The notes below the pieces were generated by a model. It ran no database searches, was not told where the DNA came from, and saw only the letters and a list, made by a program, of their open reading frames with translations. A DNA stretch of 64,000 bases, taken from Rhodothermia bacterium (GTDB taxonomy: Bacteria; Bacteroidota; Rhodothermia; Rhodothermales; UBA10348). This document shows positions 1 to 64,000 of the stretch, in pieces (positions within the stretch are counted from its first letter, which is position 1; each line of letters begins with the position of its first letter). The stretch spans positions 1,607 to 65,606 of the forward strand of contig BTQE01000002.1 in the NCBI GenBank assembly GCA_036985715.1, in the 5' to 3' direction. Both the position numbers and the translations under genes were made by a program.

Positions 1-600
1 CCAGTGAGCGAACACCTCACCATAGTGCCACGTGGGAGCGATGAGTACCGTCTTCTTTCCGATTACATCGAATGGGTAGTAAGGTTGTGCCTTTGCCCTG
101 TCGATTGGTTTGATGAGATCGTCGTGGCTTGCAGCGCCGAGTATGCGGCAATTGTCTGGGTGGACGGCGCTGATCTCCGTACGGTGCTTAAAGTCCCACG
201 GCCCGAATGCCTGCCAAACAAGGTTCGGATTGGGTCTTCGGATGTCCCCCCAGGTTCGGCGCAACCAGCTGTGCAGTAGCCATAGTTCTTTTTCGTCGTT
301 GGGACCCTTCCAACCGAAACCGTGCCACAGGATTAGCGCAGTCCGAGAGGTCCTGAACAGCGGAATCCCGTTGTCCAGGATCGTGATATCCCATTTTTTC
401 GACGGCAGATTATGATACCAGCGTCGCTCGACGATCTCCGCCTTGAGCGGGAATAGCCTGGCAACACCCTGCTGAGAGAACGTATGCGGATCATCCAATA
501 CAATTCGCAACCGGACCTCCGGACGATTATCAAGGAATCGCGCCAGGCTCCAAAGGTCTCCTCCGAATGTTGTCGCCCAGATCAGTACGTTCATCAGCAT
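1..600 (-). CDS. Partial CDS that continues past the window start: TagB/TagF-like CDP-glycerol glycerophosphotransferase-family protein, N-terminal 200 aa
   Basis: Absent from the supplied ORF track because it has no stop codon inside the window. Manual translation of the reverse complement from the ATG at 600 gives an uninterrupted 200-codon frame (MLMNVLIWATTFGGDLWSLARFLD...GKKTVLIAPTWHYGEVFAHW). KKTVLIAPTW resembles the (I/V)LYAPTWR motif of teichoic-acid-type glycerophosphotransferases at the expected position. It lies 41 nt downstream of the stop of the same-strand GT gene at 642. Confidence 0.5.
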   Translation of the reverse strand, partial: MLMNVLIWATTFGGDLWSLARFLDNRPEVRLRIVLDDPHTFSQQGVARLFPLKAEIVERRWYHNLPSKKWDITILDNGIPLFRTSRTALILWHGFGWKGPNDEKELWLLHSWLRRTWGDIRRPNPNLVWQAFGPWDFKHRTEISAVHPDNCRILGAASHDDLIKPIDRAKAQPYYPFDVIGKKTVLIAPTWHYGEVFAHW

Positions 601-641
601 TTAGATATTTTTTCGATACGGCAGCGCCTCGTAAGTACAAA

Positions 642-1781
642 TCATTCGACTAGTCGGCGATACACCTCGAGTGTGCGTTCGGCGCACCTCTGGAAGTCAA
701 AAGCGGTAGTCCGCTCAACGCCTCGTTCAATGATACGCGAGCGTTCGCTACCGTCAGTTGTCGCAGCTCGAAGAGCCGATGCCATCGCCGAAATCTCGAG
801 CGGCGAACACAACCAGGCCGCGTCCCCGGCAACCTCGGCCATCGCGCCGAGATCGCTAGTGACGACAGGGCAACGGGACGCCATCGCCTCGATGATAGGA
901 AGTCCGAATCCCTCAACGAGAGAGGGGAAGAAGAAGGCTTGGGAATTGCGATACAGCGCCCTTAACTCTTCATTTCTTACGTGGCCAACGACGATGAGGC
1001 GATCCCGGATCGACGGGTCAGCGATTACTCGCTCGAACTCGCGGTCCGGTCGCCTGAGCCGCCGTACCAAAACGTAGCGCATCGGGTCGTCCGGAGCGAA
1101 AGCCCTTTCGAACGCCCTTATCGCTCGAACATGGTTCTTTCGTGGTGAACCTTGACCGACGGTAAGTACATATGGAAAAGATCCACCGACGAGGTGCTCG
1201 ACGAGCGCTCGATCGTCACCGACATCTTCCAAAAAGAACGGATCTAGCCCGCTACCCGTGACGATGATTCGAGCAGCGACTTCAGGACCGAAATGTTTTG
1301 CGATCTCGTGGGCTGAAGTAGACGATATCGTCACAAGGAGCGACGTGTGGTGCACTGCGTGTGATATGCCCCGCCTCCAGAATCGTCCAGCCGTCCAACG
1401 AAAGGCCCAGGCGGTGTCGATCAGTGCAGGATCCATCAACGGGATGACATCATGGATTGTGACCACGCTAGGCCGATTCAATCCGGAAGGCAGAAGATTG
1501 AATGTTGAGTGATAGACATCGTATGACTTCTTATTAAGGAGTCTACCTAATGAAAACCTTGTTTTGCGTGACCGAGGGGGAGCATTAAAGACAATATCGT
1601 AGCATCTGGCTGAATCGAAGCGGCCAGCCAGCCCGGGTACGCGGGTAACGAGACCATACTCGTTTACTGAGTCCACTTTCAGAAGTTGACGAAGGAGATT
1701 CTCCGTGTAGGTGGCAATACCGCTTCCGGACGCATTAAGGTACCGGGCATCGATGACGACGTTCATGCTAGGCGCTTTCAA
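642..1781 (-). CDS. Glycosyltransferase family 1 (GT4-type, GT-B fold)
   Basis: 379-aa ORF. The C-terminal region FFFPSLVEGFGLPIIEAMASRCPVVTSDLGAMAEVAGDAA is typical of Glycos_transf_1. Its start overlaps the stop of the upstream same-strand gene by 14 nt (1768-1781), which suggests an operon. Confidence 0.85.
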   Translation of the reverse strand: MKAPSMNVVIDARYLNASGSGIATYTENLLRQLLKVDSVNEYGLVTRVPGLAGRFDSARCYDIVFNAPPRSRKTRFSLGRLLNKKSYDVYHSTFNLLPSGLNRPSVVTIHDVIPLMDPALIDTAWAFRWTAGRFWRRGISHAVHHTSLLVTISSTSAHEIAKHFGPEVAARIIVTGSGLDPFFLEDVGDDRALVEHLVGGSFPYVLTVGQGSPRKNHVRAIRAFERAFAPDDPMRYVLVRRLRRPDREFERVIADPSIRDRLIVVGHVRNEELRALYRNSQAFFFPSLVEGFGLPIIEAMASRCPVVTSDLGAMAEVAGDAAWLCSPLEISAMASALRAATTDGSERSRIIERGVERTTAFDFQRCAERTLEVYRRLVE

Positions 1782-2725
1782 TCATGGCATCGCCGTCAGC
1801 TACGGCAGGGTCCGTTGAGAGCGGATTGCGACCAAAGAAGTACGTGGCGATGAAGATCAGCACGTTCGTGGAGCGTACCAGTACGCTCGACGCAACAAGT
1901 ATCCCGGCAATTGCCGTCGTGGCGATGCCCATCATGCTCGACAGCTCGACACTCGCGCTCAGAAAGAAAAGGTCCTTACTGGGTAGAAACGGTATGCGGT
2001 TCAGAACGATCAAAATAGACAAGTACGTAAGCCAAACGGAGATGGAAATGCCGGGAGCTCCAACCGACCACTGTAGAGCGATAAGAGCGTTTGCGCCCAG
2101 CAGTCGACCGTAGTGTATGCCTAGGATTCGGTAGGCGACGGGTCGCGATAATGAGAAAAGACTGTGGCGAAACTTGAATGCGACAATCACCACTACAACA
2201 ACTGCAACAGCACCGATCGCTGCGTATGAACCGTTGATCCGACCGAGTAGCGGACCGAGTAGAAGAAGCCCAGTAAGCGCCAGGATTCCGACAAGTCCGA
2301 AGGCCACGGTCATAGAGGCGACAGAAGACAAGATATTGTTGTCGCGGACGACTCGAAACGCTTCGCTGCGAGAGATCTCACTTCGCTGACTTAGCCACCA
2401 GTAGAGATAAACTTCGCCCGAATAGCCTGTCATCTCCTCATTGAAGACCCTCTTCTTCAGGAAAGCGCGAAGCCCGTCAAGGACGGGAATGGGCCACACT
2501 TGACGGTACACCAGCAGGTCGGCTACCGGTAGCGTCAGATAAATGACAACGAAAAGGACGTAGAACCAGGGATTCGTCGGCAGTGCACTCCACAACTCCT
2601 GCCAACCCAGCTGACGAAGGCGGTAGAAGAGAAATCCTACAATAGCCAGGGTGAGGAGACGGCTGCCCCACCGCAGTACGCTCTTGAGAGAATCCTTCTC
2701 CAAAAACGAGTGATCGTTGGACATG
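1768..2725 (-). CDS. Polytopic membrane protein, lysylphosphatidylglycerol-synthase-TM-region / flippase-like (UPF0104-type) family
   Basis: The track ORF is 597 aa (extending to 3561), but only the last 319 aa from the ATG at 2725 look like protein (MSNDHSFLEKDSLKSVLRWGSRLLTLAIVGFLFYRL...). That part has multiple hydrophobic helices. The upstream part of the ORF is antisense to the HD gene. Family assignment is by overall pattern. Confidence 0.6.
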
Positions 2726-3063
2726 AGCCGAGCCTGCCTCGAGTGAGCTTTCCGGTTGTGGATGAGAAAGCTACATGTCGAGTATCGTTTTACCAAAGAC
2801 GTATAGAACGAGGGTTGCAAACCATGGATGCGATTCGCTAACCCATAGTTCGATCGCAGAAAGGAACCGTGAACTGGTTTGAGGACTACAGGACATTTTG
2901 CTCCTCGCTCACATCCCTGTTGACATGCATCGGGTGGCAGCGTAATCTTCGCGCTGACCATAGACCATTGACAACGGCCCAGCTTAGACCAGTATTTTCG
3001 ACAGAACGCAGTAGCACGCGCCAGCACTTCTAACACTCTTTTATCGAACGAAAGGTCAGACTC

Positions 3064-3606
3064 ATGCGCGAAGCGGTGGAACAGCTGTGGCCAGAGCTGC
3101 AGTGGATTCAGGATTCGAATCTCAGAGAGAGCACTACCCAGACATGGGTCACCGTCATGGAGCGAAGTCCGCTCAAGCCGGAAGATCTGAATGAAATCCC
3201 ATTCACGCTCCTGATTCCGAACTGCCCGGCCACGTTTATGGAGCACAAACGATGTGTTGTGCACATTGCCAGAAAATCGGCGGAGGCGATGGATGAATTC
3301 CTCGGAAAAGGATTGCCAATAGATATGGACACCGTTATCGCAGGTGCAATACTCGCGGATGTAGGCAAACCCCTGGAATACGAAATCGTGGACGGCGAAC
3401 CGCGTCAGAGCGAGCGCGGCAAAGCTCTTCGCCATCCATTTACGGGTGTAGCTGTGGCGATGGAGTGTGGGGTACCCGACGCCGTTTGTCACATTATTGC
3501 AGCCCATGCAGCCGAAGGAGACCTGGTGAAACGATCCACTGAAGCGACGATCGTTCACCATGCCGATTTTATGAGTTATCTGCCATTCAAGAATCTTGCT
3601 GGCTGA
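3064..3606 (+). CDS. HD-domain metal-dependent phosphohydrolase
   Basis: 180-aa ORF with an H...HD-type signature (HKRCVVHIARKS...AGAILADVGKP...IIAAHAAEG...VHHADF). An in-frame stop at 3031 limits N-terminal extension. The next gene starts 40 nt downstream on the same strand. Confidence 0.75.
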   Translation: MREAVEQLWPELQWIQDSNLRESTTQTWVTVMERSPLKPEDLNEIPFTLLIPNCPATFMEHKRCVVHIARKSAEAMDEFLGKGLPIDMDTVIAGAILADVGKPLEYEIVDGEPRQSERGKALRHPFTGVAVAMECGVPDAVCHIIAAHAAEGDLVKRSTEATIVHHADFMSYLPFKNLAG

Positions 3607-3645
3607 AGCAAGCTTCGTTGTTCACGCTTACCCACTCACTTTCCT

Positions 3646-5025
3646 ATGCCCGATACGATCACTGCGAAGATGGCTCAATGGGCCACAACCTTGACGTATG
3701 ATGATCTCAGCGAGAGCGCCATTCATCAAGCTCGACGATACCTGTTGGACTCGCTCGGATGTGCCCTGGGAGGCTACGTCCAGGAAGACGTCCATATCGC
3801 TCTAAATGTCCTCGGCGAAATAGGCGGTTCAGGTCCATGCACGGTCGTCGGAACGGGCCACCAAACAGATGCAGTGACGGCTTCTCTAGCCAATGCGCTC
3901 ATGATTCGTGTGATGGATTACAATGATATCTACTGGCAGGCGGACCCATCGCATCCGTCGGACATCATTCCTGCTGCGATGGCCGGGACCGAGCGCTCAG
4001 GACTTGGCGGAAAGGAACTCATTACGGGAATTGTACTGGGACACGAGTTTGAAATGCGTCTGTGTGAGTTTGCGAAACCAGGTATTCGCGAGCGGGGATG
4101 GCACCATGCAACTCTTACAGCATTTGTCGCCCCCATTGTAATGGGGCATGCAATCGGTCTTTCCTGGGAGCAGATACAGCACGCGATCGGAATTTCTGCC
4201 TCACGTCACGCGACTCTTGGTGCGGTAACTGCCGGCAAGCTCACGATGATGAAGAATACGGTTGATCCCATGGCTACCCAGAGTGGTGTGTTCGCCGCAC
4301 TGCTCGCTGCCGAAGGATACACCGGACCGGAGCATGTGCTCGATGGGAAAGAAGGATTGATGCATTGTCTGGGTCCGGACTGGGATTTGGATCTTCTTGT
4401 GGATGGACTAGGTGAATCGTGGCGAATCGAGCGCTGCGGCATGAAAGCCTATCCGGCCGAGGCCCTCACGCACACACCGATTTCTGCCGTGATCGATATC
4501 GTTACTGAGCAGGATTTGTCGCCGGTCAGCGTGGAGAAAATTCTTGTCCGATCGCTTGCTCGTGCGGCCGATATTCTCGCGGACCCGTCCAAATACGATC
4601 CTCGTTCAAAGGAAAGTGCCGATCACAGTCTTCCGTATGTTATCGCGGCTGCTTTGGTCGACCGGCAGGTCACGCCGCTTCAGTTCAAACAAGATCGAAT
4701 TATGAGCGAGGATATCCGATCGCAACTGAAAAAAGTTGAAGTGGTCGCAGATCCTGAAATAGAAGCGGTATTTCCCGAGCTGCAGCGCGTCATCGTCACC
4801 ATTACGACCACCGACGGACAGGAGTACACCAAGCAGCTGGACTATCCGAAAGGAGATCCACGAAATCCTCTAACGGATGCGGACGTGGAGGAGAAGTTTG
4901 ATGCCCTGGCGGCGCCGGTCATGTCCAGTGACGCTAGAAGTAGGCTCAAGGATGCCGTTTGGCATCTTGAGGATGCCGAATCCGTGTCAGACTTTATGGC
5001 ACTCTGTAGAGCAGACATATCCTGA
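3646..5025 (+). CDS. MmgE/PrpD-family protein (2-methylcitrate dehydratase-like)
   Basis: 459-aa ORF. The N-terminus (AQWATTLTYDDLSESAIHQARRYLLDSLGCALGG) and the overall length are typical of the PrpD family. Substrate specificity cannot be read from the sequence. Confidence 0.85.
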   Translation: MPDTITAKMAQWATTLTYDDLSESAIHQARRYLLDSLGCALGGYVQEDVHIALNVLGEIGGSGPCTVVGTGHQTDAVTASLANALMIRVMDYNDIYWQADPSHPSDIIPAAMAGTERSGLGGKELITGIVLGHEFEMRLCEFAKPGIRERGWHHATLTAFVAPIVMGHAIGLSWEQIQHAIGISASRHATLGAVTAGKLTMMKNTVDPMATQSGVFAALLAAEGYTGPEHVLDGKEGLMHCLGPDWDLDLLVDGLGESWRIERCGMKAYPAEALTHTPISAVIDIVTEQDLSPVSVEKILVRSLARAADILADPSKYDPRSKESADHSLPYVIAAALVDRQVTPLQFKQDRIMSEDIRSQLKKVEVVADPEIEAVFPELQRVIVTITTTDGQEYTKQLDYPKGDPRNPLTDADVEEKFDALAAPVMSSDARSRLKDAVWHLEDAESVSDFMALCRADIS

Positions 5026-6982
5026 ACAGGGGCTTCTCATCGGTCAGACTATAGCAGAAAAGATCGCCCAGGCCCACAAGGTGGAAGGACCAGACCGACC
5101 TTTCCAGGCCGGTGACGTTGTATCGCTGCGTCCGCGGCATGTCATGACCCACGACAACACCGCCGCAGTCATGACGAAGTTTCAAGCGATCGGTGCCTCG
5201 GAGATGTTCGATCGCAAACAGCCCGTTTTTCCCATGGATCACGACGTGCAGAACAGGTCGGAATCCAATCTTGAGAAGTACCGATCCATCGAGGCTTTCG
5301 CGAAAGAAATGGACGTCGATTTCTATCCGCCGGGAACGGGGATCAGTCACCAGGTGATGGTCTCACACGGGTACGTTCTTCCTGGGGCGCTGGTGGTGGG
5401 ATCGGACTCTCATTCCAATATGTATGGCGCGCTCGGCGCGCTCGGGACTCCGGTCGTTCGAACAGATGCAGCGGCCATTTGGGCCACGGGCGAATTTTGG
5501 TGGCAGATCCCTCAGACGGTCCAGGTAATTCTGAATGGTCGTCTTCGACCGGGCGTATCCGGAAAAGACGTAATTGTCACGCTCTGTGGGATGTATAACC
5601 AGGGTGAAGTCCTGAATGCAATCGTCGAATTTGCAGGACCGGGAATTGAGCATCTGTCCATCGATGAGCGCATGACCATATCTAATATGACGACCGAGTG
5701 GGGTGCGTTGGCCGGATGGTTTCAGGTTGACGAGCAGACCATTCAATACTTGCAGCACCGAAAACGCATTCTGGATTTGAAGGGAATTGAACGCTTCACC
5801 GAATCCGATCTGGAGGACTGGCTGACGGATCCGCCCGAGCCTGATGAGGACGCCTCGTACGCCGCCCGAATAGAAATGGACCTGGACTTGGTCAGCCCTC
5901 ATGTATCGGGGCCGGACTCTGTGCAAGTCATGCGTTCACTAAGGGATATTGAGAAAGAGCGCGTCGAGATTCAGAAAGCCTATTTGGTTTCGTGTGTGAA
6001 TAGCCGGCTGGGAGACCTTGAGGTAGCCGCCGATGTTCTACGAGGAGAGAAAATTGCTGACCACGTTGAGTTTTATGTTGCCGCGGCCAGTAAGGAAATA
6101 CAGACGCAGGCGGAGGAGTCGGGCACCTGGGGAGAGCTTCTGGAAGCCGGAGCTCGGCCCCTTCCGTCCGGATGTGGCCCCTGTATCGGATTGGGAAGAG
6201 GACTTCTGGAGTCAGGTGAAGTAGGTATTTCAGCAACGAATCGTAACTTCAAGGGACGCATGGGATCAAGAGATGCTCAGACATACCTCGCAAGCCCGCA
6301 GGTGGTGGCTGCATCGGCTATCGCAGGATATATCTGTGGGCCGGAAGTAGCGGACAGTACAACTCCGGATTATCGATTCGAAGAGTATAAAGCAGAAGTG
6401 GCGACTGTGCGGGTAGACATCCTGGATGGATTCCCCCAATTGGTCAGCGGAAGACTGGTTTTCACTCCGCAAGACAACCAGAATACAGACGGAATTTATG
6501 GCAAGGACTATACGTACCGGGAAGGAATGACTCCTGAAGAAATGGCGGCAGTCGTCATGGAAAATTACGACCCCGAATTTGCTGGTCGGACCGAGGAAGG
6601 CGATATCCTAGTCGGCGGATATAATTTTGGAACTGGATCGAGTCGCGAACAGGCCGCAACGGCGCTAAAATTCAAAGGAATTTCCCTCGTTATTGCGGGC
6701 AGTTTTTCCCAAACTTACTTGCGCAACGCCTACAACAACGGGTTCGTCTGTATCGATTGTCCGGAATTCGTGAATGAACTCAAACACGAGTTTTCTGACG
6801 AGATTGCAGCATCGACGTTGACCATTATTCCGGGTGATAAGTTGGAGGTCGACTTTGAGGTCGCATCCGTCAAATACCGGAATCAGGTGTATCGATTCCG
6901 CCCCCTTGGATCCGTTCCACAATCACTCGTAGTAGCAGGCGGTATCGAGAACGTTGTCAAGAATCGATTGGGGATCTCATAA
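4973..6982 (+). CDS. Aconitase-superfamily hydro-lyase with fused large (LeuC-like) and small/swivel (LeuD-like) domains; homoaconitase/aconitase-like
   Basis: GQTIAEKIAQAH..HVMTHDNT, VVGSDSHSNMYGALG, and Fe-S ligand cysteines in VSCVNSR and SGCGPCIGLG. The C-terminal swivel domain carries GGYNFGTGSSREQAATALK. The start is uncertain: the track start at 4877 lies deep inside the PrpD-family gene, and the nearest canonical start is the ATG at 4973, which overlaps that gene by 53 nt. Confidence 0.8.
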   Translation: MPNPCQTLWHSVEQTYPEQGLLIGQTIAEKIAQAHKVEGPDRPFQAGDVVSLRPRHVMTHDNTAAVMTKFQAIGASEMFDRKQPVFPMDHDVQNRSESNLEKYRSIEAFAKEMDVDFYPPGTGISHQVMVSHGYVLPGALVVGSDSHSNMYGALGALGTPVVRTDAAAIWATGEFWWQIPQTVQVILNGRLRPGVSGKDVIVTLCGMYNQGEVLNAIVEFAGPGIEHLSIDERMTISNMTTEWGALAGWFQVDEQTIQYLQHRKRILDLKGIERFTESDLEDWLTDPPEPDEDASYAARIEMDLDLVSPHVSGPDSVQVMRSLRDIEKERVEIQKAYLVSCVNSRLGDLEVAADVLRGEKIADHVEFYVAAASKEIQTQAEESGTWGELLEAGARPLPSGCGPCIGLGRGLLESGEVGISATNRNFKGRMGSRDAQTYLASPQVVAASAIAGYICGPEVADSTTPDYRFEEYKAEVATVRVDILDGFPQLVSGRLVFTPQDNQNTDGIYGKDYTYREGMTPEEMAAVVMENYDPEFAGRTEEGDILVGGYNFGTGSSREQAATALKFKGISLVIAGSFSQTYLRNAYNNGFVCIDCPEFVNELKHEFSDEIAASTLTIIPGDKLEVDFEVASVKYRNQVYRFRPLGSVPQSLVVAGGIENVVKNRLGIS

Positions 6983-7032
6983 TCCTTTCATTCCTTATTT
7001 AACATTCTGGATTATTCCGAACGAGTAGCCAT

Positions 7033-8220
7033 ATGACAAGACCCACAGTGGTAACCATGCCCGGAGACGGCATTGGAGAAATAGTTCTACCCGAGGCACT
7101 CAAGGTGCTCGACGCAGTTGGGTGGGACGCAAACTACGTCCACGCTGATATCGGTTGGGAATTTTGGAAGAGTGAGGGGAATCCGCTCCCTGAGCGTACG
7201 ATCGATCTACTTCGTGAACACAAACTGGGACTTTTTGGTGCGATCACATCCAAGCCTAAAAATAAGACCGTCGCAGAACTGAACCCTGAGCTTCACGACC
7301 AAGGATTGGTCTATTTCAGCCCGATTGTGGCGATGCGACAACTATTTAATTTGGATATCTGCATTCGGCCGTGCCGATCTTTCGAGGGGAATTTGCTCAA
7401 TTTCGCGCGCCAGACGGCAGGAGGCGGATTTGAAGAGCCACCGGTCGACGTGGTCGTTTTCAGGCAAAACACCGAGGGACTATACTGCGGCATTCAATGG
7501 ACGAATCCGTCGGGCGAAGTGCGGGGAGCCTTAGCCTCGCACCCCAAATATCAACCCTTCGCTGAAGTCCCGAGCGCAGATCTTGCGATGGCTGTTCGAC
7601 TTTTCACGCGAAACGCGTGTCACAGGATTCTACTCGGCGCCTTCGAGTATGCCAGGAAATATGGTTACACGTCGGTCACAGTGTGTGAGAAGCCCAATGT
7701 GCTTCGGGAGACGTCCGGCATGATGGAAGAGGAGGCCAGAAAGATCCACGAGGATTTTTCTGACATTCAGCTCTGGTCCACGAACATCGACGCGCAAATG
7801 ATGTGGCTCACCAAGAATCCGGAGGACTATGGCGTGATCGTTTCAGGGAATCTTTTTGGTGATATTGTTTCAGACGCTTTTGCCGGTTTGGTAGGTGGAC
7901 TCGGTTTCGCGTGTTCGGGGAATATTGGGGACGACGTTGCCGTGTTCGAACCGACGCATGGATCTGCTCCGAAATATGTCGATCTTGATCCGTCTATTGT
8001 AAACCCGATCGCCATGATTCTGAGCGCTGCCATGATGCTGGATCACATGGGCGAATCAGATAAGGCAACGCTCGTCAGAAAAGCCGTCGCGACGGTTGTC
8101 AGCGACGGACGCGTGCGGACGTATGACATGATGCGAATTCCTGGCGGTTCGAACTCCGTTGAACAGGGGGCGGCAACAACCCGGCAAATGACAGACGCAA
8201 TAGTTGAAGCGCTTGGATAA
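7033..8220 (+). CDS. Isocitrate/isopropylmalate dehydrogenase-family beta-decarboxylating dehydrogenase (Icd-like)
   Basis: 395-aa ORF with MPGDGIGEIV, LFGAITSKP, MRQLFNLDICIRPCR (compare E. coli Icd [15 protein letters not shown]), and GNLFGDIVSDAFAGLVGGLG. Confidence 0.85.
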   Translation: MTRPTVVTMPGDGIGEIVLPEALKVLDAVGWDANYVHADIGWEFWKSEGNPLPERTIDLLREHKLGLFGAITSKPKNKTVAELNPELHDQGLVYFSPIVAMRQLFNLDICIRPCRSFEGNLLNFARQTAGGGFEEPPVDVVVFRQNTEGLYCGIQWTNPSGEVRGALASHPKYQPFAEVPSADLAMAVRLFTRNACHRILLGAFEYARKYGYTSVTVCEKPNVLRETSGMMEEEARKIHEDFSDIQLWSTNIDAQMMWLTKNPEDYGVIVSGNLFGDIVSDAFAGLVGGLGFACSGNIGDDVAVFEPTHGSAPKYVDLDPSIVNPIAMILSAAMMLDHMGESDKATLVRKAVATVVSDGRVRTYDMMRIPGGSNSVEQGAATTRQMTDAIVEALG

Positions 8221-8229
8221 CTTCAGATT

Positions 8230-9447
8230 ATGGGGAAGGTTAAAATCGATCGATCATCAAGTGTACGTCAAGGCACCGCCGGACGGGCGGATGCCGACGC
8301 GCGATCAGACCTGTCAGTTTCCGTTCATGGCGATGACTCAGGCGAGCTGAAACTGGATATTCAGTCAAAAGTCGAGGCGTTTTACGGCCCTTCGATCCGA
8401 AAAACAGTGGCTGACGCCCTGAAAGCGTTTGGTTTTACGAGCGGACGAGTGGACGTGAACGACCGCGGCGCCCTCCCGTTTGTCATCAGAGCGCGCCTTG
8501 AAACCGCATTGCGACGCGCCGGATACAAAGGTGACGGCCTTGTAAAGCGCAAAAGAGGCAAACGACAATCAACGGAGCGGGACCGCCTACGCAGATCAAG
8601 GCTCTATTTGCCGGGAAACGAGCCGAAGTTCATGATCAATGCCGGCTTGCACCGTCCGGACGCTGTCATTCTGGATCTCGAGGATTCGGTCCATCCGGTT
8701 GAAAAGAACGCAGCCAGACTCTTAGTCCGAAATGCATTGGCAGAAGTAGATTTCATGGGAGCCGAACGGATGGTTCGCATCAATCAACTTCCCTTGGGTC
8801 TAGACGACCTGGACGCGATTGTGCCCGAATTGCCTGACCTGATTCTACTTCCCAAAATTGAGGGTGCGACCGAAGTCAAACACGTGCACAGACGGATTGC
8901 CAGGATTCTAAAAGCGGTCGGTAAGGATAAAGTAATATGGCTAATGCCCATTTTGGAGTCCGCGCTGGGCATCGAGAATGCGTTTGGAATTGCGTCTGCC
9001 GCGGAGACCGTAGTGGCTCTTGCGATGGGATTGGAGGATTATACCGCCGACCTGGATGTTAGAAAAACACTGGAAGGACGAGAGTCTCTTTATGCGAGAA
9101 TGAGGCTTGTGAACGCCGCGCGAGCGGCTGGAGTCCAGGCGAATGACTCGGTGTTCAGTGATGTGGCGGACACGGCAGGTCTATCGGCGTGGGCCACCCG
9201 ATCCAGAGGTATGGGCTATGATGGTATGGGATGTATCCACCCCAGGCAAATCGAACTCATTCACGAGGCATTCGCTCCGACATCGAATGAAATCGAGCAA
9301 GCCCAAAGAATTTGCGACGCGTTCCGAGCCGCCGAGTCCAAAGGATTGAGCGTGGTCAGTTTAGGCTCGCGGATGATTGATCCGCCGGTCGTGTTGCGCG
9401 CAAGACAATTGGTCGAGAATGCTCGGAAAGCAGGGCTTATCCATTAA
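8230..9447 (+). CDS. citE: Fusion of citrate lyase acyl carrier protein (gamma, CitD-like, about aa 1-100) and citrate lyase beta subunit (citryl-ACP lyase, CitE-like)
   Basis: The N-terminal LDIQSKVEAFYGPSIRKTVADALK...VDVNDRGALPFVIRARLETAL matches remembered E. coli CitD (LQINSSVEKQFGDAIR...VDDKGALDCILRARLEALL). A basic linker follows. The rest matches CitE: LYLPGNEPKF..ILDLEDSV, AMGLEDYTADL, GMGCIHPRQIE, GLSVVSLGSRMIDPPVV. Confidence 0.85.
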   Translation: MGKVKIDRSSSVRQGTAGRADADARSDLSVSVHGDDSGELKLDIQSKVEAFYGPSIRKTVADALKAFGFTSGRVDVNDRGALPFVIRARLETALRRAGYKGDGLVKRKRGKRQSTERDRLRRSRLYLPGNEPKFMINAGLHRPDAVILDLEDSVHPVEKNAARLLVRNALAEVDFMGAERMVRINQLPLGLDDLDAIVPELPDLILLPKIEGATEVKHVHRRIARILKAVGKDKVIWLMPILESALGIENAFGIASAAETVVALAMGLEDYTADLDVRKTLEGRESLYARMRLVNAARAAGVQANDSVFSDVADTAGLSAWATRSRGMGYDGMGCIHPRQIELIHEAFAPTSNEIEQAQRICDAFRAAESKGLSVVSLGSRMIDPPVVLRARQLVENARKAGLIH

Positions 9448-9484
9448 TCGGAAAACAACGACGAGCCGAACATCGCTCAGCTTG

Positions 9485-11068
9485 ATGAATCGTATGGGAA
9501 AAGAGGCATCAGTTACGTCATTCGCTGTCAACAAGCTCGGCAGGAGAGTTCCTACAGAAGTGAATGGGACTCTGATCGTGCCCTACAAGGGCGCGAAAGG
9601 ATATAAGCCAAAGGGTTTCAAACACGGCCCGTCCATTCGTTCCAGCCGGGATTACCCTCGTAGTGGCGATAAACGCGTACCGGACCTTACGACGGCGTTG
9701 AAAAAATGCGGACTGAAGGATGGAATGGTAATCTCGTCCCATCACCATCTTCGGAATGGCGACCAAGTTGCTCTGCTGGCGCTTCAGACTGCAGGAAGGA
9801 TGGGAGTGAAAGACCTTGTCTGGTTTCCAAGTGCTTCGTTTCCATGTCAGGAGCCGGTGATTGACCTGATGAAGAACGGCGTCGTGCACCACATTGAAGG
9901 CAGCATGAACGGCCCACTTGGCGAATATTGCTCCAGAGGCAAGATGCGTGGGATGGGCGTACTGCGATCCCATGGAGGTCGATGGCAAGCCGTTCAGGAC
10001 GGCGAAATCAAAATCGATATCGCGATTATCGCCGCCCCTACGGCGGATCCATTTGGCAACGCTGATGGATCTCACGGCCCGTCGGCGTGTGGTTCGCTCG
10101 GCTTCGCCCTTGTCGATTCGATTTATGCTGAAAATGTGATCGTTGTCACCGACAATCTCGTACAATTTCCGTGTCATCCGTGGGAAATCCAGGGAAACAA
10201 CGTGGACTACGTGGTTGAGGTTGAGTCGATAGGAGACCCGGAAAAAATCGTTTCCGGTACCACCCAGATCACCAAGAGCCCGGATCGCCTGTTGATTGCC
10301 GAGTATGTGGCACGGTTCATCAGGGACGCCGGTATCATGAAAGACGGCTTCTCATTTCAGGCAGGGGCAGGCGGTATTGCGCTGGCTTTCGTTGATTTTC
10401 TTAAGGAAATGATGCGGGATGCGGGCATCAGAGCTCGATTTGTTCGCGGTGGGTCAACACAGTATTTGGTTGATATGCTTGAGGAGGGCCTGACCGACTA
10501 CATACTTGACGGACAGACATTTGATTTAGCAGGGGTCGAATCTATAGGTTCGCATCCCAATCACGTAGCGACGACGCCGTTTACGTCCTATAATTTTCAC
10601 GGGAAAGGAAATTTCGCTAGCCTCGTAGATGCTGTTGTGCTTGGGGCTACGGAAGTCGACATCAATTTTAATGGAAACGTTGTCACCCATTCCGATGGGT
10701 TGTTGCTTCATGGAATCGGCGGGTGGCAAAATTGCCTGGCTGGTGGCTGTACGATCCTGGCCGTACCCGCGTTTCGAGATCGTATTCCGGTGATTGTGGA
10801 TGAGGTTACAACGATCACAGGTCCGGGAGAATTGATTGACGTGGTTGTATGTGAGAGGGGTATCGCGATTAATCCTCGCAGGAAAGATCTCTTGCGTAGG
10901 CTACGGAACTCCGATTTGCCCATACGACCGATTGACGACATACAGAAGGAGGTTCGAAATCTATTGGGTGGTAAACCCAGAAAAGCCCGCATCTCTGACA
11001 CGCCGGTCGCCGTAATCAAGTGGATTGATGGTACTGTCATTGACACCGTTTGGCAGGTGCCCGAATAA
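9485..11068 (+). CDS. citF: Citrate lyase alpha subunit (citrate CoA-transferase, CitF)
   Basis: GLKDGMVISSHHHLRNGD (compare E. coli GLQDGMTVSFHHAFRGGD). The C-terminus TPVAVIKWIDGTVIDTVWQVPE nearly matches E. coli DRVVAVVRYRDGSVIDVVHQVKE. The start was moved from the track value 9377 to the ATG at 9485, downstream of the CitE stop. The ATG at 9494 is also possible. Confidence 0.88.
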   Translation: MNRMGKEASVTSFAVNKLGRRVPTEVNGTLIVPYKGAKGYKPKGFKHGPSIRSSRDYPRSGDKRVPDLTTALKKCGLKDGMVISSHHHLRNGDQVALLALQTAGRMGVKDLVWFPSASFPCQEPVIDLMKNGVVHHIEGSMNGPLGEYCSRGKMRGMGVLRSHGGRWQAVQDGEIKIDIAIIAAPTADPFGNADGSHGPSACGSLGFALVDSIYAENVIVVTDNLVQFPCHPWEIQGNNVDYVVEVESIGDPEKIVSGTTQITKSPDRLLIAEYVARFIRDAGIMKDGFSFQAGAGGIALAFVDFLKEMMRDAGIRARFVRGGSTQYLVDMLEEGLTDYILDGQTFDLAGVESIGSHPNHVATTPFTSYNFHGKGNFASLVDAVVLGATEVDINFNGNVVTHSDGLLLHGIGGWQNCLAGGCTILAVPAFRDRIPVIVDEVTTITGPGELIDVVVCERGIAINPRRKDLLRRLRNSDLPIRPIDDIQKEVRNLLGGKPRKARISDTPVAVIKWIDGTVIDTVWQVPE

Positions 11069-11190
11069 TGGTGCGTGAGTACTGGTGTCCGAGAATTAGT
11101 GCCCGAAGAACATGGTCTCCAAACCCAAGCGCCCAACAACGTGGATGCAGGGGAGGCCAGGAAATTTTTAATATCGAAATAGATCTAAGA

Positions 11191-12765
11191 ATGAAGCCGC
11201 ATCGCATATTTATTTCCGGACTGACCCTTTTCGTCATGTCCGCATTTCTGAGTGCATCCCAGAGCTTTGGTCAATCCTATCCCACAGACGATCCTGTGAT
11301 TCAACAGATATGGGAGGAGGGTATCAATAACTCGCAAACCGAAGCGTTGGCACATCGGCTCATTGATTACTATGGCCCTCGCCTGGCCGGCTCGCCCAAC
11401 CTTGCGGCTGCTCAGGACTGGTTGGTCGAAACGTACGAGAGTTGGGGGGTGCCAGTTCGAAAAGAGCAGTACGGCACCTGGAACGGCTGGCAGCAGGGTA
11501 CTCTTCACGTCGATATGCTTGAACCTCGTGTTCGAACCCTGGAAACTCATTTGCTTGCATGGAGCCCCGGTACAAATGGTACCGTCCAGGGCGAGGTGGT
11601 GGTTCCACCTGAGGGAATGGACAGCAAATCTGCGGCTGAATGGCTTTCCACGGTCCGCAGCAAATTCGTTCTTCTTTCTGCTCCGGAACCCACGTGTCGT
11701 GCAAATCAGGAATTGAAGAGATATGCTCGCGAGGAGACGGTCGAACGGCTTGACTCCATTCGCATGGCCAACAGACGGTCGTTTAACTTACGGACACAAC
11801 CGATTGTAGCTGCAACCGAGGAGTCTCCCATAACTGCCGTTGATTCCGCGGGAGCAGCCGGAGTGATCACGTCGCGCTGGTCCGGAGGCTGGGGCGTGAA
11901 CAAAGTCTTTCGTACAAGCACGAAACAGGCGGTAGGGATCGATATGTCGTGTGAGGACTACGGTCTACTGTTCAGATTGATCGAGAATGGAACGACCCCG
12001 GTACTTCGCGCTAATGCAGAAAGCCAGGATCTTGGCGAGGTACCTCAATTCAATGTCATCGCTCAATTGACGGGAACGGAGCTACCGGATGAATATGTGT
12101 TGCTTGGTGCTCATTTGGATTCGTGGCATTCAGCAAGTGGAGCTACAGATAATGGGACCGGTTCGATTACCATGCTGGAAGCGATGCGGATTCTAAAGAC
12201 GGCTTATCCCAAGCCTCGTCGGACCATTATAGTGGGGCACTGGGGGGCGGAGGAGATGGGACAAATCGGTTCGAGTTCCTTCAGGGAAGATCATCCCGAG
12301 GTGGTTGAGGGACTTCAGGCCGCATTCAACCAGGACAATGGTACGTGGCGATTTGAAAGAATCGAGGGTCAGGGATATCTCGATTCTGCGGCACATATTC
12401 CTAAATGGATGGCCGTCGTTCCGAGAGAGATCGCGGACACGATCCTGTTGGAAGTACCCGGTCCGATGAATAATACCGGGAGCGATCATACATCATTTGT
12501 CTGCGCTGGCGCCCCAAGTTTTCGCCTTCAGTCACCTTACGACGAATATCGTCAGTACACCTGGCATACCAACCGTGATACGTACGACAAAATTGTTTTC
12601 GACGATTTGAAGGAAAACGCGACTGTGACCGCCATGCTGGCGTACATGGCCTCGGAAGATCCAGTTCGGTTTGATCGAACAAGAGCGAATCTACCTGTGT
12701 CCTCTCGCACCGGACGTGCGAGACAAGTTGGAGCGTGTCGCCCAGCCAGACGAGAGCCACGATAG
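11191..12765 (+). CDS. Secreted M28-family metallopeptidase (aminopeptidase)
   Basis: The start was moved to the ATG at 11191, which gives a signal peptide (MKPHRIFISGLTLFVMSAFLSASQSFGQ). M28 motifs are present: GAHLDSWHSASGATDNGTGSITMLEAMRIL and GHWGAEEMGQIGS. Confidence 0.85.
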   Translation: MKPHRIFISGLTLFVMSAFLSASQSFGQSYPTDDPVIQQIWEEGINNSQTEALAHRLIDYYGPRLAGSPNLAAAQDWLVETYESWGVPVRKEQYGTWNGWQQGTLHVDMLEPRVRTLETHLLAWSPGTNGTVQGEVVVPPEGMDSKSAAEWLSTVRSKFVLLSAPEPTCRANQELKRYAREETVERLDSIRMANRRSFNLRTQPIVAATEESPITAVDSAGAAGVITSRWSGGWGVNKVFRTSTKQAVGIDMSCEDYGLLFRLIENGTTPVLRANAESQDLGEVPQFNVIAQLTGTELPDEYVLLGAHLDSWHSASGATDNGTGSITMLEAMRILKTAYPKPRRTIIVGHWGAEEMGQIGSSSFREDHPEVVEGLQAAFNQDNGTWRFERIEGQGYLDSAAHIPKWMAVVPREIADTILLEVPGPMNNTGSDHTSFVCAGAPSFRLQSPYDEYRQYTWHTNRDTYDKIVFDDLKENATVTAMLAYMASEDPVRFDRTRANLPVSSRTGRARQVGACRPARREPR

Positions 12766-12786
12766 TTTCAGTAGCGCACCAACGAC

Positions 12787-14097
12787 ATGACTTCAAGCCG
12801 CCAGGAGGCGCTTCGCGAACTGGAGCGAATTGAACACGGCGGAGCATTCATCGGGCTTGCCCGACGGTCCAGGGCTTCTAAGATCGAGCATGACGGAAAG
12901 CTGTCTGATCTGGTTGCCGGAGTAACGAGGCGGCGGCGCTGGCTCGATTTTCTGGTGGATCAGTTCTATGAGGGAGATCCAGAGTCTCTAGAACCAGCCG
13001 TTCGGAATATTCTTCGCATGGGCGTGTATGAATTGTTACATACGCAGACGCCGGATCATGCCGTGGTGAATGAAAGCGTCAACTGTGCTAAGGCGGAGGT
13101 CGGTAAACGGGTTACCGGGCTGGTGAATGGTATTCTCAGACGTACGATTAGAGAAAGAAATTCCCTGCCGGCGCCAACCGGTACCGGGCCCGTGGATGCA
13201 CTCGCAATAGCTCACTCTCATCCCACCTGGATGGTTGAGCGTTGGTTCGATCGCCTGGGGGAATCGAAAACGGTCGACTTGCTTGAGCACAACAATGAGC
13301 GGCCTCGATTCGGTCTGCGTCTTCGAACACTGGACCGATCCAAGCTTCTTGAACAGATGGTAGACGAGGGGGCCGAAGCGTCGCCGTTTTTCGAGGACTT
13401 CATCCGGTCGACAAGGCTGCATCCATTCTTTCGGGAGGGACTTGTGCAGGAAGGAGCGCTACTCGTTCAAGACGAAGCCGCTGGTGGCGTCGTACGGGTC
13501 GTGGACCCGCAACCGGGTGAGAGAATACTTGATGCCTGCGCCGCTCCTGGCGGCAAAGCGATATACATGGCTGACCTGGTAGGCACTACCGGACTCATCA
13601 TGGGTATCGACAACAACGAGTCTCGTCTTCGACTTCTTGAGTCAGAGGCAAATCGCTTGAATCTTCCGCAGGTTAAGACGCGTGTTGTCGACCTTCGGGA
13701 ACGTTCTGAGTCAGAGATAGGGGAGCAGTATGACAAAGTCTTATTGGATGCACCATGTTCAGGGCTGGGCGTACTGTCGAAAAGGGCCGACCTCAGGTGG
13801 AGGTCAAGCCTGGACCAGATTGACGAGCTCTCACGGCTTCAGGATGAACTCCTCGATACCGTGAGCCGATTTGTTAAACTGGGGGGATTACTCGTCTACA
13901 GTACGTGTACCCTGGAGCCCGAGGAGAACGAAGACAGAGTGAGCGCCTTTTTGAAACGAAACAAGACATTCTATCTGGAGCCTGTTCAGGATGCAGTACC
14001 CGCTCCACTGGTGGACGTAGAGGGGCATTACCGAACCCTTCCCTACGAGAGCGCCATCGACGGGGCGTTCGCGGCCCGATTGCGGAAGGTTGCCTGA
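12787..14097 (+). CDS. rsmB: 16S rRNA (cytosine967-C5)-methyltransferase RsmB (NusB-like N domain plus NOL1/NOP2/Sun methyltransferase)
   Basis: 436 aa with HPTWMVERW, LDACAAPGGK, LLDAPCSGLGV, LVYSTCTLEPEENE. Confidence 0.85.
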   Translation: MTSSRQEALRELERIEHGGAFIGLARRSRASKIEHDGKLSDLVAGVTRRRRWLDFLVDQFYEGDPESLEPAVRNILRMGVYELLHTQTPDHAVVNESVNCAKAEVGKRVTGLVNGILRRTIRERNSLPAPTGTGPVDALAIAHSHPTWMVERWFDRLGESKTVDLLEHNNERPRFGLRLRTLDRSKLLEQMVDEGAEASPFFEDFIRSTRLHPFFREGLVQEGALLVQDEAAGGVVRVVDPQPGERILDACAAPGGKAIYMADLVGTTGLIMGIDNNESRLRLLESEANRLNLPQVKTRVVDLRERSESEIGEQYDKVLLDAPCSGLGVLSKRADLRWRSSLDQIDELSRLQDELLDTVSRFVKLGGLLVYSTCTLEPEENEDRVSAFLKRNKTFYLEPVQDAVPAPLVDVEGHYRTLPYESAIDGAFAARLRKVA

Positions 14098-14261
14098 ATC
14101 AGGTTGCCTCAAAACGACTGCCTGGATAAAGAATGCCCGAACCAGGGGAGTAATCGGCCCCCTCGAAACCTTGACGCACATTGGGCATACGTCATGCGGT
14201 TGCCAGAGCACATCGGAGTCTAATCGGCACCATCACCGTTCTGTGACCCAGGCGCTTCTGT

Positions 14262-15392
14262 ATGTTTCGAGTACAACGATTTAATTCACCCTACCTGCGT
14301 TTTCTGACATTGGCGGTTGCGGTTCTCTTCGCCAACGTCTTCCTGGTCAGTCCGATATTTGGTCAGAAAGTGGCCAAGTACGGGGCGGATTTCCTGGCAG
14401 GAGGGGTTGGTGCCAGAGCGCTGGGAATGGGCGGTGCGCATATCGCTATTGCCTCTGATGCCAATGCAGGGTATTGGAATCCTGCCGGATTGGAAGGAAT
14501 CACGTACCCCGAGATTTCCTACATGCATGCAGAGCGGTTTTCAGGAGTGGTCTCATTTGATTTCGCTGGGGTAGCGTGGCCGCTTTCAGATATTTCTACC
14601 ATCGGTGTTTCGTTCTATCGGAGTGGGGTCAACGATATTAAGAACACCCTCGATGCTTGGGATTCTGAACGAAATGCCCCGAAGCCCAATCCGGAAGATT
14701 TTATTACATCGTTTTCGGCAGCGGATTATGCATTTTTCTTTGGATACGGACGAACGATTTCACGCAAGGTCCGAATCGGCGTTACGGGTAAGATCATCCG
14801 CAGGACCATCGGCGACTTTGCAGACGCGTGGGGGTACAGTTTTGACGTGGGTTTGCAGTATCGGTCGAAGAATCTTTTCCTCGGCTTCAACGCTCAGGAT
14901 ATCACAACCATGTTGCAGAGCTGGAGTGTTAACGATGCGGCGCTGATCAATATTCGAGACGTGTTCGGTGACGATTTGCCGAAAGGAGGCACGGAGCTGG
15001 TTCTCCCCGTTCTTCGACTCGGGAGCGGCTATATGATTCACTACACGGAGGCAGATCTTACGTTCGCGTTCGACGTGGATGTAGCGTTTGATGGCCAGCA
15101 GGCAAATGCCATCAACCTGGGCGATGCATCATTTCATCCTCGTCTCGGGGTTGAGTACATGTACAAGGGGGTCGTTGCACTTCGCGGCGGCTTCAGTCGT
15201 ATTCAGCATTCAACAAAAGATGGCTGGGACGTGACACCTTCGGTCGGAGCGGGATTTCGAATCAAGCAGATCCAGATAGACTATGGCTTCGGAGATTTTG
15301 CCGGTTTAGTTTCTGAACTCGGTTTTTCGCATCGTATTTCGCTCAAATTCTCGGTCATGAATGAGCGTTTCCGACGAGACCAGCCCGATTGA
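14262..15392 (+). CDS. PorV/PorQ-family outer-membrane beta-barrel protein
   Basis: Signal peptide followed by the family-typical GADFLAGGVGARALGMGGAHIAIASDANAGYWNPAGL. The rest shows an alternating beta-strand pattern and ends in ...ISLKFSV. Confidence 0.65.
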   Translation: MFRVQRFNSPYLRFLTLAVAVLFANVFLVSPIFGQKVAKYGADFLAGGVGARALGMGGAHIAIASDANAGYWNPAGLEGITYPEISYMHAERFSGVVSFDFAGVAWPLSDISTIGVSFYRSGVNDIKNTLDAWDSERNAPKPNPEDFITSFSAADYAFFFGYGRTISRKVRIGVTGKIIRRTIGDFADAWGYSFDVGLQYRSKNLFLGFNAQDITTMLQSWSVNDAALINIRDVFGDDLPKGGTELVLPVLRLGSGYMIHYTEADLTFAFDVDVAFDGQQANAINLGDASFHPRLGVEYMYKGVVALRGGFSRIQHSTKDGWDVTPSVGAGFRIKQIQIDYGFGDFAGLVSELGFSHRISLKFSVMNERFRRDQPD

Positions 15393-15567
15393 GATTTGCA
15401 CCCGCGCGTTGCAGCGGCCGCCATTTGAGTATCGGTTTGCCGGACCCCGGCGGGGCGAGATGTTCGTATTTTCAAACAATTGAGGAGTTTTTGGTCACGG
15501 TGATTGGTTAGGAACGAGCGCTAGCGGTCGTTAAATTTGCTCACGTTTCGGCCAGATCGTACCAACA

Positions 15568-16572
15568 GTGTCTCATTCGGCTTCAAAATCGTCGGTTAGT
15601 CTTGTTATTCCTCTCTTCAATGAGGAAGACGTCATTCCCTTGCTCATCAGGGAAATCCAGGCATTTCGGACCCAGCGCTCGGAAAATATTCAGATCATTT
15701 TTGTGGACGACGGCAGTACGGATCGTTCGGCTCGATTGATTCGCGAGTTGACGGAGGGGATATCCGGCTACACTCTCGTTCGATTCTCTCGAAATTTTGG
15801 ACATCAGCTTGCGGTTACAGCAGGTCTTGAATTGGCCCACACTGATGCGGCCGTGATTATGGATGCTGATCTGCAGGATCCACTGGATGTTGCAGGTCAA
15901 ATGATTGATAAATGGAAGGAGGGATTCGACGTCGTCTACGGGATTCGTAGAGAACGAGAGGACACAACACTATTACATTCCTGGTCTGCGAGGATGTTCT
16001 ATCGGTTTTTCAAGCGATTTTCGGATGTAGAGGCTCCTCTTGACGCAGGGGATTTTAGGCTTCTTTCGCGAAGGACGCTCGATGCCTATCGAAAGTTTGG
16101 AGAGCAGCAGCCCTACGTCCGGGGACTCATCGCATGGCTTGGATTCAACCAGGTCGGACTGGAATACGTCCGGCCGGGAAGAGCGGCTGGAAAAAGTAAA
16201 TATACCTGGCGTAGCCTGATTCAACTCGCCTTTGACGGTATAGCCTCTTTCTCTGGAAAGCCTCTCCGGTACGCCGTTAGGCTGGGTTTAGTCGTTTCCG
16301 GATTGTCGATATTTGGCCTGATCTGGGTACTCCTGATCAAATATGTGATTGGGACCACCGTTTCTGGTTGGGCATCTCTCATATTCGTTGGCTTCTTCTT
16401 TGGTGGTCTACAACTCTTCTTCCTTGGCGTAGTGGGTTCGTATGTGGCGCGAGTGTACGACGAAGTAAAGGCACGCCCACGCTTCGTCATCAAGGATACT
16501 TTTCATTCTACGTCTCCGCGGGAGCATTCCGAAGCTGAGAAAGTACCAGCGATCGAAACGAGCCGACCCTAA
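15568..16572 (+). CDS. GT2-family polyprenyl-phosphate glycosyltransferase (GtrB/ArnC/DPM1-like) with two C-terminal TM helices
   Basis: GTG start. Motifs VSLVIPLFNEED, IIFVDDGSTD, VIMDADLQDP. C-terminal hydrophobic helices LGLVVSGLSIFGLIWVLLI and LIFVGFFFGGLQLFFLGVVG. Confidence 0.85.
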   Translation: MSHSASKSSVSLVIPLFNEEDVIPLLIREIQAFRTQRSENIQIIFVDDGSTDRSARLIRELTEGISGYTLVRFSRNFGHQLAVTAGLELAHTDAAVIMDADLQDPLDVAGQMIDKWKEGFDVVYGIRREREDTTLLHSWSARMFYRFFKRFSDVEAPLDAGDFRLLSRRTLDAYRKFGEQQPYVRGLIAWLGFNQVGLEYVRPGRAAGKSKYTWRSLIQLAFDGIASFSGKPLRYAVRLGLVVSGLSIFGLIWVLLIKYVIGTTVSGWASLIFVGFFFGGLQLFFLGVVGSYVARVYDEVKARPRFVIKDTFHSTSPREHSEAEKVPAIETSRP

Positions 16573-16583
16573 TTAAGGAACCA

Positions 16584-17345
16584 ATGCAGTTCAACAAGGA
16601 TGATTGGTTTAGTATGGGAGGAAGCCTTGTGCTTCATCTGGTGCTACTGTTGATGTTATCTCTCATGATGGGTGTCTCGTCAGAAGAGACTCCGGTCGGC
16701 TTTATCGAAGTAGATTTCGGTCCATTTGCCGAGGGCCGACCGGTTGTCAGCGCTCGTCCACAGCTCGAAGACTTCACTCATGGACCGGAAGAGGCAGACC
16801 CGCAAGAGGAGGAGCAGCCGGCTGTCGCTCCACCAGAAGAGGTTCGACCCGTCGATTTGCCTGAACAGGTCGTGGAAATTGATGATTCCGAGGTCGTCGA
16901 CATTCCCGAGGCTGAAACCATTGCCCCGGACGAGTCTCAAGCGGAGGAAGATATTGTTGACGAAGTACCCCAACCGGCTACCGAGACGATTCAACCTCTT
17001 GGAAGCGGGTCCCTGACGGACATCCATGGAGACGAACCGGGTGATGCAGGGGATTCGAATGATCCCGAAAAATCATCACCCTTCCAGATAGAAGGACTGA
17101 ACAGAGTCCCCGTCAGTACACCGTTGCCTGTCTATTCGGAACAGGTTAACGCGATTATTCAAGTCCGGATTGTCGTGGATCCACAGGGCCGCCTCATTCG
17201 CCGGATCCCTCTTCTCAAAGGAAATGCCAGCCTGGAAAAAGCCGTCATGGACGCCTTGCTGCGATGGCGCTTCAACCCACTTCCGGCTAACGCACCACAG
17301 GAAAATCAGACCGGGCAGGTCACGTTCCGTTTTACGCTTCGTTAG
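16584..17345 (+). CDS. TonB-family energy transducer
   Basis: N-terminal TM anchor (GGSLVLHLVLLLMLSLMM), an acidic Pro/Glu-rich linker, and a C-terminal TonB_C-like domain (PVYSEQVNAIIQVRIVVDPQGRL...LLRWRFNP). Confidence 0.75.
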   Translation: MQFNKDDWFSMGGSLVLHLVLLLMLSLMMGVSSEETPVGFIEVDFGPFAEGRPVVSARPQLEDFTHGPEEADPQEEEQPAVAPPEEVRPVDLPEQVVEIDDSEVVDIPEAETIAPDESQAEEDIVDEVPQPATETIQPLGSGSLTDIHGDEPGDAGDSNDPEKSSPFQIEGLNRVPVSTPLPVYSEQVNAIIQVRIVVDPQGRLIRRIPLLKGNASLEKAVMDALLRWRFNPLPANAPQENQTGQVTFRFTLR

Positions 17346-17375
17346 AGAATCAAGCCCGCCAAGAGATCGAGGCAT

Positions 17376-18851
17376 TCAGAAAGACGGAGTAGAAACTGCA
17401 CGTATATCATGGATATTTTCAATCCGTGACGCGACCTGAGTGCCAGCCCAAACCCGAGGGAAATGGCTCTCTAAAACGAGATTGGAATGGTCGAATCGTC
17501 GAATGACTCCTCGGCCCATAGTCTTTCCGCAGTGACTTACGAGCACCACTCCCGCATGGTCCATCTCGCCGGCCCGTGCTTCGATCCTTCTTCGAGAAAG
17601 GTAGGCATTCAGTTCGGGGCAACTGACCGAGTATCGATTCGCGTGGGCGAGGTGGCCAAGTAGCAAAGCTCCGGCCGTAGAGAGTCGATTGGGCTTGCCT
17701 TTTCGATTGATCGCCCGTACACCCCGCGAGAAACACATCTTTTGTGGTGGAGCGACAACTGATGTTGCTTCGATCGAGTCATATTTGCTCGAGACCCGGT
17801 GTACGCGATAGCCATTCAGCGAATCGGGAGGAATCCGGAAGTGTTCAAGCTCTTCGGGAATCAGTGAGGCCACACGAATCTCAGGGGCTGTATCAAGCGG
17901 CTCGACCGGAAGCTCTGAACCCTTTTCGTCTCGGTGTAGCGCTACAGCAAAGAACCCGCCCGTATCGTTCTGGTGGGGCCAGACACGGAATGCCCGACTC
18001 ATTTCAGATGGATATTGGACTCCATTCCACCGGGCGAGTCCTCGCGCTGACATCAGTTCCGGCACTTCCAAACGAAGAATAGAAAATGAGCGGCCGATTA
18101 TCGTGCTTTCGAGTACACTGGCCACAACGCCTTCACACTCTTCAGGCGCATACGTGCACGTGGAGTAAACCACGCGTCCCCCTGGTTTACAGAGTTTCAG
18201 GGCCCGTTCCAAGATCAGTTTTTGACGATTGATCAGGCGCTCTCTGAACGAATCGGTGGTCCTGGACAGGACGTCCCAGTGCTTTCGAGAGGTTCCTTCG
18301 CACGAACACGGTACATCAACGAGAATACGATCGTACATCCCCGCTGCTTTCGGATAGGATGAGGCGTCATGAGAGGTCAATACGACATTGGTAAGGCCCA
18401 ACCGATCTATCGTGGTCCTCACGACACCCAGTCGATTTCGGCTGAGGTCGTTGGCAACAACGGTGCCTCCGGCGTTCATACGCACAGCGATGCTGGCCGT
18501 CTTGTTGCCAGGGGCGGCGCAAAGATCCAAAACTCGGTCAGACGGCTGCGGATCGAGTAGAATCACCGGAAGCATCGAGATTGCTTCCTGAATGTGGAGA
18601 AGGCCGCTCAAATAGGCCGCAACGAACGGAATGGAGTCTGCGCTCGGCGAAGTATAAACGAGGTCAGCCCAGGAGACAGCGCGGGGCCCGTCCATCCGCT
18701 GCGGATTCCATTCGCCAAACCAAGCGGCAAATTCGCCGGCAGAAACTCGAAGGCTATTTCGCCAAATGGCCAGAGGAAGCGGCCTTTTGGAGACTTCACA
18801 AAATGCAGAAAAGTCGTCAACGATAGACCGATATCGTTCGAGTTCTTTCAT
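17376..18851 (-). CDS. RsmB/RsmF (NOL1/NOP2/Sun) family rRNA m5C methyltransferase with C-terminal extension
   Basis: LDLCAAPGNKT, ILVDVPCSCEGT, VVYSTCTYAPEECE. The start was moved from 18980 to the ATG at 18851 (MKELERYRSIVDDF...). The upstream 43 codons overlap the next gene's 3' end. Confidence 0.8.
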   Translation of the reverse strand: MKELERYRSIVDDFSAFCEVSKRPLPLAIWRNSLRVSAGEFAAWFGEWNPQRMDGPRAVSWADLVYTSPSADSIPFVAAYLSGLLHIQEAISMLPVILLDPQPSDRVLDLCAAPGNKTASIAVRMNAGGTVVANDLSRNRLGVVRTTIDRLGLTNVVLTSHDASSYPKAAGMYDRILVDVPCSCEGTSRKHWDVLSRTTDSFRERLINRQKLILERALKLCKPGGRVVYSTCTYAPEECEGVVASVLESTIIGRSFSILRLEVPELMSARGLARWNGVQYPSEMSRAFRVWPHQNDTGGFFAVALHRDEKGSELPVEPLDTAPEIRVASLIPEELEHFRIPPDSLNGYRVHRVSSKYDSIEATSVVAPPQKMCFSRGVRAINRKGKPNRLSTAGALLLGHLAHANRYSVSCPELNAYLSRRRIEARAGEMDHAGVVLVSHCGKTMGRGVIRRFDHSNLVLESHFPRVWAGTQVASRIENIHDIRAVSTPSF

Positions 18852-18864
18852 AGAAATCTTAAAA

Positions 18865-20904
18865 TCACGGCGATTGGAGGTCAACATCCAGCCGAAATCG
18901 AAGCCTGACTTGAAGAGCAAGATATTCAATGCCACCTGCCGGATGACTCGCATAGGAGGCATTCGTAATATTCTGACCACTCAGGCTGAATTGCAGATAA
19001 TCGTCCCAGAGTTCTTTCTGGACCGTGATATCCCATAACAGGTACGGTTTATCCAACGCTGGGTCCTTTTCCCGGTAACCCTTCCATGCTTGAACCGGGA
19101 TATACTCGACGCGGGAATACAGCCGAAAGCGAGGGTTAATAGACAGCCAGAGACTCGCAGTCGTCCGGTGACCCAGAGTCCCAGTGAATAGTTCTTCGAA
19201 GTCTGCTTCCTCTGAGGCGACCACGCCAACCCAGCTATGGTGAAATACCAGACGCGTCCGATTCGCGGGCACATACACCATCTGCGTGATGATTCCCACC
19301 AGCTTTCCGGATAGCCCATCCCGAAAATTCCATTCCGGAAATACATACGCCGACTTGTTGGATAGATCCACGATTGGTCTGGAAAGCGCACCGTCACGAA
19401 TGCCTCTGACTTGTCCGAGTACCTGGACCTTTAGATTGTCACGTATTCCTATCCTGGTTCCTATTTGCGCATGCAACTGGGTTGATTTCGATGTGGGAAG
19501 TGGCCTGAACCCATCGAATAGCTCATCGAACACAGGAATCGGAACAGCTGTAGTCAGTAATTGCTCAAATGATTCGGCGCTCGGCTGTACGATCTGATCA
19601 AATCCGGTCCGAAACAGGATGCTAACGTTTGGTCGTAGCCGCCAATCCGCTGCCCAGTTAAAGGCGAAATTGGCGGATCGAGCTCCATACTTTGATAGTG
19701 GCGAACTTGAAATGACAACCGCAACTAAATGCCGCGTAGCATTCATTCTCCAATCAGCACTTATCCGAAGGCTGGGAGAATTTCTTTTTTCGAACACCCG
19801 TTCCGAGAGTCTGTCCGAATATTTCAGTTGTGACACGCCCAGTTTTACTTCGTAGTGTCCCTCGCGTGATGGGATCTGTACGGCAAGGGAGGCATGGGTC
19901 CAGTCTCGAATCAATTCCACTCCGATAGGAAAAGAGTTTTGTCTTTCGCCCGCGATCGACTGGCGGCGATCTACGTAGTACGATAATCGCAGTTGCCTGG
20001 GAAGCTCGACTCCTCCGCTTGCCGTGAAGTAGCTCCAACGCTGACGGAAGGGAATTTCAAATCCAATCGCCCGACGATAAAGAAAATCGCCGAACGACGA
20101 TGCTCCTATCCGAACAGAATGTTGTCCGGCCGAATCCAATCTCGATACGAGAAAATCTACCGCAGAAAGCTCAAGTCTTGGGCTGTCGTGTCCGTTATAA
20201 ATGGAGCGGACGCGGGCGGCGATTTTCTCATCGGTAACATGGTGCTCATCACTTCGGAGAAGAAGCCGGGAGTACCAGACCCCTGACCGATAGGATACCG
20301 TTGTTTCTAATTGAGGGCCGCTGCGATCAACGTTTGGGCTGTTTCGACTCGTGTATCGATACGGGCCGGGGTCATTTATTTCATTGGTTCCGGATATATC
20401 AGCGCGAATCGAAAATCCCGGCCGCTGCAAAGTTCTAATATCTATTCTGCCTGATCGGGGACGATATGACTCCTCATCGATAGACATCGTAGAGTACGAT
20501 ATCGACTCAATCTCAGACACTGTTGTCGGTATCAAATTGATCTGGGAAACGCCCAGTAAATGAAAGGACTGCGGAATTCCATCGAGATAAATGGTCGGTG
20601 CCGGATCGTCCAGCGATGACAGGCCCAGGATGGATAATCGATATGAAAACCCATCGATCGAGGATGATCTCATTCCCGGCAGTGTGGAAAGGAGTTTACC
20701 CAGACGTGAAATACCGGTTGCGGAAAGGTCCTCGCGAGAAAGAACCGATATGGGTGGTGATTGAAATACCTCTTGCGCCCATCCAGATTTGGACTGTAGC
20801 AAGGATATCACCGATGCCAGAAACACAGTGTGTAGAAAAAGGATGTTATTGCGCTTTCCGAAGAACAAAATCCACTGAACTATTCCAACACGGACCGAAG
20901 CCAT
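18865..20904 (-). CDS. Outer-membrane beta-barrel protein with a TonB-dependent-receptor plug-like N-terminal region
   Basis: 679 aa with a signal-like N-terminus. Plug-like segment DLSATGISRLGKLLSTLPGMRSSSIDGF...IYLDGIPQ, followed by a long region with beta-strand character. Confidence 0.55.
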   Translation of the reverse strand: MASVRVGIVQWILFFGKRNNILFLHTVFLASVISLLQSKSGWAQEVFQSPPISVLSREDLSATGISRLGKLLSTLPGMRSSSIDGFSYRLSILGLSSLDDPAPTIYLDGIPQSFHLLGVSQINLIPTTVSEIESISYSTMSIDEESYRPRSGRIDIRTLQRPGFSIRADISGTNEINDPGPYRYTSRNSPNVDRSGPQLETTVSYRSGVWYSRLLLRSDEHHVTDEKIAARVRSIYNGHDSPRLELSAVDFLVSRLDSAGQHSVRIGASSFGDFLYRRAIGFEIPFRQRWSYFTASGGVELPRQLRLSYYVDRRQSIAGERQNSFPIGVELIRDWTHASLAVQIPSREGHYEVKLGVSQLKYSDRLSERVFEKRNSPSLRISADWRMNATRHLVAVVISSSPLSKYGARSANFAFNWAADWRLRPNVSILFRTGFDQIVQPSAESFEQLLTTAVPIPVFDELFDGFRPLPTSKSTQLHAQIGTRIGIRDNLKVQVLGQVRGIRDGALSRPIVDLSNKSAYVFPEWNFRDGLSGKLVGIITQMVYVPANRTRLVFHHSWVGVVASEEADFEELFTGTLGHRTTASLWLSINPRFRLYSRVEYIPVQAWKGYREKDPALDKPYLLWDITVQKELWDDYLQFSLSGQNITNASYASHPAGGIEYLALQVRLRFRLDVDLQSP

Positions 20905-21479
20905 GCGGGCATGTCCAACTGAACAATCAGACCTGTACTCACATAGAACAGATTCATTCGGGTTCGAGTCATGATTCTTGAATACGTCCCCTCCAGATAA
21001 ATTCGCAATGTATTGGACAAGGGGACCTGCACATTCTGAAAGAGACTATATACCAACTCACTCTCATTGCGAACGCCCGCTAAATCTTCGGTGTCAAATG
21101 CCATATAAACGAGACCGAATCTGAGTCCGCTATCATAATTGATACCCTTATCCGCGTGCCATCGATACTGCCATCCCAACCGGGCGTGCAGAGACCAATA
21201 GGAGGGAAGATCTTCTGTTCGGCCAGTGAAAGGCTCAAATTGAAAACCGAAATGAGTCCATCCTGCGTAAAAGGGGGTGGATGCTTCCAGAACAGCGGAC
21301 GCTCCGGAATTCCATGATTCCAGGAGCCGATCCGTACTCAGGTTCTTCGAGACACCCAACTTAACTTCCAATTCGGAAAACGGATCGGGCTGCGCGACGA
21401 GAGTTCCATTCGGGTTTGTGGCCGTGAATCCGACGACCAAGATGAAGACAAGAAGTGTAGGGTGTAGGCGGCTTAACAT
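20880..21479 (-). CDS. Hypothetical secreted or small outer-membrane beta-barrel protein
   Basis: 199 aa with a signal peptide (MLSRLHPTLLVFILVVGFTA) and an aromatic-rich alternating pattern. Its 3' end overlaps the downstream gene start by 25 nt. No recognised motif. Confidence 0.45.
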   Translation of the reverse strand: MLSRLHPTLLVFILVVGFTATNPNGTLVAQPDPFSELEVKLGVSKNLSTDRLLESWNSGASAVLEASTPFYAGWTHFGFQFEPFTGRTEDLPSYWSLHARLGWQYRWHADKGINYDSGLRFGLVYMAFDTEDLAGVRNESELVYSLFQNVQVPLSNTLRIYLEGTYSRIMTRTRMNLFYVSTGLIVQLDMPAWLRSVLE

Positions 21480-21720
21480 CGAATCACAGACCAGCGTCCT
21501 CGCGCTTCGCTATCCTTTACTTACGGTCCTCTGGGCAGAAGATCAATAGTGGAAGCGAGACATTGACCTTAACAATTTCAGACGCGGCAAAGGGGCAGAT
21601 AAAGTTGGTCCTCTATATACGTATTATCAATGAGACCAGGAACCCGAGTCTTTTTCGGTATTTTTAGAGTCTTCGGTATAGATTCGCGGTTCCTGCTCAG
21701 CAAGTAGATCAACACCGTTT

Positions 21721-21760
21721 CCGGAAGTGTCCGGAATAGTCCAGAAGTGTCCAGAAGAAC
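21721..21760 (+). repeat. Imperfect 20-bp tandem direct repeat spanning the GTG start of the sugar transferase gene
   Basis: CCGGAAGTGTCCGGAATAGT / CCAGAAGTGTCCAGAAGAAC, with 15 of 20 positions identical by my count. GAAGTGTCC occurs in both copies. The GTG in the second copy (21747) is the ORF start. Confidence 0.7.
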
Positions 21761-23180
21761 TGAACTGATATTCCTCCTGGCGGCTGATGCCCTCGCCCTT
21801 GCCTGGGCCAATTTGATATGGTATTGGAGCCGGTTCAATTGGGGTTGGTTCTCCGACCCGGTATTTGCCCCCGATACCGGATACGTTTGGATATTGGTCT
21901 CATTGCTGACCCTGTACTGGCTGGTTCTGTTTTTAGTCTATGGGATGTATCGCGAACGGTACGCAGCGAGTCGATTCGATGAGCTGGTATCACTGGCAAA
22001 AGTGGTTACATTTGGCATTCTAGTACTGTTCTTTCTTCTGTTCATTGAAAACCTGGATGCCTATTCGGCGCGTTCCAATCTCTTCTTTTACTTTGCCGCC
22101 GTATTCGTGTTGGTTGCTACGGGTCGAGTTTTCGTTCGATCCGTGCAGAAGCTGCTCATCCTGAGAGGGTATGGATTGCACAGAACACTGATTGTCGGGT
22201 GGAGTGACATCCTTGATCAACTGTACGAAGAGGTGGCGCGCTACCCGGAGGCGGGTCTCGATATCGTTGGCGCACTGCGACTGAAGCGCCAGATGGTACC
22301 GTCTCCGGTTGGGATTGAACCCGAAGACGGAGATTTACCGTCAACCGATTCCGACAATCTTTCATCGATTCAAGAGCTCCCCAAACTGATCGACGATCTC
22401 GATATTCAGGATGTTTTGATTGCTCTCGGGGCGGATGATGGCGGTTCCCTGATGGAAGTGCTTCGTCTCTGCGACGGTAAATCGGTTTCCCTGAAACTGG
22501 TCCCGGATTTCTATACCATCATTGGTGGCATGGCGCGAACCGAGCATATGTACGGTCTCCCTCTAATAGAAGTATTGCCGGAGCCGATGCAGGCCTGGGA
22601 GGAGAGTCTGAAACGACTCCTGGATCTTATGATATCGGGCACGGTCCTCGTCGTCGGACTTTTGCTCTGGAGCGTAATTGGTGTCATGATTCGTCTAACG
22701 TCATCAGGCCCAGCAATTTATCGCCAGTATCGGGTCGGTCAACACGGCCGAGAGTTCGTTATGTACAAATTTCGCACGATGCGAAACGACGCAGAAGCTA
22801 AAACCGGCCCCGTTTGGGCAGCTGAGGACGATCCCAGGTATACGCGATTCGGTCGTTGGCTTAGAAAGTGGCGGATCGACGAAATCCCTCAAATGTGGAA
22901 CGTCTTCAAAGGCGATATGAGTCTCGTGGGCCCTAGACCGGAACGACCTTTCTTCGTCGAGAAATTTTCGCCCCAAATCCCCCTGTATTCCAGGCGGCAT
23001 CGGGTAAAACCTGGTATTACCGGATGGGCACAAGTAAAATGGAGATATGATTCTAGTCTCGACGACGTTCGGCAAAAAGTGAAGTTCGATCTGTTCTACA
23101 TAGAGAACATGAGCTTCAGGCGTGATCTACAGATTCTATTCCGTACAGTTTATACGGCAATTCGTGGTGCGGGACGGTAG
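21747..23180 (+). CDS. Polyprenyl-phosphate glycosyl-1-phosphate transferase (bacterial sugar transferase, WbaP/EPS-priming type)
   Basis: N-terminal TM helices and a central linker domain. The C-terminal catalytic domain carries IYRQYRVGQHGREFVMYKFRTM, DEIPQMWNVFKGDMSLVGPRPERP, GITGWAQV. GTG start. Confidence 0.85.
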   Translation: MSRRTELIFLLAADALALAWANLIWYWSRFNWGWFSDPVFAPDTGYVWILVSLLTLYWLVLFLVYGMYRERYAASRFDELVSLAKVVTFGILVLFFLLFIENLDAYSARSNLFFYFAAVFVLVATGRVFVRSVQKLLILRGYGLHRTLIVGWSDILDQLYEEVARYPEAGLDIVGALRLKRQMVPSPVGIEPEDGDLPSTDSDNLSSIQELPKLIDDLDIQDVLIALGADDGGSLMEVLRLCDGKSVSLKLVPDFYTIIGGMARTEHMYGLPLIEVLPEPMQAWEESLKRLLDLMISGTVLVVGLLLWSVIGVMIRLTSSGPAIYRQYRVGQHGREFVMYKFRTMRNDAEAKTGPVWAAEDDPRYTRFGRWLRKWRIDEIPQMWNVFKGDMSLVGPRPERPFFVEKFSPQIPLYSRRHRVKPGITGWAQVKWRYDSSLDDVRQKVKFDLFYIENMSFRRDLQILFRTVYTAIRGAGR

Positions 23181-23258
23181 GTTGTATTCGGCTCCTCAGG
23201 AATCAAGGCCGCCTCGAACCGGTTCTGATTCGCAGCCGGCAGCAGGCAAATTCAGAAT

Positions 23259-24737
23259 ATGAAAGATCAATTCGAAGCGGTTATTGGACTCGAGGTGCAC
23301 TGTCAACTGTCGACCGACTCGAAGGCATTCAGTACTGAGCAGGCTTCGTTTCAATCGGATCCAAATCAGCAGATTGATCCTTTATCACTCGGGCATCCCG
23401 GGACGTTGCCTGTCTACAATAAACGTGCAGTAGAATTAACCCTGAAGATGGGTCTGGCCACTCATTCGACCATCAATCAGCGGTCTGTATTCGCTCGCAA
23501 ACACTATTTCTATCCGGATCTCCCAAAGGGTTACCAGATTTCCCAATACGAGCGACCGATTTGTACGGGCGGATACATAGAAATCGCGGTGGAGCATGAT
23601 CCATCAAAAACCCGTCAAATTCGTCTTACCCGAATTCATGTAGAAGAGGATGCAGGAAAGAGTGTTCACGACGCGCATTCGGAATCAACTCTTCTCGACT
23701 TTAACCGCTCCGGCGTTCCATTGATCGAGATCGTAACAGAACCGGATATTCGAACACCCCACGAGGCCTACAAAACCATGCGCAAGATCAGGCAATTGGT
23801 TCGGTACCTGGATATTTGTGATGGAAACATGGAGGAAGGGTCACTCCGGTGCGATGCAAACATATCGATTCGTCCAACGGACTCATCCGAGTTGGGACAG
23901 AAAGCTGAAATAAAGAATCTAAACTCTTTCCGATTTCTTGAGCGTGCCCTCACGTATGAAATTGAACGACAGGTGAGTCTGCTGAGCGAGGGACAGGCGG
24001 TCACAGCAGAAACACGTTTATGGGATGAGAAAAAGGGTGAGACACGCTCGATGCGATCAAAAGAAGATGCTCATGACTACCGATATTTTCCCGATCCGGA
24101 TCTGCCTCCGTTGATGGTGTCCGATGAAATGTTATCTCACGCGAACAATGAAATGACATCCCTGCCGGATGAACGAATAGGGAAGTACATGTCCGAATGG
24201 GAGCTGCCTTTCCGTGATGGTGAAGTACTGACCGCAGAGCGGGAGATAGCAGACTATTTCGAAGACTGCGTGTCGTATCTCGTTAATGATGGGAAGTTTA
24301 GTGCCCAGGTGGTTGCGAAAACCGTTTCAAATTTTTTGATGACTCACGCCCTTGAAACGCTGAAGACGAAAGACTTGGGACAGGTGGATATCGCTATCGA
24401 TTCAATCCGGTTCTCGGAGCTGATAGCAATGCGTCTCGAGGATCGAATCAGCTCAACCGCTGCCGTCGAAATATTCGAAGAGATGCTCGTTTCACAAGAT
24501 CCGCCCGAAACTATTGCCGAGAATCGCAATCTGTTTCAGGTCCAGGACGTTGACGAGATTTCCCGAGTCGTCAATGAAGTGTTGACGAATCATCCCGAAA
24601 ACGTAGACTCATATCAGGCTGGAAAGGTCGGTCTGATTGGATTCTTTATCGGACAGGTGATGTCGACGTATCCTGGATCACCCGATCCTAAAATGGTACG
24701 GGCACTTTTGGAGGAGAAGCTGGGTTCAATCGAATAG
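23259..24737 (+). CDS. gatB: Asp-tRNA(Asn)/Glu-tRNA(Gln) amidotransferase subunit B
   Basis: FEAVIGLEVHCQL, KHYFYPDLPKGYQISQ, VEEDAGKS, DFNRSGVPLIEIVTEPD. Confidence 0.92.
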   Translation: MKDQFEAVIGLEVHCQLSTDSKAFSTEQASFQSDPNQQIDPLSLGHPGTLPVYNKRAVELTLKMGLATHSTINQRSVFARKHYFYPDLPKGYQISQYERPICTGGYIEIAVEHDPSKTRQIRLTRIHVEEDAGKSVHDAHSESTLLDFNRSGVPLIEIVTEPDIRTPHEAYKTMRKIRQLVRYLDICDGNMEEGSLRCDANISIRPTDSSELGQKAEIKNLNSFRFLERALTYEIERQVSLLSEGQAVTAETRLWDEKKGETRSMRSKEDAHDYRYFPDPDLPPLMVSDEMLSHANNEMTSLPDERIGKYMSEWELPFRDGEVLTAEREIADYFEDCVSYLVNDGKFSAQVVAKTVSNFLMTHALETLKTKDLGQVDIAIDSIRFSELIAMRLEDRISSTAAVEIFEEMLVSQDPPETIAENRNLFQVQDVDEISRVVNEVLTNHPENVDSYQAGKVGLIGFFIGQVMSTYPGSPDPKMVRALLEEKLGSIE

Positions 24738-24764
24738 TCAGAAATCAATAATGGCCAGTTCCAG

Positions 24765-26162
24765 ATGAAAAAAAGGCGTGGAAGATCCAATGTCGCCTGG
24801 GTGTGGACCGCGATGGTACTATCCGCGACCCTGCTTTCGGCGTGTAGTGAAAAGGCTCCGTCAAGAATACACGCGTTTGCGGAAGGGAATTTCTCCATTA
24901 CGAATCAGCAGGACTCCACCAAGGATTTTAGCGGTTTTGAGATTGTTCTCGTCACCCAGACGGAAGGGGATGTCGATACACTTGGGGTGACAGAAACCAA
25001 TGTGAAAGGGGACTTCCGAATGGATATTTCTGCCCTCGAGGAGGGCGTTTTCCCTTTTATTGTCAGTCGTGCTGGTACAAGGCTGGCTATAGCAGAATTC
25101 GTGGTCGTGGAAGGCGATACGACGACCGTAAGTGGATCATTCCCACTCGGCGGGAGACGTCTACGGATTGTATCGCCGGAGAATGCGGCCTGGACGGCAT
25201 ATCGGAATGCCAAGGCGCTGCACAATCAAAGAATGTTGGATTTGGTGCAGTCCCAGACTGCGAGCAGCGAAAATATGTTCAATACAATTGCCAGTACGAG
25301 CACAATACTTTGGAGTCTTCGCTCGAGTTACCCGTCCAGTATGGCTACAAAACTTGCGTCGGCCGAGTCGGTGGTCATGCTGGAAGGTTGGCAGGACTCC
25401 CTCGTCATCGCCCGGCTTCCGGAGCTTGGGATCGATAATAGTGGAATTGTCGGTGCAGTGAGGGCCGCAAGGCGTTCGGTGGCCCGCCAGATAGGTCAGG
25501 ATTCGTCTCTGAGCCTGTTGCGTTCCTACTGGCAGAGAGTCCCCGACGAGAGTCAAAAAGCAGAATTACAGATGGAACTCGTCGTCGCGCTGCTCGATAG
25601 CTTTCAGAACGATCTTGCCTTGCAGGAAGCTCTGGAGCTTCGTCGTTTATATCCGGATTCTGAGTGGGCGACATGGGCCGCACGGGCGACGTATGAAATT
25701 GAAAACCTGTTACCGGGGATGGTGGCACCGGCGTTTCAGGTTGTTCTAAGAAATGGGATCAAACTTTCGTCGGAGCGCCTGCTTGGTAAGTTTCTGATCC
25801 TCGAGTTTTTTGAGCCCACCGATGACATCTTCATCAAAGAAATCGGTGAACGGAATACGGTCTTTCAGCTACTGAATGAAAATGTATTCCAGATCCTTTC
25901 GATCTCGATAGATCCCGACTCGGTGGTTAACGAAGCCCTTTTCGAGGAGGCGACTCCACCAGGCATGTTCGCGTTTGCAGACGGGGGGAAGGAGTCGGAC
26001 ATCGCTCGATTGTACAATGTCCACGTCATTCCTACGAGGTTCTTGATCGATCCAGACGGATTGATCGTTTCAAAATACACGCGTTCTGGGATGCTGGACC
26101 TGAAGGAGGACTTGATCGCCATTATTGCCCGTTTGAACCAGATGGCTTCCCAGCCAAACTGA
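24765..26162 (+). CDS. Lipoprotein with a C-terminal thioredoxin-fold (TlpA/AhpC-like) domain lacking the CXXC motif
   Basis: Lipobox LLSAC. The C-terminal GKFLILEFFEPTDDIF...ILSISIDPD...YNVHVIPTRFLIDPDGLIV follows the TlpA layout, but FEPTDDIF occupies the place of WATWCGPC. Confidence 0.6.
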   Translation: MKKRRGRSNVAWVWTAMVLSATLLSACSEKAPSRIHAFAEGNFSITNQQDSTKDFSGFEIVLVTQTEGDVDTLGVTETNVKGDFRMDISALEEGVFPFIVSRAGTRLAIAEFVVVEGDTTTVSGSFPLGGRRLRIVSPENAAWTAYRNAKALHNQRMLDLVQSQTASSENMFNTIASTSTILWSLRSSYPSSMATKLASAESVVMLEGWQDSLVIARLPELGIDNSGIVGAVRAARRSVARQIGQDSSLSLLRSYWQRVPDESQKAELQMELVVALLDSFQNDLALQEALELRRLYPDSEWATWAARATYEIENLLPGMVAPAFQVVLRNGIKLSSERLLGKFLILEFFEPTDDIFIKEIGERNTVFQLLNENVFQILSISIDPDSVVNEALFEEATPPGMFAFADGGKESDIARLYNVHVIPTRFLIDPDGLIVSKYTRSGMLDLKEDLIAIIARLNQMASQPN

Positions 26163-26215
26163 ATCCTTCGGATCCATTTTCCATAAACAGACACGCTCAC
26201 GCAGCCACTTCTCTT

Positions 26216-26971
26216 ATGCTTATCGCTGGAAATTGGAAAATGAACTCAGATCACACGTCGGCCAGGCAACTCGCCAGCGCGGTTGTCTCGGCTGTTGGAG
26301 ATCCGATGCAGGTCCACGTCGCGGTTTGTCCTCCATTCGTTAATCTGGATGCGACATTTGATGTTTTGCATGGCACACCCATTCGATTGGGTGCTCAGAA
26401 CATGCACGAGGAAGATGCGGGTGCATTCACCGGGGAAGTTTCGGCTTCCATGCTCAGAGCCGTCGGGTGCTATTATGTTATTCTGGGTCATTCTGAGCGG
26501 CGTCAGTACTTTGGGGAGTCCGACGCCGGCGTGAAACGTAAAATTGTCCAGTCCCATTCTCATTCACTCGTACCGATCGTGTGTGTTGGCGAAACGCTCG
26601 ATGAGCGAGAAGCCGGACGAGCTGTCGAAGTGGTGTCCGACCAAGTGTCTTCTGCACTGGAAGGGGTGACTCTGGTCTCCGCGGATCACCTTGTCATTGC
26701 CTATGAGCCAATCTGGGCGATAGGGACTGGGAAAACAGCATCACCTGAAGAAGCCCAGGATATGCACGCCGTCATTCGCTCGTTGTTGGTGAGTCAATTC
26801 GGCGATGATTCTGGAGCCGCTGTAGACATCCTGTACGGTGGAAGCATGAGACCCGATAATGCAGCTTCACTACTTGAGAAAAAGGATGTTGACGGCGGAC
26901 TTGTCGGTGGAGCCAGCCTTAGGGCTGAAGAGTTTGCAAAGATCGTTCGAGCTGCCCAAGAAACGGCCTGA
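26216..26971 (+). CDS. tpiA: Triosephosphate isomerase
   Basis: LIAGNWKMN, VILGHSERR, AYEPIWAIGTG, LYGGS. Confidence 0.93.
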   Translation: MLIAGNWKMNSDHTSARQLASAVVSAVGDPMQVHVAVCPPFVNLDATFDVLHGTPIRLGAQNMHEEDAGAFTGEVSASMLRAVGCYYVILGHSERRQYFGESDAGVKRKIVQSHSHSLVPIVCVGETLDEREAGRAVEVVSDQVSSALEGVTLVSADHLVIAYEPIWAIGTGKTASPEEAQDMHAVIRSLLVSQFGDDSGAAVDILYGGSMRPDNAASLLEKKDVDGGLVGGASLRAEEFAKIVRAAQETA

Positions 26972-26976
26972 CAGCC

Positions 26977-28371
26977 ATGTCCTCGTCCAAGTTCAGGTTG
27001 TGGGTCCTCGTATTTTTCCTGGGAGGAGTGGCTGGTTGTTCAGCTCCATTGGCTCCGTCACGACCCTATGCAGGTCTCGCCAGAACCTATGAACCTGGAA
27101 CCCCATCATTTGACGCCAGGGTACAGCCGGCAGTCACCGGTTCACGACGCGGTATACGCGTGGACATGAGCGCCCCGGAGTTGTCTCTCATTTTTCGTCG
27201 ATCCGACAACCAGTTGATCGCGCGCCTCGAGTGGTTGATCCGGCTTTTATCTGCTGACGGCGATCGAGTGCTGGAGGAGCAAACAAAGAGACAGGATGTT
27301 ACTCGCTCAGGTGAATTCGGGGCTTCGCTTTTTCGGCGAATCGGCCATTCCGTGTTTATGGAAGTTCCCCCTGGCAGGTATACGATCCAGATCCAATTGG
27401 AAGATCTAATGTCAGGAAAGGCGGAGGAAAAGGAACTGGTATTTGATCTCCCAAGGAGAAATCAACCCTTGATCGCCACTGAATTGCTTCTAGAAACCAA
27501 GTCGGGCAAGCCGATTATTGAGCTTTCGTATCCAGATTCCCTCAATGCTGGAAAGGCCGTCTTTTATCTGACTGGCAATGTTGCAACGCCTGCACGGCTT
27601 CAGTTCTTTGTCGTCCGATTGCAGACCGATAGAACGGCCGCGCAATCTCCGTTTTGGCAAGGACCCGGATCGAGATTTTCGGGAATCAACTCGTCTGAGT
27701 TGACCGTCATTGACACACTGTATTCTGAGCAGCGGACTGTTCGCCGAGGTGCGCTCAGACGTATTGAATTTGAGTTTCCGCGGGCGAATGTGGGTACGTA
27801 CCGGGCTGAGGTTGAAATCGATGATCTCCAGATCGAAGGGGACGAACCTGCCATCCGGCTTGCACGATATTTTCTGATTCGACGTGCGTCATTTCCCAGA
27901 CTGGAACTCGTTCGCGAGTTGATTCCACCATTGGTCTATCTGGCGGATGCGCCGGAGTGGGAAGCGCTGCAGGATTCTGCCGGGACACCGGCTGCCCGAC
28001 GCCAGTTCGATTCCTTTTGGGGTCGGCGTATGACAGACCGGGCGGTGGCGTCCAATATGGTGCGTCGCTACTTCAGCAGGGTGGAGGAGGCAAACCTGCG
28101 CTATTCTGATTTCAAGGAGGGATGGAAGACCGATAGAGGAATGGTCTATGTAATTCTCGGAGAACCTCTCTTTATTGAGCGGAATCTGGAGTCTGAGATC
28201 TGGTACTACTCCTACAGCGGGGATCGAGGTGAACGCTCGTTCGTTTTCCATCGGGTATGGCGCGAAAAAGCTCCAGATGTTATCGAAGAATTCCGACTCG
28301 ATCGCTCTTTTGAATTCGAACGGTTTTGGAGGGGAGAAGTCGACCGGTGGCGCCGAGGTATAAAGTCCTGA
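26977..28371 (+). CDS. GWxTD domain-containing lipoprotein
   Basis: Lipobox GVAGC. The C-terminal region contains the literal GWxTD motif (FKEGWKTDRGMVYVILGEP). Confidence 0.75.
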   Translation: MSSSKFRLWVLVFFLGGVAGCSAPLAPSRPYAGLARTYEPGTPSFDARVQPAVTGSRRGIRVDMSAPELSLIFRRSDNQLIARLEWLIRLLSADGDRVLEEQTKRQDVTRSGEFGASLFRRIGHSVFMEVPPGRYTIQIQLEDLMSGKAEEKELVFDLPRRNQPLIATELLLETKSGKPIIELSYPDSLNAGKAVFYLTGNVATPARLQFFVVRLQTDRTAAQSPFWQGPGSRFSGINSSELTVIDTLYSEQRTVRRGALRRIEFEFPRANVGTYRAEVEIDDLQIEGDEPAIRLARYFLIRRASFPRLELVRELIPPLVYLADAPEWEALQDSAGTPAARRQFDSFWGRRMTDRAVASNMVRRYFSRVEEANLRYSDFKEGWKTDRGMVYVILGEPLFIERNLESEIWYYSYSGDRGERSFVFHRVWREKAPDVIEEFRLDRSFEFERFWRGEVDRWRRGIKS

Positions 28372-28377
28372 TCGACT

Positions 28378-28707
28378 CTAATCGTTGCTCTTGGATCCGG
28401 AAGTCTCTGACTCTGATGAACTCCCAGATGCTTTGCTCGAGCTTTCCGTACTTTTTGAGGCGTCGCCCTTTTTCTTGGACTCGCCAGACGCTTTTTCAGC
28501 TGTCTCCTTTTCAGGGTTATTTGAACCGGCCCTGGCATAATCCGTGAGATAGAATCCGCTTCCCTTGAAAACCAGACCGGCTCCGCGACTGATCAGCCGG
28601 GTTACGGGCTGATGGGTGGTCGGGCAAGTCTTCAATGCAGGCGCGGTAATTCGCTGCTCGATCTCGAAGGTGGTTCCGTCTTCACGTCTGTATTTGTACG
28701 TGGGCAT
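28378..28707 (-). CDS. FmdB-family-like small protein with a degenerate (mostly Cys-less) zinc ribbon and a Ser/Lys/Glu-rich tail
   Basis: MPTYKYRREDGTTFEIEQ...CPTTHQPVTRLISRGAGLVFKGSGFYLTDY follows the FmdB consensus (MPxYEYxCxxCGxxFE...CPxCG...fkGsGFYxTDY), but three of the four Cys positions are replaced. Confidence 0.6.
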   Translation of the reverse strand: MPTYKYRREDGTTFEIEQRITAPALKTCPTTHQPVTRLISRGAGLVFKGSGFYLTDYARAGSNNPEKETAEKASGESKKKGDASKSTESSSKASGSSSESETSGSKSND

Positions 28708-28787
28708 CCCCGAACGGCCTCTTTTACCGCTGACAACTTCTGTGGAGGGCTCTTGAAAACAAATCGGGCAAAAGGGTTCCGAGCGTA

Positions 28788-31478
28788 CTATTGACCTTTT
28801 CCGAAATAGGCTTTATCCGGGCTGGATCGGATGGCCCTGAAGACAACGTCCGCAACGGCAGGTCGCACGCTGCGGTGCCCTAAATTGTCTCTCGAGGGGT
28901 ACACTCGATTCGTAAGGAGGATGAGATAGAGTGACTGATCGCGATCAAACCAGATCGATGTTCCCGTAAAGCCTGTGTGTCCAAAGGCAAGTCTTCCGAA
29001 ATATCGTCCCGCGGAAGAATATCCGGCCTGGCTCTTGGTATCCCATCCCAGGGCACGAGTGTGTGTATAATCTGTGTCGACCGCCGACGTGAAAAGCCTG
29101 AGGGTCTCTGGTTTCAGGAACGTGCGATCTCCAATCCGACCGTCGCTGAGTATCATGAACGCAAATTTTGAAAGGTCCTCAACGGTTGAAAACAAGCCCG
29201 CATGTCCCGCAGTCCCGCCCAGGATATAGGCAGTTTCATCGTGCACAGACCCTTGGACAAGTCTGTAGCGGAAATAATCATCAATCTCCGTTGGGGCCAC
29301 CGTCTCGTCGGGCACGGGCGAAGCTTCTCGATATCCCGTATCGCGCATTTCCAGCGGTGCAAAGATGCGCTTTTGAGCATATTCATCGAACGACATTCCG
29401 GACAGCTGTTCAACGATCAGGGCAAGTACAATGGGTCCAAAATCAGAATATCTTGACTGGGACCCGGGCTCATAGTAAAGTGAGTCGGATAGAATTTGAG
29501 CGATTACATCCGATCGGGAAGATTCTTCCGATTCATAAAAGGGTCGGAACGGAATGAGTCCACCCGTATGGGTAAGCAGATCTCGGATGGTCACGCCTGA
29601 CTTGTTGTTCTGAGAAAATTCGGGCAGATACTTGGCGACTGGATCGTTGAGATCTATCGCCTGCGATTCATACAACTGCATGATTGCCGTAGTCGTGGCA
29701 ATGACCTTGGTAAGACTGGCGAGGTCGTAGATCGTCTTGGGCGACACAGATGGCCCGGACTCGTACGTAAACCGGCCAAAACCGTCTAGAAGAGCCAGTA
29801 CACCTTTTCTTCCTACGGCTATCGCCGCGCCCGGAAATGCGCTATCTGCAATGGCGCTATTGAGAAGTCGCTCGAGCTCTCGAAGTCGGCCCGCATCCAG
29901 TCCAACCTCCCCGGCAGTTCCTATTCTCGGAAACCGTTGACGGATACAATAGCCCGAACCAGCGGGGTAACGGACTGAGAGCGCTACGGGTAACTCAGCG
30001 CAAACATCGGCTCTTCCAAAAATGGCATCGACCATGGCCCGAATCGAAGGAGTGGATGATCCAAACGATAGTAGTATCGTATTCACGCCGTCAGGTAGAT
30101 GTGCGGCATTTTCTGCAGACCCCATACCAGCGTAGAGAACGGGCGCTTCAGCTTCAAGCAATACACCCATAATTGCGCTCGTCACATCGGGTACCGAACG
30201 CGTTTCCGACGTCAGATCGGCAAAGAGTATCCGGTCGATCCGAGCCACGTCCTTCATCATTTCGGATTGCTTCGTTTGCCAGTTAGACGTTGTGATAGAT
30301 TGCTTTACGTAAATTGTGTCATGGTATTCATTAATAAAAGATTGAAACGCTCCTGATGAATCGGTGTACTCGTCTGTGAGAACAACGAGCATGATCTTGT
30401 CACCACCCGTCAACTCCGAAACGTACCCACCATCCCGGAGTGCAACGATTGATTTTCGCGCGATGTATCGGGCCAAGTACCGATGCTCAGGGTCGGTCAA
30501 TACGGACCGAACGGAGTTCACTGATATATTTGGGCGTTTGATGAGTCCAGCCCTCGTTTTAGCTACGAGAATGCGCTCCACAATGGCTGAAACATGGCTT
30601 TCCTCGATTAATCCGCTTGAAATCAATCTGAGCACTGTATCCCGGACCAACGCTGGATCGGGTGGCCCGAGGAATGCGTCTACACCCTGCCGAATGTTTT
30701 CCAGAATCAAGGAGTCCAGCGGAACGGCTCCGCCGTCGAAGGACGCGATGGCGTCTGACAGAATCAGTCCGTCGAAATCATACCGGCCGGAAGATGTTTT
30801 TGCGGCCAATGAATCCGATGAACTGACCCAGGGGAATTCTACCTCTCTTGTAGCGGCCATAACCCCTTGATTCCGTATCCCTCGAACGAATCGATCGGCA
30901 ATTCGAATCGCTATACGAGCATCACCTTTGTTGACCTGGTCGCCTCCGATTGCATCCGGCGATCTTGAATCAGCCTGGACCGCCGGACCCAGGACAAGAT
31001 GGACACCAAGTACATCGGCTTCACGTGCGGTGATCTTGCCTGCCTTTTCGGCAAGACTGTCAATGCCGCTTGCCGCTAGAGCCAGCGGGCCGGGAAACTC
31101 GGTCGCGAAGGAAACCTGCGTGCCTGCTCCGCGCTGCATATCCTGGGCAACGAGAAGGGGAACGGCGGATAGATCCTGAAGATCAGACAGCAACGCAGCC
31201 TGGTGGAGCGGGTCGTTTCGACGAACCAATACGCCCCCGGCCCCAAAATCGATAATGTTTGACCGGAAACCGCTGAACGCTTCTGGCTCGAAACCGCCAC
31301 TGTAGTCCGGAAGACGAACAAAAATCATTTGAGCAACTTGCTCACGGAGGGACATTTTACCCAAACGGTCTGCAACCCACATGTCGCTTCTTTTCTGTTC
31401 AAAATCTGTTCCTGAGCATGCACTCAGGGCGATAGAAAGAAGGAGGAAAAGAGTGATTTTTTGGGTACGATGCGTCAA
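28788..31478 (-). CDS. Bifunctional-architecture lipoprotein: N-terminal glycoside hydrolase family 3 (NagZ-like) domain plus C-terminal serine beta-lactamase/transpeptidase-fold domain
   Basis: 896 aa with lipobox LSAC. GH3-like N-terminal half (VAQMIFVR..., LVAQDMQRGAG). The C-terminal half carries the SxxK motif in YDLASLTKVIATT, plus GHTGFTGTS. Confidence 0.8.
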   Translation of the reverse strand: MTHRTQKITLFLLLSIALSACSGTDFEQKRSDMWVADRLGKMSLREQVAQMIFVRLPDYSGGFEPEAFSGFRSNIIDFGAGGVLVRRNDPLHQAALLSDLQDLSAVPLLVAQDMQRGAGTQVSFATEFPGPLALAASGIDSLAEKAGKITAREADVLGVHLVLGPAVQADSRSPDAIGGDQVNKGDARIAIRIADRFVRGIRNQGVMAATREVEFPWVSSSDSLAAKTSSGRYDFDGLILSDAIASFDGGAVPLDSLILENIRQGVDAFLGPPDPALVRDTVLRLISSGLIEESHVSAIVERILVAKTRAGLIKRPNISVNSVRSVLTDPEHRYLARYIARKSIVALRDGGYVSELTGGDKIMLVVLTDEYTDSSGAFQSFINEYHDTIYVKQSITTSNWQTKQSEMMKDVARIDRILFADLTSETRSVPDVTSAIMGVLLEAEAPVLYAGMGSAENAAHLPDGVNTILLSFGSSTPSIRAMVDAIFGRADVCAELPVALSVRYPAGSGYCIRQRFPRIGTAGEVGLDAGRLRELERLLNSAIADSAFPGAAIAVGRKGVLALLDGFGRFTYESGPSVSPKTIYDLASLTKVIATTTAIMQLYESQAIDLNDPVAKYLPEFSQNNKSGVTIRDLLTHTGGLIPFRPFYESEESSRSDVIAQILSDSLYYEPGSQSRYSDFGPIVLALIVEQLSGMSFDEYAQKRIFAPLEMRDTGYREASPVPDETVAPTEIDDYFRYRLVQGSVHDETAYILGGTAGHAGLFSTVEDLSKFAFMILSDGRIGDRTFLKPETLRLFTSAVDTDYTHTRALGWDTKSQAGYSSAGRYFGRLAFGHTGFTGTSIWFDRDQSLYLILLTNRVYPSRDNLGHRSVRPAVADVVFRAIRSSPDKAYFGKGQ

Positions 31479-31653
31479 CGCGTGTTCAGTGATTTATCGA
31501 GACGAAATGATGGCAAATTTCAGACCCTATGGCAACGAAATGTACTGCATGAAAAAAGAGGTAGTTTCGCTAAACCTGTTGCTCGAACGTCAGTAGAAGG
31601 CGAGTTTCGATTCTTCGTGGTTCGTCTCCGCAATTTCGCAATATCACGTCTCC

Positions 31654-33048
31654 TTGAACTCCGAATCTACATCCGGGCATGGACGGCTTCTGGCCGTTCT
31701 CTTCTTTGGTGTCCTTGTGGTGGCCATGGACATAGCCATGCTGGGTCCGGCCAAGCCTGCCATTCAAAGTACATTCGGGATCGATGAACGGGCAGGTTCC
31801 TGGATCCTGAATGCCTTCGTGCTTGCCAATCTCGTAGGCGTTCCCGTAATGTCAAAACTGGCTGATTTATTTGGTCGTGGCCGGGTATTCATGACAGTCA
31901 TTCTTTTGTTCGGAGCCGGAAGCTTGATTGTAGCACTGTCGTCCTCTTTTGGCATGTTACTGGTAGGTCGCTCCGTACAGGGCCTCTCCGTTTCCGGCAT
32001 ATTTCCCATTGCTGCTGCGGTCGTCGGGGATGCATATAGACCTGAGTATCGGGGAAGAGCGTTGGGAGTTTTGGGAGCCGTATTCGGCCTGGCTTTCATC
32101 GTGGGTCCCGTTCTAGCAGGAATCCTGCTTCAATACGGGTGGCGGTGGATCTATTTCGGCTACCTGCCCCTGGTTGGTCTCATCTGGTTGTTCGCACTAA
32201 AGTTTATCCCACATTCAGCCCGTGAAAGAACCAATCCCGTGGACGTTCGGGGCATTCTGTTTTTATCGGGAGCTCTTCTTTCGATTACCTTCGGAATGAA
32301 TCAACTCGATCCCGGTGACCTCTGGAATTCCTTTTTTTCCGTGAGGGCATGGCCTGCGTTTCTTCTGGCCATCATTCTTTTCCCCGCATTCGCCAGACAG
32401 GAAAGAAGAGCCAAGGATCCTGTGTTGCGACTTTCCATGTTTCAGAACAGTCAAATCTTGGTCGCAAGCCTGGTAGCCATCGGCGCAGGAGTCGTGGAGG
32501 CCGCCTTTATTTCATTTCCGACGTTAGCAAGTCTTGCTATGGGAGTTTCATGGTCAACGGCAGCGTTTATGCTCATACCACTGTCCTTCGCCATAGCCAT
32601 CGGGTCTCCACTGGCGGGGCGGCTTCTGGATCGGTTCGGGTCCCGGGCTATCGTCGTGGCAAGTTCAGCAGCTATGGTTATCGGGATGTTGGGCATCGCC
32701 GCCTGGCCGGCGTCGCGTTCAGCGTTCTATATAAGTACCGTGGCAATCGGGCTGGGCCTTGCAGGCATTATGGGGTCCGCTCTCAACTATATCCTGATGC
32801 ACGAAACCCAGGAAGAAGAGCGGACCTCTTCTCAAGGGTTGATTACCCTGTTTATTTCAGTCGGCCAACTCTTCGGTGCGGCCTTGGTTGGAAGTGTCGT
32901 CGCATCAATGGCCGGGACAGTGGCAGGCTATAGCACTGCATTTTTTGGAATCGCGGCTATGATGGTCGTTCTGACGCTGTTGGCCTTCCGCCTGAAGGCG
33001 AGACGTGAGGAGCAGGAATCGGTGATGCTCTCCTCGACTGATGAGTAA
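31654..33048 (+). CDS. MFS transporter (drug:H+ antiporter-like, about 14 TM segments)
   Basis: 464 aa and hydrophobic throughout. MFS motif-like LADLFGRGRV. TTG start at 31654, so the start is uncertain. Confidence 0.8.
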   Translation: MNSESTSGHGRLLAVLFFGVLVVAMDIAMLGPAKPAIQSTFGIDERAGSWILNAFVLANLVGVPVMSKLADLFGRGRVFMTVILLFGAGSLIVALSSSFGMLLVGRSVQGLSVSGIFPIAAAVVGDAYRPEYRGRALGVLGAVFGLAFIVGPVLAGILLQYGWRWIYFGYLPLVGLIWLFALKFIPHSARERTNPVDVRGILFLSGALLSITFGMNQLDPGDLWNSFFSVRAWPAFLLAIILFPAFARQERRAKDPVLRLSMFQNSQILVASLVAIGAGVVEAAFISFPTLASLAMGVSWSTAAFMLIPLSFAIAIGSPLAGRLLDRFGSRAIVVASSAAMVIGMLGIAAWPASRSAFYISTVAIGLGLAGIMGSALNYILMHETQEEERTSSQGLITLFISVGQLFGAALVGSVVASMAGTVAGYSTAFFGIAAMMVVLTLLAFRLKARREEQESVMLSSTDE

Positions 33049-33068
33049 AGCTTTAGCAATGAGCCGCG

Positions 33069-34118
33069 CTAGCGGAGGGAGAGCTGACCGCACGCGGCGT
33101 CGATATCTTTTCCTCTGCTCTTCCGCACCGTAACGCGGACACGCCGTTTGACAAGCTCGCGCACAAATTTGTGTACGGTCTCTTCGTTCGACCGCTCAAA
33201 CCGAACGCCCTCGACAGGATTGTACATAATGAGATTCACCTTACTCGGTGCCCATTGGACAATGTTGGAAAGGTGGATAGCGTCTTCGATTGTATCATTA
33301 AAGTTCTTAAACAGACAATACTCGTAGGTAACCGGTCTCTTCGTGTTTTCAGAGTAGTATTCGATGGACTCGCGAAGGGCTTTCAAATCCGTTTTTTCTT
33401 TTCGATTAATCGGCATAATCGAACTGCGTTTTTTGTCGGTTGGTGCATGAAGTGAAACTGCCAGGTTGGTTTTGAATTCTTGATCGGCCAACTCCTTAAT
33501 TTTCCCGGCAAGTCCGACTGTGGAAATAGTGATTCGACGTGGCGCCATCCCTAACCCGTTTTTGCTTGCGATTTTCTCTACGCTGTCACAGACCGCCTGA
33601 AAATTTAATAGCGGTTCGCCCATTCCCATGAAGACAATATTTGTGAGCGATCGCGCGTACCGTTCGAGGGCGAGCTGGTTGGCGAGAAAGACCTGGTCGT
33701 AGATTTCCCCGGACGATAGATTCTGTTGAAACCCCATCTTGCCCGTGGCACAAAATGAGCAATCCATCGCGCATCCCACCTGGCTGGAAACGCAGACCGT
33801 GATTCGTTTCGCTTGACGCTGGGCATCAAAATCTGGGATCAGTACTGTTTCGATTGCTTTTCCTGAGCTCATCTGGTACAATATTTTAATCGTACCGTCA
33901 TCAGACTCCTGACTTTTCCGCTCTGTCAATGATGAGATCGTTGCGATTTTTGCGAGGCTGGATCTCAGCGACGACGGAAGGTCGGACATGGACTCAAGGT
34001 CGAAGATTCCCCGGGCGTACATCCAGTTGTAAATCTGTCGGCCACGATAGGCTGGGAATCCCTGATCGACCAGGTACTGTTCAAGCTCAGTCGCTGTCAT
34101 TGTCTTCAGATCAACCAT
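33069..34118 (-). CDS. rlmN: 23S rRNA/tRNA (adenine-C2)-methyltransferase, radical SAM
   Basis: YRGRQIYNWMY, the radical-SAM cluster motif CAMDCSFCATG, and FMGMGEPLLN. Confidence 0.9.
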   Translation of the reverse strand: MVDLKTMTATELEQYLVDQGFPAYRGRQIYNWMYARGIFDLESMSDLPSSLRSSLAKIATISSLTERKSQESDDGTIKILYQMSSGKAIETVLIPDFDAQRQAKRITVCVSSQVGCAMDCSFCATGKMGFQQNLSSGEIYDQVFLANQLALERYARSLTNIVFMGMGEPLLNFQAVCDSVEKIASKNGLGMAPRRITISTVGLAGKIKELADQEFKTNLAVSLHAPTDKKRSSIMPINRKEKTDLKALRESIEYYSENTKRPVTYEYCLFKNFNDTIEDAIHLSNIVQWAPSKVNLIMYNPVEGVRFERSNEETVHKFVRELVKRRVRVTVRKSRGKDIDAACGQLSLR

Positions 34119-34131
34119 TGCTGGTCCCGGT

Positions 34132-35118
34132 CTAAAGACCCATCCATCGATCGACGAAAATGAGAAGGAGAAGAAGCGGAATGTACTTGACTGAGCCCAT
34201 CAGTACCAGTCGGGCGTCGTGGACCGATTTGGAGAGGCAAAATTTGATCACCGGAATCATGAACCAAGCCCCGAGGATCAGCGATCCAGTGACGTAAACC
34301 GTGCCAGAGAGATTCAACATCCACGGAACAACACTTGCCGCAATCATCAGAATAGAAAATGCCAGGGTAAGACGCGTAGTCCGTGTCCCCGTTTCATCAC
34401 CTACCGTCCACATACTGAACCCCGCGCGCTCGTAATCCTTTCGATACATCCAGGCGAGCGACAGAAAATGAGGCATTTGCCATGCAAGCAGTATCATGAA
34501 AATGGCCCAGCCTCCAACGTCCAGGTTTCCCGTCGCTGCGGTCCAGCCTCCGAGAGCTGGAAGAGCACCTGGGATGGTACCCACGATCGTGTTGTATGGG
34601 GTGATACGCTTCAAGGGAGTGTATACGTACAGGTAGAGGGCGACCGAGATTGCCGCCAGGACACCCGTCAGCGGATTCGTCAGTGGGCAGAGGATCGAAA
34701 GACCGACGGCAATTAAAACATATCCAAATGTTCTCGCAGACTCCGGACGAATCCGTCCAGAAGGCAGGGGTCTGGAGGATGTACGCCGCATCACTCTGTC
34801 GTGCGTGCGCTCCAGATAATGATTCAGGGCTCCTCCTCCTGCCGAAACCAGGGATATTCCGATGAGCGCCCAACCTAATGTCCACCCATCCAGTCCATTT
34901 GCAGATCCAAGGACGAACCCTGCAAGAGCCGAAATCGTAACGAGAAACGTAATCTCGGGCTTAGCGAGAGAGACATAATCAACGAGACGCTGTTTCCAGA
35001 CGACCCGTAGAGGTGGAGAAGAAATCGGAGAAGAAACAGATGGAGAGGTGGCCGGAATGGCAATCGCTTCCCGGCTCTCAGTTGTACCCAATAATTTGTT
35101 GGTTTTTGGTTCGGGCAT
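34132..35118 (-). CDS. ctaB: Protoheme IX farnesyltransferase (heme O synthase)
   Basis: UbiA-family polytopic protein with LAKPEITFLVTISALAGF and NHYLERTHDRVMRRT. Adjacent to ctaA. Confidence 0.88.
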   Translation of the reverse strand: MPEPKTNKLLGTTESREAIAIPATSPSVSSPISSPPLRVVWKQRLVDYVSLAKPEITFLVTISALAGFVLGSANGLDGWTLGWALIGISLVSAGGGALNHYLERTHDRVMRRTSSRPLPSGRIRPESARTFGYVLIAVGLSILCPLTNPLTGVLAAISVALYLYVYTPLKRITPYNTIVGTIPGALPALGGWTAATGNLDVGGWAIFMILLAWQMPHFLSLAWMYRKDYERAGFSMWTVGDETGTRTTRLTLAFSILMIAASVVPWMLNLSGTVYVTGSLILGAWFMIPVIKFCLSKSVHDARLVLMGSVKYIPLLLLLIFVDRWMGL

Positions 35119-35130
35119 ATTTCGAGGGGC

Positions 35131-36150
35131 TCAGTCGCTCGACGTAGGATTCAATGACAGTGATCGATTTGTAGTGAGTCTAAAAACCAAAGTCATGGTT
35201 ACAACCGCAGAAGCCAGCAGCATGGCTCCAACGACCAGGTGTGAAGAATTTATAACGACTTGCACATTACTTGGACGGACGATTCCTCGTTCATCCAGCA
35301 AAACAAAATAGGCAATCAAACCCAAAGTGACCTGAAGGATTAAGATTCGGAGTGACCACGTCGCACTTCGTCTGAGATCTGCTTCGGTTTCGTACTTCGT
35401 GCGAATGATCACCCACATATGAAAAACGGCAGCAGCGGCAACGAAGGCAAATCCCAAGTGAAGACCGGCAAGCAATGAATCAATACCAACCCCGGGATGA
35501 CGAAGCAGTGCGCCAAGAATAATCTGTACATAGACTGCGAGAACAGCTCGAATCGTCACAGAACGGAGATCTTGAAGCTCACTCTGATACCCACGGTCAA
35601 CGGTTCTTTGCCACATCGGGGAGACGAATAGTATCAACGTGGCCAGGAGGGAGTAGAAGATCTGCGCGACAGCCGCATGTACGACGGCCAGGTCGAGAGA
35701 TACCCATACTACGCGAAGTCCGCCCAGGACTCCTTGGAAAATGACGAGTAAAAGGGCTCCGAGGGCAACTCGCTTCATCCACTGCCGCTCATCAGACCGC
35801 CACGTCCAAAACGCCAGGGCCGTCATGATCAGGCCTACGAGTGCGCCGAGAAGCCTGTGACCATGTTCGGCAAGGATCGGGGTAACTTCCCACCAGTTCG
35901 GCCAGGGATTGAAGGGATTGTAGGAATCGAACGAGGACGGCCAATCGGGTACGGCCAATCCGGCATTAATGCTTGTCACAAAAGCACCCCACGCCAGCAA
36001 CGCTGTTGCGATGACGAAGGCTATGATCGAGAATTTGCGACGAGCTGACCAGTCACTCCCGGATAAACTGTGCATGGACCAGATGCGTGAGGCTTTGTAA
36101 AGCGACAACCCTGTGGGTTGTCGGAAAAATTGAGACCAAATGTACCGCAC
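35131..36150 (-). CDS. ctaA: COX15/CtaA-family heme A synthase
   Basis: GAFVTSINAGLAVPDWPSSF plus multiple TM helices with conserved His residues. The start may instead be the internal ATG near 36075. Confidence 0.85.
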   Translation of the reverse strand: MRYIWSQFFRQPTGLSLYKASRIWSMHSLSGSDWSARRKFSIIAFVIATALLAWGAFVTSINAGLAVPDWPSSFDSYNPFNPWPNWWEVTPILAEHGHRLLGALVGLIMTALAFWTWRSDERQWMKRVALGALLLVIFQGVLGGLRVVWVSLDLAVVHAAVAQIFYSLLATLILFVSPMWQRTVDRGYQSELQDLRSVTIRAVLAVYVQIILGALLRHPGVGIDSLLAGLHLGFAFVAAAAVFHMWVIIRTKYETEADLRRSATWSLRILILQVTLGLIAYFVLLDERGIVRPSNVQVVINSSHLVVGAMLLASAVVTMTLVFRLTTNRSLSLNPTSSD

Positions 36151-36304
36151 AGCAGTTGCCTTTGATGGGGATTACGGTAAAATCCAGTTGAAGAAGGTCT
36201 GAAGGCGGGGCGAAACACCGGATGTCCAGGGCACTTCAGGTGGGTTCGAGCGTTCGCAGTCCGTAAATTCAAAAATTCAGTCTGATCCCCGTCCTCTCCT
36301 CCTG

Positions 36305-36859
36305 GTGAATTCACTTCGGAACACATCGGTGGTGCGCTTTGTCGCTGCTCTGTTGACAGTTTGTCTTGGAGCGGTCGTTGTGTCCCCGGCGGCTACGGCT
36401 GAGGGCATCGGGACACAGTATGCGGATTGGCTTCGTCTCCACCTGCCAGAATCTTCGCAGCCGGATGTAGAGCGGGCCCTGGAAATCGCATCGGAGCGTG
36501 GTGCACGAACGTTTGAGGAGTTTCTGACTTCCTTTCTGAATGAATTGGAGTCCGTGAAGGGGGAAGTTGAACCGGTGGAGATCGAAAAGGGTCTTGACAA
36601 CACCGCTGAGCGTCTGCGCACGGAACTACGCCTGCAATTTGTGCGATTCGTGGGAGAGGCTGTTCTGCCAGGATTTCTAAAAGGAGACGTTCTTGTGCAG
36701 ACTGCCGCTTCTCAGAATTTTCGCTTCGGCAAGACACACGGGTATTCCGACTCACAGCGAATCCTCAGTGACGATGCGTTCGCCCGGGTTTTTGAATTAC
36801 CACGTCTCCGTATCGGATTTCGCTTTCTACGGTCGTCGGCCCAACCGCTTGGCCCTTAG
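36305..36859 (+). CDS. Hypothetical secreted protein
   Basis: GTG start. Signal peptide VRFVAALLTVCLGAVVVSPAATA/EG. No recognised motif. Confidence 0.5.
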   Translation: MNSLRNTSVVRFVAALLTVCLGAVVVSPAATAEGIGTQYADWLRLHLPESSQPDVERALEIASERGARTFEEFLTSFLNELESVKGEVEPVEIEKGLDNTAERLRTELRLQFVRFVGEAVLPGFLKGDVLVQTAASQNFRFGKTHGYSDSQRILSDDAFARVFELPRLRIGFRFLRSSAQPLGP

Positions 36860-37018
36860 ACGTGAATCCGTGCGGTCCTGAACACAACTCGTTCCGACCG
36901 GGAATTCTTTCCGTTGCAGCTCTCGTTTAGGTGCTTACGAACCTACGCCAGAACACCTGAGCCAGGGATTTTGAAAGCTGCAAAACACTATTGATCACAC
37001 CATAACCCAACTTTTGAA

Positions 37019-38872
37019 ATGCAAGGTAACGGCATGAAGGTCTTCCTGATCGCCTTTTTCGTGGTGATGTCAGGATATTATCTCTTTCCGTCCGCACAGA
37101 ATTATTTTGCCAATCGCAAAATGAATGCGATGGACGAGGCAAGCCGAGCACAGTACGAAAGAGACAATTTCAACAAGCTGCGGGCTCATCAAGAAAAGGC
37201 GCTGAAACTGGGGCTGGACCTACAGGGCGGGATGCACGTCACGCTTGAGGTCAGAGTCGATGCGCTCATCCGAGAACTTGCGACCGATGTAGATCAACTT
37301 TTTGATGATGTCTTAGCGGTCGCAACCAGAGAAGCCATGTCGAGTGACGTCTCGATTATTGATTCGTTTGTTCGCGAATTTTCCCGCCGGGACTCGAATG
37401 CTCGGCTTTCGAGGTATTTCCGAAATGAGACGGCCGAAATTACACGTCGCTCCAGTAACTCGGATGTCGCCGAATTTCTCACGAAAGAAGCGAACGAGTC
37501 GGTGGAGCGCGCGATCGAAATTATCCGTGACCGAGTCGACCGATACGGAGTAACCGAACCGTCCATTCAGAAGCAGGGAAGTCGTCGAGTGGTCGTTGAA
37601 CTGCCAGGCATCGACGATCCCGAAAGAATTCGCGGTTTACTCAAGGGGACGGCCCGGCTTGAGTTCCGCCTGATGGCCGACCCGGCTGAACTGACCCAGT
37701 CGTTGCAGCGGGTGATCGAGTACTTCGAGGTGGAACCGGATTCTACGGAAACACTGGTGGGTGCGGATTCGACCTTCGACGTTGCCGACCTGCTGGACCA
37801 GGGGACGGGAGCCTCGGGGAATGCACTGGTCGACATCATGCAGCCGATAGGTCAGTCGGTTACCTTCGGTAGGGTTACTGAGCAGGATACGGCAGCCGTA
37901 AATTTGCTCTTGAGCGATCCGAGAGTCATTGATCTGTTGCCGCAAAACGTAACGCTCATGTATACGTCGTCTCCCATGGGCACAACAGATGAAGGAGTCG
38001 AAGTCTACGATCTTCTGGGCGTTCGTACGGAAATTGAGCTGGGTGGAGAAGTGATTACGGATGCCCGTGTCGATTTTGATCAGGCGACGAATCAGCCGGA
38101 AGTAACCATGGTCATGAACTCCGAAGGAACGCGCACGTGGGCTCGCCTTACAGGTGCAAACGTTGGAAAAAACATTGCCATCGTACTGGACGGCTTCGTT
38201 TATTCCTATCCCAACGTTTTAGGTAGAATCACGGGCGGCCGGTCCAATATCTCGGGACTTGATTCCAGGGACGAAGCCTCCGACATCGTTACAGTACTCA
38301 AGTCTGGTGCTCTCCCGGCTCCAGTTGAGATTGTCGAAGAACGTACCGTTGGACCGAGCCTGGGTGCTGCGTCGATTCGATCCGGCCTGAAATCCATTTT
38401 GTACGGGTTGGGCCTGGTGGCGCTGTTCATGATATTCTACTATCGTGCCGGCGGATCCGTCGCAGACATGGCTCTGATATTGAACCTGATTTTTATACTC
38501 GGGATTCTGTCCGCATTTCAAGCGACGTTGACGCTTCCCGGTATCGCGGGTATCGTGCTAACCATCGGTATGGCCGTGGACGCCAACGTGCTGATCTTCG
38601 AGCGAATACGGGAAGAACAATCCACAGGAAAGACGCTCAAGGCAGCCATCGACGGGGGTTATTCCAAGGCACTCAGCGCGATTTTTGATGCCAATATTAC
38701 CACGTTTTTCGTGGGTGTGATCCTGTATTCATTTGGAGTCGGCCCAATTCAGGGTTTTGCCGTCACGCTCATGGCGGGAATTCTGTCGTCTATGTTCACG
38801 GCGATTGTTTTTACACGAGTTTTGTTTGATTACGTAGTGATCGATCGACGACTTGACGTTAGTTACGGCTGA
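37019..38872 (+). CDS. secD: Protein translocase subunit SecD
   Basis: LKLGLDLQGGMHVTLEV, PSIQKQGSRRVVVELPG, and a C-terminal six-TM domain. The ATG at 37034 is also possible. Confidence 0.92.
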   Translation: MQGNGMKVFLIAFFVVMSGYYLFPSAQNYFANRKMNAMDEASRAQYERDNFNKLRAHQEKALKLGLDLQGGMHVTLEVRVDALIRELATDVDQLFDDVLAVATREAMSSDVSIIDSFVREFSRRDSNARLSRYFRNETAEITRRSSNSDVAEFLTKEANESVERAIEIIRDRVDRYGVTEPSIQKQGSRRVVVELPGIDDPERIRGLLKGTARLEFRLMADPAELTQSLQRVIEYFEVEPDSTETLVGADSTFDVADLLDQGTGASGNALVDIMQPIGQSVTFGRVTEQDTAAVNLLLSDPRVIDLLPQNVTLMYTSSPMGTTDEGVEVYDLLGVRTEIELGGEVITDARVDFDQATNQPEVTMVMNSEGTRTWARLTGANVGKNIAIVLDGFVYSYPNVLGRITGGRSNISGLDSRDEASDIVTVLKSGALPAPVEIVEERTVGPSLGAASIRSGLKSILYGLGLVALFMIFYYRAGGSVADMALILNLIFILGILSAFQATLTLPGIAGIVLTIGMAVDANVLIFERIREEQSTGKTLKAAIDGGYSKALSAIFDANITTFFVGVILYSFGVGPIQGFAVTLMAGILSSMFTAIVFTRVLFDYVVIDRRLDVSYG

Positions 38873-38933
38873 GCCGATTCCACACTAACTGATTTGATTT
38901 TCGCACCTCGCGGTGCACAAACGAGATAGTGAC

Positions 38934-39842
38934 ATGCGAATTTTTGAAAATGCAAATTTCGAATTCATTGGAAACAGGAGCAAAGGGTACATCTTTTCCG
39001 GTGTCCTCGTCCTCGCAAGCATTGGCTCATTCGTAATCAATGGACTTGAATTGGGAATCGACTTCAAAGGAGGGATGGAGTTCGTCATCGAGACAAGCGA
39101 GCCTCTGGATGCGGTTGCAGTACGGTCTACTCTAACAGGTGTACTGAGCTCGGACCCGGAGGTCAAAACGTTCGGCGATAACGCTTTGCTAGTCCGAACT
39201 CTTCCCATGGAGGATATCGACGCAACACAAAGCCTCATTTTGTCTGGGATCGGGGATGCTTTTCCCAATACGACCCTGAGTGTACAGAAGACCGATAATG
39301 TTGGACCCCGATTCGCTCAAGACCTGGCAGAGAGTGCCATATTTTCAATTTTTGGGTCGTTGCTGGTGATCTTCGTTTACATTCTAATCCGATTTGAATG
39401 GAGATTTGGCGTGGGTGCTGTAACTGCCCTGTTTCACGATGTCATCATCACCCTGGGCGTCTTCTCGCTCCTGAAAGGGATCGTCCCATTCTCCACGCAG
39501 ATCGATCAAACGATTGTCGCGGCATTCCTGACGATCGTCGGATACTCGTTGAATGATACGGTCGTAGTCTTCGACCGAATTCGAGAGTATACTGGATTGT
39601 TCAAGGCGGAGTCATATGATGACGTGGTCAATCGCTCCATCAATAACACATTGAGCCGTACGATCATCACTTCCGGGACAACCTTGCTCGTCGTAGGAGT
39701 CCTATTTATATTCGGTGGCGAAGTGCTCCGCGGCTTCTCATTTGCGATAATTATCGGAATTCTAATTGGGACGTACTCGTCGATTTTCGTAGCATCGCCG
39801 GTAGTGATTGAATTGAAGAAAAAAGGCGCGACGCGTAGGTAA
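38934..39842 (+). CDS. secF: Protein translocase subunit SecF
   Basis: FEFIGNRSKGYIFSG, GIDFKGGMEF, GYSLNDTVVVFDRIRE. The start was moved from 38913 to the ATG at 38934 (MRIFEN...). Confidence 0.9.
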   Translation: MRIFENANFEFIGNRSKGYIFSGVLVLASIGSFVINGLELGIDFKGGMEFVIETSEPLDAVAVRSTLTGVLSSDPEVKTFGDNALLVRTLPMEDIDATQSLILSGIGDAFPNTTLSVQKTDNVGPRFAQDLAESAIFSIFGSLLVIFVYILIRFEWRFGVGAVTALFHDVIITLGVFSLLKGIVPFSTQIDQTIVAAFLTIVGYSLNDTVVVFDRIREYTGLFKAESYDDVVNRSINNTLSRTIITSGTTLLVVGVLFIFGGEVLRGFSFAIIIGILIGTYSSIFVASPVVIELKKKGATRR

Positions 39843-39908
39843 TCTATTTTGTTGAGACAATAATCCTCCTGGAATATTTCGATCCCCGTACACTAGTCAA
39901 GAGAGCTA

Positions 39909-40247
39909 ATGAACTACAATGTTGACGAGCGCTATAACTCTGTTGTCATCACACTTAAAGGCAACATCATGGGTGGTCCTGACGGATCCAAACTGCATGA
40001 CACCCTGCATGAGTTGAAGGAAAATAACAAGGCCAACGTGGTTGTTGATCTTTCAAAAGTAAAGTTCATGAACTCGAGTGGACTCGGGATGCTGATTAGC
40101 GGAATGACAACAATGCGTAACGCGGGTGGCGATTTGCGATTGGCAAACGTCGCTGATCGGATACAGTCTTTACTGGTTATTACGAAGTTGATTACTGTTT
40201 TTAAACATTTCGATTCCGTAGATGAAGCTGTTGAGAGCTACGAGTAG
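39909..40247 (+). CDS. STAS-domain protein (anti-sigma-factor antagonist, SpoIIAA-like)
   Basis: 112 aa. VVVDLSKVKFMNSSGLGMLIS carries the conserved phosphorylatable-Ser context. Confidence 0.8.
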   Translation: MNYNVDERYNSVVITLKGNIMGGPDGSKLHDTLHELKENNKANVVVDLSKVKFMNSSGLGMLISGMTTMRNAGGDLRLANVADRIQSLLVITKLITVFKHFDSVDEAVESYE

Positions 40248-40328
40248 TCAGACAGATTCTTTCGGCAGGTCCAGCATTCGTAGAGAATGTTCGAGAATGA
40301 CTAATTAACAACATTGGATCGGGGAAGG

Positions 40329-40358
40329 GCGGCGAGCGCGGCTCGCCGCTTTTGTTTT
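40329..40358 (+). terminator. Rho-independent terminator downstream of the secDF-STAS unit
   Basis: GCGGCGAGC (40329-40337), loop GCG, then the perfect reverse complement GCTCGCCGC (40341-40349), followed by TTTTGTTTT. Confidence 0.8.
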
Positions 40359-40417
40359 GGAAACCATATACCGCTTAACTCTCTGACCTATAGGGAAAAG
40401 AGAAAAACAGTATAAGT

Positions 40418-41710
40418 ATGCCGGTTACTGTAGTTATAGGAAGCCAGTGGGGCGACGAGGGAAAGGGAAAGATTGTCGATTTGCTGAGTCGTGACATCGA
40501 CATCGTTGCTCGATATCAAGGCGGTGCCAATGCAGGCCACACGATTTGCTGGGGGGAGGACGAATTCGTTCTTCATCTTGTACCCAGTGGCGTATTTCAC
40601 GATGGAGTAACCTGTGTAATCGGGAATGGTGTTGTGATCGATCCAGTATCGATGATGGATGAAATACAGATGATAGAGGATCTGGGTTATGCAGTAGAAG
40701 GCCGTCTGTTTGTCTCGCACAATGCTCATCTCATCATGCCCTACCACAAAGCCATCGAAGGCGCGCGCGAACGTGCGAGAGATGCCGGGGCCATCGGCAC
40801 GACTGGTAGGGGAATTGGCCCCGCATATGTCGATAAGTTTGCGCGAACGGGCATTCGGGTGGTCGATCTGCTCGACCGAGACGTACTCCGAAAGAAATTG
40901 ACGGCCTCCATCGAAGAGAAAAACGCCATTTTGGAGTCAATCTATGGGGAAGAAAAACTCGATGTCGAGTCGATCATTGAGGAATATGTCGAATTTGATC
41001 GGTTGATTGATCCGTTCGTTACCGATACGGCGGAGTATCTCAATTCGGCTCTCAGAGAGGGGAAGCGCATTTTGGCGGAAGGGGCTCAGGGTTCATTACT
41101 GGACGTGGATTTCGGAACGTATCCGTTCGTCACGTCCAGTCACCCGACGGCTGGAGGGTGTTGTACCGGTCTCGGTATTCCACCAACTGCTGTTCAGGAG
41201 AGCATCGGGATCGTGAAGGCGTATTCCACGAGGGTCGGTAATGGACCGTTCATCACGGAGCTCGAGGATGAGACAGGCAGCGAACTCCGGCGAGTTGGAG
41301 CAGAATTTGGCTCTACCACCGGGCGTCCACGCCGGTGCGGATGGTTGGATCTGGTCGCGCTACGATATACGGCAATGATCAATGGATTCACCGGACTTGC
41401 AATCACGAAGCTCGACGTATTGTCCGGCCTGGACGAAATAGAAGTTTGCGTTTCCTATCAATACGATGGCAAGAATACGGATCGATTCCCAAGTGATATT
41501 CAGACTCTAGAGAAAGTGGAGCCTGAATACAGGACGTTTCCAGGTTGGAAATCGGATGTAACCGGCGTCACGTCAATAGACGCGCTTCCTCATGAGGCAC
41601 GGTCCTATATCGAATTTATCGAAGAGTTTTTGAGAGTCCCGGCCGTAATCGTTTCGACCGGACCAAATAGAAGCCAGACCGTCGAACGCTTCCGGCACGC
41701 GGCCGCGTGA
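40418..41710 (+). CDS. purA: Adenylosuccinate synthetase
   Basis: VVIGSQWGDEGKGKIVD, YQGGANAGHT, GTTGRGIGPAY, GSTTGRPRRCGWLD. Confidence 0.93.
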   Translation: MPVTVVIGSQWGDEGKGKIVDLLSRDIDIVARYQGGANAGHTICWGEDEFVLHLVPSGVFHDGVTCVIGNGVVIDPVSMMDEIQMIEDLGYAVEGRLFVSHNAHLIMPYHKAIEGARERARDAGAIGTTGRGIGPAYVDKFARTGIRVVDLLDRDVLRKKLTASIEEKNAILESIYGEEKLDVESIIEEYVEFDRLIDPFVTDTAEYLNSALREGKRILAEGAQGSLLDVDFGTYPFVTSSHPTAGGCCTGLGIPPTAVQESIGIVKAYSTRVGNGPFITELEDETGSELRRVGAEFGSTTGRPRRCGWLDLVALRYTAMINGFTGLAITKLDVLSGLDEIEVCVSYQYDGKNTDRFPSDIQTLEKVEPEYRTFPGWKSDVTGVTSIDALPHEARSYIEFIEEFLRVPAVIVSTGPNRSQTVERFRHAAA

Positions 41711-41770
41711 TCCATAAAAGCTCCAGTCAAGGGGCCAGTTCCTTGAGTTGACGTACATTTCCGTTCAGGA

Positions 41771-43207
41771 ATGCTTGCGTCACTCGATCGTGGATCACTT
41801 ATGAAAGCCTACCGTGTATCTGTCAACCTCAAGCTCGGGTTGATTCTTTTCGCCGTAGCGATTGCCGTTTCGTCGCTGTGGTACACCAAAGATCTTGCAA
41901 ATCGTCTTCGGAATCGCGAAACGTCACTCATACAACTGTGGGGACGAGCTCTGGAACAGGTACCAAAAGTTGCCCAGGAAGGATCCATCAATCCATTTCA
42001 GGATGAATTCCGGGACCTGGAAAATCAGATTTCCCGGGGATCCGGGTCGCCACTGGCGAGCGCCATCGACGACAGGAAACGTGATCGGTATCGACAGGCA
42101 TTTGTTTGGGCACAAAGCATGCCGCCCGCGAGCGACCTGACATTTATTCTAAGTGCGTTTCTAGAGCCCAATACGTTTGACATCCCGGCAATTCTGGAAG
42201 ATTTAATGATGGGTACGGCCACGATCTGGAGAAATATTCCGAACCTACCAGAATCTCTTTCCGAACTGGATTCTATTCGAGCTGTTGATCCAGACGAATA
42301 CGAACGAATCCGGGCGCGCCTCTTAAAGATTCAAAACGATATGGATGTGGTTCACCGTCCAATTCCTATTGTTGTCGCATTTCCAAGCGATACGCTCAAT
42401 CAGAAAATGCATTACGGCGAATCGTCTCTGGTGACAGCGGTCCGGTGGTTCCCATACGTTCAGCTTGGATTTGTCGGTTTATTCGTTCTCGTCGGATACT
42501 TTGGTTTCTCTTATGTCCGCTCGAGTGAGCAGAAGAGCCTGTGGGTGGGGATGGCCAAGGAGGCTGCTCATCAACTCGGCACGCCCATCTCCAGTCTTAT
42601 GGGGTGGCTGGAGGTGCTGAGATTGAAAGAGGGGGTTGACGCGCGTCAACAGCAAGCATTTGATGAAATTGAAAACGACATACAGAGACTGACCCGCGTC
42701 ACCAGCCGATTTTCAGGTATAGGATCACTCCCAAAACTCGACCAGCAATCCCTCAAGCCAGTCATTGAGAATGTCTCTGAATATATGCGTCGGCGATTGC
42801 CTCAGAGTGGCAAACACCTTGTGCTGCTGATCGATATCCCTGATGAGATCGAGGCGCCGCTGAACGCAGAATTGTTTGAATGGGTTATCGAGAACCTTCT
42901 GAAAAACGCCATTGATGCCACGCTTTCTGAGCATGGGACGATCGATATTTCCGCAAAGATATTGGATGGAAATGTAGTGGTAGACGTAACTGATAGCGGA
43001 AAGGGCATTGACCGCCGGCAGTGGAAAAACGTATTTAGACCAGGATACAGTACCAAGAAGAGGGGCTGGGGATTGGGCCTGAGCCTGGCTCGCAGAATAG
43101 TAGAGGACTATCACGGAGGATCCCTGGTGCTTCTGCACTCGCGCCCTGACGGAGGAACCACTTTTCGAATAACGCTTCCCTCCAACACTCGAAAAAGAAA
43201 AGCCTGA
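41771..43207 (+). CDS. Membrane-bound sensor histidine kinase (two TM helices, periplasmic loop, HisKA plus HATPase_c)
   Basis: H-box EAAHQLGTPISSLMGWLE. N/G boxes ENLLKNAIDA, DSGKGI, GWGLGLS. No response regulator is adjacent. The ATG at 41801 is also possible. Confidence 0.85.
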   Translation: MLASLDRGSLMKAYRVSVNLKLGLILFAVAIAVSSLWYTKDLANRLRNRETSLIQLWGRALEQVPKVAQEGSINPFQDEFRDLENQISRGSGSPLASAIDDRKRDRYRQAFVWAQSMPPASDLTFILSAFLEPNTFDIPAILEDLMMGTATIWRNIPNLPESLSELDSIRAVDPDEYERIRARLLKIQNDMDVVHRPIPIVVAFPSDTLNQKMHYGESSLVTAVRWFPYVQLGFVGLFVLVGYFGFSYVRSSEQKSLWVGMAKEAAHQLGTPISSLMGWLEVLRLKEGVDARQQQAFDEIENDIQRLTRVTSRFSGIGSLPKLDQQSLKPVIENVSEYMRRRLPQSGKHLVLLIDIPDEIEAPLNAELFEWVIENLLKNAIDATLSEHGTIDISAKILDGNVVVDVTDSGKGIDRRQWKNVFRPGYSTKKRGWGLGLSLARRIVEDYHGGSLVLLHSRPDGGTTFRITLPSNTRKRKA

Positions 43208-43277
43208 CCAGGTGCTCAGCGCTACACGGCGTAATGCCGGCTAAAAAGGCGTGATGTCGGTGCGACGGGTCATGATG

Positions 43278-44447
43278 TCAGGATCGGATGATGATTCGGG
43301 CCTGAAATTCAGTACCACTTCCCTCAACAAACGCGACGAAGATATCGTCTCTGTCGCGCCAAATGACTGCCGTTCGCCCATCCAATTCGTGAACGTCAAA
43401 TCCGGCTGATTCCTGGATCTGTCTGAGGGTACCTCTCGCAAGCCCGAACTGATCTCGGTGGTTTTCAAGGAAACCGTAAGAGAACGCAAATACCGGAATC
43501 TCTGTGTCGTCGTTATTATCACTGAAGATCAGCACAGGCAGTTCAATGGAATCAAGAATTTCTGTTAGACCGATTCCAAGGAGCGAAGCCTGTGTGATCT
43601 CAGGGGTAGATAAACGCCAACCCAGGCGATCGGCAATAAACATCTCAGCTTGTTCTGCATTACCCGTTCGAAACGTGATATCGACGTCGCTAGCAGCTGA
43701 CAAGGAAAGTTCAATAATGTCGGTTGAAGGTGGAGTCGGTGTTCCGAGACGGGTAAGTAAGTAACCGATAAAACCGGCGGCCAATATCACCCACGTGTAC
43801 AGAAGCACCCGGTTCATTCGATTCTTTTTAGGGCGCTTTAGCTCGGCGGTGGCCGAGCGATCCGCGCGGAGATCCGTTGGTCGTGTGTGACCACCTCTAG
43901 ATTCCACGACAGATCGAAGTGTGGGAGGTACAGGGACGAACGCCGAGCTCCAATAACTTCGAAGCGCACGTGCAACTGCCTCTCGCGTGATAATATTTCC
44001 GAAGACAGCACGTTGATCGACATCGAGGTGGGAGACCAGTCGCTCCTTGAAGGCATCAAGTGCATTGTGCTCAGGAAGAAGCGGCAGGTCAGTCTCTACG
44101 CAGCGCCATAAATCGATTCGATCCCGTGGTGCCAGGAGAAGGAACTGGAGGCGGACGCTGGATGCCAGGTATTGTTCAGACTCGTACCGCCGAGCCTGTT
44201 CAGAATGATCTCTGAGACCCCGAGTCGCTTCCAAGCGATTGTCCAACGAATCACCGATGGTGCTGAGTCGACTGACCAACTCTGAAAGCGATTCGTCCGT
44301 AGCACTCGTGTTTGTTTTGGAACCTTTGTAGATCGTGTCGACAAGGCGAGCTGCCTGATCAGCGTCCTTCGAGATGAACTGAGCAACCAAAAATAGCTGC
44401 TCCAAATGGGCAAGTTGGGGTCCTGAATGTTTTCCTTTATTCTCCAT
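43278..44447 (-). CDS. Hypothetical single-pass membrane protein (about 215-aa cytoplasmic N-domain, TM, about 150-aa C-domain)
   Basis: 389-aa ORF with TM helix VLLYTWVILAAGFIGYLL. Its start lies 4 nt downstream of the stop of the same-strand upstream gene. The anti-sigma-like topology is only a guess. Confidence 0.5.
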   Translation of the reverse strand: MENKGKHSGPQLAHLEQLFLVAQFISKDADQAARLVDTIYKGSKTNTSATDESLSELVSRLSTIGDSLDNRLEATRGLRDHSEQARRYESEQYLASSVRLQFLLLAPRDRIDLWRCVETDLPLLPEHNALDAFKERLVSHLDVDQRAVFGNIITREAVARALRSYWSSAFVPVPPTLRSVVESRGGHTRPTDLRADRSATAELKRPKKNRMNRVLLYTWVILAAGFIGYLLTRLGTPTPPSTDIIELSLSAASDVDITFRTGNAEQAEMFIADRLGWRLSTPEITQASLLGIGLTEILDSIELPVLIFSDNNDDTEIPVFAFSYGFLENHRDQFGLARGTLRQIQESAGFDVHELDGRTAVIWRDRDDIFVAFVEGSGTEFQARIIIRS

Positions 44448-44451
44448 TCGT

Positions 44452-45264
44452 CTATTTATCTTCCGAGAAGACTACGTTTACACTCGTTCCTTTCTTAATG
44501 TCAAGCATGGAAGATGCGTTGCCACGATTGATTGCGACTTCCAAATAATCATCACTGTTGAAAAGGACCAGCATTTCGCCAGGGACAGTGTCAGCATATG
44601 TGTTTTGCCTATGGTCAAGTATCGCGTTTCCCACGTAACACTTGAACAGTCGATTTCGTTGTAGCTTCTCAAATTCGACGCGAGGAATATTCGTAATGCA
44701 ATTACCAAATCCGTCTACGTGGACCACCCATCCCTGGATTCCCTGATCGTCAGAAATCGGTATTGCCCACCGCATGGATTGAATGTCGAGAACGGTCGAA
44801 CCCAGTTCATCCAGCAAACGCCCGGCAGCAAGATGCGCAGCAACCGGCGCAAATATGTCTCTGCCCTGAAAGGTGATACTTGGTTCAGGTATTCTCCAGA
44901 ATTGGGGTCGATCGAGTTCAATAATGCGGTCTGGAACCGAGCTTTTCAGCAGAAGCGAGAACAAGCCGTTGTCAGGCCCGACGTAGTAATGCCCGCCTTG
45001 CTCCAAGGCCACACACCTTCGATCGGTTCCGACCTCAGGATCAACAACCACGAGATGGACCGTACCCGGCGGATAATAAGGGGCGGCAATGGAAAGGACA
45101 TGGGCCGCTTCCATGACATCGTGGGGGGTAATTTCGTGAGATATGTCTACAATTCGAACGTCGGGGGCAATCGACAAGATGGCCCCCTTCATCGCTGCAA
45201 CGTATCCATCTCGATTGCCGAAATCGGAAGTGAGGGTTAGAATTCGACGGGTGTCGGTCGCCAT
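44452..45264 (-). CDS. SAM hydroxide adenosyltransferase / SAM hydrolase family protein (DUF62; the family that includes chlorinase and fluorinase)
   Basis: LTSDFGNRDGYVAAMKGAILSIAPDVRIVDISHEI, VVDPEVGT, FQGRDIFAPVAAHLA. Confidence 0.8.
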   Translation of the reverse strand: MATDTRRILTLTSDFGNRDGYVAAMKGAILSIAPDVRIVDISHEITPHDVMEAAHVLSIAAPYYPPGTVHLVVVDPEVGTDRRCVALEQGGHYYVGPDNGLFSLLLKSSVPDRIIELDRPQFWRIPEPSITFQGRDIFAPVAAHLAAGRLLDELGSTVLDIQSMRWAIPISDDQGIQGWVVHVDGFGNCITNIPRVEFEKLQRNRLFKCYVGNAILDHRQNTYADTVPGEMLVLFNSDDYLEVAINRGNASSMLDIKKGTSVNVVFSEDK

Positions 45265-45507
45265 TCTGATCGGATGCCTGTCGTGAGTTGCCGTCTGGCT
45301 TGCCCGCGGCGAGAAAAGGTTGAAGTAATTGGGCTGCGCGTACCCCGAGAGAAACGAGAAATTTGAGCGGTACGTAATCTACCAATTATTCCTAGCTCGT
45401 CCACCACGTGTCCTCGTGACGAATTAGTGTAAAATGGCCTGGTCTGGAGCAAAAGTGTTCGGAATTCAACACATACGACTCTATACCATTAAAATATTCC
45501 GATTGAA

Positions 45508-45921
45508 TTGAATACGAACTCATCGCGGGATAAGGTGCGGAAGAAGGTCGGTCAAGAAGGAGAGGCTCTGGCTGCAGCGTACCTCGAACAAAAGGGATAC
45601 CGCATCCTTGAACGGAACTATCGATTCCAACGGGCCGAAGTCGATCTGATCTGTTTTCAGCCGGCTTCGAAATATGAAGACGGAGGGGAACTGGTGTTTG
45701 TAGAAGTCAAAACCAGGACATCACATGCGTATGGTGTGCCGGAAACGGCGGTTGATACATCCAAGCAGAAAAACCTGAAGCGAGCCGCGAGGTCGTACCT
45801 GCACGAGCACAGAATGGAGGGAGCGCTTTGCCGTTTTGACGTTTTGGCGATTACGAGAATCGGCGGCAAGGTCGGTGGCCAGGTCGACATCCATCACATC
45901 GAAGGCGCCTTTCAGACTTAA
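45508..45921 (+). CDS. yraN: YraN-family (UPF0102) predicted endonuclease
   Basis: GEALAAAYLEQKGYRILERNYRFQRAEVDLI...LVFVEVKTR. TTG start at 45508, or GTG at 45535. Its stop overlaps the convergent gene's stop by 4 nt. Confidence 0.8.
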   Translation: MNTNSSRDKVRKKVGQEGEALAAAYLEQKGYRILERNYRFQRAEVDLICFQPASKYEDGGELVFVEVKTRTSHAYGVPETAVDTSKQKNLKRAARSYLHEHRMEGALCRFDVLAITRIGGKVGGQVDIHHIEGAFQT

Positions 45922-47051
45922 TTCGGACGGTACTCTTTCGGGACTTCGTCTGCGACGCGTTCGAATGCCAGATAGCCAGAAAACGTAACTCCGTAAGGGT
46001 TGAGGATATCACCTTTGTAGTCCACTACGGTCGGGCCTCGCTCCATAGTGATCCATGACGTCTGAAACTTTTCGCTGCCGGGAATTCCGTTTCGACGTTG
46101 CCATTCGTAGTAGGAGGGATCTTCTGTTTCACCGATATACCTGATTTCGATGTACCCATCAAAGGTCAATATGTGCTCGTTTGGAGTTTCACCCGGGCGC
46201 AGCATCGTCTGAGGATCGATTGGAAACCGTTGTGAAGACACCTTTGAGTTTCGCGAGAAGGTATCTCCTGTCACTGAGCGATTCATCGCAGGTCGACTAT
46301 ACGTTTTGAATCCCTGTCCTTCGGTTCTCCCAGACAACAGGGCAAGGAGAAAGTGTCGAAAAGAACCCATGAAGGCCTTTCGACGATTTTCCTCCCACAC
46401 TTTCAATTCGTCAGGGCTTCCTGCTTCCAATTCTTCAAACAACGGTTCTCCGTCGTAGCGTGTGCGGAAGGGTTCTGCTTCGAAGTCCTTCAGAAAGTAT
46501 TGAATGCGATACCCCAGAGCGTGGTTTTCAATGATTAAGGGTTCCGCTGCGTAGGCTACAAGCGTTCCACCCCGGCTCTCAAAATCCAGTACTTCTGGAT
46601 TAACAATGACGGTCATCTCAGCATTCGGAGATTCACCGACGAAAAGCTGGATGAACCGCTCGAGTCTGTCCTTCCATTTGTCGTCGCGTTCAGCTTCGAT
46701 GATGATTTCGCCGATTTCCAGAACGGCGGGTTCCAGCGTAAAGTCAAACGTATACACCCGCGACTCCCGGAGCAGTAGATCTCTGAATGACGGCTCAAAA
46801 CCAAGCATCGACACATACAAACGATGTGCGCCTGTCGGTACGCGTGCCAGGCGATATCGGCCATCCGAATCGGTGGTTGTACCCATCAACGAAGCCGCGA
46901 TAAACACGTTTGCACCGATGAGGGGATCGCCGGTTTCACCGTCCAATACTTGCCCGGTCAGAATAACCACGGTGTTCGGTTGTGCATGGGCTCTTCCCGG
47001 AGTCGACAGGGCAAAAACAAGCACGAGAAAAACTGGAACAGATGAACGCAT
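45918..47051 (-). CDS. Secreted CarboxypepD_reg-like domain protein
   Basis: Signal peptide ending GRAHAQ, then LTGQVLDGETGDPLIGANVFIAASLMGTTTDSDGRYRL, which is typical of the carboxypeptidase-regulatory-like fold. Confidence 0.7.
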   Translation of the reverse strand: MRSSVPVFLVLVFALSTPGRAHAQPNTVVILTGQVLDGETGDPLIGANVFIAASLMGTTTDSDGRYRLARVPTGAHRLYVSMLGFEPSFRDLLLRESRVYTFDFTLEPAVLEIGEIIIEAERDDKWKDRLERFIQLFVGESPNAEMTVIVNPEVLDFESRGGTLVAYAAEPLIIENHALGYRIQYFLKDFEAEPFRTRYDGEPLFEELEAGSPDELKVWEENRRKAFMGSFRHFLLALLSGRTEGQGFKTYSRPAMNRSVTGDTFSRNSKVSSQRFPIDPQTMLRPGETPNEHILTFDGYIEIRYIGETEDPSYYEWQRRNGIPGSEKFQTSWITMERGPTVVDYKGDILNPYGVTFSGYLAFERVADEVPKEYRPN

Positions 47052-47267
47052 AAGTCTGATTGGGCAGAACTAATATTCAGTGATGATCTGGAGGATGCAA
47101 ACACTAGACCGGTATGGAAACCGTCTCTCGGAAATGCCCCACAGAGGGCTTTTTAAACAGTAAGGAATCGCCCATTTGGAACTGACGCATTCCCAACGTC
47201 CAGATAATCAGGCATGGGTGTCTATTGACGACATCATTAACGGAACGGGCGCCTGTCAGATCCAGCT

Positions 47268-49259
47268 CTATGTCGCATTCCGGATCGCCTCGATCGTTCG
47301 TGGATTCTCCAGGCTGGAGGTGTCTCCGAGGTCTTTGTCCAGGTGGGCTGCTTTAATCAGTCGTCTGATAACCTTCGCATTGCGAGTTTTTGGCAGGGCC
47401 GCAGCAAATCCCAGAAACCCGGGCTTGAGAGGTTTTCCCAGTTCCCGTGTAACCAGTTCGATGAGCTCGGATCGAAATTCATCCGTCGCCTTTGAAGCGT
47501 TGCTGACCACGCAATAAATAGCGAGCGTCTCTCCTTTGAGTTCGTGGGGAATGCCAATGGCCGCACTCTCCGTTACGTCCGGATGACTATTGAGAATGGC
47601 TTCCACTTCAGCTGGTCCGACTCGCTTTCCGGCAACTTTGATGGTGTCGTCGCTGCGGCCCAGGATGTACCATAACCCATCCTCGTCGATCGCCGCAAAA
47701 TCTCCGTGAACCCATACCCCTTCAAACCGTCGCCAATACGAATCCAGGTATCGTTCTGAGTCGTTCCAGAATCCACGCGTCATTCCGATCCAGGGCCCTC
47801 TGATCACCAGCTCACCAACCTCCATCTGAACGGAATCTCCCGAATCGTTGACTACGTCAGCCGCCATCCCAGGAACGGGGCCGCTAAAAGCACACGGTTT
47901 TAACGGGGTGAACATATTCCCACTCAGAATTCCTCCACTGATTTCAGTGCCCCCGGAGTAATTCAGAATCGGTTTGCTGCTTTCAAGAACATTCTCGAAT
48001 ACCCACTTCCAGGATTCCGGATCCCACGGGCTGCCTGTACTTCCAACTGCTCGTAGATGGTCAAACGTGCTACCACTCAGTGGCTCGGTCCCATGTGGCA
48101 TGATCGCCCGGATAAGAACGGGAGAGATACCCAGGTGCGTGACTCTGTGATTCTCGACCAGGCGCCAGAGACGGCCCACATCAGGATAATCCGGTGCACC
48201 GTCATAGAACAGCATTCCTGCACCGCAAAGAAGCGTGCCAAAAACGAGCCACGGCCCCATCATCCATCCCATATCGCTCATCCAGTACATCATCTCACCT
48301 GGTCTAAGATCCATCGCGTGGGCCATGTCCTGAGCAGCCTTTACCGGGAAGCCGCAATGGGTATGTACGGCTCCCTTCGGTCGCCCGGTCGTGCCTGATG
48401 TGTAAATGATCATAACAACGTCCTCGGCAGACGTTCTGACGGTTTTGGCAACGCTCGACTGTTCCGGCACGATCTCATCCCACCACAGATCTCGCCCTTC
48501 AGTCCAGGGTGTATCCGAGACGTTGATCTGACGGTTTACCAGAACCCGCGTGACTAGAGGACAGTTCTCAAGAGCCGAATCGAGCACGCGTTTCATGGCC
48601 ACCTCGTTTCCACGACGCACAAATCCATCCGCCGTTATGACCGTACTCGCTCCTGCATCATTCAACCGAGTCGCTATGGCTTGCGGGCCGTAGCCGCTGA
48701 ACAGCGGAAGAAGAACCGCACCTATTTTGCAGATGGCTAGAAAAGCCGCGACCAGCTCCGGCGTCATGGGCATAAAGAGACCGATTACATCTCCTTTCTG
48801 GACTCCGATGCTGAGCAGAGCATTTGCACAGCGAGAAACGCGATCATTCAGTTCCGCATAGGAGAGAACGACCGTTGTGCCATCCTCCCCCTCCCATCGA
48901 AAAGCAGTTACATTGGCGGTCTCGCCGCTTAGCCATTTGTCGAGGCAGTTTTGGACGATGTTCATCTGCCCCCCGACGCACCACCTGGGGAACGCAGGAT
49001 CATTCGTACGCTCCAGCGCGGCCTTGTATGGTTCGTAGAATTGAATGTCCAGATCCTTCAGAACAGCATCCCAGAACCACTCCGGGTCGCCGACTGATCT
49101 CTCATGGAGGCTATTTAGCGAATCGAACCCGTGACGGACCATGAAGGACATCAAATTCGTTTCTTCTAGATCGATGGGATCAGGCCTCCATACGACCTCT
49201 TGGCCGAAGGGGAAAGACGTCTCCGCTCCGGCCCTGTTGCTGTCTGTCGGCTCACTCAT
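47268..49259 (-). CDS. AMP-forming acyl-CoA synthetase of the acetyl/propionyl-CoA synthetase (ACS) family
   Basis: 663 aa with IYTSGTTGRPKG, WMSDMGWMMGP, YSGGTEISG, GRSDDTIKVAGKRVGPAEVE. The acyl substrate was not determined. Confidence 0.85.
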   Translation of the reverse strand: MSEPTDSNRAGAETSFPFGQEVVWRPDPIDLEETNLMSFMVRHGFDSLNSLHERSVGDPEWFWDAVLKDLDIQFYEPYKAALERTNDPAFPRWCVGGQMNIVQNCLDKWLSGETANVTAFRWEGEDGTTVVLSYAELNDRVSRCANALLSIGVQKGDVIGLFMPMTPELVAAFLAICKIGAVLLPLFSGYGPQAIATRLNDAGASTVITADGFVRRGNEVAMKRVLDSALENCPLVTRVLVNRQINVSDTPWTEGRDLWWDEIVPEQSSVAKTVRTSAEDVVMIIYTSGTTGRPKGAVHTHCGFPVKAAQDMAHAMDLRPGEMMYWMSDMGWMMGPWLVFGTLLCGAGMLFYDGAPDYPDVGRLWRLVENHRVTHLGISPVLIRAIMPHGTEPLSGSTFDHLRAVGSTGSPWDPESWKWVFENVLESSKPILNYSGGTEISGGILSGNMFTPLKPCAFSGPVPGMAADVVNDSGDSVQMEVGELVIRGPWIGMTRGFWNDSERYLDSYWRRFEGVWVHGDFAAIDEDGLWYILGRSDDTIKVAGKRVGPAEVEAILNSHPDVTESAAIGIPHELKGETLAIYCVVSNASKATDEFRSELIELVTRELGKPLKPGFLGFAAALPKTRNAKVIRRLIKAAHLDKDLGDTSSLENPRTIEAIRNAT

Positions 49260-49513
49260 TCAAACTGCCGGTGTAGTGTCTCGAACCATTCACGAAGGCA
49301 TAGAAAGAAAGATGGGAAATATCGTGCATGTTGCGCGTGCCGGTCGAGAAATGCCATAAACCCATACTGAGCAATCTACAATCTGACCGATAAGCAGTCC
49401 GGTTTCTGGATGATTTCTTGGTGTGGATTGTAAGGCGGAAATAAGATCAAAACCCATTTCGGTCTGAGACGTTGGATGGGACCGCTGAATGCAGAAGTCA
49501 ATCTAAAAGGAGA

Positions 49514-50866
49514 ATGCGTAAGGAATTTAAATTCATAGTTGGGACTGCTGTATTGGTTCTCTTCTTGACCGGATGTCAATCCTCCGGATCGGATTCGGGT
49601 ATTGTCACCGATCTCTACGAAGGTGTGAACTCAAGCGATCCAAACGGGATGTACATTTTTGAAGATGAGCTCTACATGCAGATGACTACGGAAGACCTGG
49701 GCTCTGAGATTTTCAAGTACGATGGAACCAAGATCATCAGCGTGACGGATATCGCTCCTCTTAAAGCCCACTCCGTACCCGCGTTGTTTGTCGCATATGA
49801 TGGGAAGCTATTCTTTTCTGCCCTGAAAGACGAATACGGCAGGGAGCTTTGGGTTATCGATGGAAACCGGACGCGTATCGTTCGGGACATCAATCGAGGC
49901 CCGGCCAGCTCGCAGGCTTCTGGAATGACCGTTTTTAAGGATGCACTTTATTTTCGGGCGAACGACGGTGTCAGCGGCGTCGAATTTTGGAGATGGGATG
50001 GGCGAAATATCGAAATGATCTCTGATATTAACGAGGGGCCTTCGAGCTCAACTCCTATTGGCTTCACCATCTTTGACGACAATCTGTTTTTCTCAGCCGC
50101 GTCCACTGATCTAGGAGCCGAACTGGTACGTTACGATGGCACTTCGCCTCCCGTGGTACTCGATATAAACGAAGGAAGGACGGGTTCTCGACCCGATCAG
50201 TTTGTAACCCTTGGCGATGTTCTCTATTTCGTCGCATTCACGGACGTTGAAGGGACGGAGTTAAGAAAGTATGAGAACGGGGAAGTGTCGCTCGTTCAGG
50301 ATATCGCTCCGGGCGCAGACTCGTCAAACCCGAAGTATTTGACCGTGTACAACGACGTTCTCTATTTCGCGGCGAACAACCTGGAGGACGGTGAAGAATT
50401 GTGGAGAATCAAAGATGACGCTGCGGAGCCGGTGAGTGATCTTTTTGAAGGATCTGACGGAAGCAAGCCTGAATTTCTATACGCGAGCTCGATGGGACTC
50501 TTTTTCGCAGCGAACAACGGTAGCGCAGGTAAAGAGTTATGGGTTCTTGCTGATGATAAACCTGAGATGGTTGCAGATATCAATGAAGGATTGCTCGGAT
50601 CGGCTCCCTTCGGATTTGCTGAGCACGAGGGCTGGGTATATTTCACTGGACGAACGGAAGCTGAAGGGTCGGAGGTTTGGCGAACGGACGGAGAAGTTGT
50701 TGAACTGATGACAGACATCTGGGAAGGCGTGGACAGTTCGCGACCACAAGAGTACGTGTCTTACAAAAATCAACTATGTTTCGCCGCCGCAAATGGCGAA
50801 AGTGGACGAGAATTGTACTGCTACGTCGCAGCCGATCTTAATCCGCTGCGAAGAATAATTCCCTAA
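49514..50866 (+). CDS. ELWxxDG-repeat lipoprotein (predicted beta-propeller)
   Basis: The start was moved to the ATG at 49514, preceded by AAAGGAGA. Lipobox LFLTGC. Eight consecutive repeats of exactly 46 aa (G.ELW..DG....v.DI.eG..sS.P..f.vf.d.LYF.A.....), followed by a closing GRELYCYV strand. Confidence 0.8.
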   Translation: MRKEFKFIVGTAVLVLFLTGCQSSGSDSGIVTDLYEGVNSSDPNGMYIFEDELYMQMTTEDLGSEIFKYDGTKIISVTDIAPLKAHSVPALFVAYDGKLFFSALKDEYGRELWVIDGNRTRIVRDINRGPASSQASGMTVFKDALYFRANDGVSGVEFWRWDGRNIEMISDINEGPSSSTPIGFTIFDDNLFFSAASTDLGAELVRYDGTSPPVVLDINEGRTGSRPDQFVTLGDVLYFVAFTDVEGTELRKYENGEVSLVQDIAPGADSSNPKYLTVYNDVLYFAANNLEDGEELWRIKDDAAEPVSDLFEGSDGSKPEFLYASSMGLFFAANNGSAGKELWVLADDKPEMVADINEGLLGSAPFGFAEHEGWVYFTGRTEAEGSEVWRTDGEVVELMTDIWEGVDSSRPQEYVSYKNQLCFAAANGESGRELYCYVAADLNPLRRIIP

Positions 50867-50916
50867 AGCTTTTGGACATCTCCAGGATCAGACCCGTATC
50901 AGCGTAGAGCGCGGAA

Positions 50917-52110
50917 TCACTGCCCGTTTGATGGCAGTTTTTCGCCGTGCGTTTCTGGTCGCCAGGAGAGCATGTAGTCTTCATCTTCTATTTCAAGAGA
51001 AGCTTTAGTCAAACGCAGGGGACGAAACGTATCAACCATTACGGCCAATTCGTCCGTGCCTTTTTTCCCGATGCTGGCCTCAACCGTTCCAGGATGCGGC
51101 CCGTGGGCTATTCCTCCCGGGTGTAGGGTGAAAGAGCCACTTGATATTCCTTTTCGACTCATGAAATCCCCTTTCACGTAATAAAGTACCTCGTCGGAGT
51201 CGATGTTCGAATGGTTGTATGGCGTCGGAATAGCGTCCGGGTGATAATCATATAGGCGGGGTACAAAAGAACAGATCACGAAATTCCGACCCGCAAAATG
51301 TTGATGAGTCGGAGGCGGCAAATGGACACGGCCCGTAATGGGTTCGAAATCGTGGATCGAAGTCGCATACGGGTACATGTAGCCGTCCCAGCCCACAAAA
51401 TCGAACGGATGATACCGGAAGAAAAGCCGATGGAGATAGCCGTGCTTGGCAATTCTGACTTCAAACTCGCCTTCCTCGTCGTGCGTGATCAGATCTGATG
51501 GTGGACGAAAGTCCCTCTCACAGAACGGACTATTTTCAAGCAGCTGACCGAACTCATTTCGATATCTCTTCGGTGGTCGAATTTCGGAGAACGATTCAAT
51601 AACCAGGAGTCTCGGTTGCTGATCACCCGTAAATTCCCATCTGTGGGTAATCGTCCTCGGGACATGGACGTAGTCCCCGGCCGAAAATTCTACGTTTCCA
51701 AATGGACTCTGAAGGACACCCTCGCCTTCGTGAACGAAAATCATCTCGTCGGCTACGGCATTTCTGAAAAAGTAGGACATCGAATCGGTCGGTGCGCAGA
51801 GCGCGAGTCGTACATCTTCATTTCCCATGATATAGGTTCGACCTGATAGCCAGTCTCCACTCGCGTCTACCTCGAATCCTTTCACGTGACGATGTCTCAA
51901 GAAGTCCAGGTCCACGTAGTCGATTCCAAACGGGATTGGATCTTCAAGACGTTCGACTACGGTAGGGGGATACAGGTGATACGCAATCGATTGTATCCCG
52001 CTGAAGCCTTCAGCACCGATAACTTCCTCGCTGTAGAGTGTACCATCCGGTTTGCGCATCTGCGTGTGACGCTTATGCGGCACATCACCCATTCGGACGT
52101 AGTATGGCAT
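50917..52110 (-). CDS. hmgA: Homogentisate 1,2-dioxygenase
   Basis: 397 aa with MPYYVRMGDVPHKRHTQ..., a cupin core and GGIAHGPHPG. Adjacent to hppD on the same strand. Confidence 0.8.
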   Translation of the reverse strand: MPYYVRMGDVPHKRHTQMRKPDGTLYSEEVIGAEGFSGIQSIAYHLYPPTVVERLEDPIPFGIDYVDLDFLRHRHVKGFEVDASGDWLSGRTYIMGNEDVRLALCAPTDSMSYFFRNAVADEMIFVHEGEGVLQSPFGNVEFSAGDYVHVPRTITHRWEFTGDQQPRLLVIESFSEIRPPKRYRNEFGQLLENSPFCERDFRPPSDLITHDEEGEFEVRIAKHGYLHRLFFRYHPFDFVGWDGYMYPYATSIHDFEPITGRVHLPPPTHQHFAGRNFVICSFVPRLYDYHPDAIPTPYNHSNIDSDEVLYYVKGDFMSRKGISSGSFTLHPGGIAHGPHPGTVEASIGKKGTDELAVMVDTFRPLRLTKASLEIEDEDYMLSWRPETHGEKLPSNGQ

Positions 52111-52200
52111 GACGCTTTGTCCTCTAAGTTTGCTGGTTTTCGGAGTTGCTATTCGTTCTGGTATATACGCTTGGCAAGGATCATCCCGGCTCGAACTAGG

Positions 52201-53358
52201 CTACAAATTGCCTCTTCGCTCCTGTTCGCGCTCGATGGATTCGAACAAAGCCTTGAAATTTCCTTTTCCAAAAGACTTAGCGCCCTTCCGCTGAATAATT
52301 TCGTAAAACACGGTCGGGCGATTCTGAACCGGTTTCGTGAAGATTTGCAGCAAATACCCTTCGTCGTCGCGATCTACTAAAATCCCGAGGTTTCTGAGCG
52401 CGTCGATCTCCTCGTCGATTTCTCCGACCCGTTCGGGGAGACTGTCGTAGTAGTCAGACGGGATGAACAGGAATTCGACTCCTCGGTTCTGAATATCGGT
52501 GACTGTTTTGATGATGTTGTCCGTTGCCATCGCAACATGCTGGACTCCCGGACCGTGATAGAATTCAAGGTATTCCTCTATCTGGCTTTTCTTGAGTCCA
52601 GACGCCGGTTCATTGATCGGGAATTTGATGCGGCCGTTTCCGTTTGCCATAACCTTCGACATGAGGGCAGAATATTCAGTCGAAATATCCTTGTCGTCGA
52701 ACGAGAGCAGGTTGATAAATCCGAGCACATCGGCATAAAAGTCAACGAAACGATTCATGTCTCCCAGGTTGACATTACCGACACAGTGGTCTACGTAGCG
52801 AAGACCCGCTTCCCGTGGTTTCCACGGATCACTTGAGCGCTCGACGAATCCAGGCATGAAGGCCCCGTCATACCCGTCCCTCTGAACGAATGTATGGACG
52901 GTTTCACCGTACGTGGAAATCGTTGCAGTAATTACGCGTCCATCATCATCTACCGCCGTGCGAGGTTTCTGAATTGGAGTGGCACCTCGACGCACTGTTT
53001 CCTCAAAGGAGTAGACGGCGTCGTCCACCCAAAGAGCAATGTCTTTCACACCGTCACCGTGCTTAAGGACATGTTCTCCAATAGGTGAGTCGGGATGCAG
53101 GGCAGATGTGAGTAGAAATCGAATCTTTCCCTGCTGCACCACATACGTGCATCGATCTCTGACGCCCGTTTCGAGGCCCTGGTAAGCCCTCAATTGAAAT
53201 CCGAACGCGCTCTGGTAGTAATGGGCGGCCTGCTGGGCATTACCCACGTAAAACTCAACGTAGTCCGTCCCATTTATGGGAAGAAAATCGTCGTGTGTTT
53301 CAGTAGAAGGGGCCCGGTTTTCATTAGAAAAAGATTGTGGTATAGTCGAAGTTGCCAT
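52201..53358 (-). CDS. hppD: 4-hydroxyphenylpyruvate dioxygenase
   Basis: DYVEFYVGNAQQAAHYY, VQHVAMATDNI, GYLLQIFT, FYEIIQRKG..FGKGNFKALFESIE. The start was moved from 53430 to the ATG at 53358. The ATG at 53370 is also possible. Confidence 0.88.
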   Translation of the reverse strand: MATSTIPQSFSNENRAPSTETHDDFLPINGTDYVEFYVGNAQQAAHYYQSAFGFQLRAYQGLETGVRDRCTYVVQQGKIRFLLTSALHPDSPIGEHVLKHGDGVKDIALWVDDAVYSFEETVRRGATPIQKPRTAVDDDGRVITATISTYGETVHTFVQRDGYDGAFMPGFVERSSDPWKPREAGLRYVDHCVGNVNLGDMNRFVDFYADVLGFINLLSFDDKDISTEYSALMSKVMANGNGRIKFPINEPASGLKKSQIEEYLEFYHGPGVQHVAMATDNIIKTVTDIQNRGVEFLFIPSDYYDSLPERVGEIDEEIDALRNLGILVDRDDEGYLLQIFTKPVQNRPTVFYEIIQRKGAKSFGKGNFKALFESIEREQERRGNL

Positions 53359-53596
53359 GTTCAGGATCATTTTGTGAAAGCCGGTCCACCCGGGACGTAT
53401 TTCCTGGATGCAACCCAAAATGGGCTCCATTTACACGGTTGCGGTTACGCTGCGTTCCAGAGTCCATTACGAATATTATACGGTTATGAATCCATTGTGT
53501 CAGGTGGACCGAGACCACGGTGCATCCTGAAGGGAGAACAGACGTACCACGTCTCCAATTCAAGATCATCCACGTTCGACATTCTCTGTCACGGCA

Positions 53597-54706
53597 ATGC
53601 GAGTTGTGTTCTCGGTCATCTCATTCCTACCCGTTTTGCTGTTGGCCTGCGGAGATTCACCCGAATTTGTGGTCGACCGGATAGACATTCGACAGACCGG
53701 TTGGGACACACTCACCGTTCAGTTCGCTTTCGAAGAGAGAGCCTCGATCGGATCTACAAAGTCGGTGGTCCCAGACGATGTTCGAACTACCGTATTCAGT
53801 GCTTCTTACGACACGCTGTATCGTGGGTCCGACAACGTAATCAGTATCCCGGATGAGGAGCTTGGAGACCAGGAAGCCATTCTTGTCGAAGTGTGCGGAG
53901 TTCTCAAGGAGCGCAGCGCCTGCGAACAACGTACCGTGATGGCTTCACCCAAGAAAATAGAACCCACGACCCAACTGGAATTTCCGCTGAGTGATGCCTA
54001 TGACCGAGGGTCGTTTCGCCTTGACTACCGCCTGTTTCGTCAGATATTCGGAAGTGACGAGTGGGAATCCATTCGCCGGAGGGTCAGGCCCGAGACGTTT
54101 ATTCTGGCATATGCTGACGCGAGTCCCGAAGATGCCGTAAAAATACCGGTTCGAAGGGCCCGCAATCGATTTAATCTGAGTCGGTATGACAAATATCGAG
54201 ATTTTCGGTACCAGATAAAATCGCAGTTGATGGATGCGGATTCAGCGTCCGTCTCGTTTGATCTGTACGTCCGTCTCGCCTCTGAACCGGAGCGGATCGC
54301 CTCCGAGCATGTCGTTCTTCGGGCAAAGTCTCCGGAAGAACGAAGAGCAGAACTGAACAATCTCGTCGAGCTGGCGGGAAGTCAGATTCTGGATCGATTG
54401 AAGAGTTTTCTTGGACTTCGAAGTGCTTATGTCTTTGTCAATGAGTGGTCCTATCAGCCGCTGGATAAAATTTACACTGCCGAAATTGAGCTGCACTGGC
54501 AGGGTGGATTCAGGAGAGAATGGTTTGACATGATCGGACTGCTAACCGTTCGGGCTAACGGTACCGCCGCTCAGTATGAATGGATTCAGGGTAGTACGTC
54601 AGCGGCCAGACGCTGGGTGTCGCGGATGGACTCGACGACGGTTGTTCTCGAGAATCTCCGGCCGAATGCGGAGTTAAGGCCTCCCGAGGACGAACGCAGG
54701 TGGTAG
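53597..54706 (+). CDS. Hypothetical lipoprotein
   Basis: 369-aa ORF with lipobox VLLLAC. No recognised motif. Confidence 0.5.
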   Translation: MRVVFSVISFLPVLLLACGDSPEFVVDRIDIRQTGWDTLTVQFAFEERASIGSTKSVVPDDVRTTVFSASYDTLYRGSDNVISIPDEELGDQEAILVEVCGVLKERSACEQRTVMASPKKIEPTTQLEFPLSDAYDRGSFRLDYRLFRQIFGSDEWESIRRRVRPETFILAYADASPEDAVKIPVRRARNRFNLSRYDKYRDFRYQIKSQLMDADSASVSFDLYVRLASEPERIASEHVVLRAKSPEERRAELNNLVELAGSQILDRLKSFLGLRSAYVFVNEWSYQPLDKIYTAEIELHWQGGFRREWFDMIGLLTVRANGTAAQYEWIQGSTSAARRWVSRMDSTTVVLENLRPNAELRPPEDERRW

Positions 54707-54776
54707 CCGGCCCTCTCTGCTATCGATCGGGAGAGGTACAAGTCTGCGGACCCTTATTATGAGCCGAGTCAATTCT

Positions 54777-54818
54777 GCTCCACCATGTTTGCTCCACCAT
54801 GTTTGACGCGCCATGTTC
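54777..54818 (+). repeat. Tandem 14-bp direct repeat spanning the acuI start codon
   Basis: GCTCCACCATGTTT (54777-54790), GCTCCACCATGTTT (54791-54804), GACGCGCCATGTTC (54805-54818). This gives three ATGs, at 54785, 54799 and 54813, of which only the last opens the 328-aa frame. Confidence 0.9.
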
Positions 54819-55799
54819 CATGCACTAATTCTCCACGACGACGAGCAGGGTTTCCGATCGTCCATTGAGGATCTTACCCTAGAAGACCTTCCAGACGGTG
54901 GAGATGTGCTGGTGGAAATAGAGTATTCCAGTCTCAACTACAAGGATGCACTGGCCGTCACCAACCGGGGGAAAATCGTTCGGGCTGGTTTTCCGTTTGT
55001 GCCGGGTATTGATCTTGTAGGACGGGTGATCGAATCAGACTCGGACCGATTCGATCCGGGCGACGTGGTTGTTGGTACGGGCGGTGGACTGGGCGAATCT
55101 TACTGGGGTGGATACGCCGGGATGCAGCGAATTCATTCCGAATGGCTTGTGTCTCTTTCGGACTCATTGTCTGCTCGCGAAGCCATGATTATAGGCACGG
55201 CGGGCCTTACCGCAGCCCTTGCACTAATGACTCTGGACAAGCGTGGTGTGAGCAAAGACGCTGGGAATATCGTTGTTACGGGTGCGACGGGTGGAGTCGG
55301 GGTCTTTTCTGTTCTCTTGTTGAGCAAGGCTGGGTACAGAGTAACCGCATCTACCGGAAAGAGCGATGCTCACGAGTACCTCCATTCCATCGGGGCAGAG
55401 GAGGTGATCCATCGGGATATTCTAAGAGGGGGAGCCTCCAAACCGATGGACTCGGCCAGATGGGCGGGAGCCATTGATATAGTTGGAGGATCAACGCTGG
55501 AAGCTGTCATTAGCCAAACCGACAGGCACGGTTGTATTGCAGCGTGTGGCAATGCGGGAGGTGCGGAACTGCACACATCTGTTTATCCATTCATTCTTCG
55601 AGGGATCAACCTGTGTGGGATCGACTCGAATACGTGTCCGGTGCCTGACCGCGTGTTGGCGTGGGATCGCATTGCGTCACTGATTTCATCCAGTGAGCTG
55701 GAAGGGCTGAGCTCAACGATTACGCTCCCGGAGATCGCAGAGCAATCGTGGCGACTTCTGGCCGGGGAAATAACGGGTAGAACGCTCGTCGAGCTATGA
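54813..55799 (+). CDS. acuI: YhdH/AcuI-family NADPH-dependent acrylyl-CoA reductase / quinone-oxidoreductase-like MDR protein
   Basis: Collinear with remembered E. coli YhdH along its length: SSLNYKDALAVTNRGKIVR.FP.VPGIDL, REAMIIGTAGLTAAL, VVTGATGGVG, GCIAACGNAGG, FILRGINL.GIDS, GRTLVEL. Confidence 0.85.
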   Translation: MFHALILHDDEQGFRSSIEDLTLEDLPDGGDVLVEIEYSSLNYKDALAVTNRGKIVRAGFPFVPGIDLVGRVIESDSDRFDPGDVVVGTGGGLGESYWGGYAGMQRIHSEWLVSLSDSLSAREAMIIGTAGLTAALALMTLDKRGVSKDAGNIVVTGATGGVGVFSVLLLSKAGYRVTASTGKSDAHEYLHSIGAEEVIHRDILRGGASKPMDSARWAGAIDIVGGSTLEAVISQTDRHGCIAACGNAGGAELHTSVYPFILRGINLCGIDSNTCPVPDRVLAWDRIASLISSSELEGLSSTITLPEIAEQSWRLLAGEITGRTLVEL

Positions 55800-55809
55800 G
55801 CGTGCTGTC

Positions 55810-58680
55810 CTATCGTTCGTTTTCCGGCATCAGAACCACCTGCACGTACCGATCCGTGTTCAGATATCTGTTGGCAACCTCCTGCAAATCTGATCCGGAA
55901 ATATCGTAGATCCAGGCAGAAGGTCCTTCCAGAATCGCAGATGCATCCATTCCGCGTTCAAGATAAAACTGAAGTCTATTCATCCAAAAGCCGTTCTCTC
56001 GGAGGCCCACTTCATGTTCACGCAAGGCCGATTCTCGGGCCTTCTGGATATCATCTTCATCTGGCGGCGCCGTTTTAAGGGCTTCGATCTCTCGGAATAC
56101 TTCACCGATCAGCTCGTCCACACGATCTGGCGACATTCCAAATGAGATGGTAACCCGATACGATTCATACGGACGATCACTCATCGAACCCGTTACGGAG
56201 ACGCTGTATGTACCGCCCAAATCCTCGCGCAGGATTTCTCGCAGTCGGGTACGGAGGACATTGCTCAGGATTCCGAGTTTCCGTCTCTGGTCCATAGACC
56301 AATCCGCCGGACCGGAGAAGATGATGGAGACCTGACTTTTGGGCTCTACTCCTTTGACGACCGTTTTGTTGATCACTCCAGAGGGCGTTCGAATGCCGGT
56401 ATCAACCCATGTTTCATCTCGCATGGTTGAAGGAAGACTCGCCAGATACGTAGTGAGAAACGGCTTTATGTCGTCTATTTCAAATGCGCCGACGAAGTAA
56501 AACGTGAAATCAGAAAAATCCTTAAACCGGTCGTTATAAAAGTCGAAACTCTCGGAGAGGGAGACCTCCCGGATGATTTCTTCCGACATTGGTCGAGCGC
56601 GGAAGTGATATTGTGCCATCGTTGTCGAAAGCGTGTCGCTGAACGCGATTTGAGGATTGGCTTTCATCGTTTCCAGGAAGCTCGACATCCGTGTGATATA
56701 AGAGGCAAAGACAACACTGTCAGCTCGCGGAGCAGTACCGTACAGGTGGGTTAGTTGAAATAGCGTTTCAAGGTCTTTCGGAGATGCGGAACCTGAAAAA
56801 CCCTCGGACAGCGAAGTCAGTACCGGCGATACGCGTACGACTTTACCGGACAACTTTTTCCGGAGTTCAATAGGACCAAACGTGCCAACGCCGCCGCTCC
56901 CGATCAATTGAGATGCGAATATGGCCGATGCGAACTCGGAGTCGTCGGCCAGGGATGTCCCTCCGGGACTCGTCGCCATCATCAATATCTGGTCGTTTTT
57001 GAAATCGGTGGGCCTGAGAACGATCTTGATACCGTTCGAGAGTGTCATGAATGTGACTCCGATCTCTTCGTCCAAACGCTCCTCCGTAATTGTCCCCGGT
57101 GTCGGCATGTCCGGGAGAAGCGGTTCGTCATCCACCGTATCGACATACGCATCAACCTCGGCGCCGCTTACGGCCGTAAAAACCGCCTTGACTTCAGCGA
57201 TGGTCGGGAGGGGATCTGATTCCTTTTCAGGGCCTGAGATAGAGACGACTTGATTGGTCTCGGTCATCAACGACGTCAGCAGTTGGTTAACTTCTTCGAC
57301 CGGGATAGTGGGAAGAAGCTCACTGGTAAGTTGATATTCGTATTCGATACCCGGTATGGCCTCTGATGTCAGCACGTGACGAATGTATTCCGACGCAAAC
57401 ACGGATGAGTTGGTTTTTTCCCGCTCGTTAAATGCGGTTTCTCTGCTTCGTAGCAACTGTGTTTTGGCACGCTGAAGCTCTGTTTCAGTGAAACCGTGGA
57501 TCTTTACGCGTTCTGCCTCTTCCAGGAGAGTTTCCAGCGCACGGGTATACTCCCCGTCCCTTACCAGGCCGATCAAACTGTAAGCCCCCCGGGTTCTAAC
57601 AAGGCCTCCGTCATTCGAAAATGCAAAGATAAAAGGGGGATCAACCGATTGTGTCAGTTCTCCAAGACGTTGGTTAAACATCGCCGAATACAGCGAGGAG
57701 CGAAGACGCTGTCGATAAGAAGCACGCGTACCCTCCGCCCATGGCGGGTGTTTGTACATCACAGATACCAGCGCCGAGCTCGCCTCCGGATCCGATTCGA
57801 TCGTGTACAAAACTTCGTCATGAGATGGCACATCGTAAAAAATGCGCTCCCGCGGAGTATCCGATCCGGTCAGGTCCGAAAAAAGATCCTCAATCAGACG
57901 CTCGATTCGATCCGTCTCAAAATCACCGACCGCAATGACGGTCATCAGTTCGGGGCGATACCAGTCGGTGTAATACCTGACCAGCGTTTCGTGAGAAAAA
58001 GTTTTCAAAAGATCGGGGTTTCCGATGGGGAGCCGATCTGCGTAGCGAGAGTCTTTCAGAATGATGGGCAGTTGGAGATCCTGGATGCGTGCCGCAGCGC
58101 CTCGACGTCGACGCCATTCTTCGATTACGACGCCTCTTTCTTTTTCGATCTCGGCGGGTTCGAACGAGAGACGGCCGGCCCAATCGCGGAGTATTTGAAA
58201 TCCGGTCTCAAGAACACCGACCGAATCAGTTGGCAGCTGCAGCTTGTAAACGGTTTCATCAAAGCTCGTGTACGCATTGATGTCCGGGCCAAATTGCATC
58301 CCGATGGACTCCAGGTAATCGATCAGCTCCTGCTTCTCGAAATTCTGTGTACCGTTGAATGCCATGTGTTCGACAAAATGAGCCAGACCCAGCTGGTCAT
58401 CGTCTTCCAGAATCGAGCCCACATTTACAACGAGTCTAAGTTCGGCTCGATTCTCGGGGCGCTCGTTCGAGCGGATCATATAATTCAATCCGTTCGGTAG
58501 TGAACCTTTCCGTACAAGAGGATCGATCGGAAGCAGTGTTTCGACCGCGTTCTCCATAAGCTCAGTTTGATCCTGAGGAGCGTTGTTCACGTCTACCGGA
58601 TCAACCGTGACAGGAGCTGAATAGTTGGAGCCGGCACAGCCGGCTAAGCCGAGAAGCAAGAGGGAAATAATGAACCGCAT
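55810..58680 (-). CDS. M16-family (pitrilysin/insulinase, PqqL-like) zinc metallopeptidase, double-length lipoprotein
   Basis: 956 aa with lipobox LAGC. The inverted zinc motif HxxEH occurs in GLAHFVEHMAFNGT. The second half is a non-catalytic M16 repeat. Confidence 0.85.
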   Translation of the reverse strand: MRFIISLLLLGLAGCAGSNYSAPVTVDPVDVNNAPQDQTELMENAVETLLPIDPLVRKGSLPNGLNYMIRSNERPENRAELRLVVNVGSILEDDDQLGLAHFVEHMAFNGTQNFEKQELIDYLESIGMQFGPDINAYTSFDETVYKLQLPTDSVGVLETGFQILRDWAGRLSFEPAEIEKERGVVIEEWRRRRGAAARIQDLQLPIILKDSRYADRLPIGNPDLLKTFSHETLVRYYTDWYRPELMTVIAVGDFETDRIERLIEDLFSDLTGSDTPRERIFYDVPSHDEVLYTIESDPEASSALVSVMYKHPPWAEGTRASYRQRLRSSLYSAMFNQRLGELTQSVDPPFIFAFSNDGGLVRTRGAYSLIGLVRDGEYTRALETLLEEAERVKIHGFTETELQRAKTQLLRSRETAFNEREKTNSSVFASEYIRHVLTSEAIPGIEYEYQLTSELLPTIPVEEVNQLLTSLMTETNQVVSISGPEKESDPLPTIAEVKAVFTAVSGAEVDAYVDTVDDEPLLPDMPTPGTITEERLDEEIGVTFMTLSNGIKIVLRPTDFKNDQILMMATSPGGTSLADDSEFASAIFASQLIGSGGVGTFGPIELRKKLSGKVVRVSPVLTSLSEGFSGSASPKDLETLFQLTHLYGTAPRADSVVFASYITRMSSFLETMKANPQIAFSDTLSTTMAQYHFRARPMSEEIIREVSLSESFDFYNDRFKDFSDFTFYFVGAFEIDDIKPFLTTYLASLPSTMRDETWVDTGIRTPSGVINKTVVKGVEPKSQVSIIFSGPADWSMDQRRKLGILSNVLRTRLREILREDLGGTYSVSVTGSMSDRPYESYRVTISFGMSPDRVDELIGEVFREIEALKTAPPDEDDIQKARESALREHEVGLRENGFWMNRLQFYLERGMDASAILEGPSAWIYDISGSDLQEVANRYLNTDRYVQVVLMPENER

Positions 58681-59067
58681 AACAGTATGTCGTCGTGTGA
58701 AGAAGAAGGTGATGATCCGAGCATGGAGGATCAGTCCGGTTTCTTTCGTTTACGGGTCGAATGAGAAAAATCAATAAGAGCCACTATAGCCAAAGTAACG
58801 ATTTGAAGAGTATCCCACGCGCTGTCATATACCATAGAGCTCGTTCGATCTATCGGATGGGTTAGGGAGCCTGAATGAGCTGGAAACCAGGGGCACATTA
58901 ATCAGAACCGGGATGGGTACGGAATGATCTGGTTACAGGACCCCAATTCCACGGAAACATACCCTGAAACGCTTACCTGAAAGTCAGTCGAAAATTCTTA
59001 ACAAATGGGCTAAAATACCGATACCAAGGAAGAATTCGGATGTTCTGGCTCAAATAGAAAAATCTCG

Positions 59068-59793
59068 GTGCTGGGTGTGTCTTTAAGGAATCTGATTTTG
59101 TCTGGCGGTCGCCGTGCGAAATCTCAGGCGAATGAAACTACCCAGGGGGCGATATCCGATGATTCAAAAATTGGCAAAGTCCCTCGCTCAGACACACCGT
59201 CGGAAGACCCCGTGCCAGTGAGTGAGCTGAAAAACCTTGACCATACGACTGCGGCAGCACTAAGAAGGCAGATTCTATCGGAAGATCAGCTTCGTACAAT
59301 CGATTGTTCAGGTGAGAATTCAAGAATGATCATCACATGGAGGCAATGTTCTTTTGCATTTCCGGACGTCAGGGAACAGCTACAGAAACTTGCTGCAGAA
59401 ATTTATGGCTTCCGCCCGGTTACCGTTTGTCAAATCGGGACGCTCATCTATAACAACAAGCTTCTCGACCTGTTGTCGAGCGAGGATTGGACGTCCTTGT
59501 TCGCATGTGGAGTTGTTCCTGTTATAGAACATGGACACTACCCCGACGTGGTTCGAAGGCATCTACTGGCAAGTTCTGATCCAGGATCACGTCGAGTTCG
59601 CGCGCTCTCGGACCGACTCATTCTTTCTGATATCGAATTCGTATTTGTCCCGGAGGAGGTTGTGAACACGGTCCAAAATCTTCTTATTTCAAACATGCCT
59701 GCTCTGAATGTCAATCCTGGTATTGCGAGAAACGGGGATACTCTAAAGCGAGAAACAACAACCCAAGATTACACGAGACGGCGCGCAGCCTAG
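59068..59793 (+). CDS. Hypothetical protein with a possible GspE/PilB N-terminal (T2SSE_N)-like domain
   Basis: 241-aa ORF with a GTG start (uncertain; the first ATG is at about aa 97). AAEIYGFRPVTV...VVPVIEHGH...LLASSDPGSRRVRALSDRLILSDIEFVFVPEEVVNTVQNLL resembles, by eye, the T2SSE_N pattern (a..lgl..vdl...vlP...dg..l.va..dP.d......l......v..v.a....i...l). The adjacent ATPase gene starts 40 nt downstream. Confidence 0.4.
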   Translation: MLGVSLRNLILSGGRRAKSQANETTQGAISDDSKIGKVPRSDTPSEDPVPVSELKNLDHTTAAALRRQILSEDQLRTIDCSGENSRMIITWRQCSFAFPDVREQLQKLAAEIYGFRPVTVCQIGTLIYNNKLLDLLSSEDWTSLFACGVVPVIEHGHYPDVVRRHLLASSDPGSRRVRALSDRLILSDIEFVFVPEEVVNTVQNLLISNMPALNVNPGIARNGDTLKRETTTQDYTRRRAA

Positions 59794-59832
59794 GCCGGGA
59801 CCGTCGAACCCACTTGATCATCACATTCGCTC

Positions 59833-61752
59833 ATGGAGCAAATCTCAGACAAAACACCAGATTTTCGAAATCGAGCGGAGGATCGAACCGCATCGAGTGC
59901 GAAGGGGAAAAGCCGGCTCGAAGCGATTCGACGAAAGGTTGCGTTCGAAACCGTTGCCAGTCGAGACCGGGTGGTGACTCGTCTTTTGGATAAAGGTGCG
60001 GTCAACGAAAATCATCTGGTATCCGCTTGGGAGGAGTGGAATCGACTTCATGAACAGCACATTCGTGTACCGTTTTGGCGTCTGCTCACAATAGACGAAA
60101 CGCTCGATGCCCAGGAAATTTATTCTGAAGCTGCGTCGGTGTATGCTTTCAAGCAGGCTGGAATAGATAAGATGGATGTGCTCGAGTTTATAGCCGAGCA
60201 CCGCGAGAAATTCAACGACGAGATATGGGAGGAGATGGTCGAAGCCCACGTGCTACCGGTGGGAATCGATGTAGATAAGCGCTCAGGAGAAAATATTTGG
60301 ATCTTTGCTACACACGATCCGACTCGTCCCGAAGTTCATCAGTTGATTCAAACACTTCAGTTGAAGCGATTCGAGTTGCGTTATTCGCCACTCGATTTAC
60401 TCGGATCGATCATCAGTGATACGTTTATATCGGTTAATCAGTATCTCGAGAAGCTGGAGGAAGTTCCACCCGTCTTCGACATGGGGATGGACTTCATTGA
60501 GGATGAGAACAGCGTAGATGACGATGCACTCGAGGCAGAAATCAATCGTTCGCGCCTCATCAATCTATTCGAAGCATCCCTCGTCGAGGCCGTGAAGAGG
60601 GGCGCATCAGACATCCACATCTTTCCCAATGATAAGGGCGAGATCGAGCTTCAAATGCGGATCGACGGTGAACTCGAGATGTGGCATATCGAAGATGGGA
60701 TTCGACCGGAGTCATTCCTGTCGGTCGTGAAGGACAATTCGATGAATGTCGATCGATTCGAGCGAGATTCAGCCCAGGACGGATACATCCAGCGATGGAT
60801 CGACGAGGTGCTCATTCGATTCCGCGTCTCCGTATTACCCATTGCCAGTGCCAAGCAGGAAATACACGCCGAAAGCGTCGTCATCCGAGTTCTGGACGAT
60901 CGAAAGGTGATCACAGATCTCGGAAAAATTGGTCTTCTCGGACACGCGATGGAGCGATTTGACCACGCCATTCGCCAGCCGAACGGAATGGTGATCCTGA
61001 CGGGCCCAACCGGATCTGGCAAGAGTACCACGTTGGTGGCGGCTCTGTCCCAGGTTGTTACTTCAAAAGTGAACGTTCTTACCATCGAGGATCCGGTGGA
61101 ATATCTGATTAAGGGAGTCCGCCAGATTAAACTGGGTGTTCGTCTGGGTCTTGAGAGCGCACTTCGCGCCATTCTTCGACACGACCCGGATATCGTGATG
61201 GTGGGTGAGATGAGAGATAGAGAAACCGCTGAGCTCGCAATAAAGCTTGCCAATACCGGCCATCTGACTTTTACAACGCTTCACACGAACGATGCTCCTT
61301 CAGCCGTATCACGACTTTTCAAGATGGGCATCGAGCCATTTCTGATCTCGTACGCGATTAACCTTGTCGTTGCGCAGCGACTGGTGAGAAAGCTTTGTAA
61401 TACGTGTAAGCGCGCGGATGTAGAAGTAGAAAATGAAGTTCTTCGGCATCTCGGATTCACCGAGACGGAGATCGGATCGATGACGATTTATACGCAAGGA
61501 GATGACACAAGATGTGGTACCTGTAAAGGTTCGGGCTACAAAGGTCGGAGAGCGGTTGCCGAGACCCTCACATTTACACCTGCAATTCGGAGCATCATCA
61601 TGGAGTCTGGAGACATAGTGGATGAAAGTAAACTCCGAGACAAAGCGATCGAAGAGGGAATGCTGACGCTCAGCGACTGCGCTCGTCGAATTGTCATTGA
61701 AGGAGAAACATCGATCGACGAAATGCTTCGCGTGACGGGAAGCGCAATTTAG
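59833..61752 (+). CDS. GspE/PilB-family secretion or type IV pilus assembly ATPase
   Basis: T2SSE_N-like N-domain. Walker A GPTGSGKST, Walker B/Asp box RHDPDIVMVGEMRD, His box GHLTFTTLHTNDA, and a tetracysteine motif CNTC...CGTCKGSGYKGR. Confidence 0.88.
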   Translation: MEQISDKTPDFRNRAEDRTASSAKGKSRLEAIRRKVAFETVASRDRVVTRLLDKGAVNENHLVSAWEEWNRLHEQHIRVPFWRLLTIDETLDAQEIYSEAASVYAFKQAGIDKMDVLEFIAEHREKFNDEIWEEMVEAHVLPVGIDVDKRSGENIWIFATHDPTRPEVHQLIQTLQLKRFELRYSPLDLLGSIISDTFISVNQYLEKLEEVPPVFDMGMDFIEDENSVDDDALEAEINRSRLINLFEASLVEAVKRGASDIHIFPNDKGEIELQMRIDGELEMWHIEDGIRPESFLSVVKDNSMNVDRFERDSAQDGYIQRWIDEVLIRFRVSVLPIASAKQEIHAESVVIRVLDDRKVITDLGKIGLLGHAMERFDHAIRQPNGMVILTGPTGSGKSTTLVAALSQVVTSKVNVLTIEDPVEYLIKGVRQIKLGVRLGLESALRAILRHDPDIVMVGEMRDRETAELAIKLANTGHLTFTTLHTNDAPSAVSRLFKMGIEPFLISYAINLVVAQRLVRKLCNTCKRADVEVENEVLRHLGFTETEIGSMTIYTQGDDTRCGTCKGSGYKGRRAVAETLTFTPAIRSIIMESGDIVDESKLRDKAIEEGMLTLSDCARRIVIEGETSIDEMLRVTGSAI

Positions 61753-61768
61753 AGGCCGAAATCCAGGT

Positions 61769-62566
61769 TCAGGGATCCAGTCGTTCCAGTCTCACGTTGT
61801 CAAGATTCACATCGCTGACGAGTTCGAGCTTTCCCTGACTGAACAGTTCATCATACTGGTCGATCGTTTCGATTGTTAGACTATCGAATTTGAAGTTATG
61901 ATAGTCCTGAATTCTAACGCCCCCGATGTCCCGAATATTTGTGGCTTGACGGAAGCGGGACCCTTCCTCGTCGGTATAGAAATAATAGGCCATGTAGTCC
62001 ATCGTGAAACGGTTTCGGTGGAACCAGTAGAGGAACCGGTCCTGATAGTCGCGCCCTCCGCCTTCCTGCTGAAACGTGATGTCAATCTTGTAGTAGGGTT
62101 CACCCAGAATCTCGACCTCTCCGAGTAGCGTCTTAACGACCGCGGGATCATTTAGGGGAAGTGGAAGAAGAACGAAGTACGAGACGCTGTTGACCGATGT
62201 CTCCATTTTTCGGTAAAACTCTGAGTCCATTTCCGTCCGCACTCCGTCAACATCTCGTACCAGTCCGTCATTAGAGAGGATCTCCTTAATGACAGCTCCG
62301 GTCGAGTCTGTGTACGATCTCACGTATGAAAACATTCCATTTTGACGCGTAATCGAAAATTGGCGTCCACGAAAATCGAAGGTGAGACGGGCGTTGTTCA
62401 GGATGTCGCTGCCGTGTGCTTCCAAGGCCCTGTCGACTATGTTTTGGGGATTCGACATGTCGTCAGGGGCCCGGCAGGCGCCCAAGAATAAACTCGTCAC
62501 CAGGATGGGAAGAGAGAATTTTGTTCGATGAAACAGCGCTGTGGAAATGAAATTCGGGAAATTCAT
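61769..62566 (-). CDS. Hypothetical lipoprotein
   Basis: The start was moved to the ATG at 62566 (MNFPNFISTALFHRTKFSLPILVTSLFLGAC, a lipobox). It begins 2 nt after the upstream gene's stop. No recognised motif. Confidence 0.5.
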   Translation of the reverse strand: MNFPNFISTALFHRTKFSLPILVTSLFLGACRAPDDMSNPQNIVDRALEAHGSDILNNARLTFDFRGRQFSITRQNGMFSYVRSYTDSTGAVIKEILSNDGLVRDVDGVRTEMDSEFYRKMETSVNSVSYFVLLPLPLNDPAVVKTLLGEVEILGEPYYKIDITFQQEGGGRDYQDRFLYWFHRNRFTMDYMAYYFYTDEEGSRFRQATNIRDIGGVRIQDYHNFKFDSLTIETIDQYDELFSQGKLELVSDVNLDNVRLERLDP

Positions 62567-62568
62567 AT

Positions 62569-63966
62569 TTACGTCAGCTCTTCGTGAGACGATCGCTGTA
62601 CAAATCCATACCATAGAATTCCGATGATCAGCAGGTAGACGATCATGATCGAAATGATAATGATATATCCGGTGATTGATCCAGAGAACACAGTGAATGG
62701 CATGTTAATCAGAATAAGGAGGGGGAATCCAAAGGCCAACGCCATTCCGCTACTGAGAACGAGGTCTTCCGCCACGGGTGATCGGTATTCCGGGTCGGTA
62801 ACGCGAATGAGCGCGAGTCCTGAGCTGATGGTTCCAGTCATTTGGGCATATATCCCGATAAATCGTTCGAACCGATATTTCGTGAACACCTTTTGACTTG
62901 ACCATTTCAGGAACAAATACGTAATCCATGCTCCGAGGATGGACATGACGAGAACAGGTCCGGCGTACGTCCACGCTATCCGTAAACTGATTGCGGCAAT
63001 CGAAGCAGTGATCAGAAAATCCGCAAGCGAACCGGTCAATCGCCTCATCATTCCAGCATCGAGCAGGTGACCGGCCCCCGCGAAATCGATGAGGTGTCTT
63101 ATGCCCAGAGCGATCAGGTTGGCAAAAATGAAGTGAAACGACCATACGATCGGCACTTCCTGGTCCAATCCTCCAGCCACCAATATTTGTTCGAGACCCG
63201 CGGTAAACGCATAGGTCAACGCATACACCAAACCGATGAGTGCCAGATGGACCGTTAGTGGCTCGATGGCTCCACTGAAAAACGTTAACGTCGCTCCGAC
63301 GGGCCGATCCTCGGCGTCTCGAATACCTTTCATCATGGAGGAAGAGAGGCCGTCTGAATGTCCTTCGGTATCCGAAGATTCTCGGGCCATTAGTGTCCGA
63401 TTTATGATCATCACCCCCGAAACGTAGGCGAAAAGGAATCCAATGGCGGCGATACCAAGACCTACTGACGCCGCATCTTCGAATCCGAAAGCGCTCCACG
63501 CATTGCCAATTGAGAACGCAATGCCGGGTCCCATTGCAAATCCCAACGGGAGAAGCAGCCCTATGGCGGGAACCAGTTCGGGCAGAAACAGCAGCATGGC
63601 TAACAGCGCTACGCTGAGTCCAATGAGACCTTGGATCAGCATGACCGACACCTGCATGAATCCGAGATTGACCACACTGTATTTAATTTTCCGACTCGAT
63701 GATTGAAGGCCAACGCCAATAAACGTCAAGGCCAGAAGGTGATAGACATACGCGCCCATTCGCTCCAATGAAAAGGTGACAATCGAAAACACTTCTGGTC
63801 CAATAAGGAGTCCGATAAAGCCAGCGAGCAGGCTGTTCGGAATCAGGAATCTCCGAAATACAGGGACATACCTGCGGGCAATAGAGCCTCCAATGAGCAG
63901 GATGCTAAGGAGGGCAAAGTCCAAGAAAAGGTCGCCGATCGAGGCAGGAATGGTCCAGGATTCCAT
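62569..63966 (-). CDS. Sodium/glutamate symporter (GltS/ESS-family)-like transporter
   Basis: 465-aa polytopic protein. The N-terminus LLIGGSIARRYVPVFRRFLIPNSLLAGFIGLLIG parallels E. coli GltS LLLGRKLVHSVSFLKKYTIPEPVAGGLLVAL. Assignment is by eye. Confidence 0.55.
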   Translation of the reverse strand: MESWTIPASIGDLFLDFALLSILLIGGSIARRYVPVFRRFLIPNSLLAGFIGLLIGPEVFSIVTFSLERMGAYVYHLLALTFIGVGLQSSSRKIKYSVVNLGFMQVSVMLIQGLIGLSVALLAMLLFLPELVPAIGLLLPLGFAMGPGIAFSIGNAWSAFGFEDAASVGLGIAAIGFLFAYVSGVMIINRTLMARESSDTEGHSDGLSSSMMKGIRDAEDRPVGATLTFFSGAIEPLTVHLALIGLVYALTYAFTAGLEQILVAGGLDQEVPIVWSFHFIFANLIALGIRHLIDFAGAGHLLDAGMMRRLTGSLADFLITASIAAISLRIAWTYAGPVLVMSILGAWITYLFLKWSSQKVFTKYRFERFIGIYAQMTGTISSGLALIRVTDPEYRSPVAEDLVLSSGMALAFGFPLLILINMPFTVFSGSITGYIIIISIMIVYLLIIGILWYGFVQRSSHEELT

Positions 63967-64000
63967 TTAGATTTGTCACCAACGAATATTTGGCGCGATT

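Follow-up and report, generated by a model that had tools for sequence, protein, structure and literature searches.

A conserved six-gene operon that may encode an ACP-bound homocitrate lyase together with a split isomerase and a homoisocitrate dehydrogenase

Why should the genes of a citrate lyase-type enzyme be packed together with those of an aconitase-family hydro-lyase, an MmgE/PrpD-family protein and a beta-decarboxylating dehydrogenase? The question is raised by positions 3064-11068 of the window, the whole stretch of 64,000 nucleotides of Rhodothermia bacterium DNA that was analysed, where six closely packed, co-directional genes on the plus strand encode an HD-fold protein, an MmgE/PrpD-family protein, a fused LeuC/LeuD-type hydro-lyase, an Iso_dh-family dehydrogenase, a CitD::CitE fusion and CitF. 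The spacers between them are +39, -53, +50, +9 and +37 nt in that order, and gene calls and spacers both agree with the six same-strand genes, spaced from a 53-nt overlap to a 50-nt gap, of the original prediction.

The single operon-like module proposed there was borne out in related genomes, as the order HD-PrpD-Acn-Idh-CitDE-CitF is complete on one strand in 49 of 82 independent loci from at least six phyla. The order is kept in essentially all related loci long enough to show it, the incomplete ones being mostly cut by contig ends. Carriers include Terriglobales, Gemmatimonadota, Rhodothermales, Latescibacterota, Krumholzibacteria, Eisenbacteria and Akkermansiaceae, and a PrpD-family search of 185,579 species genomes found this gene in at least 594. 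The related loci encode proteins 54-86% identical to those of the window. Since the concatenated tree mostly tracks taxonomy and between-phyla identity is about 70%, the operon is, judged from its sequences, an old unit under strong constraint. No conserved gene flanks it among the sampled neighbours of the 82 loci, the flanks being unrelated, and the six genes are a real operon, one self-contained module. The neighbourhood, which the prediction had considered might be common and functionally assigned already, is indeed common, but no functional assignment was found; a literature search gave no description of the six-gene operon, which has apparently never been characterised before.

A plain alternative is that ordinary housekeeping aconitase and isocitrate dehydrogenase (IDH) genes chance to adjoin citrate lyase, with no special pathway. 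Conservation at the level of core metabolism, mostly tracking taxonomy, would suit it, but a six-gene order that includes the HD and PrpD-family genes and is fixed across phyla amid unrelated flanks would not, nor would the number of genomes with PrpD-family matches. In addition, the hydro-lyase and dehydrogenase fail all aconitase and IDH equivalogs, the former passing the homoaconitase one instead, and a canonical citrate synthase gene lies directly upstream of the operon in one locus, making this alternative very improbable.

The 339-nt intergenic region 5' of the HD gene (2725-3063, assigned to neither strand), delimited from sequence and from the gene calls of an identical Logan contig, is divergent from a minus-strand gene and is the probable candidate for the promoter region of the operon. 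A sigma-70 scan of this region gave hits no more numerous than in shuffled sequence, and Rfam returned no riboswitch in it or in seven related loci. In Terriglobales loci the region 5' of the HD gene holds a conserved CTCGAC-N17-TAAGCT/TAATCT pair, a clear -35/-10 pair that is consistent with a single operon. An antisense ORF of 597 aa over the HD gene (1768-3561) was rejected as over-extended, the real minus-strand gene ending at 2724.

The hydro-lyase (4973-6982, plus strand, 669 aa) fuses the large and small subunits of the aconitase family. Its start at 4973, placed by the gene callers (the longest ORF begins at 4877), overlaps the end of the MmgE/PrpD-family gene by 53 nt. The protein passes the NCBI homoaconitase equivalog TIGR00139 with 727.7 bits against a cut-off of 529.9, and lies below cut-off for all AcnA, AcnB and PRK07229 aconitase models and for the LeuC/LeuD models. 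Family members are labelled homoaconitase by NCBI and JGI, the best PDB match is the large subunit of M. jannaschii homoaconitase, and the specificity loop of the small domain has Arg, like homoaconitase (YLRT) and unlike isopropylmalate isomerase (YLVY). It is proposed to be a homoaconitase of the fungal Lys4 type, which would interconvert cis-homoaconitate and homoisocitrate. Fungal homoaconitases catalyse homoaconitate <-> homoisocitrate only, the homocitrate step needing a second enzyme (PMC3556520), so the restriction to the hydration half-reaction that had been predicted for such enzymes is documented.

For the Iso_dh-family beta-decarboxylating dehydrogenase (7033-8220, plus strand, 395 aa; PF00180), the best NCBIfam models were the homoisocitrate dehydrogenases AksF2 and AksF together with LEU3_arch, none of them reaching its cut-off, and all IDH equivalogs failed by a wide margin, e.g. 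172 versus 567 bits. Ser113 of E. coli IDH is kept, but Ile invariantly takes the place of Asn115, which in IDH binds the gamma-carboxylate. All of 69 family members have the SPIV motif, and the loop SPIVAMR matches SSPIVALR of S. pombe homoisocitrate dehydrogenase (PDB 3ty3). The SP[IV] loop, like a 15-residue insertion, also occurs in a broader Iso_dh clade that is uncharacterised and has members fused to a CinA-like domain, so that the motif does not mark homoisocitrate dehydrogenases alone; by whole-protein PDB score, an NAD-IDH (6lky) stands above the homoisocitrate dehydrogenases. The motif HGSAPKY is invariant, and its APKY, for which the Thermus homoisocitrate dehydrogenase and an NAD-IDH carry APDI, presumably denotes NADP specificity, a reading adopted from the E. 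coli IDH literature. The proposed reaction is homoisocitrate + NADP+ <-> 2-oxoadipate + CO2 + NADPH.

The lyase set is complete in the operon, with an ACP domain, a CitE-type domain and CitF, and many of its residues are invariant. The CitD::CitE fusion (8230-9447, plus strand, 405 aa; PF06857 68 bits, PF03328 162 bits) consists of an ACP at about residues 1-100 and a CitE/HpcH-type acyl-thioester C-C lyase at about residues 119-402, its best PDB matches being malyl-CoA lyase, CitE and CLYBL. The ACP part passes the PRK13253 citrate lyase gamma subfamily model (66.5 versus 65) and has a conserved AG-x8-RSD motif, in which Ser26, invariant in 61 sequences, is the candidate residue for attachment of the prosthetic group. 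CitF (9485-11068, plus strand, 527 aa; PF04223, 452 bits), for which a longer TTG ORF from 9377 exists beside the called start, shows 71-80% identity in 58 loci, 232 of its 527 residues being invariant, and is aligned to positions 22-491 of 492 of the citF model TIGR01584, just under its cut-off (497.1 versus 501.45 bits). With the CitE part at only 267.9 bits against 443.4 for the NCBI citE equivalog, to call the two "true citrate lyase orthologues", as the prediction did, was an overstatement. The fusion is proposed to act as homocitryl-S-ACP lyase, and CitF as the alpha subunit, an acyl-ACP:carboxylate ACP-transferase that would use acetyl-S-ACP and homocitrate and free acetate.

Citrate is still a candidate substrate because CitF lies near the citF cut-off and the ACP passes the gamma model. 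In the split-aconitase citrate/isocitrate shunt that had been predicted as one option, the lyase would be a genuine citrate lyase, the PrpD-family and Lys4-like enzymes would share the aconitase reaction, and an NADP-IDH would give the net reaction 2-oxoglutarate + CO2 + NADPH <-> oxaloacetate + acetate. The collinearity of CitF to the model end, the upstream citrate synthase of one locus, and a dehydrogenase that is locally most like bacterial NADP-IDH, with the Ser113 equivalent and the APKY motif, would all suit such a shunt. Against it stand the hydro-lyase, with its homoaconitase pass and its failure in all aconitate hydratase equivalogs, the Ile at the Asn115 position, the wide failure of the IDH models and the low citE score. 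Moreover, citrate is prochiral and one aconitase-type enzyme could perform both half-reactions, so that nothing would explain the strict conservation of the PrpD-family gene. This shunt is regarded as unlikely, and homocitrate and homoisocitrate, one carbon longer, appear the likelier pair because the hydro-lyase passes TIGR00139 and the dehydrogenase lacks Asn115 and has the loop of the fungal homoisocitrate dehydrogenase.

The MmgE/PrpD-superfamily protein (3646-5025, plus strand, 459 aa; Pfam MmgE_PrpD_N and MmgE_PrpD_C, 238 and 151 bits) has 71-78% identity across phyla and 198 of 459 residues invariant in 83 sequences. Both PrpD equivalog cut-offs are missed (87 versus 950 bits; 62 versus 458 bits), the former ruling out a PrpD orthologue. 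The nearest solved structures are iminodisuccinate (IDS) epimerase (8e-36), B. subtilis IRG1 (2e-34) and cis-aconitate decarboxylase (1e-30), the matches to the epimerase and the IRG1/cis-aconitate decarboxylases spanning E 8e-36 to 1e-26, compared with only 1e-16 for true PrpD. By these matches the protein belongs with the epimerase and decarboxylase branch rather than with PrpD, and the earlier label "PrpD-type dehydratase" was an assumption. It is proposed here as an Fe-S-independent dehydratase/hydratase interconverting homocitrate and cis-homoaconitate, a role against which it counts that its nearest relatives are an epimerase and decarboxylases and include no dehydratase. These relatives would accord with a decarboxylase that turns cis-(homo)aconitate into itaconate or 2-methyleneglutarate, or with an epimerase of the iso-acid, in a branched or rewired pathway. 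A decarboxylase would leave the lyase and dehydrogenase without an obvious joint role, either activity would deprive the homoaconitase of the partner dehydratase that such enzymes are known to need (PMC3556520), and the neighbours sampled at the 82 loci include neither a hydratase nor a CoA-transferase gene of itaconate degradation; such a function is considered decidedly doubtful.

The HD-fold protein (3064-3606, plus strand, 180 aa; PF01966, 32 bits), encoded by the first gene, is the best conserved of the six, with 72-86% identity in 75 loci, and is an integral sixth component. It also matches the HDIG domain model TIGR00277, but its metal motif is atypical, the HD dyad being replaced by Ala98-Asp99; Cys54, Cys64, Cys135, Cys142 and seven His are invariant in a 26-sequence alignment. 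A PDB sequence search gave nothing better than E 0.05, and Foldseek with the AF2 model (pLDDT 83) found the YhaM HD domain as best match (TM 0.69) and otherwise generic HD matches only. Our guess is that this protein might serve the carrier thiol or its prosthetic group.

Considering substrate assignments that rest throughout on homology and motifs, the operon is best explained, at somewhat less than an even chance, as an ACP-bound homocitrate lyase with a split isomerase and an NADP-type homoisocitrate dehydrogenase. The Iso_dh-family enzyme would interconvert 2-oxoadipate plus CO2 and homoisocitrate, the Lys4-type homoaconitase would interconvert homoisocitrate and cis-homoaconitate, the sole half-reaction known for such enzymes, and the MmgE/PrpD-family protein would provide the other half-reaction, cis-homoaconitate <-> homocitrate. 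CitF would then transfer the carrier thiol (acetyl-S-ACP + homocitrate -> homocitryl-S-ACP + acetate), and the CitE domain would cleave homocitryl-S-ACP to 2-oxoglutarate and acetyl-S-ACP. The net reaction, which we write as 2-oxoadipate + CO2 + NADPH <-> 2-oxoglutarate + acetate + NADP+, would be a CoA- and ATP-independent route between C6 and C5 2-oxoacids; the originally predicted scheme, from 2-oxoacid and CO2 through iso-acid and ene-acid to a citrate-type acid that the lyase cleaves, holds in general. CitE-type lyases are si-type ((3S)-citryl), and therefore the homocitrate handled should be the (S)-enantiomer. Its acetate arm would be placed where aconitase-family enzymes cannot dehydrate, and a PrpD-family enzyme would be needed; the same stereochemical constraint underlies the pairing of PrpD and aconitase in the methylcitrate cycle. 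Aconitases perform trans-eliminations only, hence the separate dehydratase for methylcitrate (PMC3556520).

What counts against the homocitrate lyase pathway is that the ACP would have to be activated without local citC, citX and citG, none of which was found either within the 64 kb of the window or in the neighbourhoods sampled around the 82 loci; in this the operon is unlike citCDEFXG loci, as had been predicted. We know of no homocitrate lyase and no metabolism of (S)-homocitrate, and a literature search for the former returned nothing.

Cleavage, funnelling 2-oxoadipate into the citric acid cycle, is slightly the likelier direction; the invariant NADP-type APKY motif was counted for it, and the known ACP-type lyases, citrate lyase and citramalate lyase, act catabolically. 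A biosynthetic or central role would suit the vertical inheritance and the very high conservation no less well than niche catabolism. The same enzymes might instead carry out an acetyl-CoA-independent elongation with the lyase as "synthase", written as 2-oxoglutarate + acetate -> 2-oxoadipate + CO2 + NADPH, which could be iterated like the methanogen Aks pathway and feed alpha-aminoadipate/lysine or another product. Besides this conservation, no catabolic regulators, transporters or lysine-catabolism genes occur among the sampled neighbours of the 82 loci, the Lys4- and Lys12-like features stem from a biosynthetic pathway, the best dehydrogenase HMMs, AksF, represent enzymes of iterative elongation, and the overall reaction is estimated from standard transformed Gibbs energies to be near equilibrium, so that a product sink could pull it. 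Nevertheless, condensation has no driving force without thioester hydrolysis, we know of no ACP-type lyase that acts as a synthase, and the Gram-negative carrier lineages are expected to make lysine via the diaminopimelate route. The same sampled neighbours contain no gene for a LysW-type protein, an aminotransferase or homocitrate synthase, and no lysine, 2-aminoadipate or 2-oxoadipate gene recurs among them. Biosynthetic elongation is accordingly judged improbable.

Among known systems, citrate lyase CitDEF (with CitC, CitX and CitG; EC 4.1.3.6; citCDEFXG of Klebsiella/E. coli) and the ACP-dependent citramalate lyase have the same three functional parts as the homocitrate lyase proposed here, a PF06857-type ACP, a CitE/HpcH-type acyl-thioester lyase and a CitF-type ACP transferase, with CitF near the citF threshold. 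In contrast to citrate lyase, the ACP is fused to the lyase subunit and bears AG-x8-RSD in place of AGTLES(S/G)D, the CitE part falls far short of the citE cut-off, citC, citX and citG are not linked, and the lyase is always packaged with the HD protein, PrpD-family protein, homoaconitase and Iso_dh enzyme.

The methanogen 2-oxoacid elongation (AksA, AksD/E, AksF) resembles the operon in its dehydrogenase, AksF2 and AksF being the best HMMs, and in the M. jannaschii homoaconitase, the best solved relative of the hydro-lyase large domain. However, all scores here are below the Aks equivalog cut-offs, an AksA-type synthase is missing, and the methanogen homoaconitase performs both half-reactions with no need of a PrpD-type partner. 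The opening steps of the fungal alpha-aminoadipate pathway to lysine (Lys20/21 homocitrate synthase, Aco2 + Lys4, Lys12) resemble the operon in three respects: the homoaconitase is of the fused Lys4 type and here passes TIGR00139, the dehydrogenase loop reads SPIVA(L/M)R, as in the S. pombe homoisocitrate dehydrogenase, and the isomerisation is split over two enzymes. They differ in that the operon has an ACP-type lyase instead of homocitrate synthase, a PrpD-family protein instead of aconitase as the second isomerase enzyme, and a dehydrogenase with an NADP-type motif and the 15-residue insertion, and the downstream lysine genes are not linked.

In the 2-methylcitrate cycle (PrpC, PrpD, AcnB, PrpB), the dehydratase is a PrpD of which the 459-aa protein is no orthologue, and the operon has neither PrpC nor PrpB. 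Here a beta-decarboxylating dehydrogenase follows, by which the tertiary alcohol of 2-methylisocitrate is, on chemical grounds, not oxidisable. The logic of the two is nevertheless the same, a si-type product being dehydrated by a member of the MmgE/PrpD superfamily and rehydrated by an aconitase-family enzyme (PMC3556520).

Six genes on the plus strand of the window (3064–11068) form a compact unit, as delimited by gene calls and family models. The window belongs to a metagenome-assembled genome (MAG) of Rhodothermia (Bacteroidota). They encode an HD-domain protein (180 aa, 3064–3606), an MmgE/PrpD-family protein (459 aa, 3646–5025), a fused aconitase-family hydro-lyase (669 aa, 4973–6982), an Iso_dh-family dehydrogenase (395 aa, 7033–8220), a citrate-lyase-type acyl carrier protein (ACP) fused to a CitE/HpcH-type lyase (CitDE, 405 aa, 8230–9447), and CitF (527 aa, 9485–11068). 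The six proteins are identical to NCBI GMQ80648–GMQ80653 and to those of a Logan contig. The tight packing described in the original prediction was borne out by measured spacers of +39, −53, +50, +9, and +37 nt, and the 53-nt overlap between the PrpD-family and hydro-lyase genes is probably real because no alternative hydro-lyase start codon follows the PrpD-family stop. A 597-aa open reading frame (ORF) antisense to the HD gene (1768–3561, minus strand) was rejected as an over-extension with no family match. In the gene calls this minus-strand gene extends only to 2724, with a 318-aa product that has a weak LPG_synthase_TM-like match, and the HD frame rather than the antisense ORF is the one conserved at other loci.

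Downstream, an M28-family peptidase gene (11050/11068–12765, plus strand) begins at or overlaps the CitF stop codon and may be co-transcribed with the operon in this genome. In the comparison of 82 loci, the peptidase gene adjoined the operon in none of the others, and the downstream RsmB gene was not conserved at any of them. Two RsmB/F-type rRNA methyltransferase genes lie less than 5 kb apart in the window (12787–14097, plus strand; 17376–18980, minus strand) with a PorV2-like type IX secretion gene (14262–15392) between them, and the remainder of the 64 kb encodes housekeeping functions, heme A/O synthases, an acetyl-CoA synthetase, and enzymes of tyrosine catabolism.

The hydro-lyase passed the homoaconitase equivalog (NCBIfam TIGR00139, 727.7 bits against a cut-off of 529.9) and fell below the cut-off of every aconitate hydratase model, namely AcnA, AcnB, PRK07229 (381 against 612), and the mitochondrial one, as well as those of the LeuC/LeuD models. 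Its relatives are named "homoaconitase" or "homoaconitate hydratase" by NCBI and JGI, and among solved structures the Methanocaldococcus jannaschii homoaconitase large subunit is nearest to it. In M. jannaschii, the specificity loop reads YLRT in homoaconitase and YLVY in isopropylmalate isomerase; the corresponding loop in the small-subunit-like domain of the hydro-lyase reads YTYRE, with an Arg conserved in the family that would point to a substrate with a third carboxylate. The original prediction held that homoaconitase-type enzymes catalyze only the hydration half-reaction, and this is documented for the fungal and Thermus enzymes, which interconvert only homoaconitate and homoisocitrate and leave the homocitrate step to another enzyme (PMC3556520).

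The dehydrogenase reached no curated cut-off. Its top scores came from the methanogen homoisocitrate dehydrogenases AksF2 (262.7 bits against 540) and AksF (248.4 against 500) and from the archaeal LeuB/isohomocitrate group, and it remained far below all isocitrate dehydrogenase (IDH) equivalogs, for example TIGR00183 (172 against 567). Alignment with E. coli IDH showed that Ser113 is kept and that Asn115, which we take to be a ligand of the isocitrate γ-carboxylate, is invariably replaced by Ile. Across 69 family members the S-P-I-V motif that results does not vary, and the loop SPIVAMR matches SSPIVALR of Schizosaccharomyces pombe homoisocitrate dehydrogenase (PDB 3ty3); the same loop reads GAIRYLR in Thermus homoisocitrate dehydrogenase and RS(L/V)NV(A/T)LR in IDHs. 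The cofactor motif HGSAPKY is also invariant in the family, as against APDI in the Thermus enzyme and a NAD-IDH, and such an APKY-type motif presumably indicates NADP(H), as in the E. coli IDH literature.

When 1.8 billion representatives were searched exhaustively and the ten nearest full-length relatives scanned with NCBIfam, the SP(I/V) loop, together with a 15-residue insertion immediately preceding it, turned up in a clade wider than the operon dehydrogenases. None of the ten relatives reached a curated cut-off, and the dehydrogenase clade is therefore uncharacterized. Judged from its residues, the SP(I/V) loop would exclude IDH-type and IPMDH-type pockets; it is no proof of homoisocitrate specificity, because the wider clade carries it too. 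Several of the nearest relatives outside the family are about 715–765 aa long (P0412, P0415, P0420, P0422, P0423, P0427, P0428, and P0430) and share the insertion and the loop with the operon dehydrogenase. The three that were scanned (P0412, P0415, and P0423) are fusions of an Iso_dh domain to a MoCF_biosynth/CinA-like domain, and the function of this group appears to be uncharacterized.

In the lyase, CitF scored 497.1 bits against the TIGR01584 citF cut-off of 501.45, with a full-length alignment to the model end. The ACP domain matched PF06857 (68 bits), narrowly passed PRK13253 (66.5 against 65), and missed TIGR01608 (53.5 against 63.5). Where AGTLES(S/G)D would be canonical, the domain has AG-x8-RSD; Ser26 of this motif does not vary among 61 sequences and is placed by the HMM register one position after the canonical prosthetic-group Ser. 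The CitE-like domain lay below the citE equivalog (TIGR01588, 267.9 bits against 443.4) and, in PDB comparisons, was about equally close to malyl-CoA lyase (the best match), CitE, and CLYBL. The accessory genes citC, citX, and citG were absent beside the operon in the 82 loci, from a census of 85 neighboring ORFs, and from the 64-kb window. A citrate/isocitrate shunt with a split aconitase, as first proposed, would suit the near-canonical CitF and ACP. The missing IDH Asn115 and scores short of the aconitase, IDH, and citE cut-offs speak against it, and we regard it as rather unlikely.

The PrpD-family protein is, by its model scores, not a PrpD orthologue, since it lay below the PrpD equivalogs NF042438 (87.1 against 950), NF006943 (77.6 against 575), and TIGR02330 (62.5 against 458). 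Its PDB matches were iminodisuccinate epimerase (E 8e-36), Bacillus subtilis IRG1 (2e-34), and the mammalian and fungal cis-aconitate decarboxylases (1e-30 to 1e-26), and 2-methylcitrate dehydratases (PrpD) followed with only 1e-16. Even so, its conservation is extreme, with no change at 198 of its 459 residues among 83 sequences. A role as decarboxylase or epimerase would leave the other operon enzymes without a joint role and seems quite improbable. A methylcitrate pathway was also considered and rejected, the tertiary alcohol not being oxidizable by an Iso_dh enzyme.

The HD protein is the most conserved of the six components. It has an HD fold (PF01966, 32 bits; AF2 model with pLDDT 83), and Foldseek on the model gave the YhaM HD domain as the best match (TM 0.69), the others all being HD proteins. 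The H...HD...D metal-binding motif of HD-domain metal-dependent phosphohydrolases is not kept: the dyad is Ala98-Asp99, invariant in 26 sequences. Cys 54, 64, 135, and 142 and seven His are invariant, and the four Cys lie near the dyad. The PDB sequence search, the AF2 model, and Foldseek yielded generic HD-fold matches only, with no specific relative of known function.

The original prediction ran from a 2-oxoacid and CO2 through an iso-acid and an ene-acid to a citrate-type acid that a lyase splits into acetate and a shorter 2-oxoacid. This scheme fits the gene set; of the substrates it considered, the citrate series now seems less likely than the homo-series. From comparisons of this kind we infer the substrates, stereochemistry, and direction of the pathway, together with the ACP prosthetic group and the HD function. 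The operon most likely works, to judge by its sequences, in the homo-series, because both enzymes that allow a judgment of specificity indicate that series: 2-oxoadipate, CO2, and NADPH would be interconverted with homoisocitrate, cis-homoaconitate, homocitrate, and finally 2-oxoglutarate plus acetate. Dividing the isomerization between two enzymes would then have a precedent in the fungal and Thermus homoaconitases (PMC3556520).

CitE-type lyases have si-type geometry, their substrates being (3S)-citryl thioesters. The same geometry on 2-oxoglutarate would give (S)-homocitrate, which is the enantiomer of the (R)-homocitrate used in making lysine and, to our knowledge, a compound not known in biology. 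Its acetate arm would occupy a position that aconitase-family enzymes could not dehydrate, because they perform trans-eliminations only. From established stereochemistry, the presence of a PrpD-family partner rather than an aconitase would thus have a stereochemical reason. The strict conservation of the PrpD-family gene in turn argues against citrate, because prochiral citrate needs no such partner.

The overall reaction would lie close to equilibrium by our own estimate from standard transformed Gibbs energies, with the direction set by sinks. We lean slightly toward cleavage, because catabolism is where ACP-type lyases are known to act and because the site of the dehydrogenase is of the NADP(H) type; biosynthetic homoisocitrate dehydrogenases use NAD+. 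Elongation for biosynthesis would employ the same chemistry and is really a question of direction. The high conservation, vertical inheritance, and lack of a linked catabolic gene suit a biosynthetic or central role equally well; we regard elongation as rather unlikely.

A GTDB search with the PrpD-family protein as the query (one genome per species) found relatives encoded at at least 594 loci, the best 80 of which were 71–77% identical to the window protein. The matches listed included Gemmatimonadota, many Terriglobales and other Acidobacteriota, Rhodothermales, Latescibacterota, Eisenbacteria, Polarisedimenticolaceae, and one Akkermansiaceae genome, and protein look-ups added Krumholzibacteria. 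When all six window proteins were compared by tblastn with 82 non-redundant loci (numbered L in what follows), the order HD-PrpD-Acn-Idh-CitDE-CitF, where Acn and Idh are the hydro-lyase and the dehydrogenase, was complete, full-length, and on one strand in 49. The majority of the incomplete loci were cut by contig ends and true exceptions were few: L030 carries a rearranged operon, L042 and L018 are without the HD gene, a few loci have partial genes, and L059 is without both lyase genes, with no synthase downstream to take their place. Relative to the window proteins, median identities were 78% (HD), 75% (CitF), 73% (PrpD-family), 69% (Idh), 64% (Acn), and 58% (CitDE). That the operon merely joins housekeeping acn and icd genes to a neighboring citrate lyase is very unlikely, given the failed aconitase and IDH equivalogs and a six-gene unit fixed across loci.

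Clustering of all flanking ORFs at the 82 loci revealed no common neighbor beyond lineage-specific synteny, and in a Pfam census of 85 immediate neighbors from 35 diverse loci each family occurred at two loci at most. The flanks contained no paralogues of the operon genes; homocitrate synthase (LeuA/NifV family) and downstream lysine genes were found neither in the operon nor in the census and did not recur in the flanks of the 82 loci. In a neighbor-joining tree of the six concatenated proteins (50 loci, 2587 columns), the topology largely tracked taxonomy, with Terriglobales monophyletic, the two Rhodothermales paired, and Krumholzibacteria beside Latescibacterota. Identity over the six proteins was about 70% between phyla and 74–81% within them. 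The fixed order in 49 of 82 loci, the lack of shared neighbors, and the taxonomy-like tree therefore mark the operon as a self-contained module that is old, evolves slowly, and has been inherited mostly vertically.

The operon tolerates lineage-specific ORF insertions with its gene order kept. One Terriglobales lineage (14 loci) carries an ORF of ~155 aa between the PrpD-family and homoaconitase genes (L079:10516–10980, L053:10502–10969, L072:10323–10961) that is DinB-like by eye (HxxxH...HHHxGQ pattern). A small HTH-like ORF and a 359-aa ORF lie between Acn and Idh at L071:12445–14001, a 357-aa ORF between PrpD and Acn at L016:10756–11829, and a 163-aa ORF between Idh and CitDE at L034:13019–13510 and L035:13932–14423. 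In several MAGs, for example the Gemmatimonadota chromosome CP070716, the homoaconitase or CitF gene is partly covered or uncalled (L003:11397–13340 and 15853–16686; L026, L031, L037, L038, L044, and L048), and these may be frameshifts, pseudogenes, or assembly errors. One Gemmatimonadota lineage has a phosphofructokinase-family gene that ends inside the HD gene start (ATGACGAGCGATGTCTGA), at L003:8244–9443 and in the same position in L006, L012, L014, L045, and L056, which suggests translational coupling with the operon in that lineage. In an Acidobacteria MAG, a canonical 440-aa citrate synthase gene (L077:1470–2792) precedes the operon by 220 nt and is co-directional with it. This is the sole citric-acid-cycle gene seen beside the operon, and ordinary genes of this cycle therefore coexist with it in at least one genome.

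The original prediction of a single operon accords with a conserved −35/−10 pair just upstream of the HD gene in Terriglobales, which fits HD as the first gene of a transcription unit. Rfam gave no riboswitch in the window region or seven loci, sigma-70 and terminator scans produced hits no more frequent than in shuffled sequence, and no upstream motif common to different phyla was found. Some Acidobacteriota loci (L033, L037, L049, L050, L059, L061, and L070) share a conserved TCACA-N6-TGTGA palindrome that lies about 70–90 nt upstream of HD. This palindrome, found neither in the window nor in other phyla, may be a regulator binding site.

In the full-text literature searched, with subscription journals largely outside it, no description of the six-gene operon was found and the term "homocitrate lyase" had zero occurrences. 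All the enzyme families are known; the novelty lies in how they are combined, in the lyase specificity and the intermediate that this implies, and in the atypical HD component. A more far-reaching joint reading is put forward only tentatively. It would comprise an unrecognized pathway with the first homocitrate lyase (ACP-bound and acting on (S)-homocitrate), an MmgE/PrpD-family homocitrate dehydratase filling the "missing half" of bacterial homoaconitase, and a Cys/His-rich HD-fold accessory factor for ACP-type lyases that replaces CitC, CitX, or CitG functions, with a bacterial lineage as the source of fungal Lys4 and Lys12.

If the proposal is true, a large share of soil and sediment bacteria, including Terriglobales, Gemmatimonadota, and several candidate phyla mostly known from metagenomes, would carry an unrecognized and energy-neutral route that connects C6 2-oxoacids with C5 2-oxoacids and acetate. 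A lyase specificity would be new, and (S)-homocitrate would possibly be a new metabolite. The atypical HD protein and one MmgE/PrpD subfamily, among many that are orphans, would acquire a function, and the fungal-type homoaconitase would gain a bacterial context. The automated names "citrate lyase", "homoaconitase", "2-methylcitrate dehydratase", and "HDIG protein", now unconnected, would be corrected together; such names can mislead metabolic reconstructions, for example where reductive TCA or lysine-biosynthesis capacity is inferred.

Compared with known systems, the operon differs from citrate lyase (CitDEF, EC 4.1.3.6) in that its beta part is not a citE equivalog and that citC (ligase), citX, and citG (prosthetic group) were found neither beside it in the 82 loci nor in the 64-kb window. 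With the front end of the alpha-aminoadipate pathway it shares a Lys4-type homoaconitase equivalog, by the TIGR00139 match, but no homocitrate synthase or downstream lysine genes lie in the operon or recur in the flanks of the 82 loci. In the methylcitrate cycle, (2S,3S)-methylcitrate is converted by a separate dehydratase to a cis-ene acid that aconitase rehydrates (PMC3556520), and the (S)-homocitrate of the operon scheme would be in the same situation.
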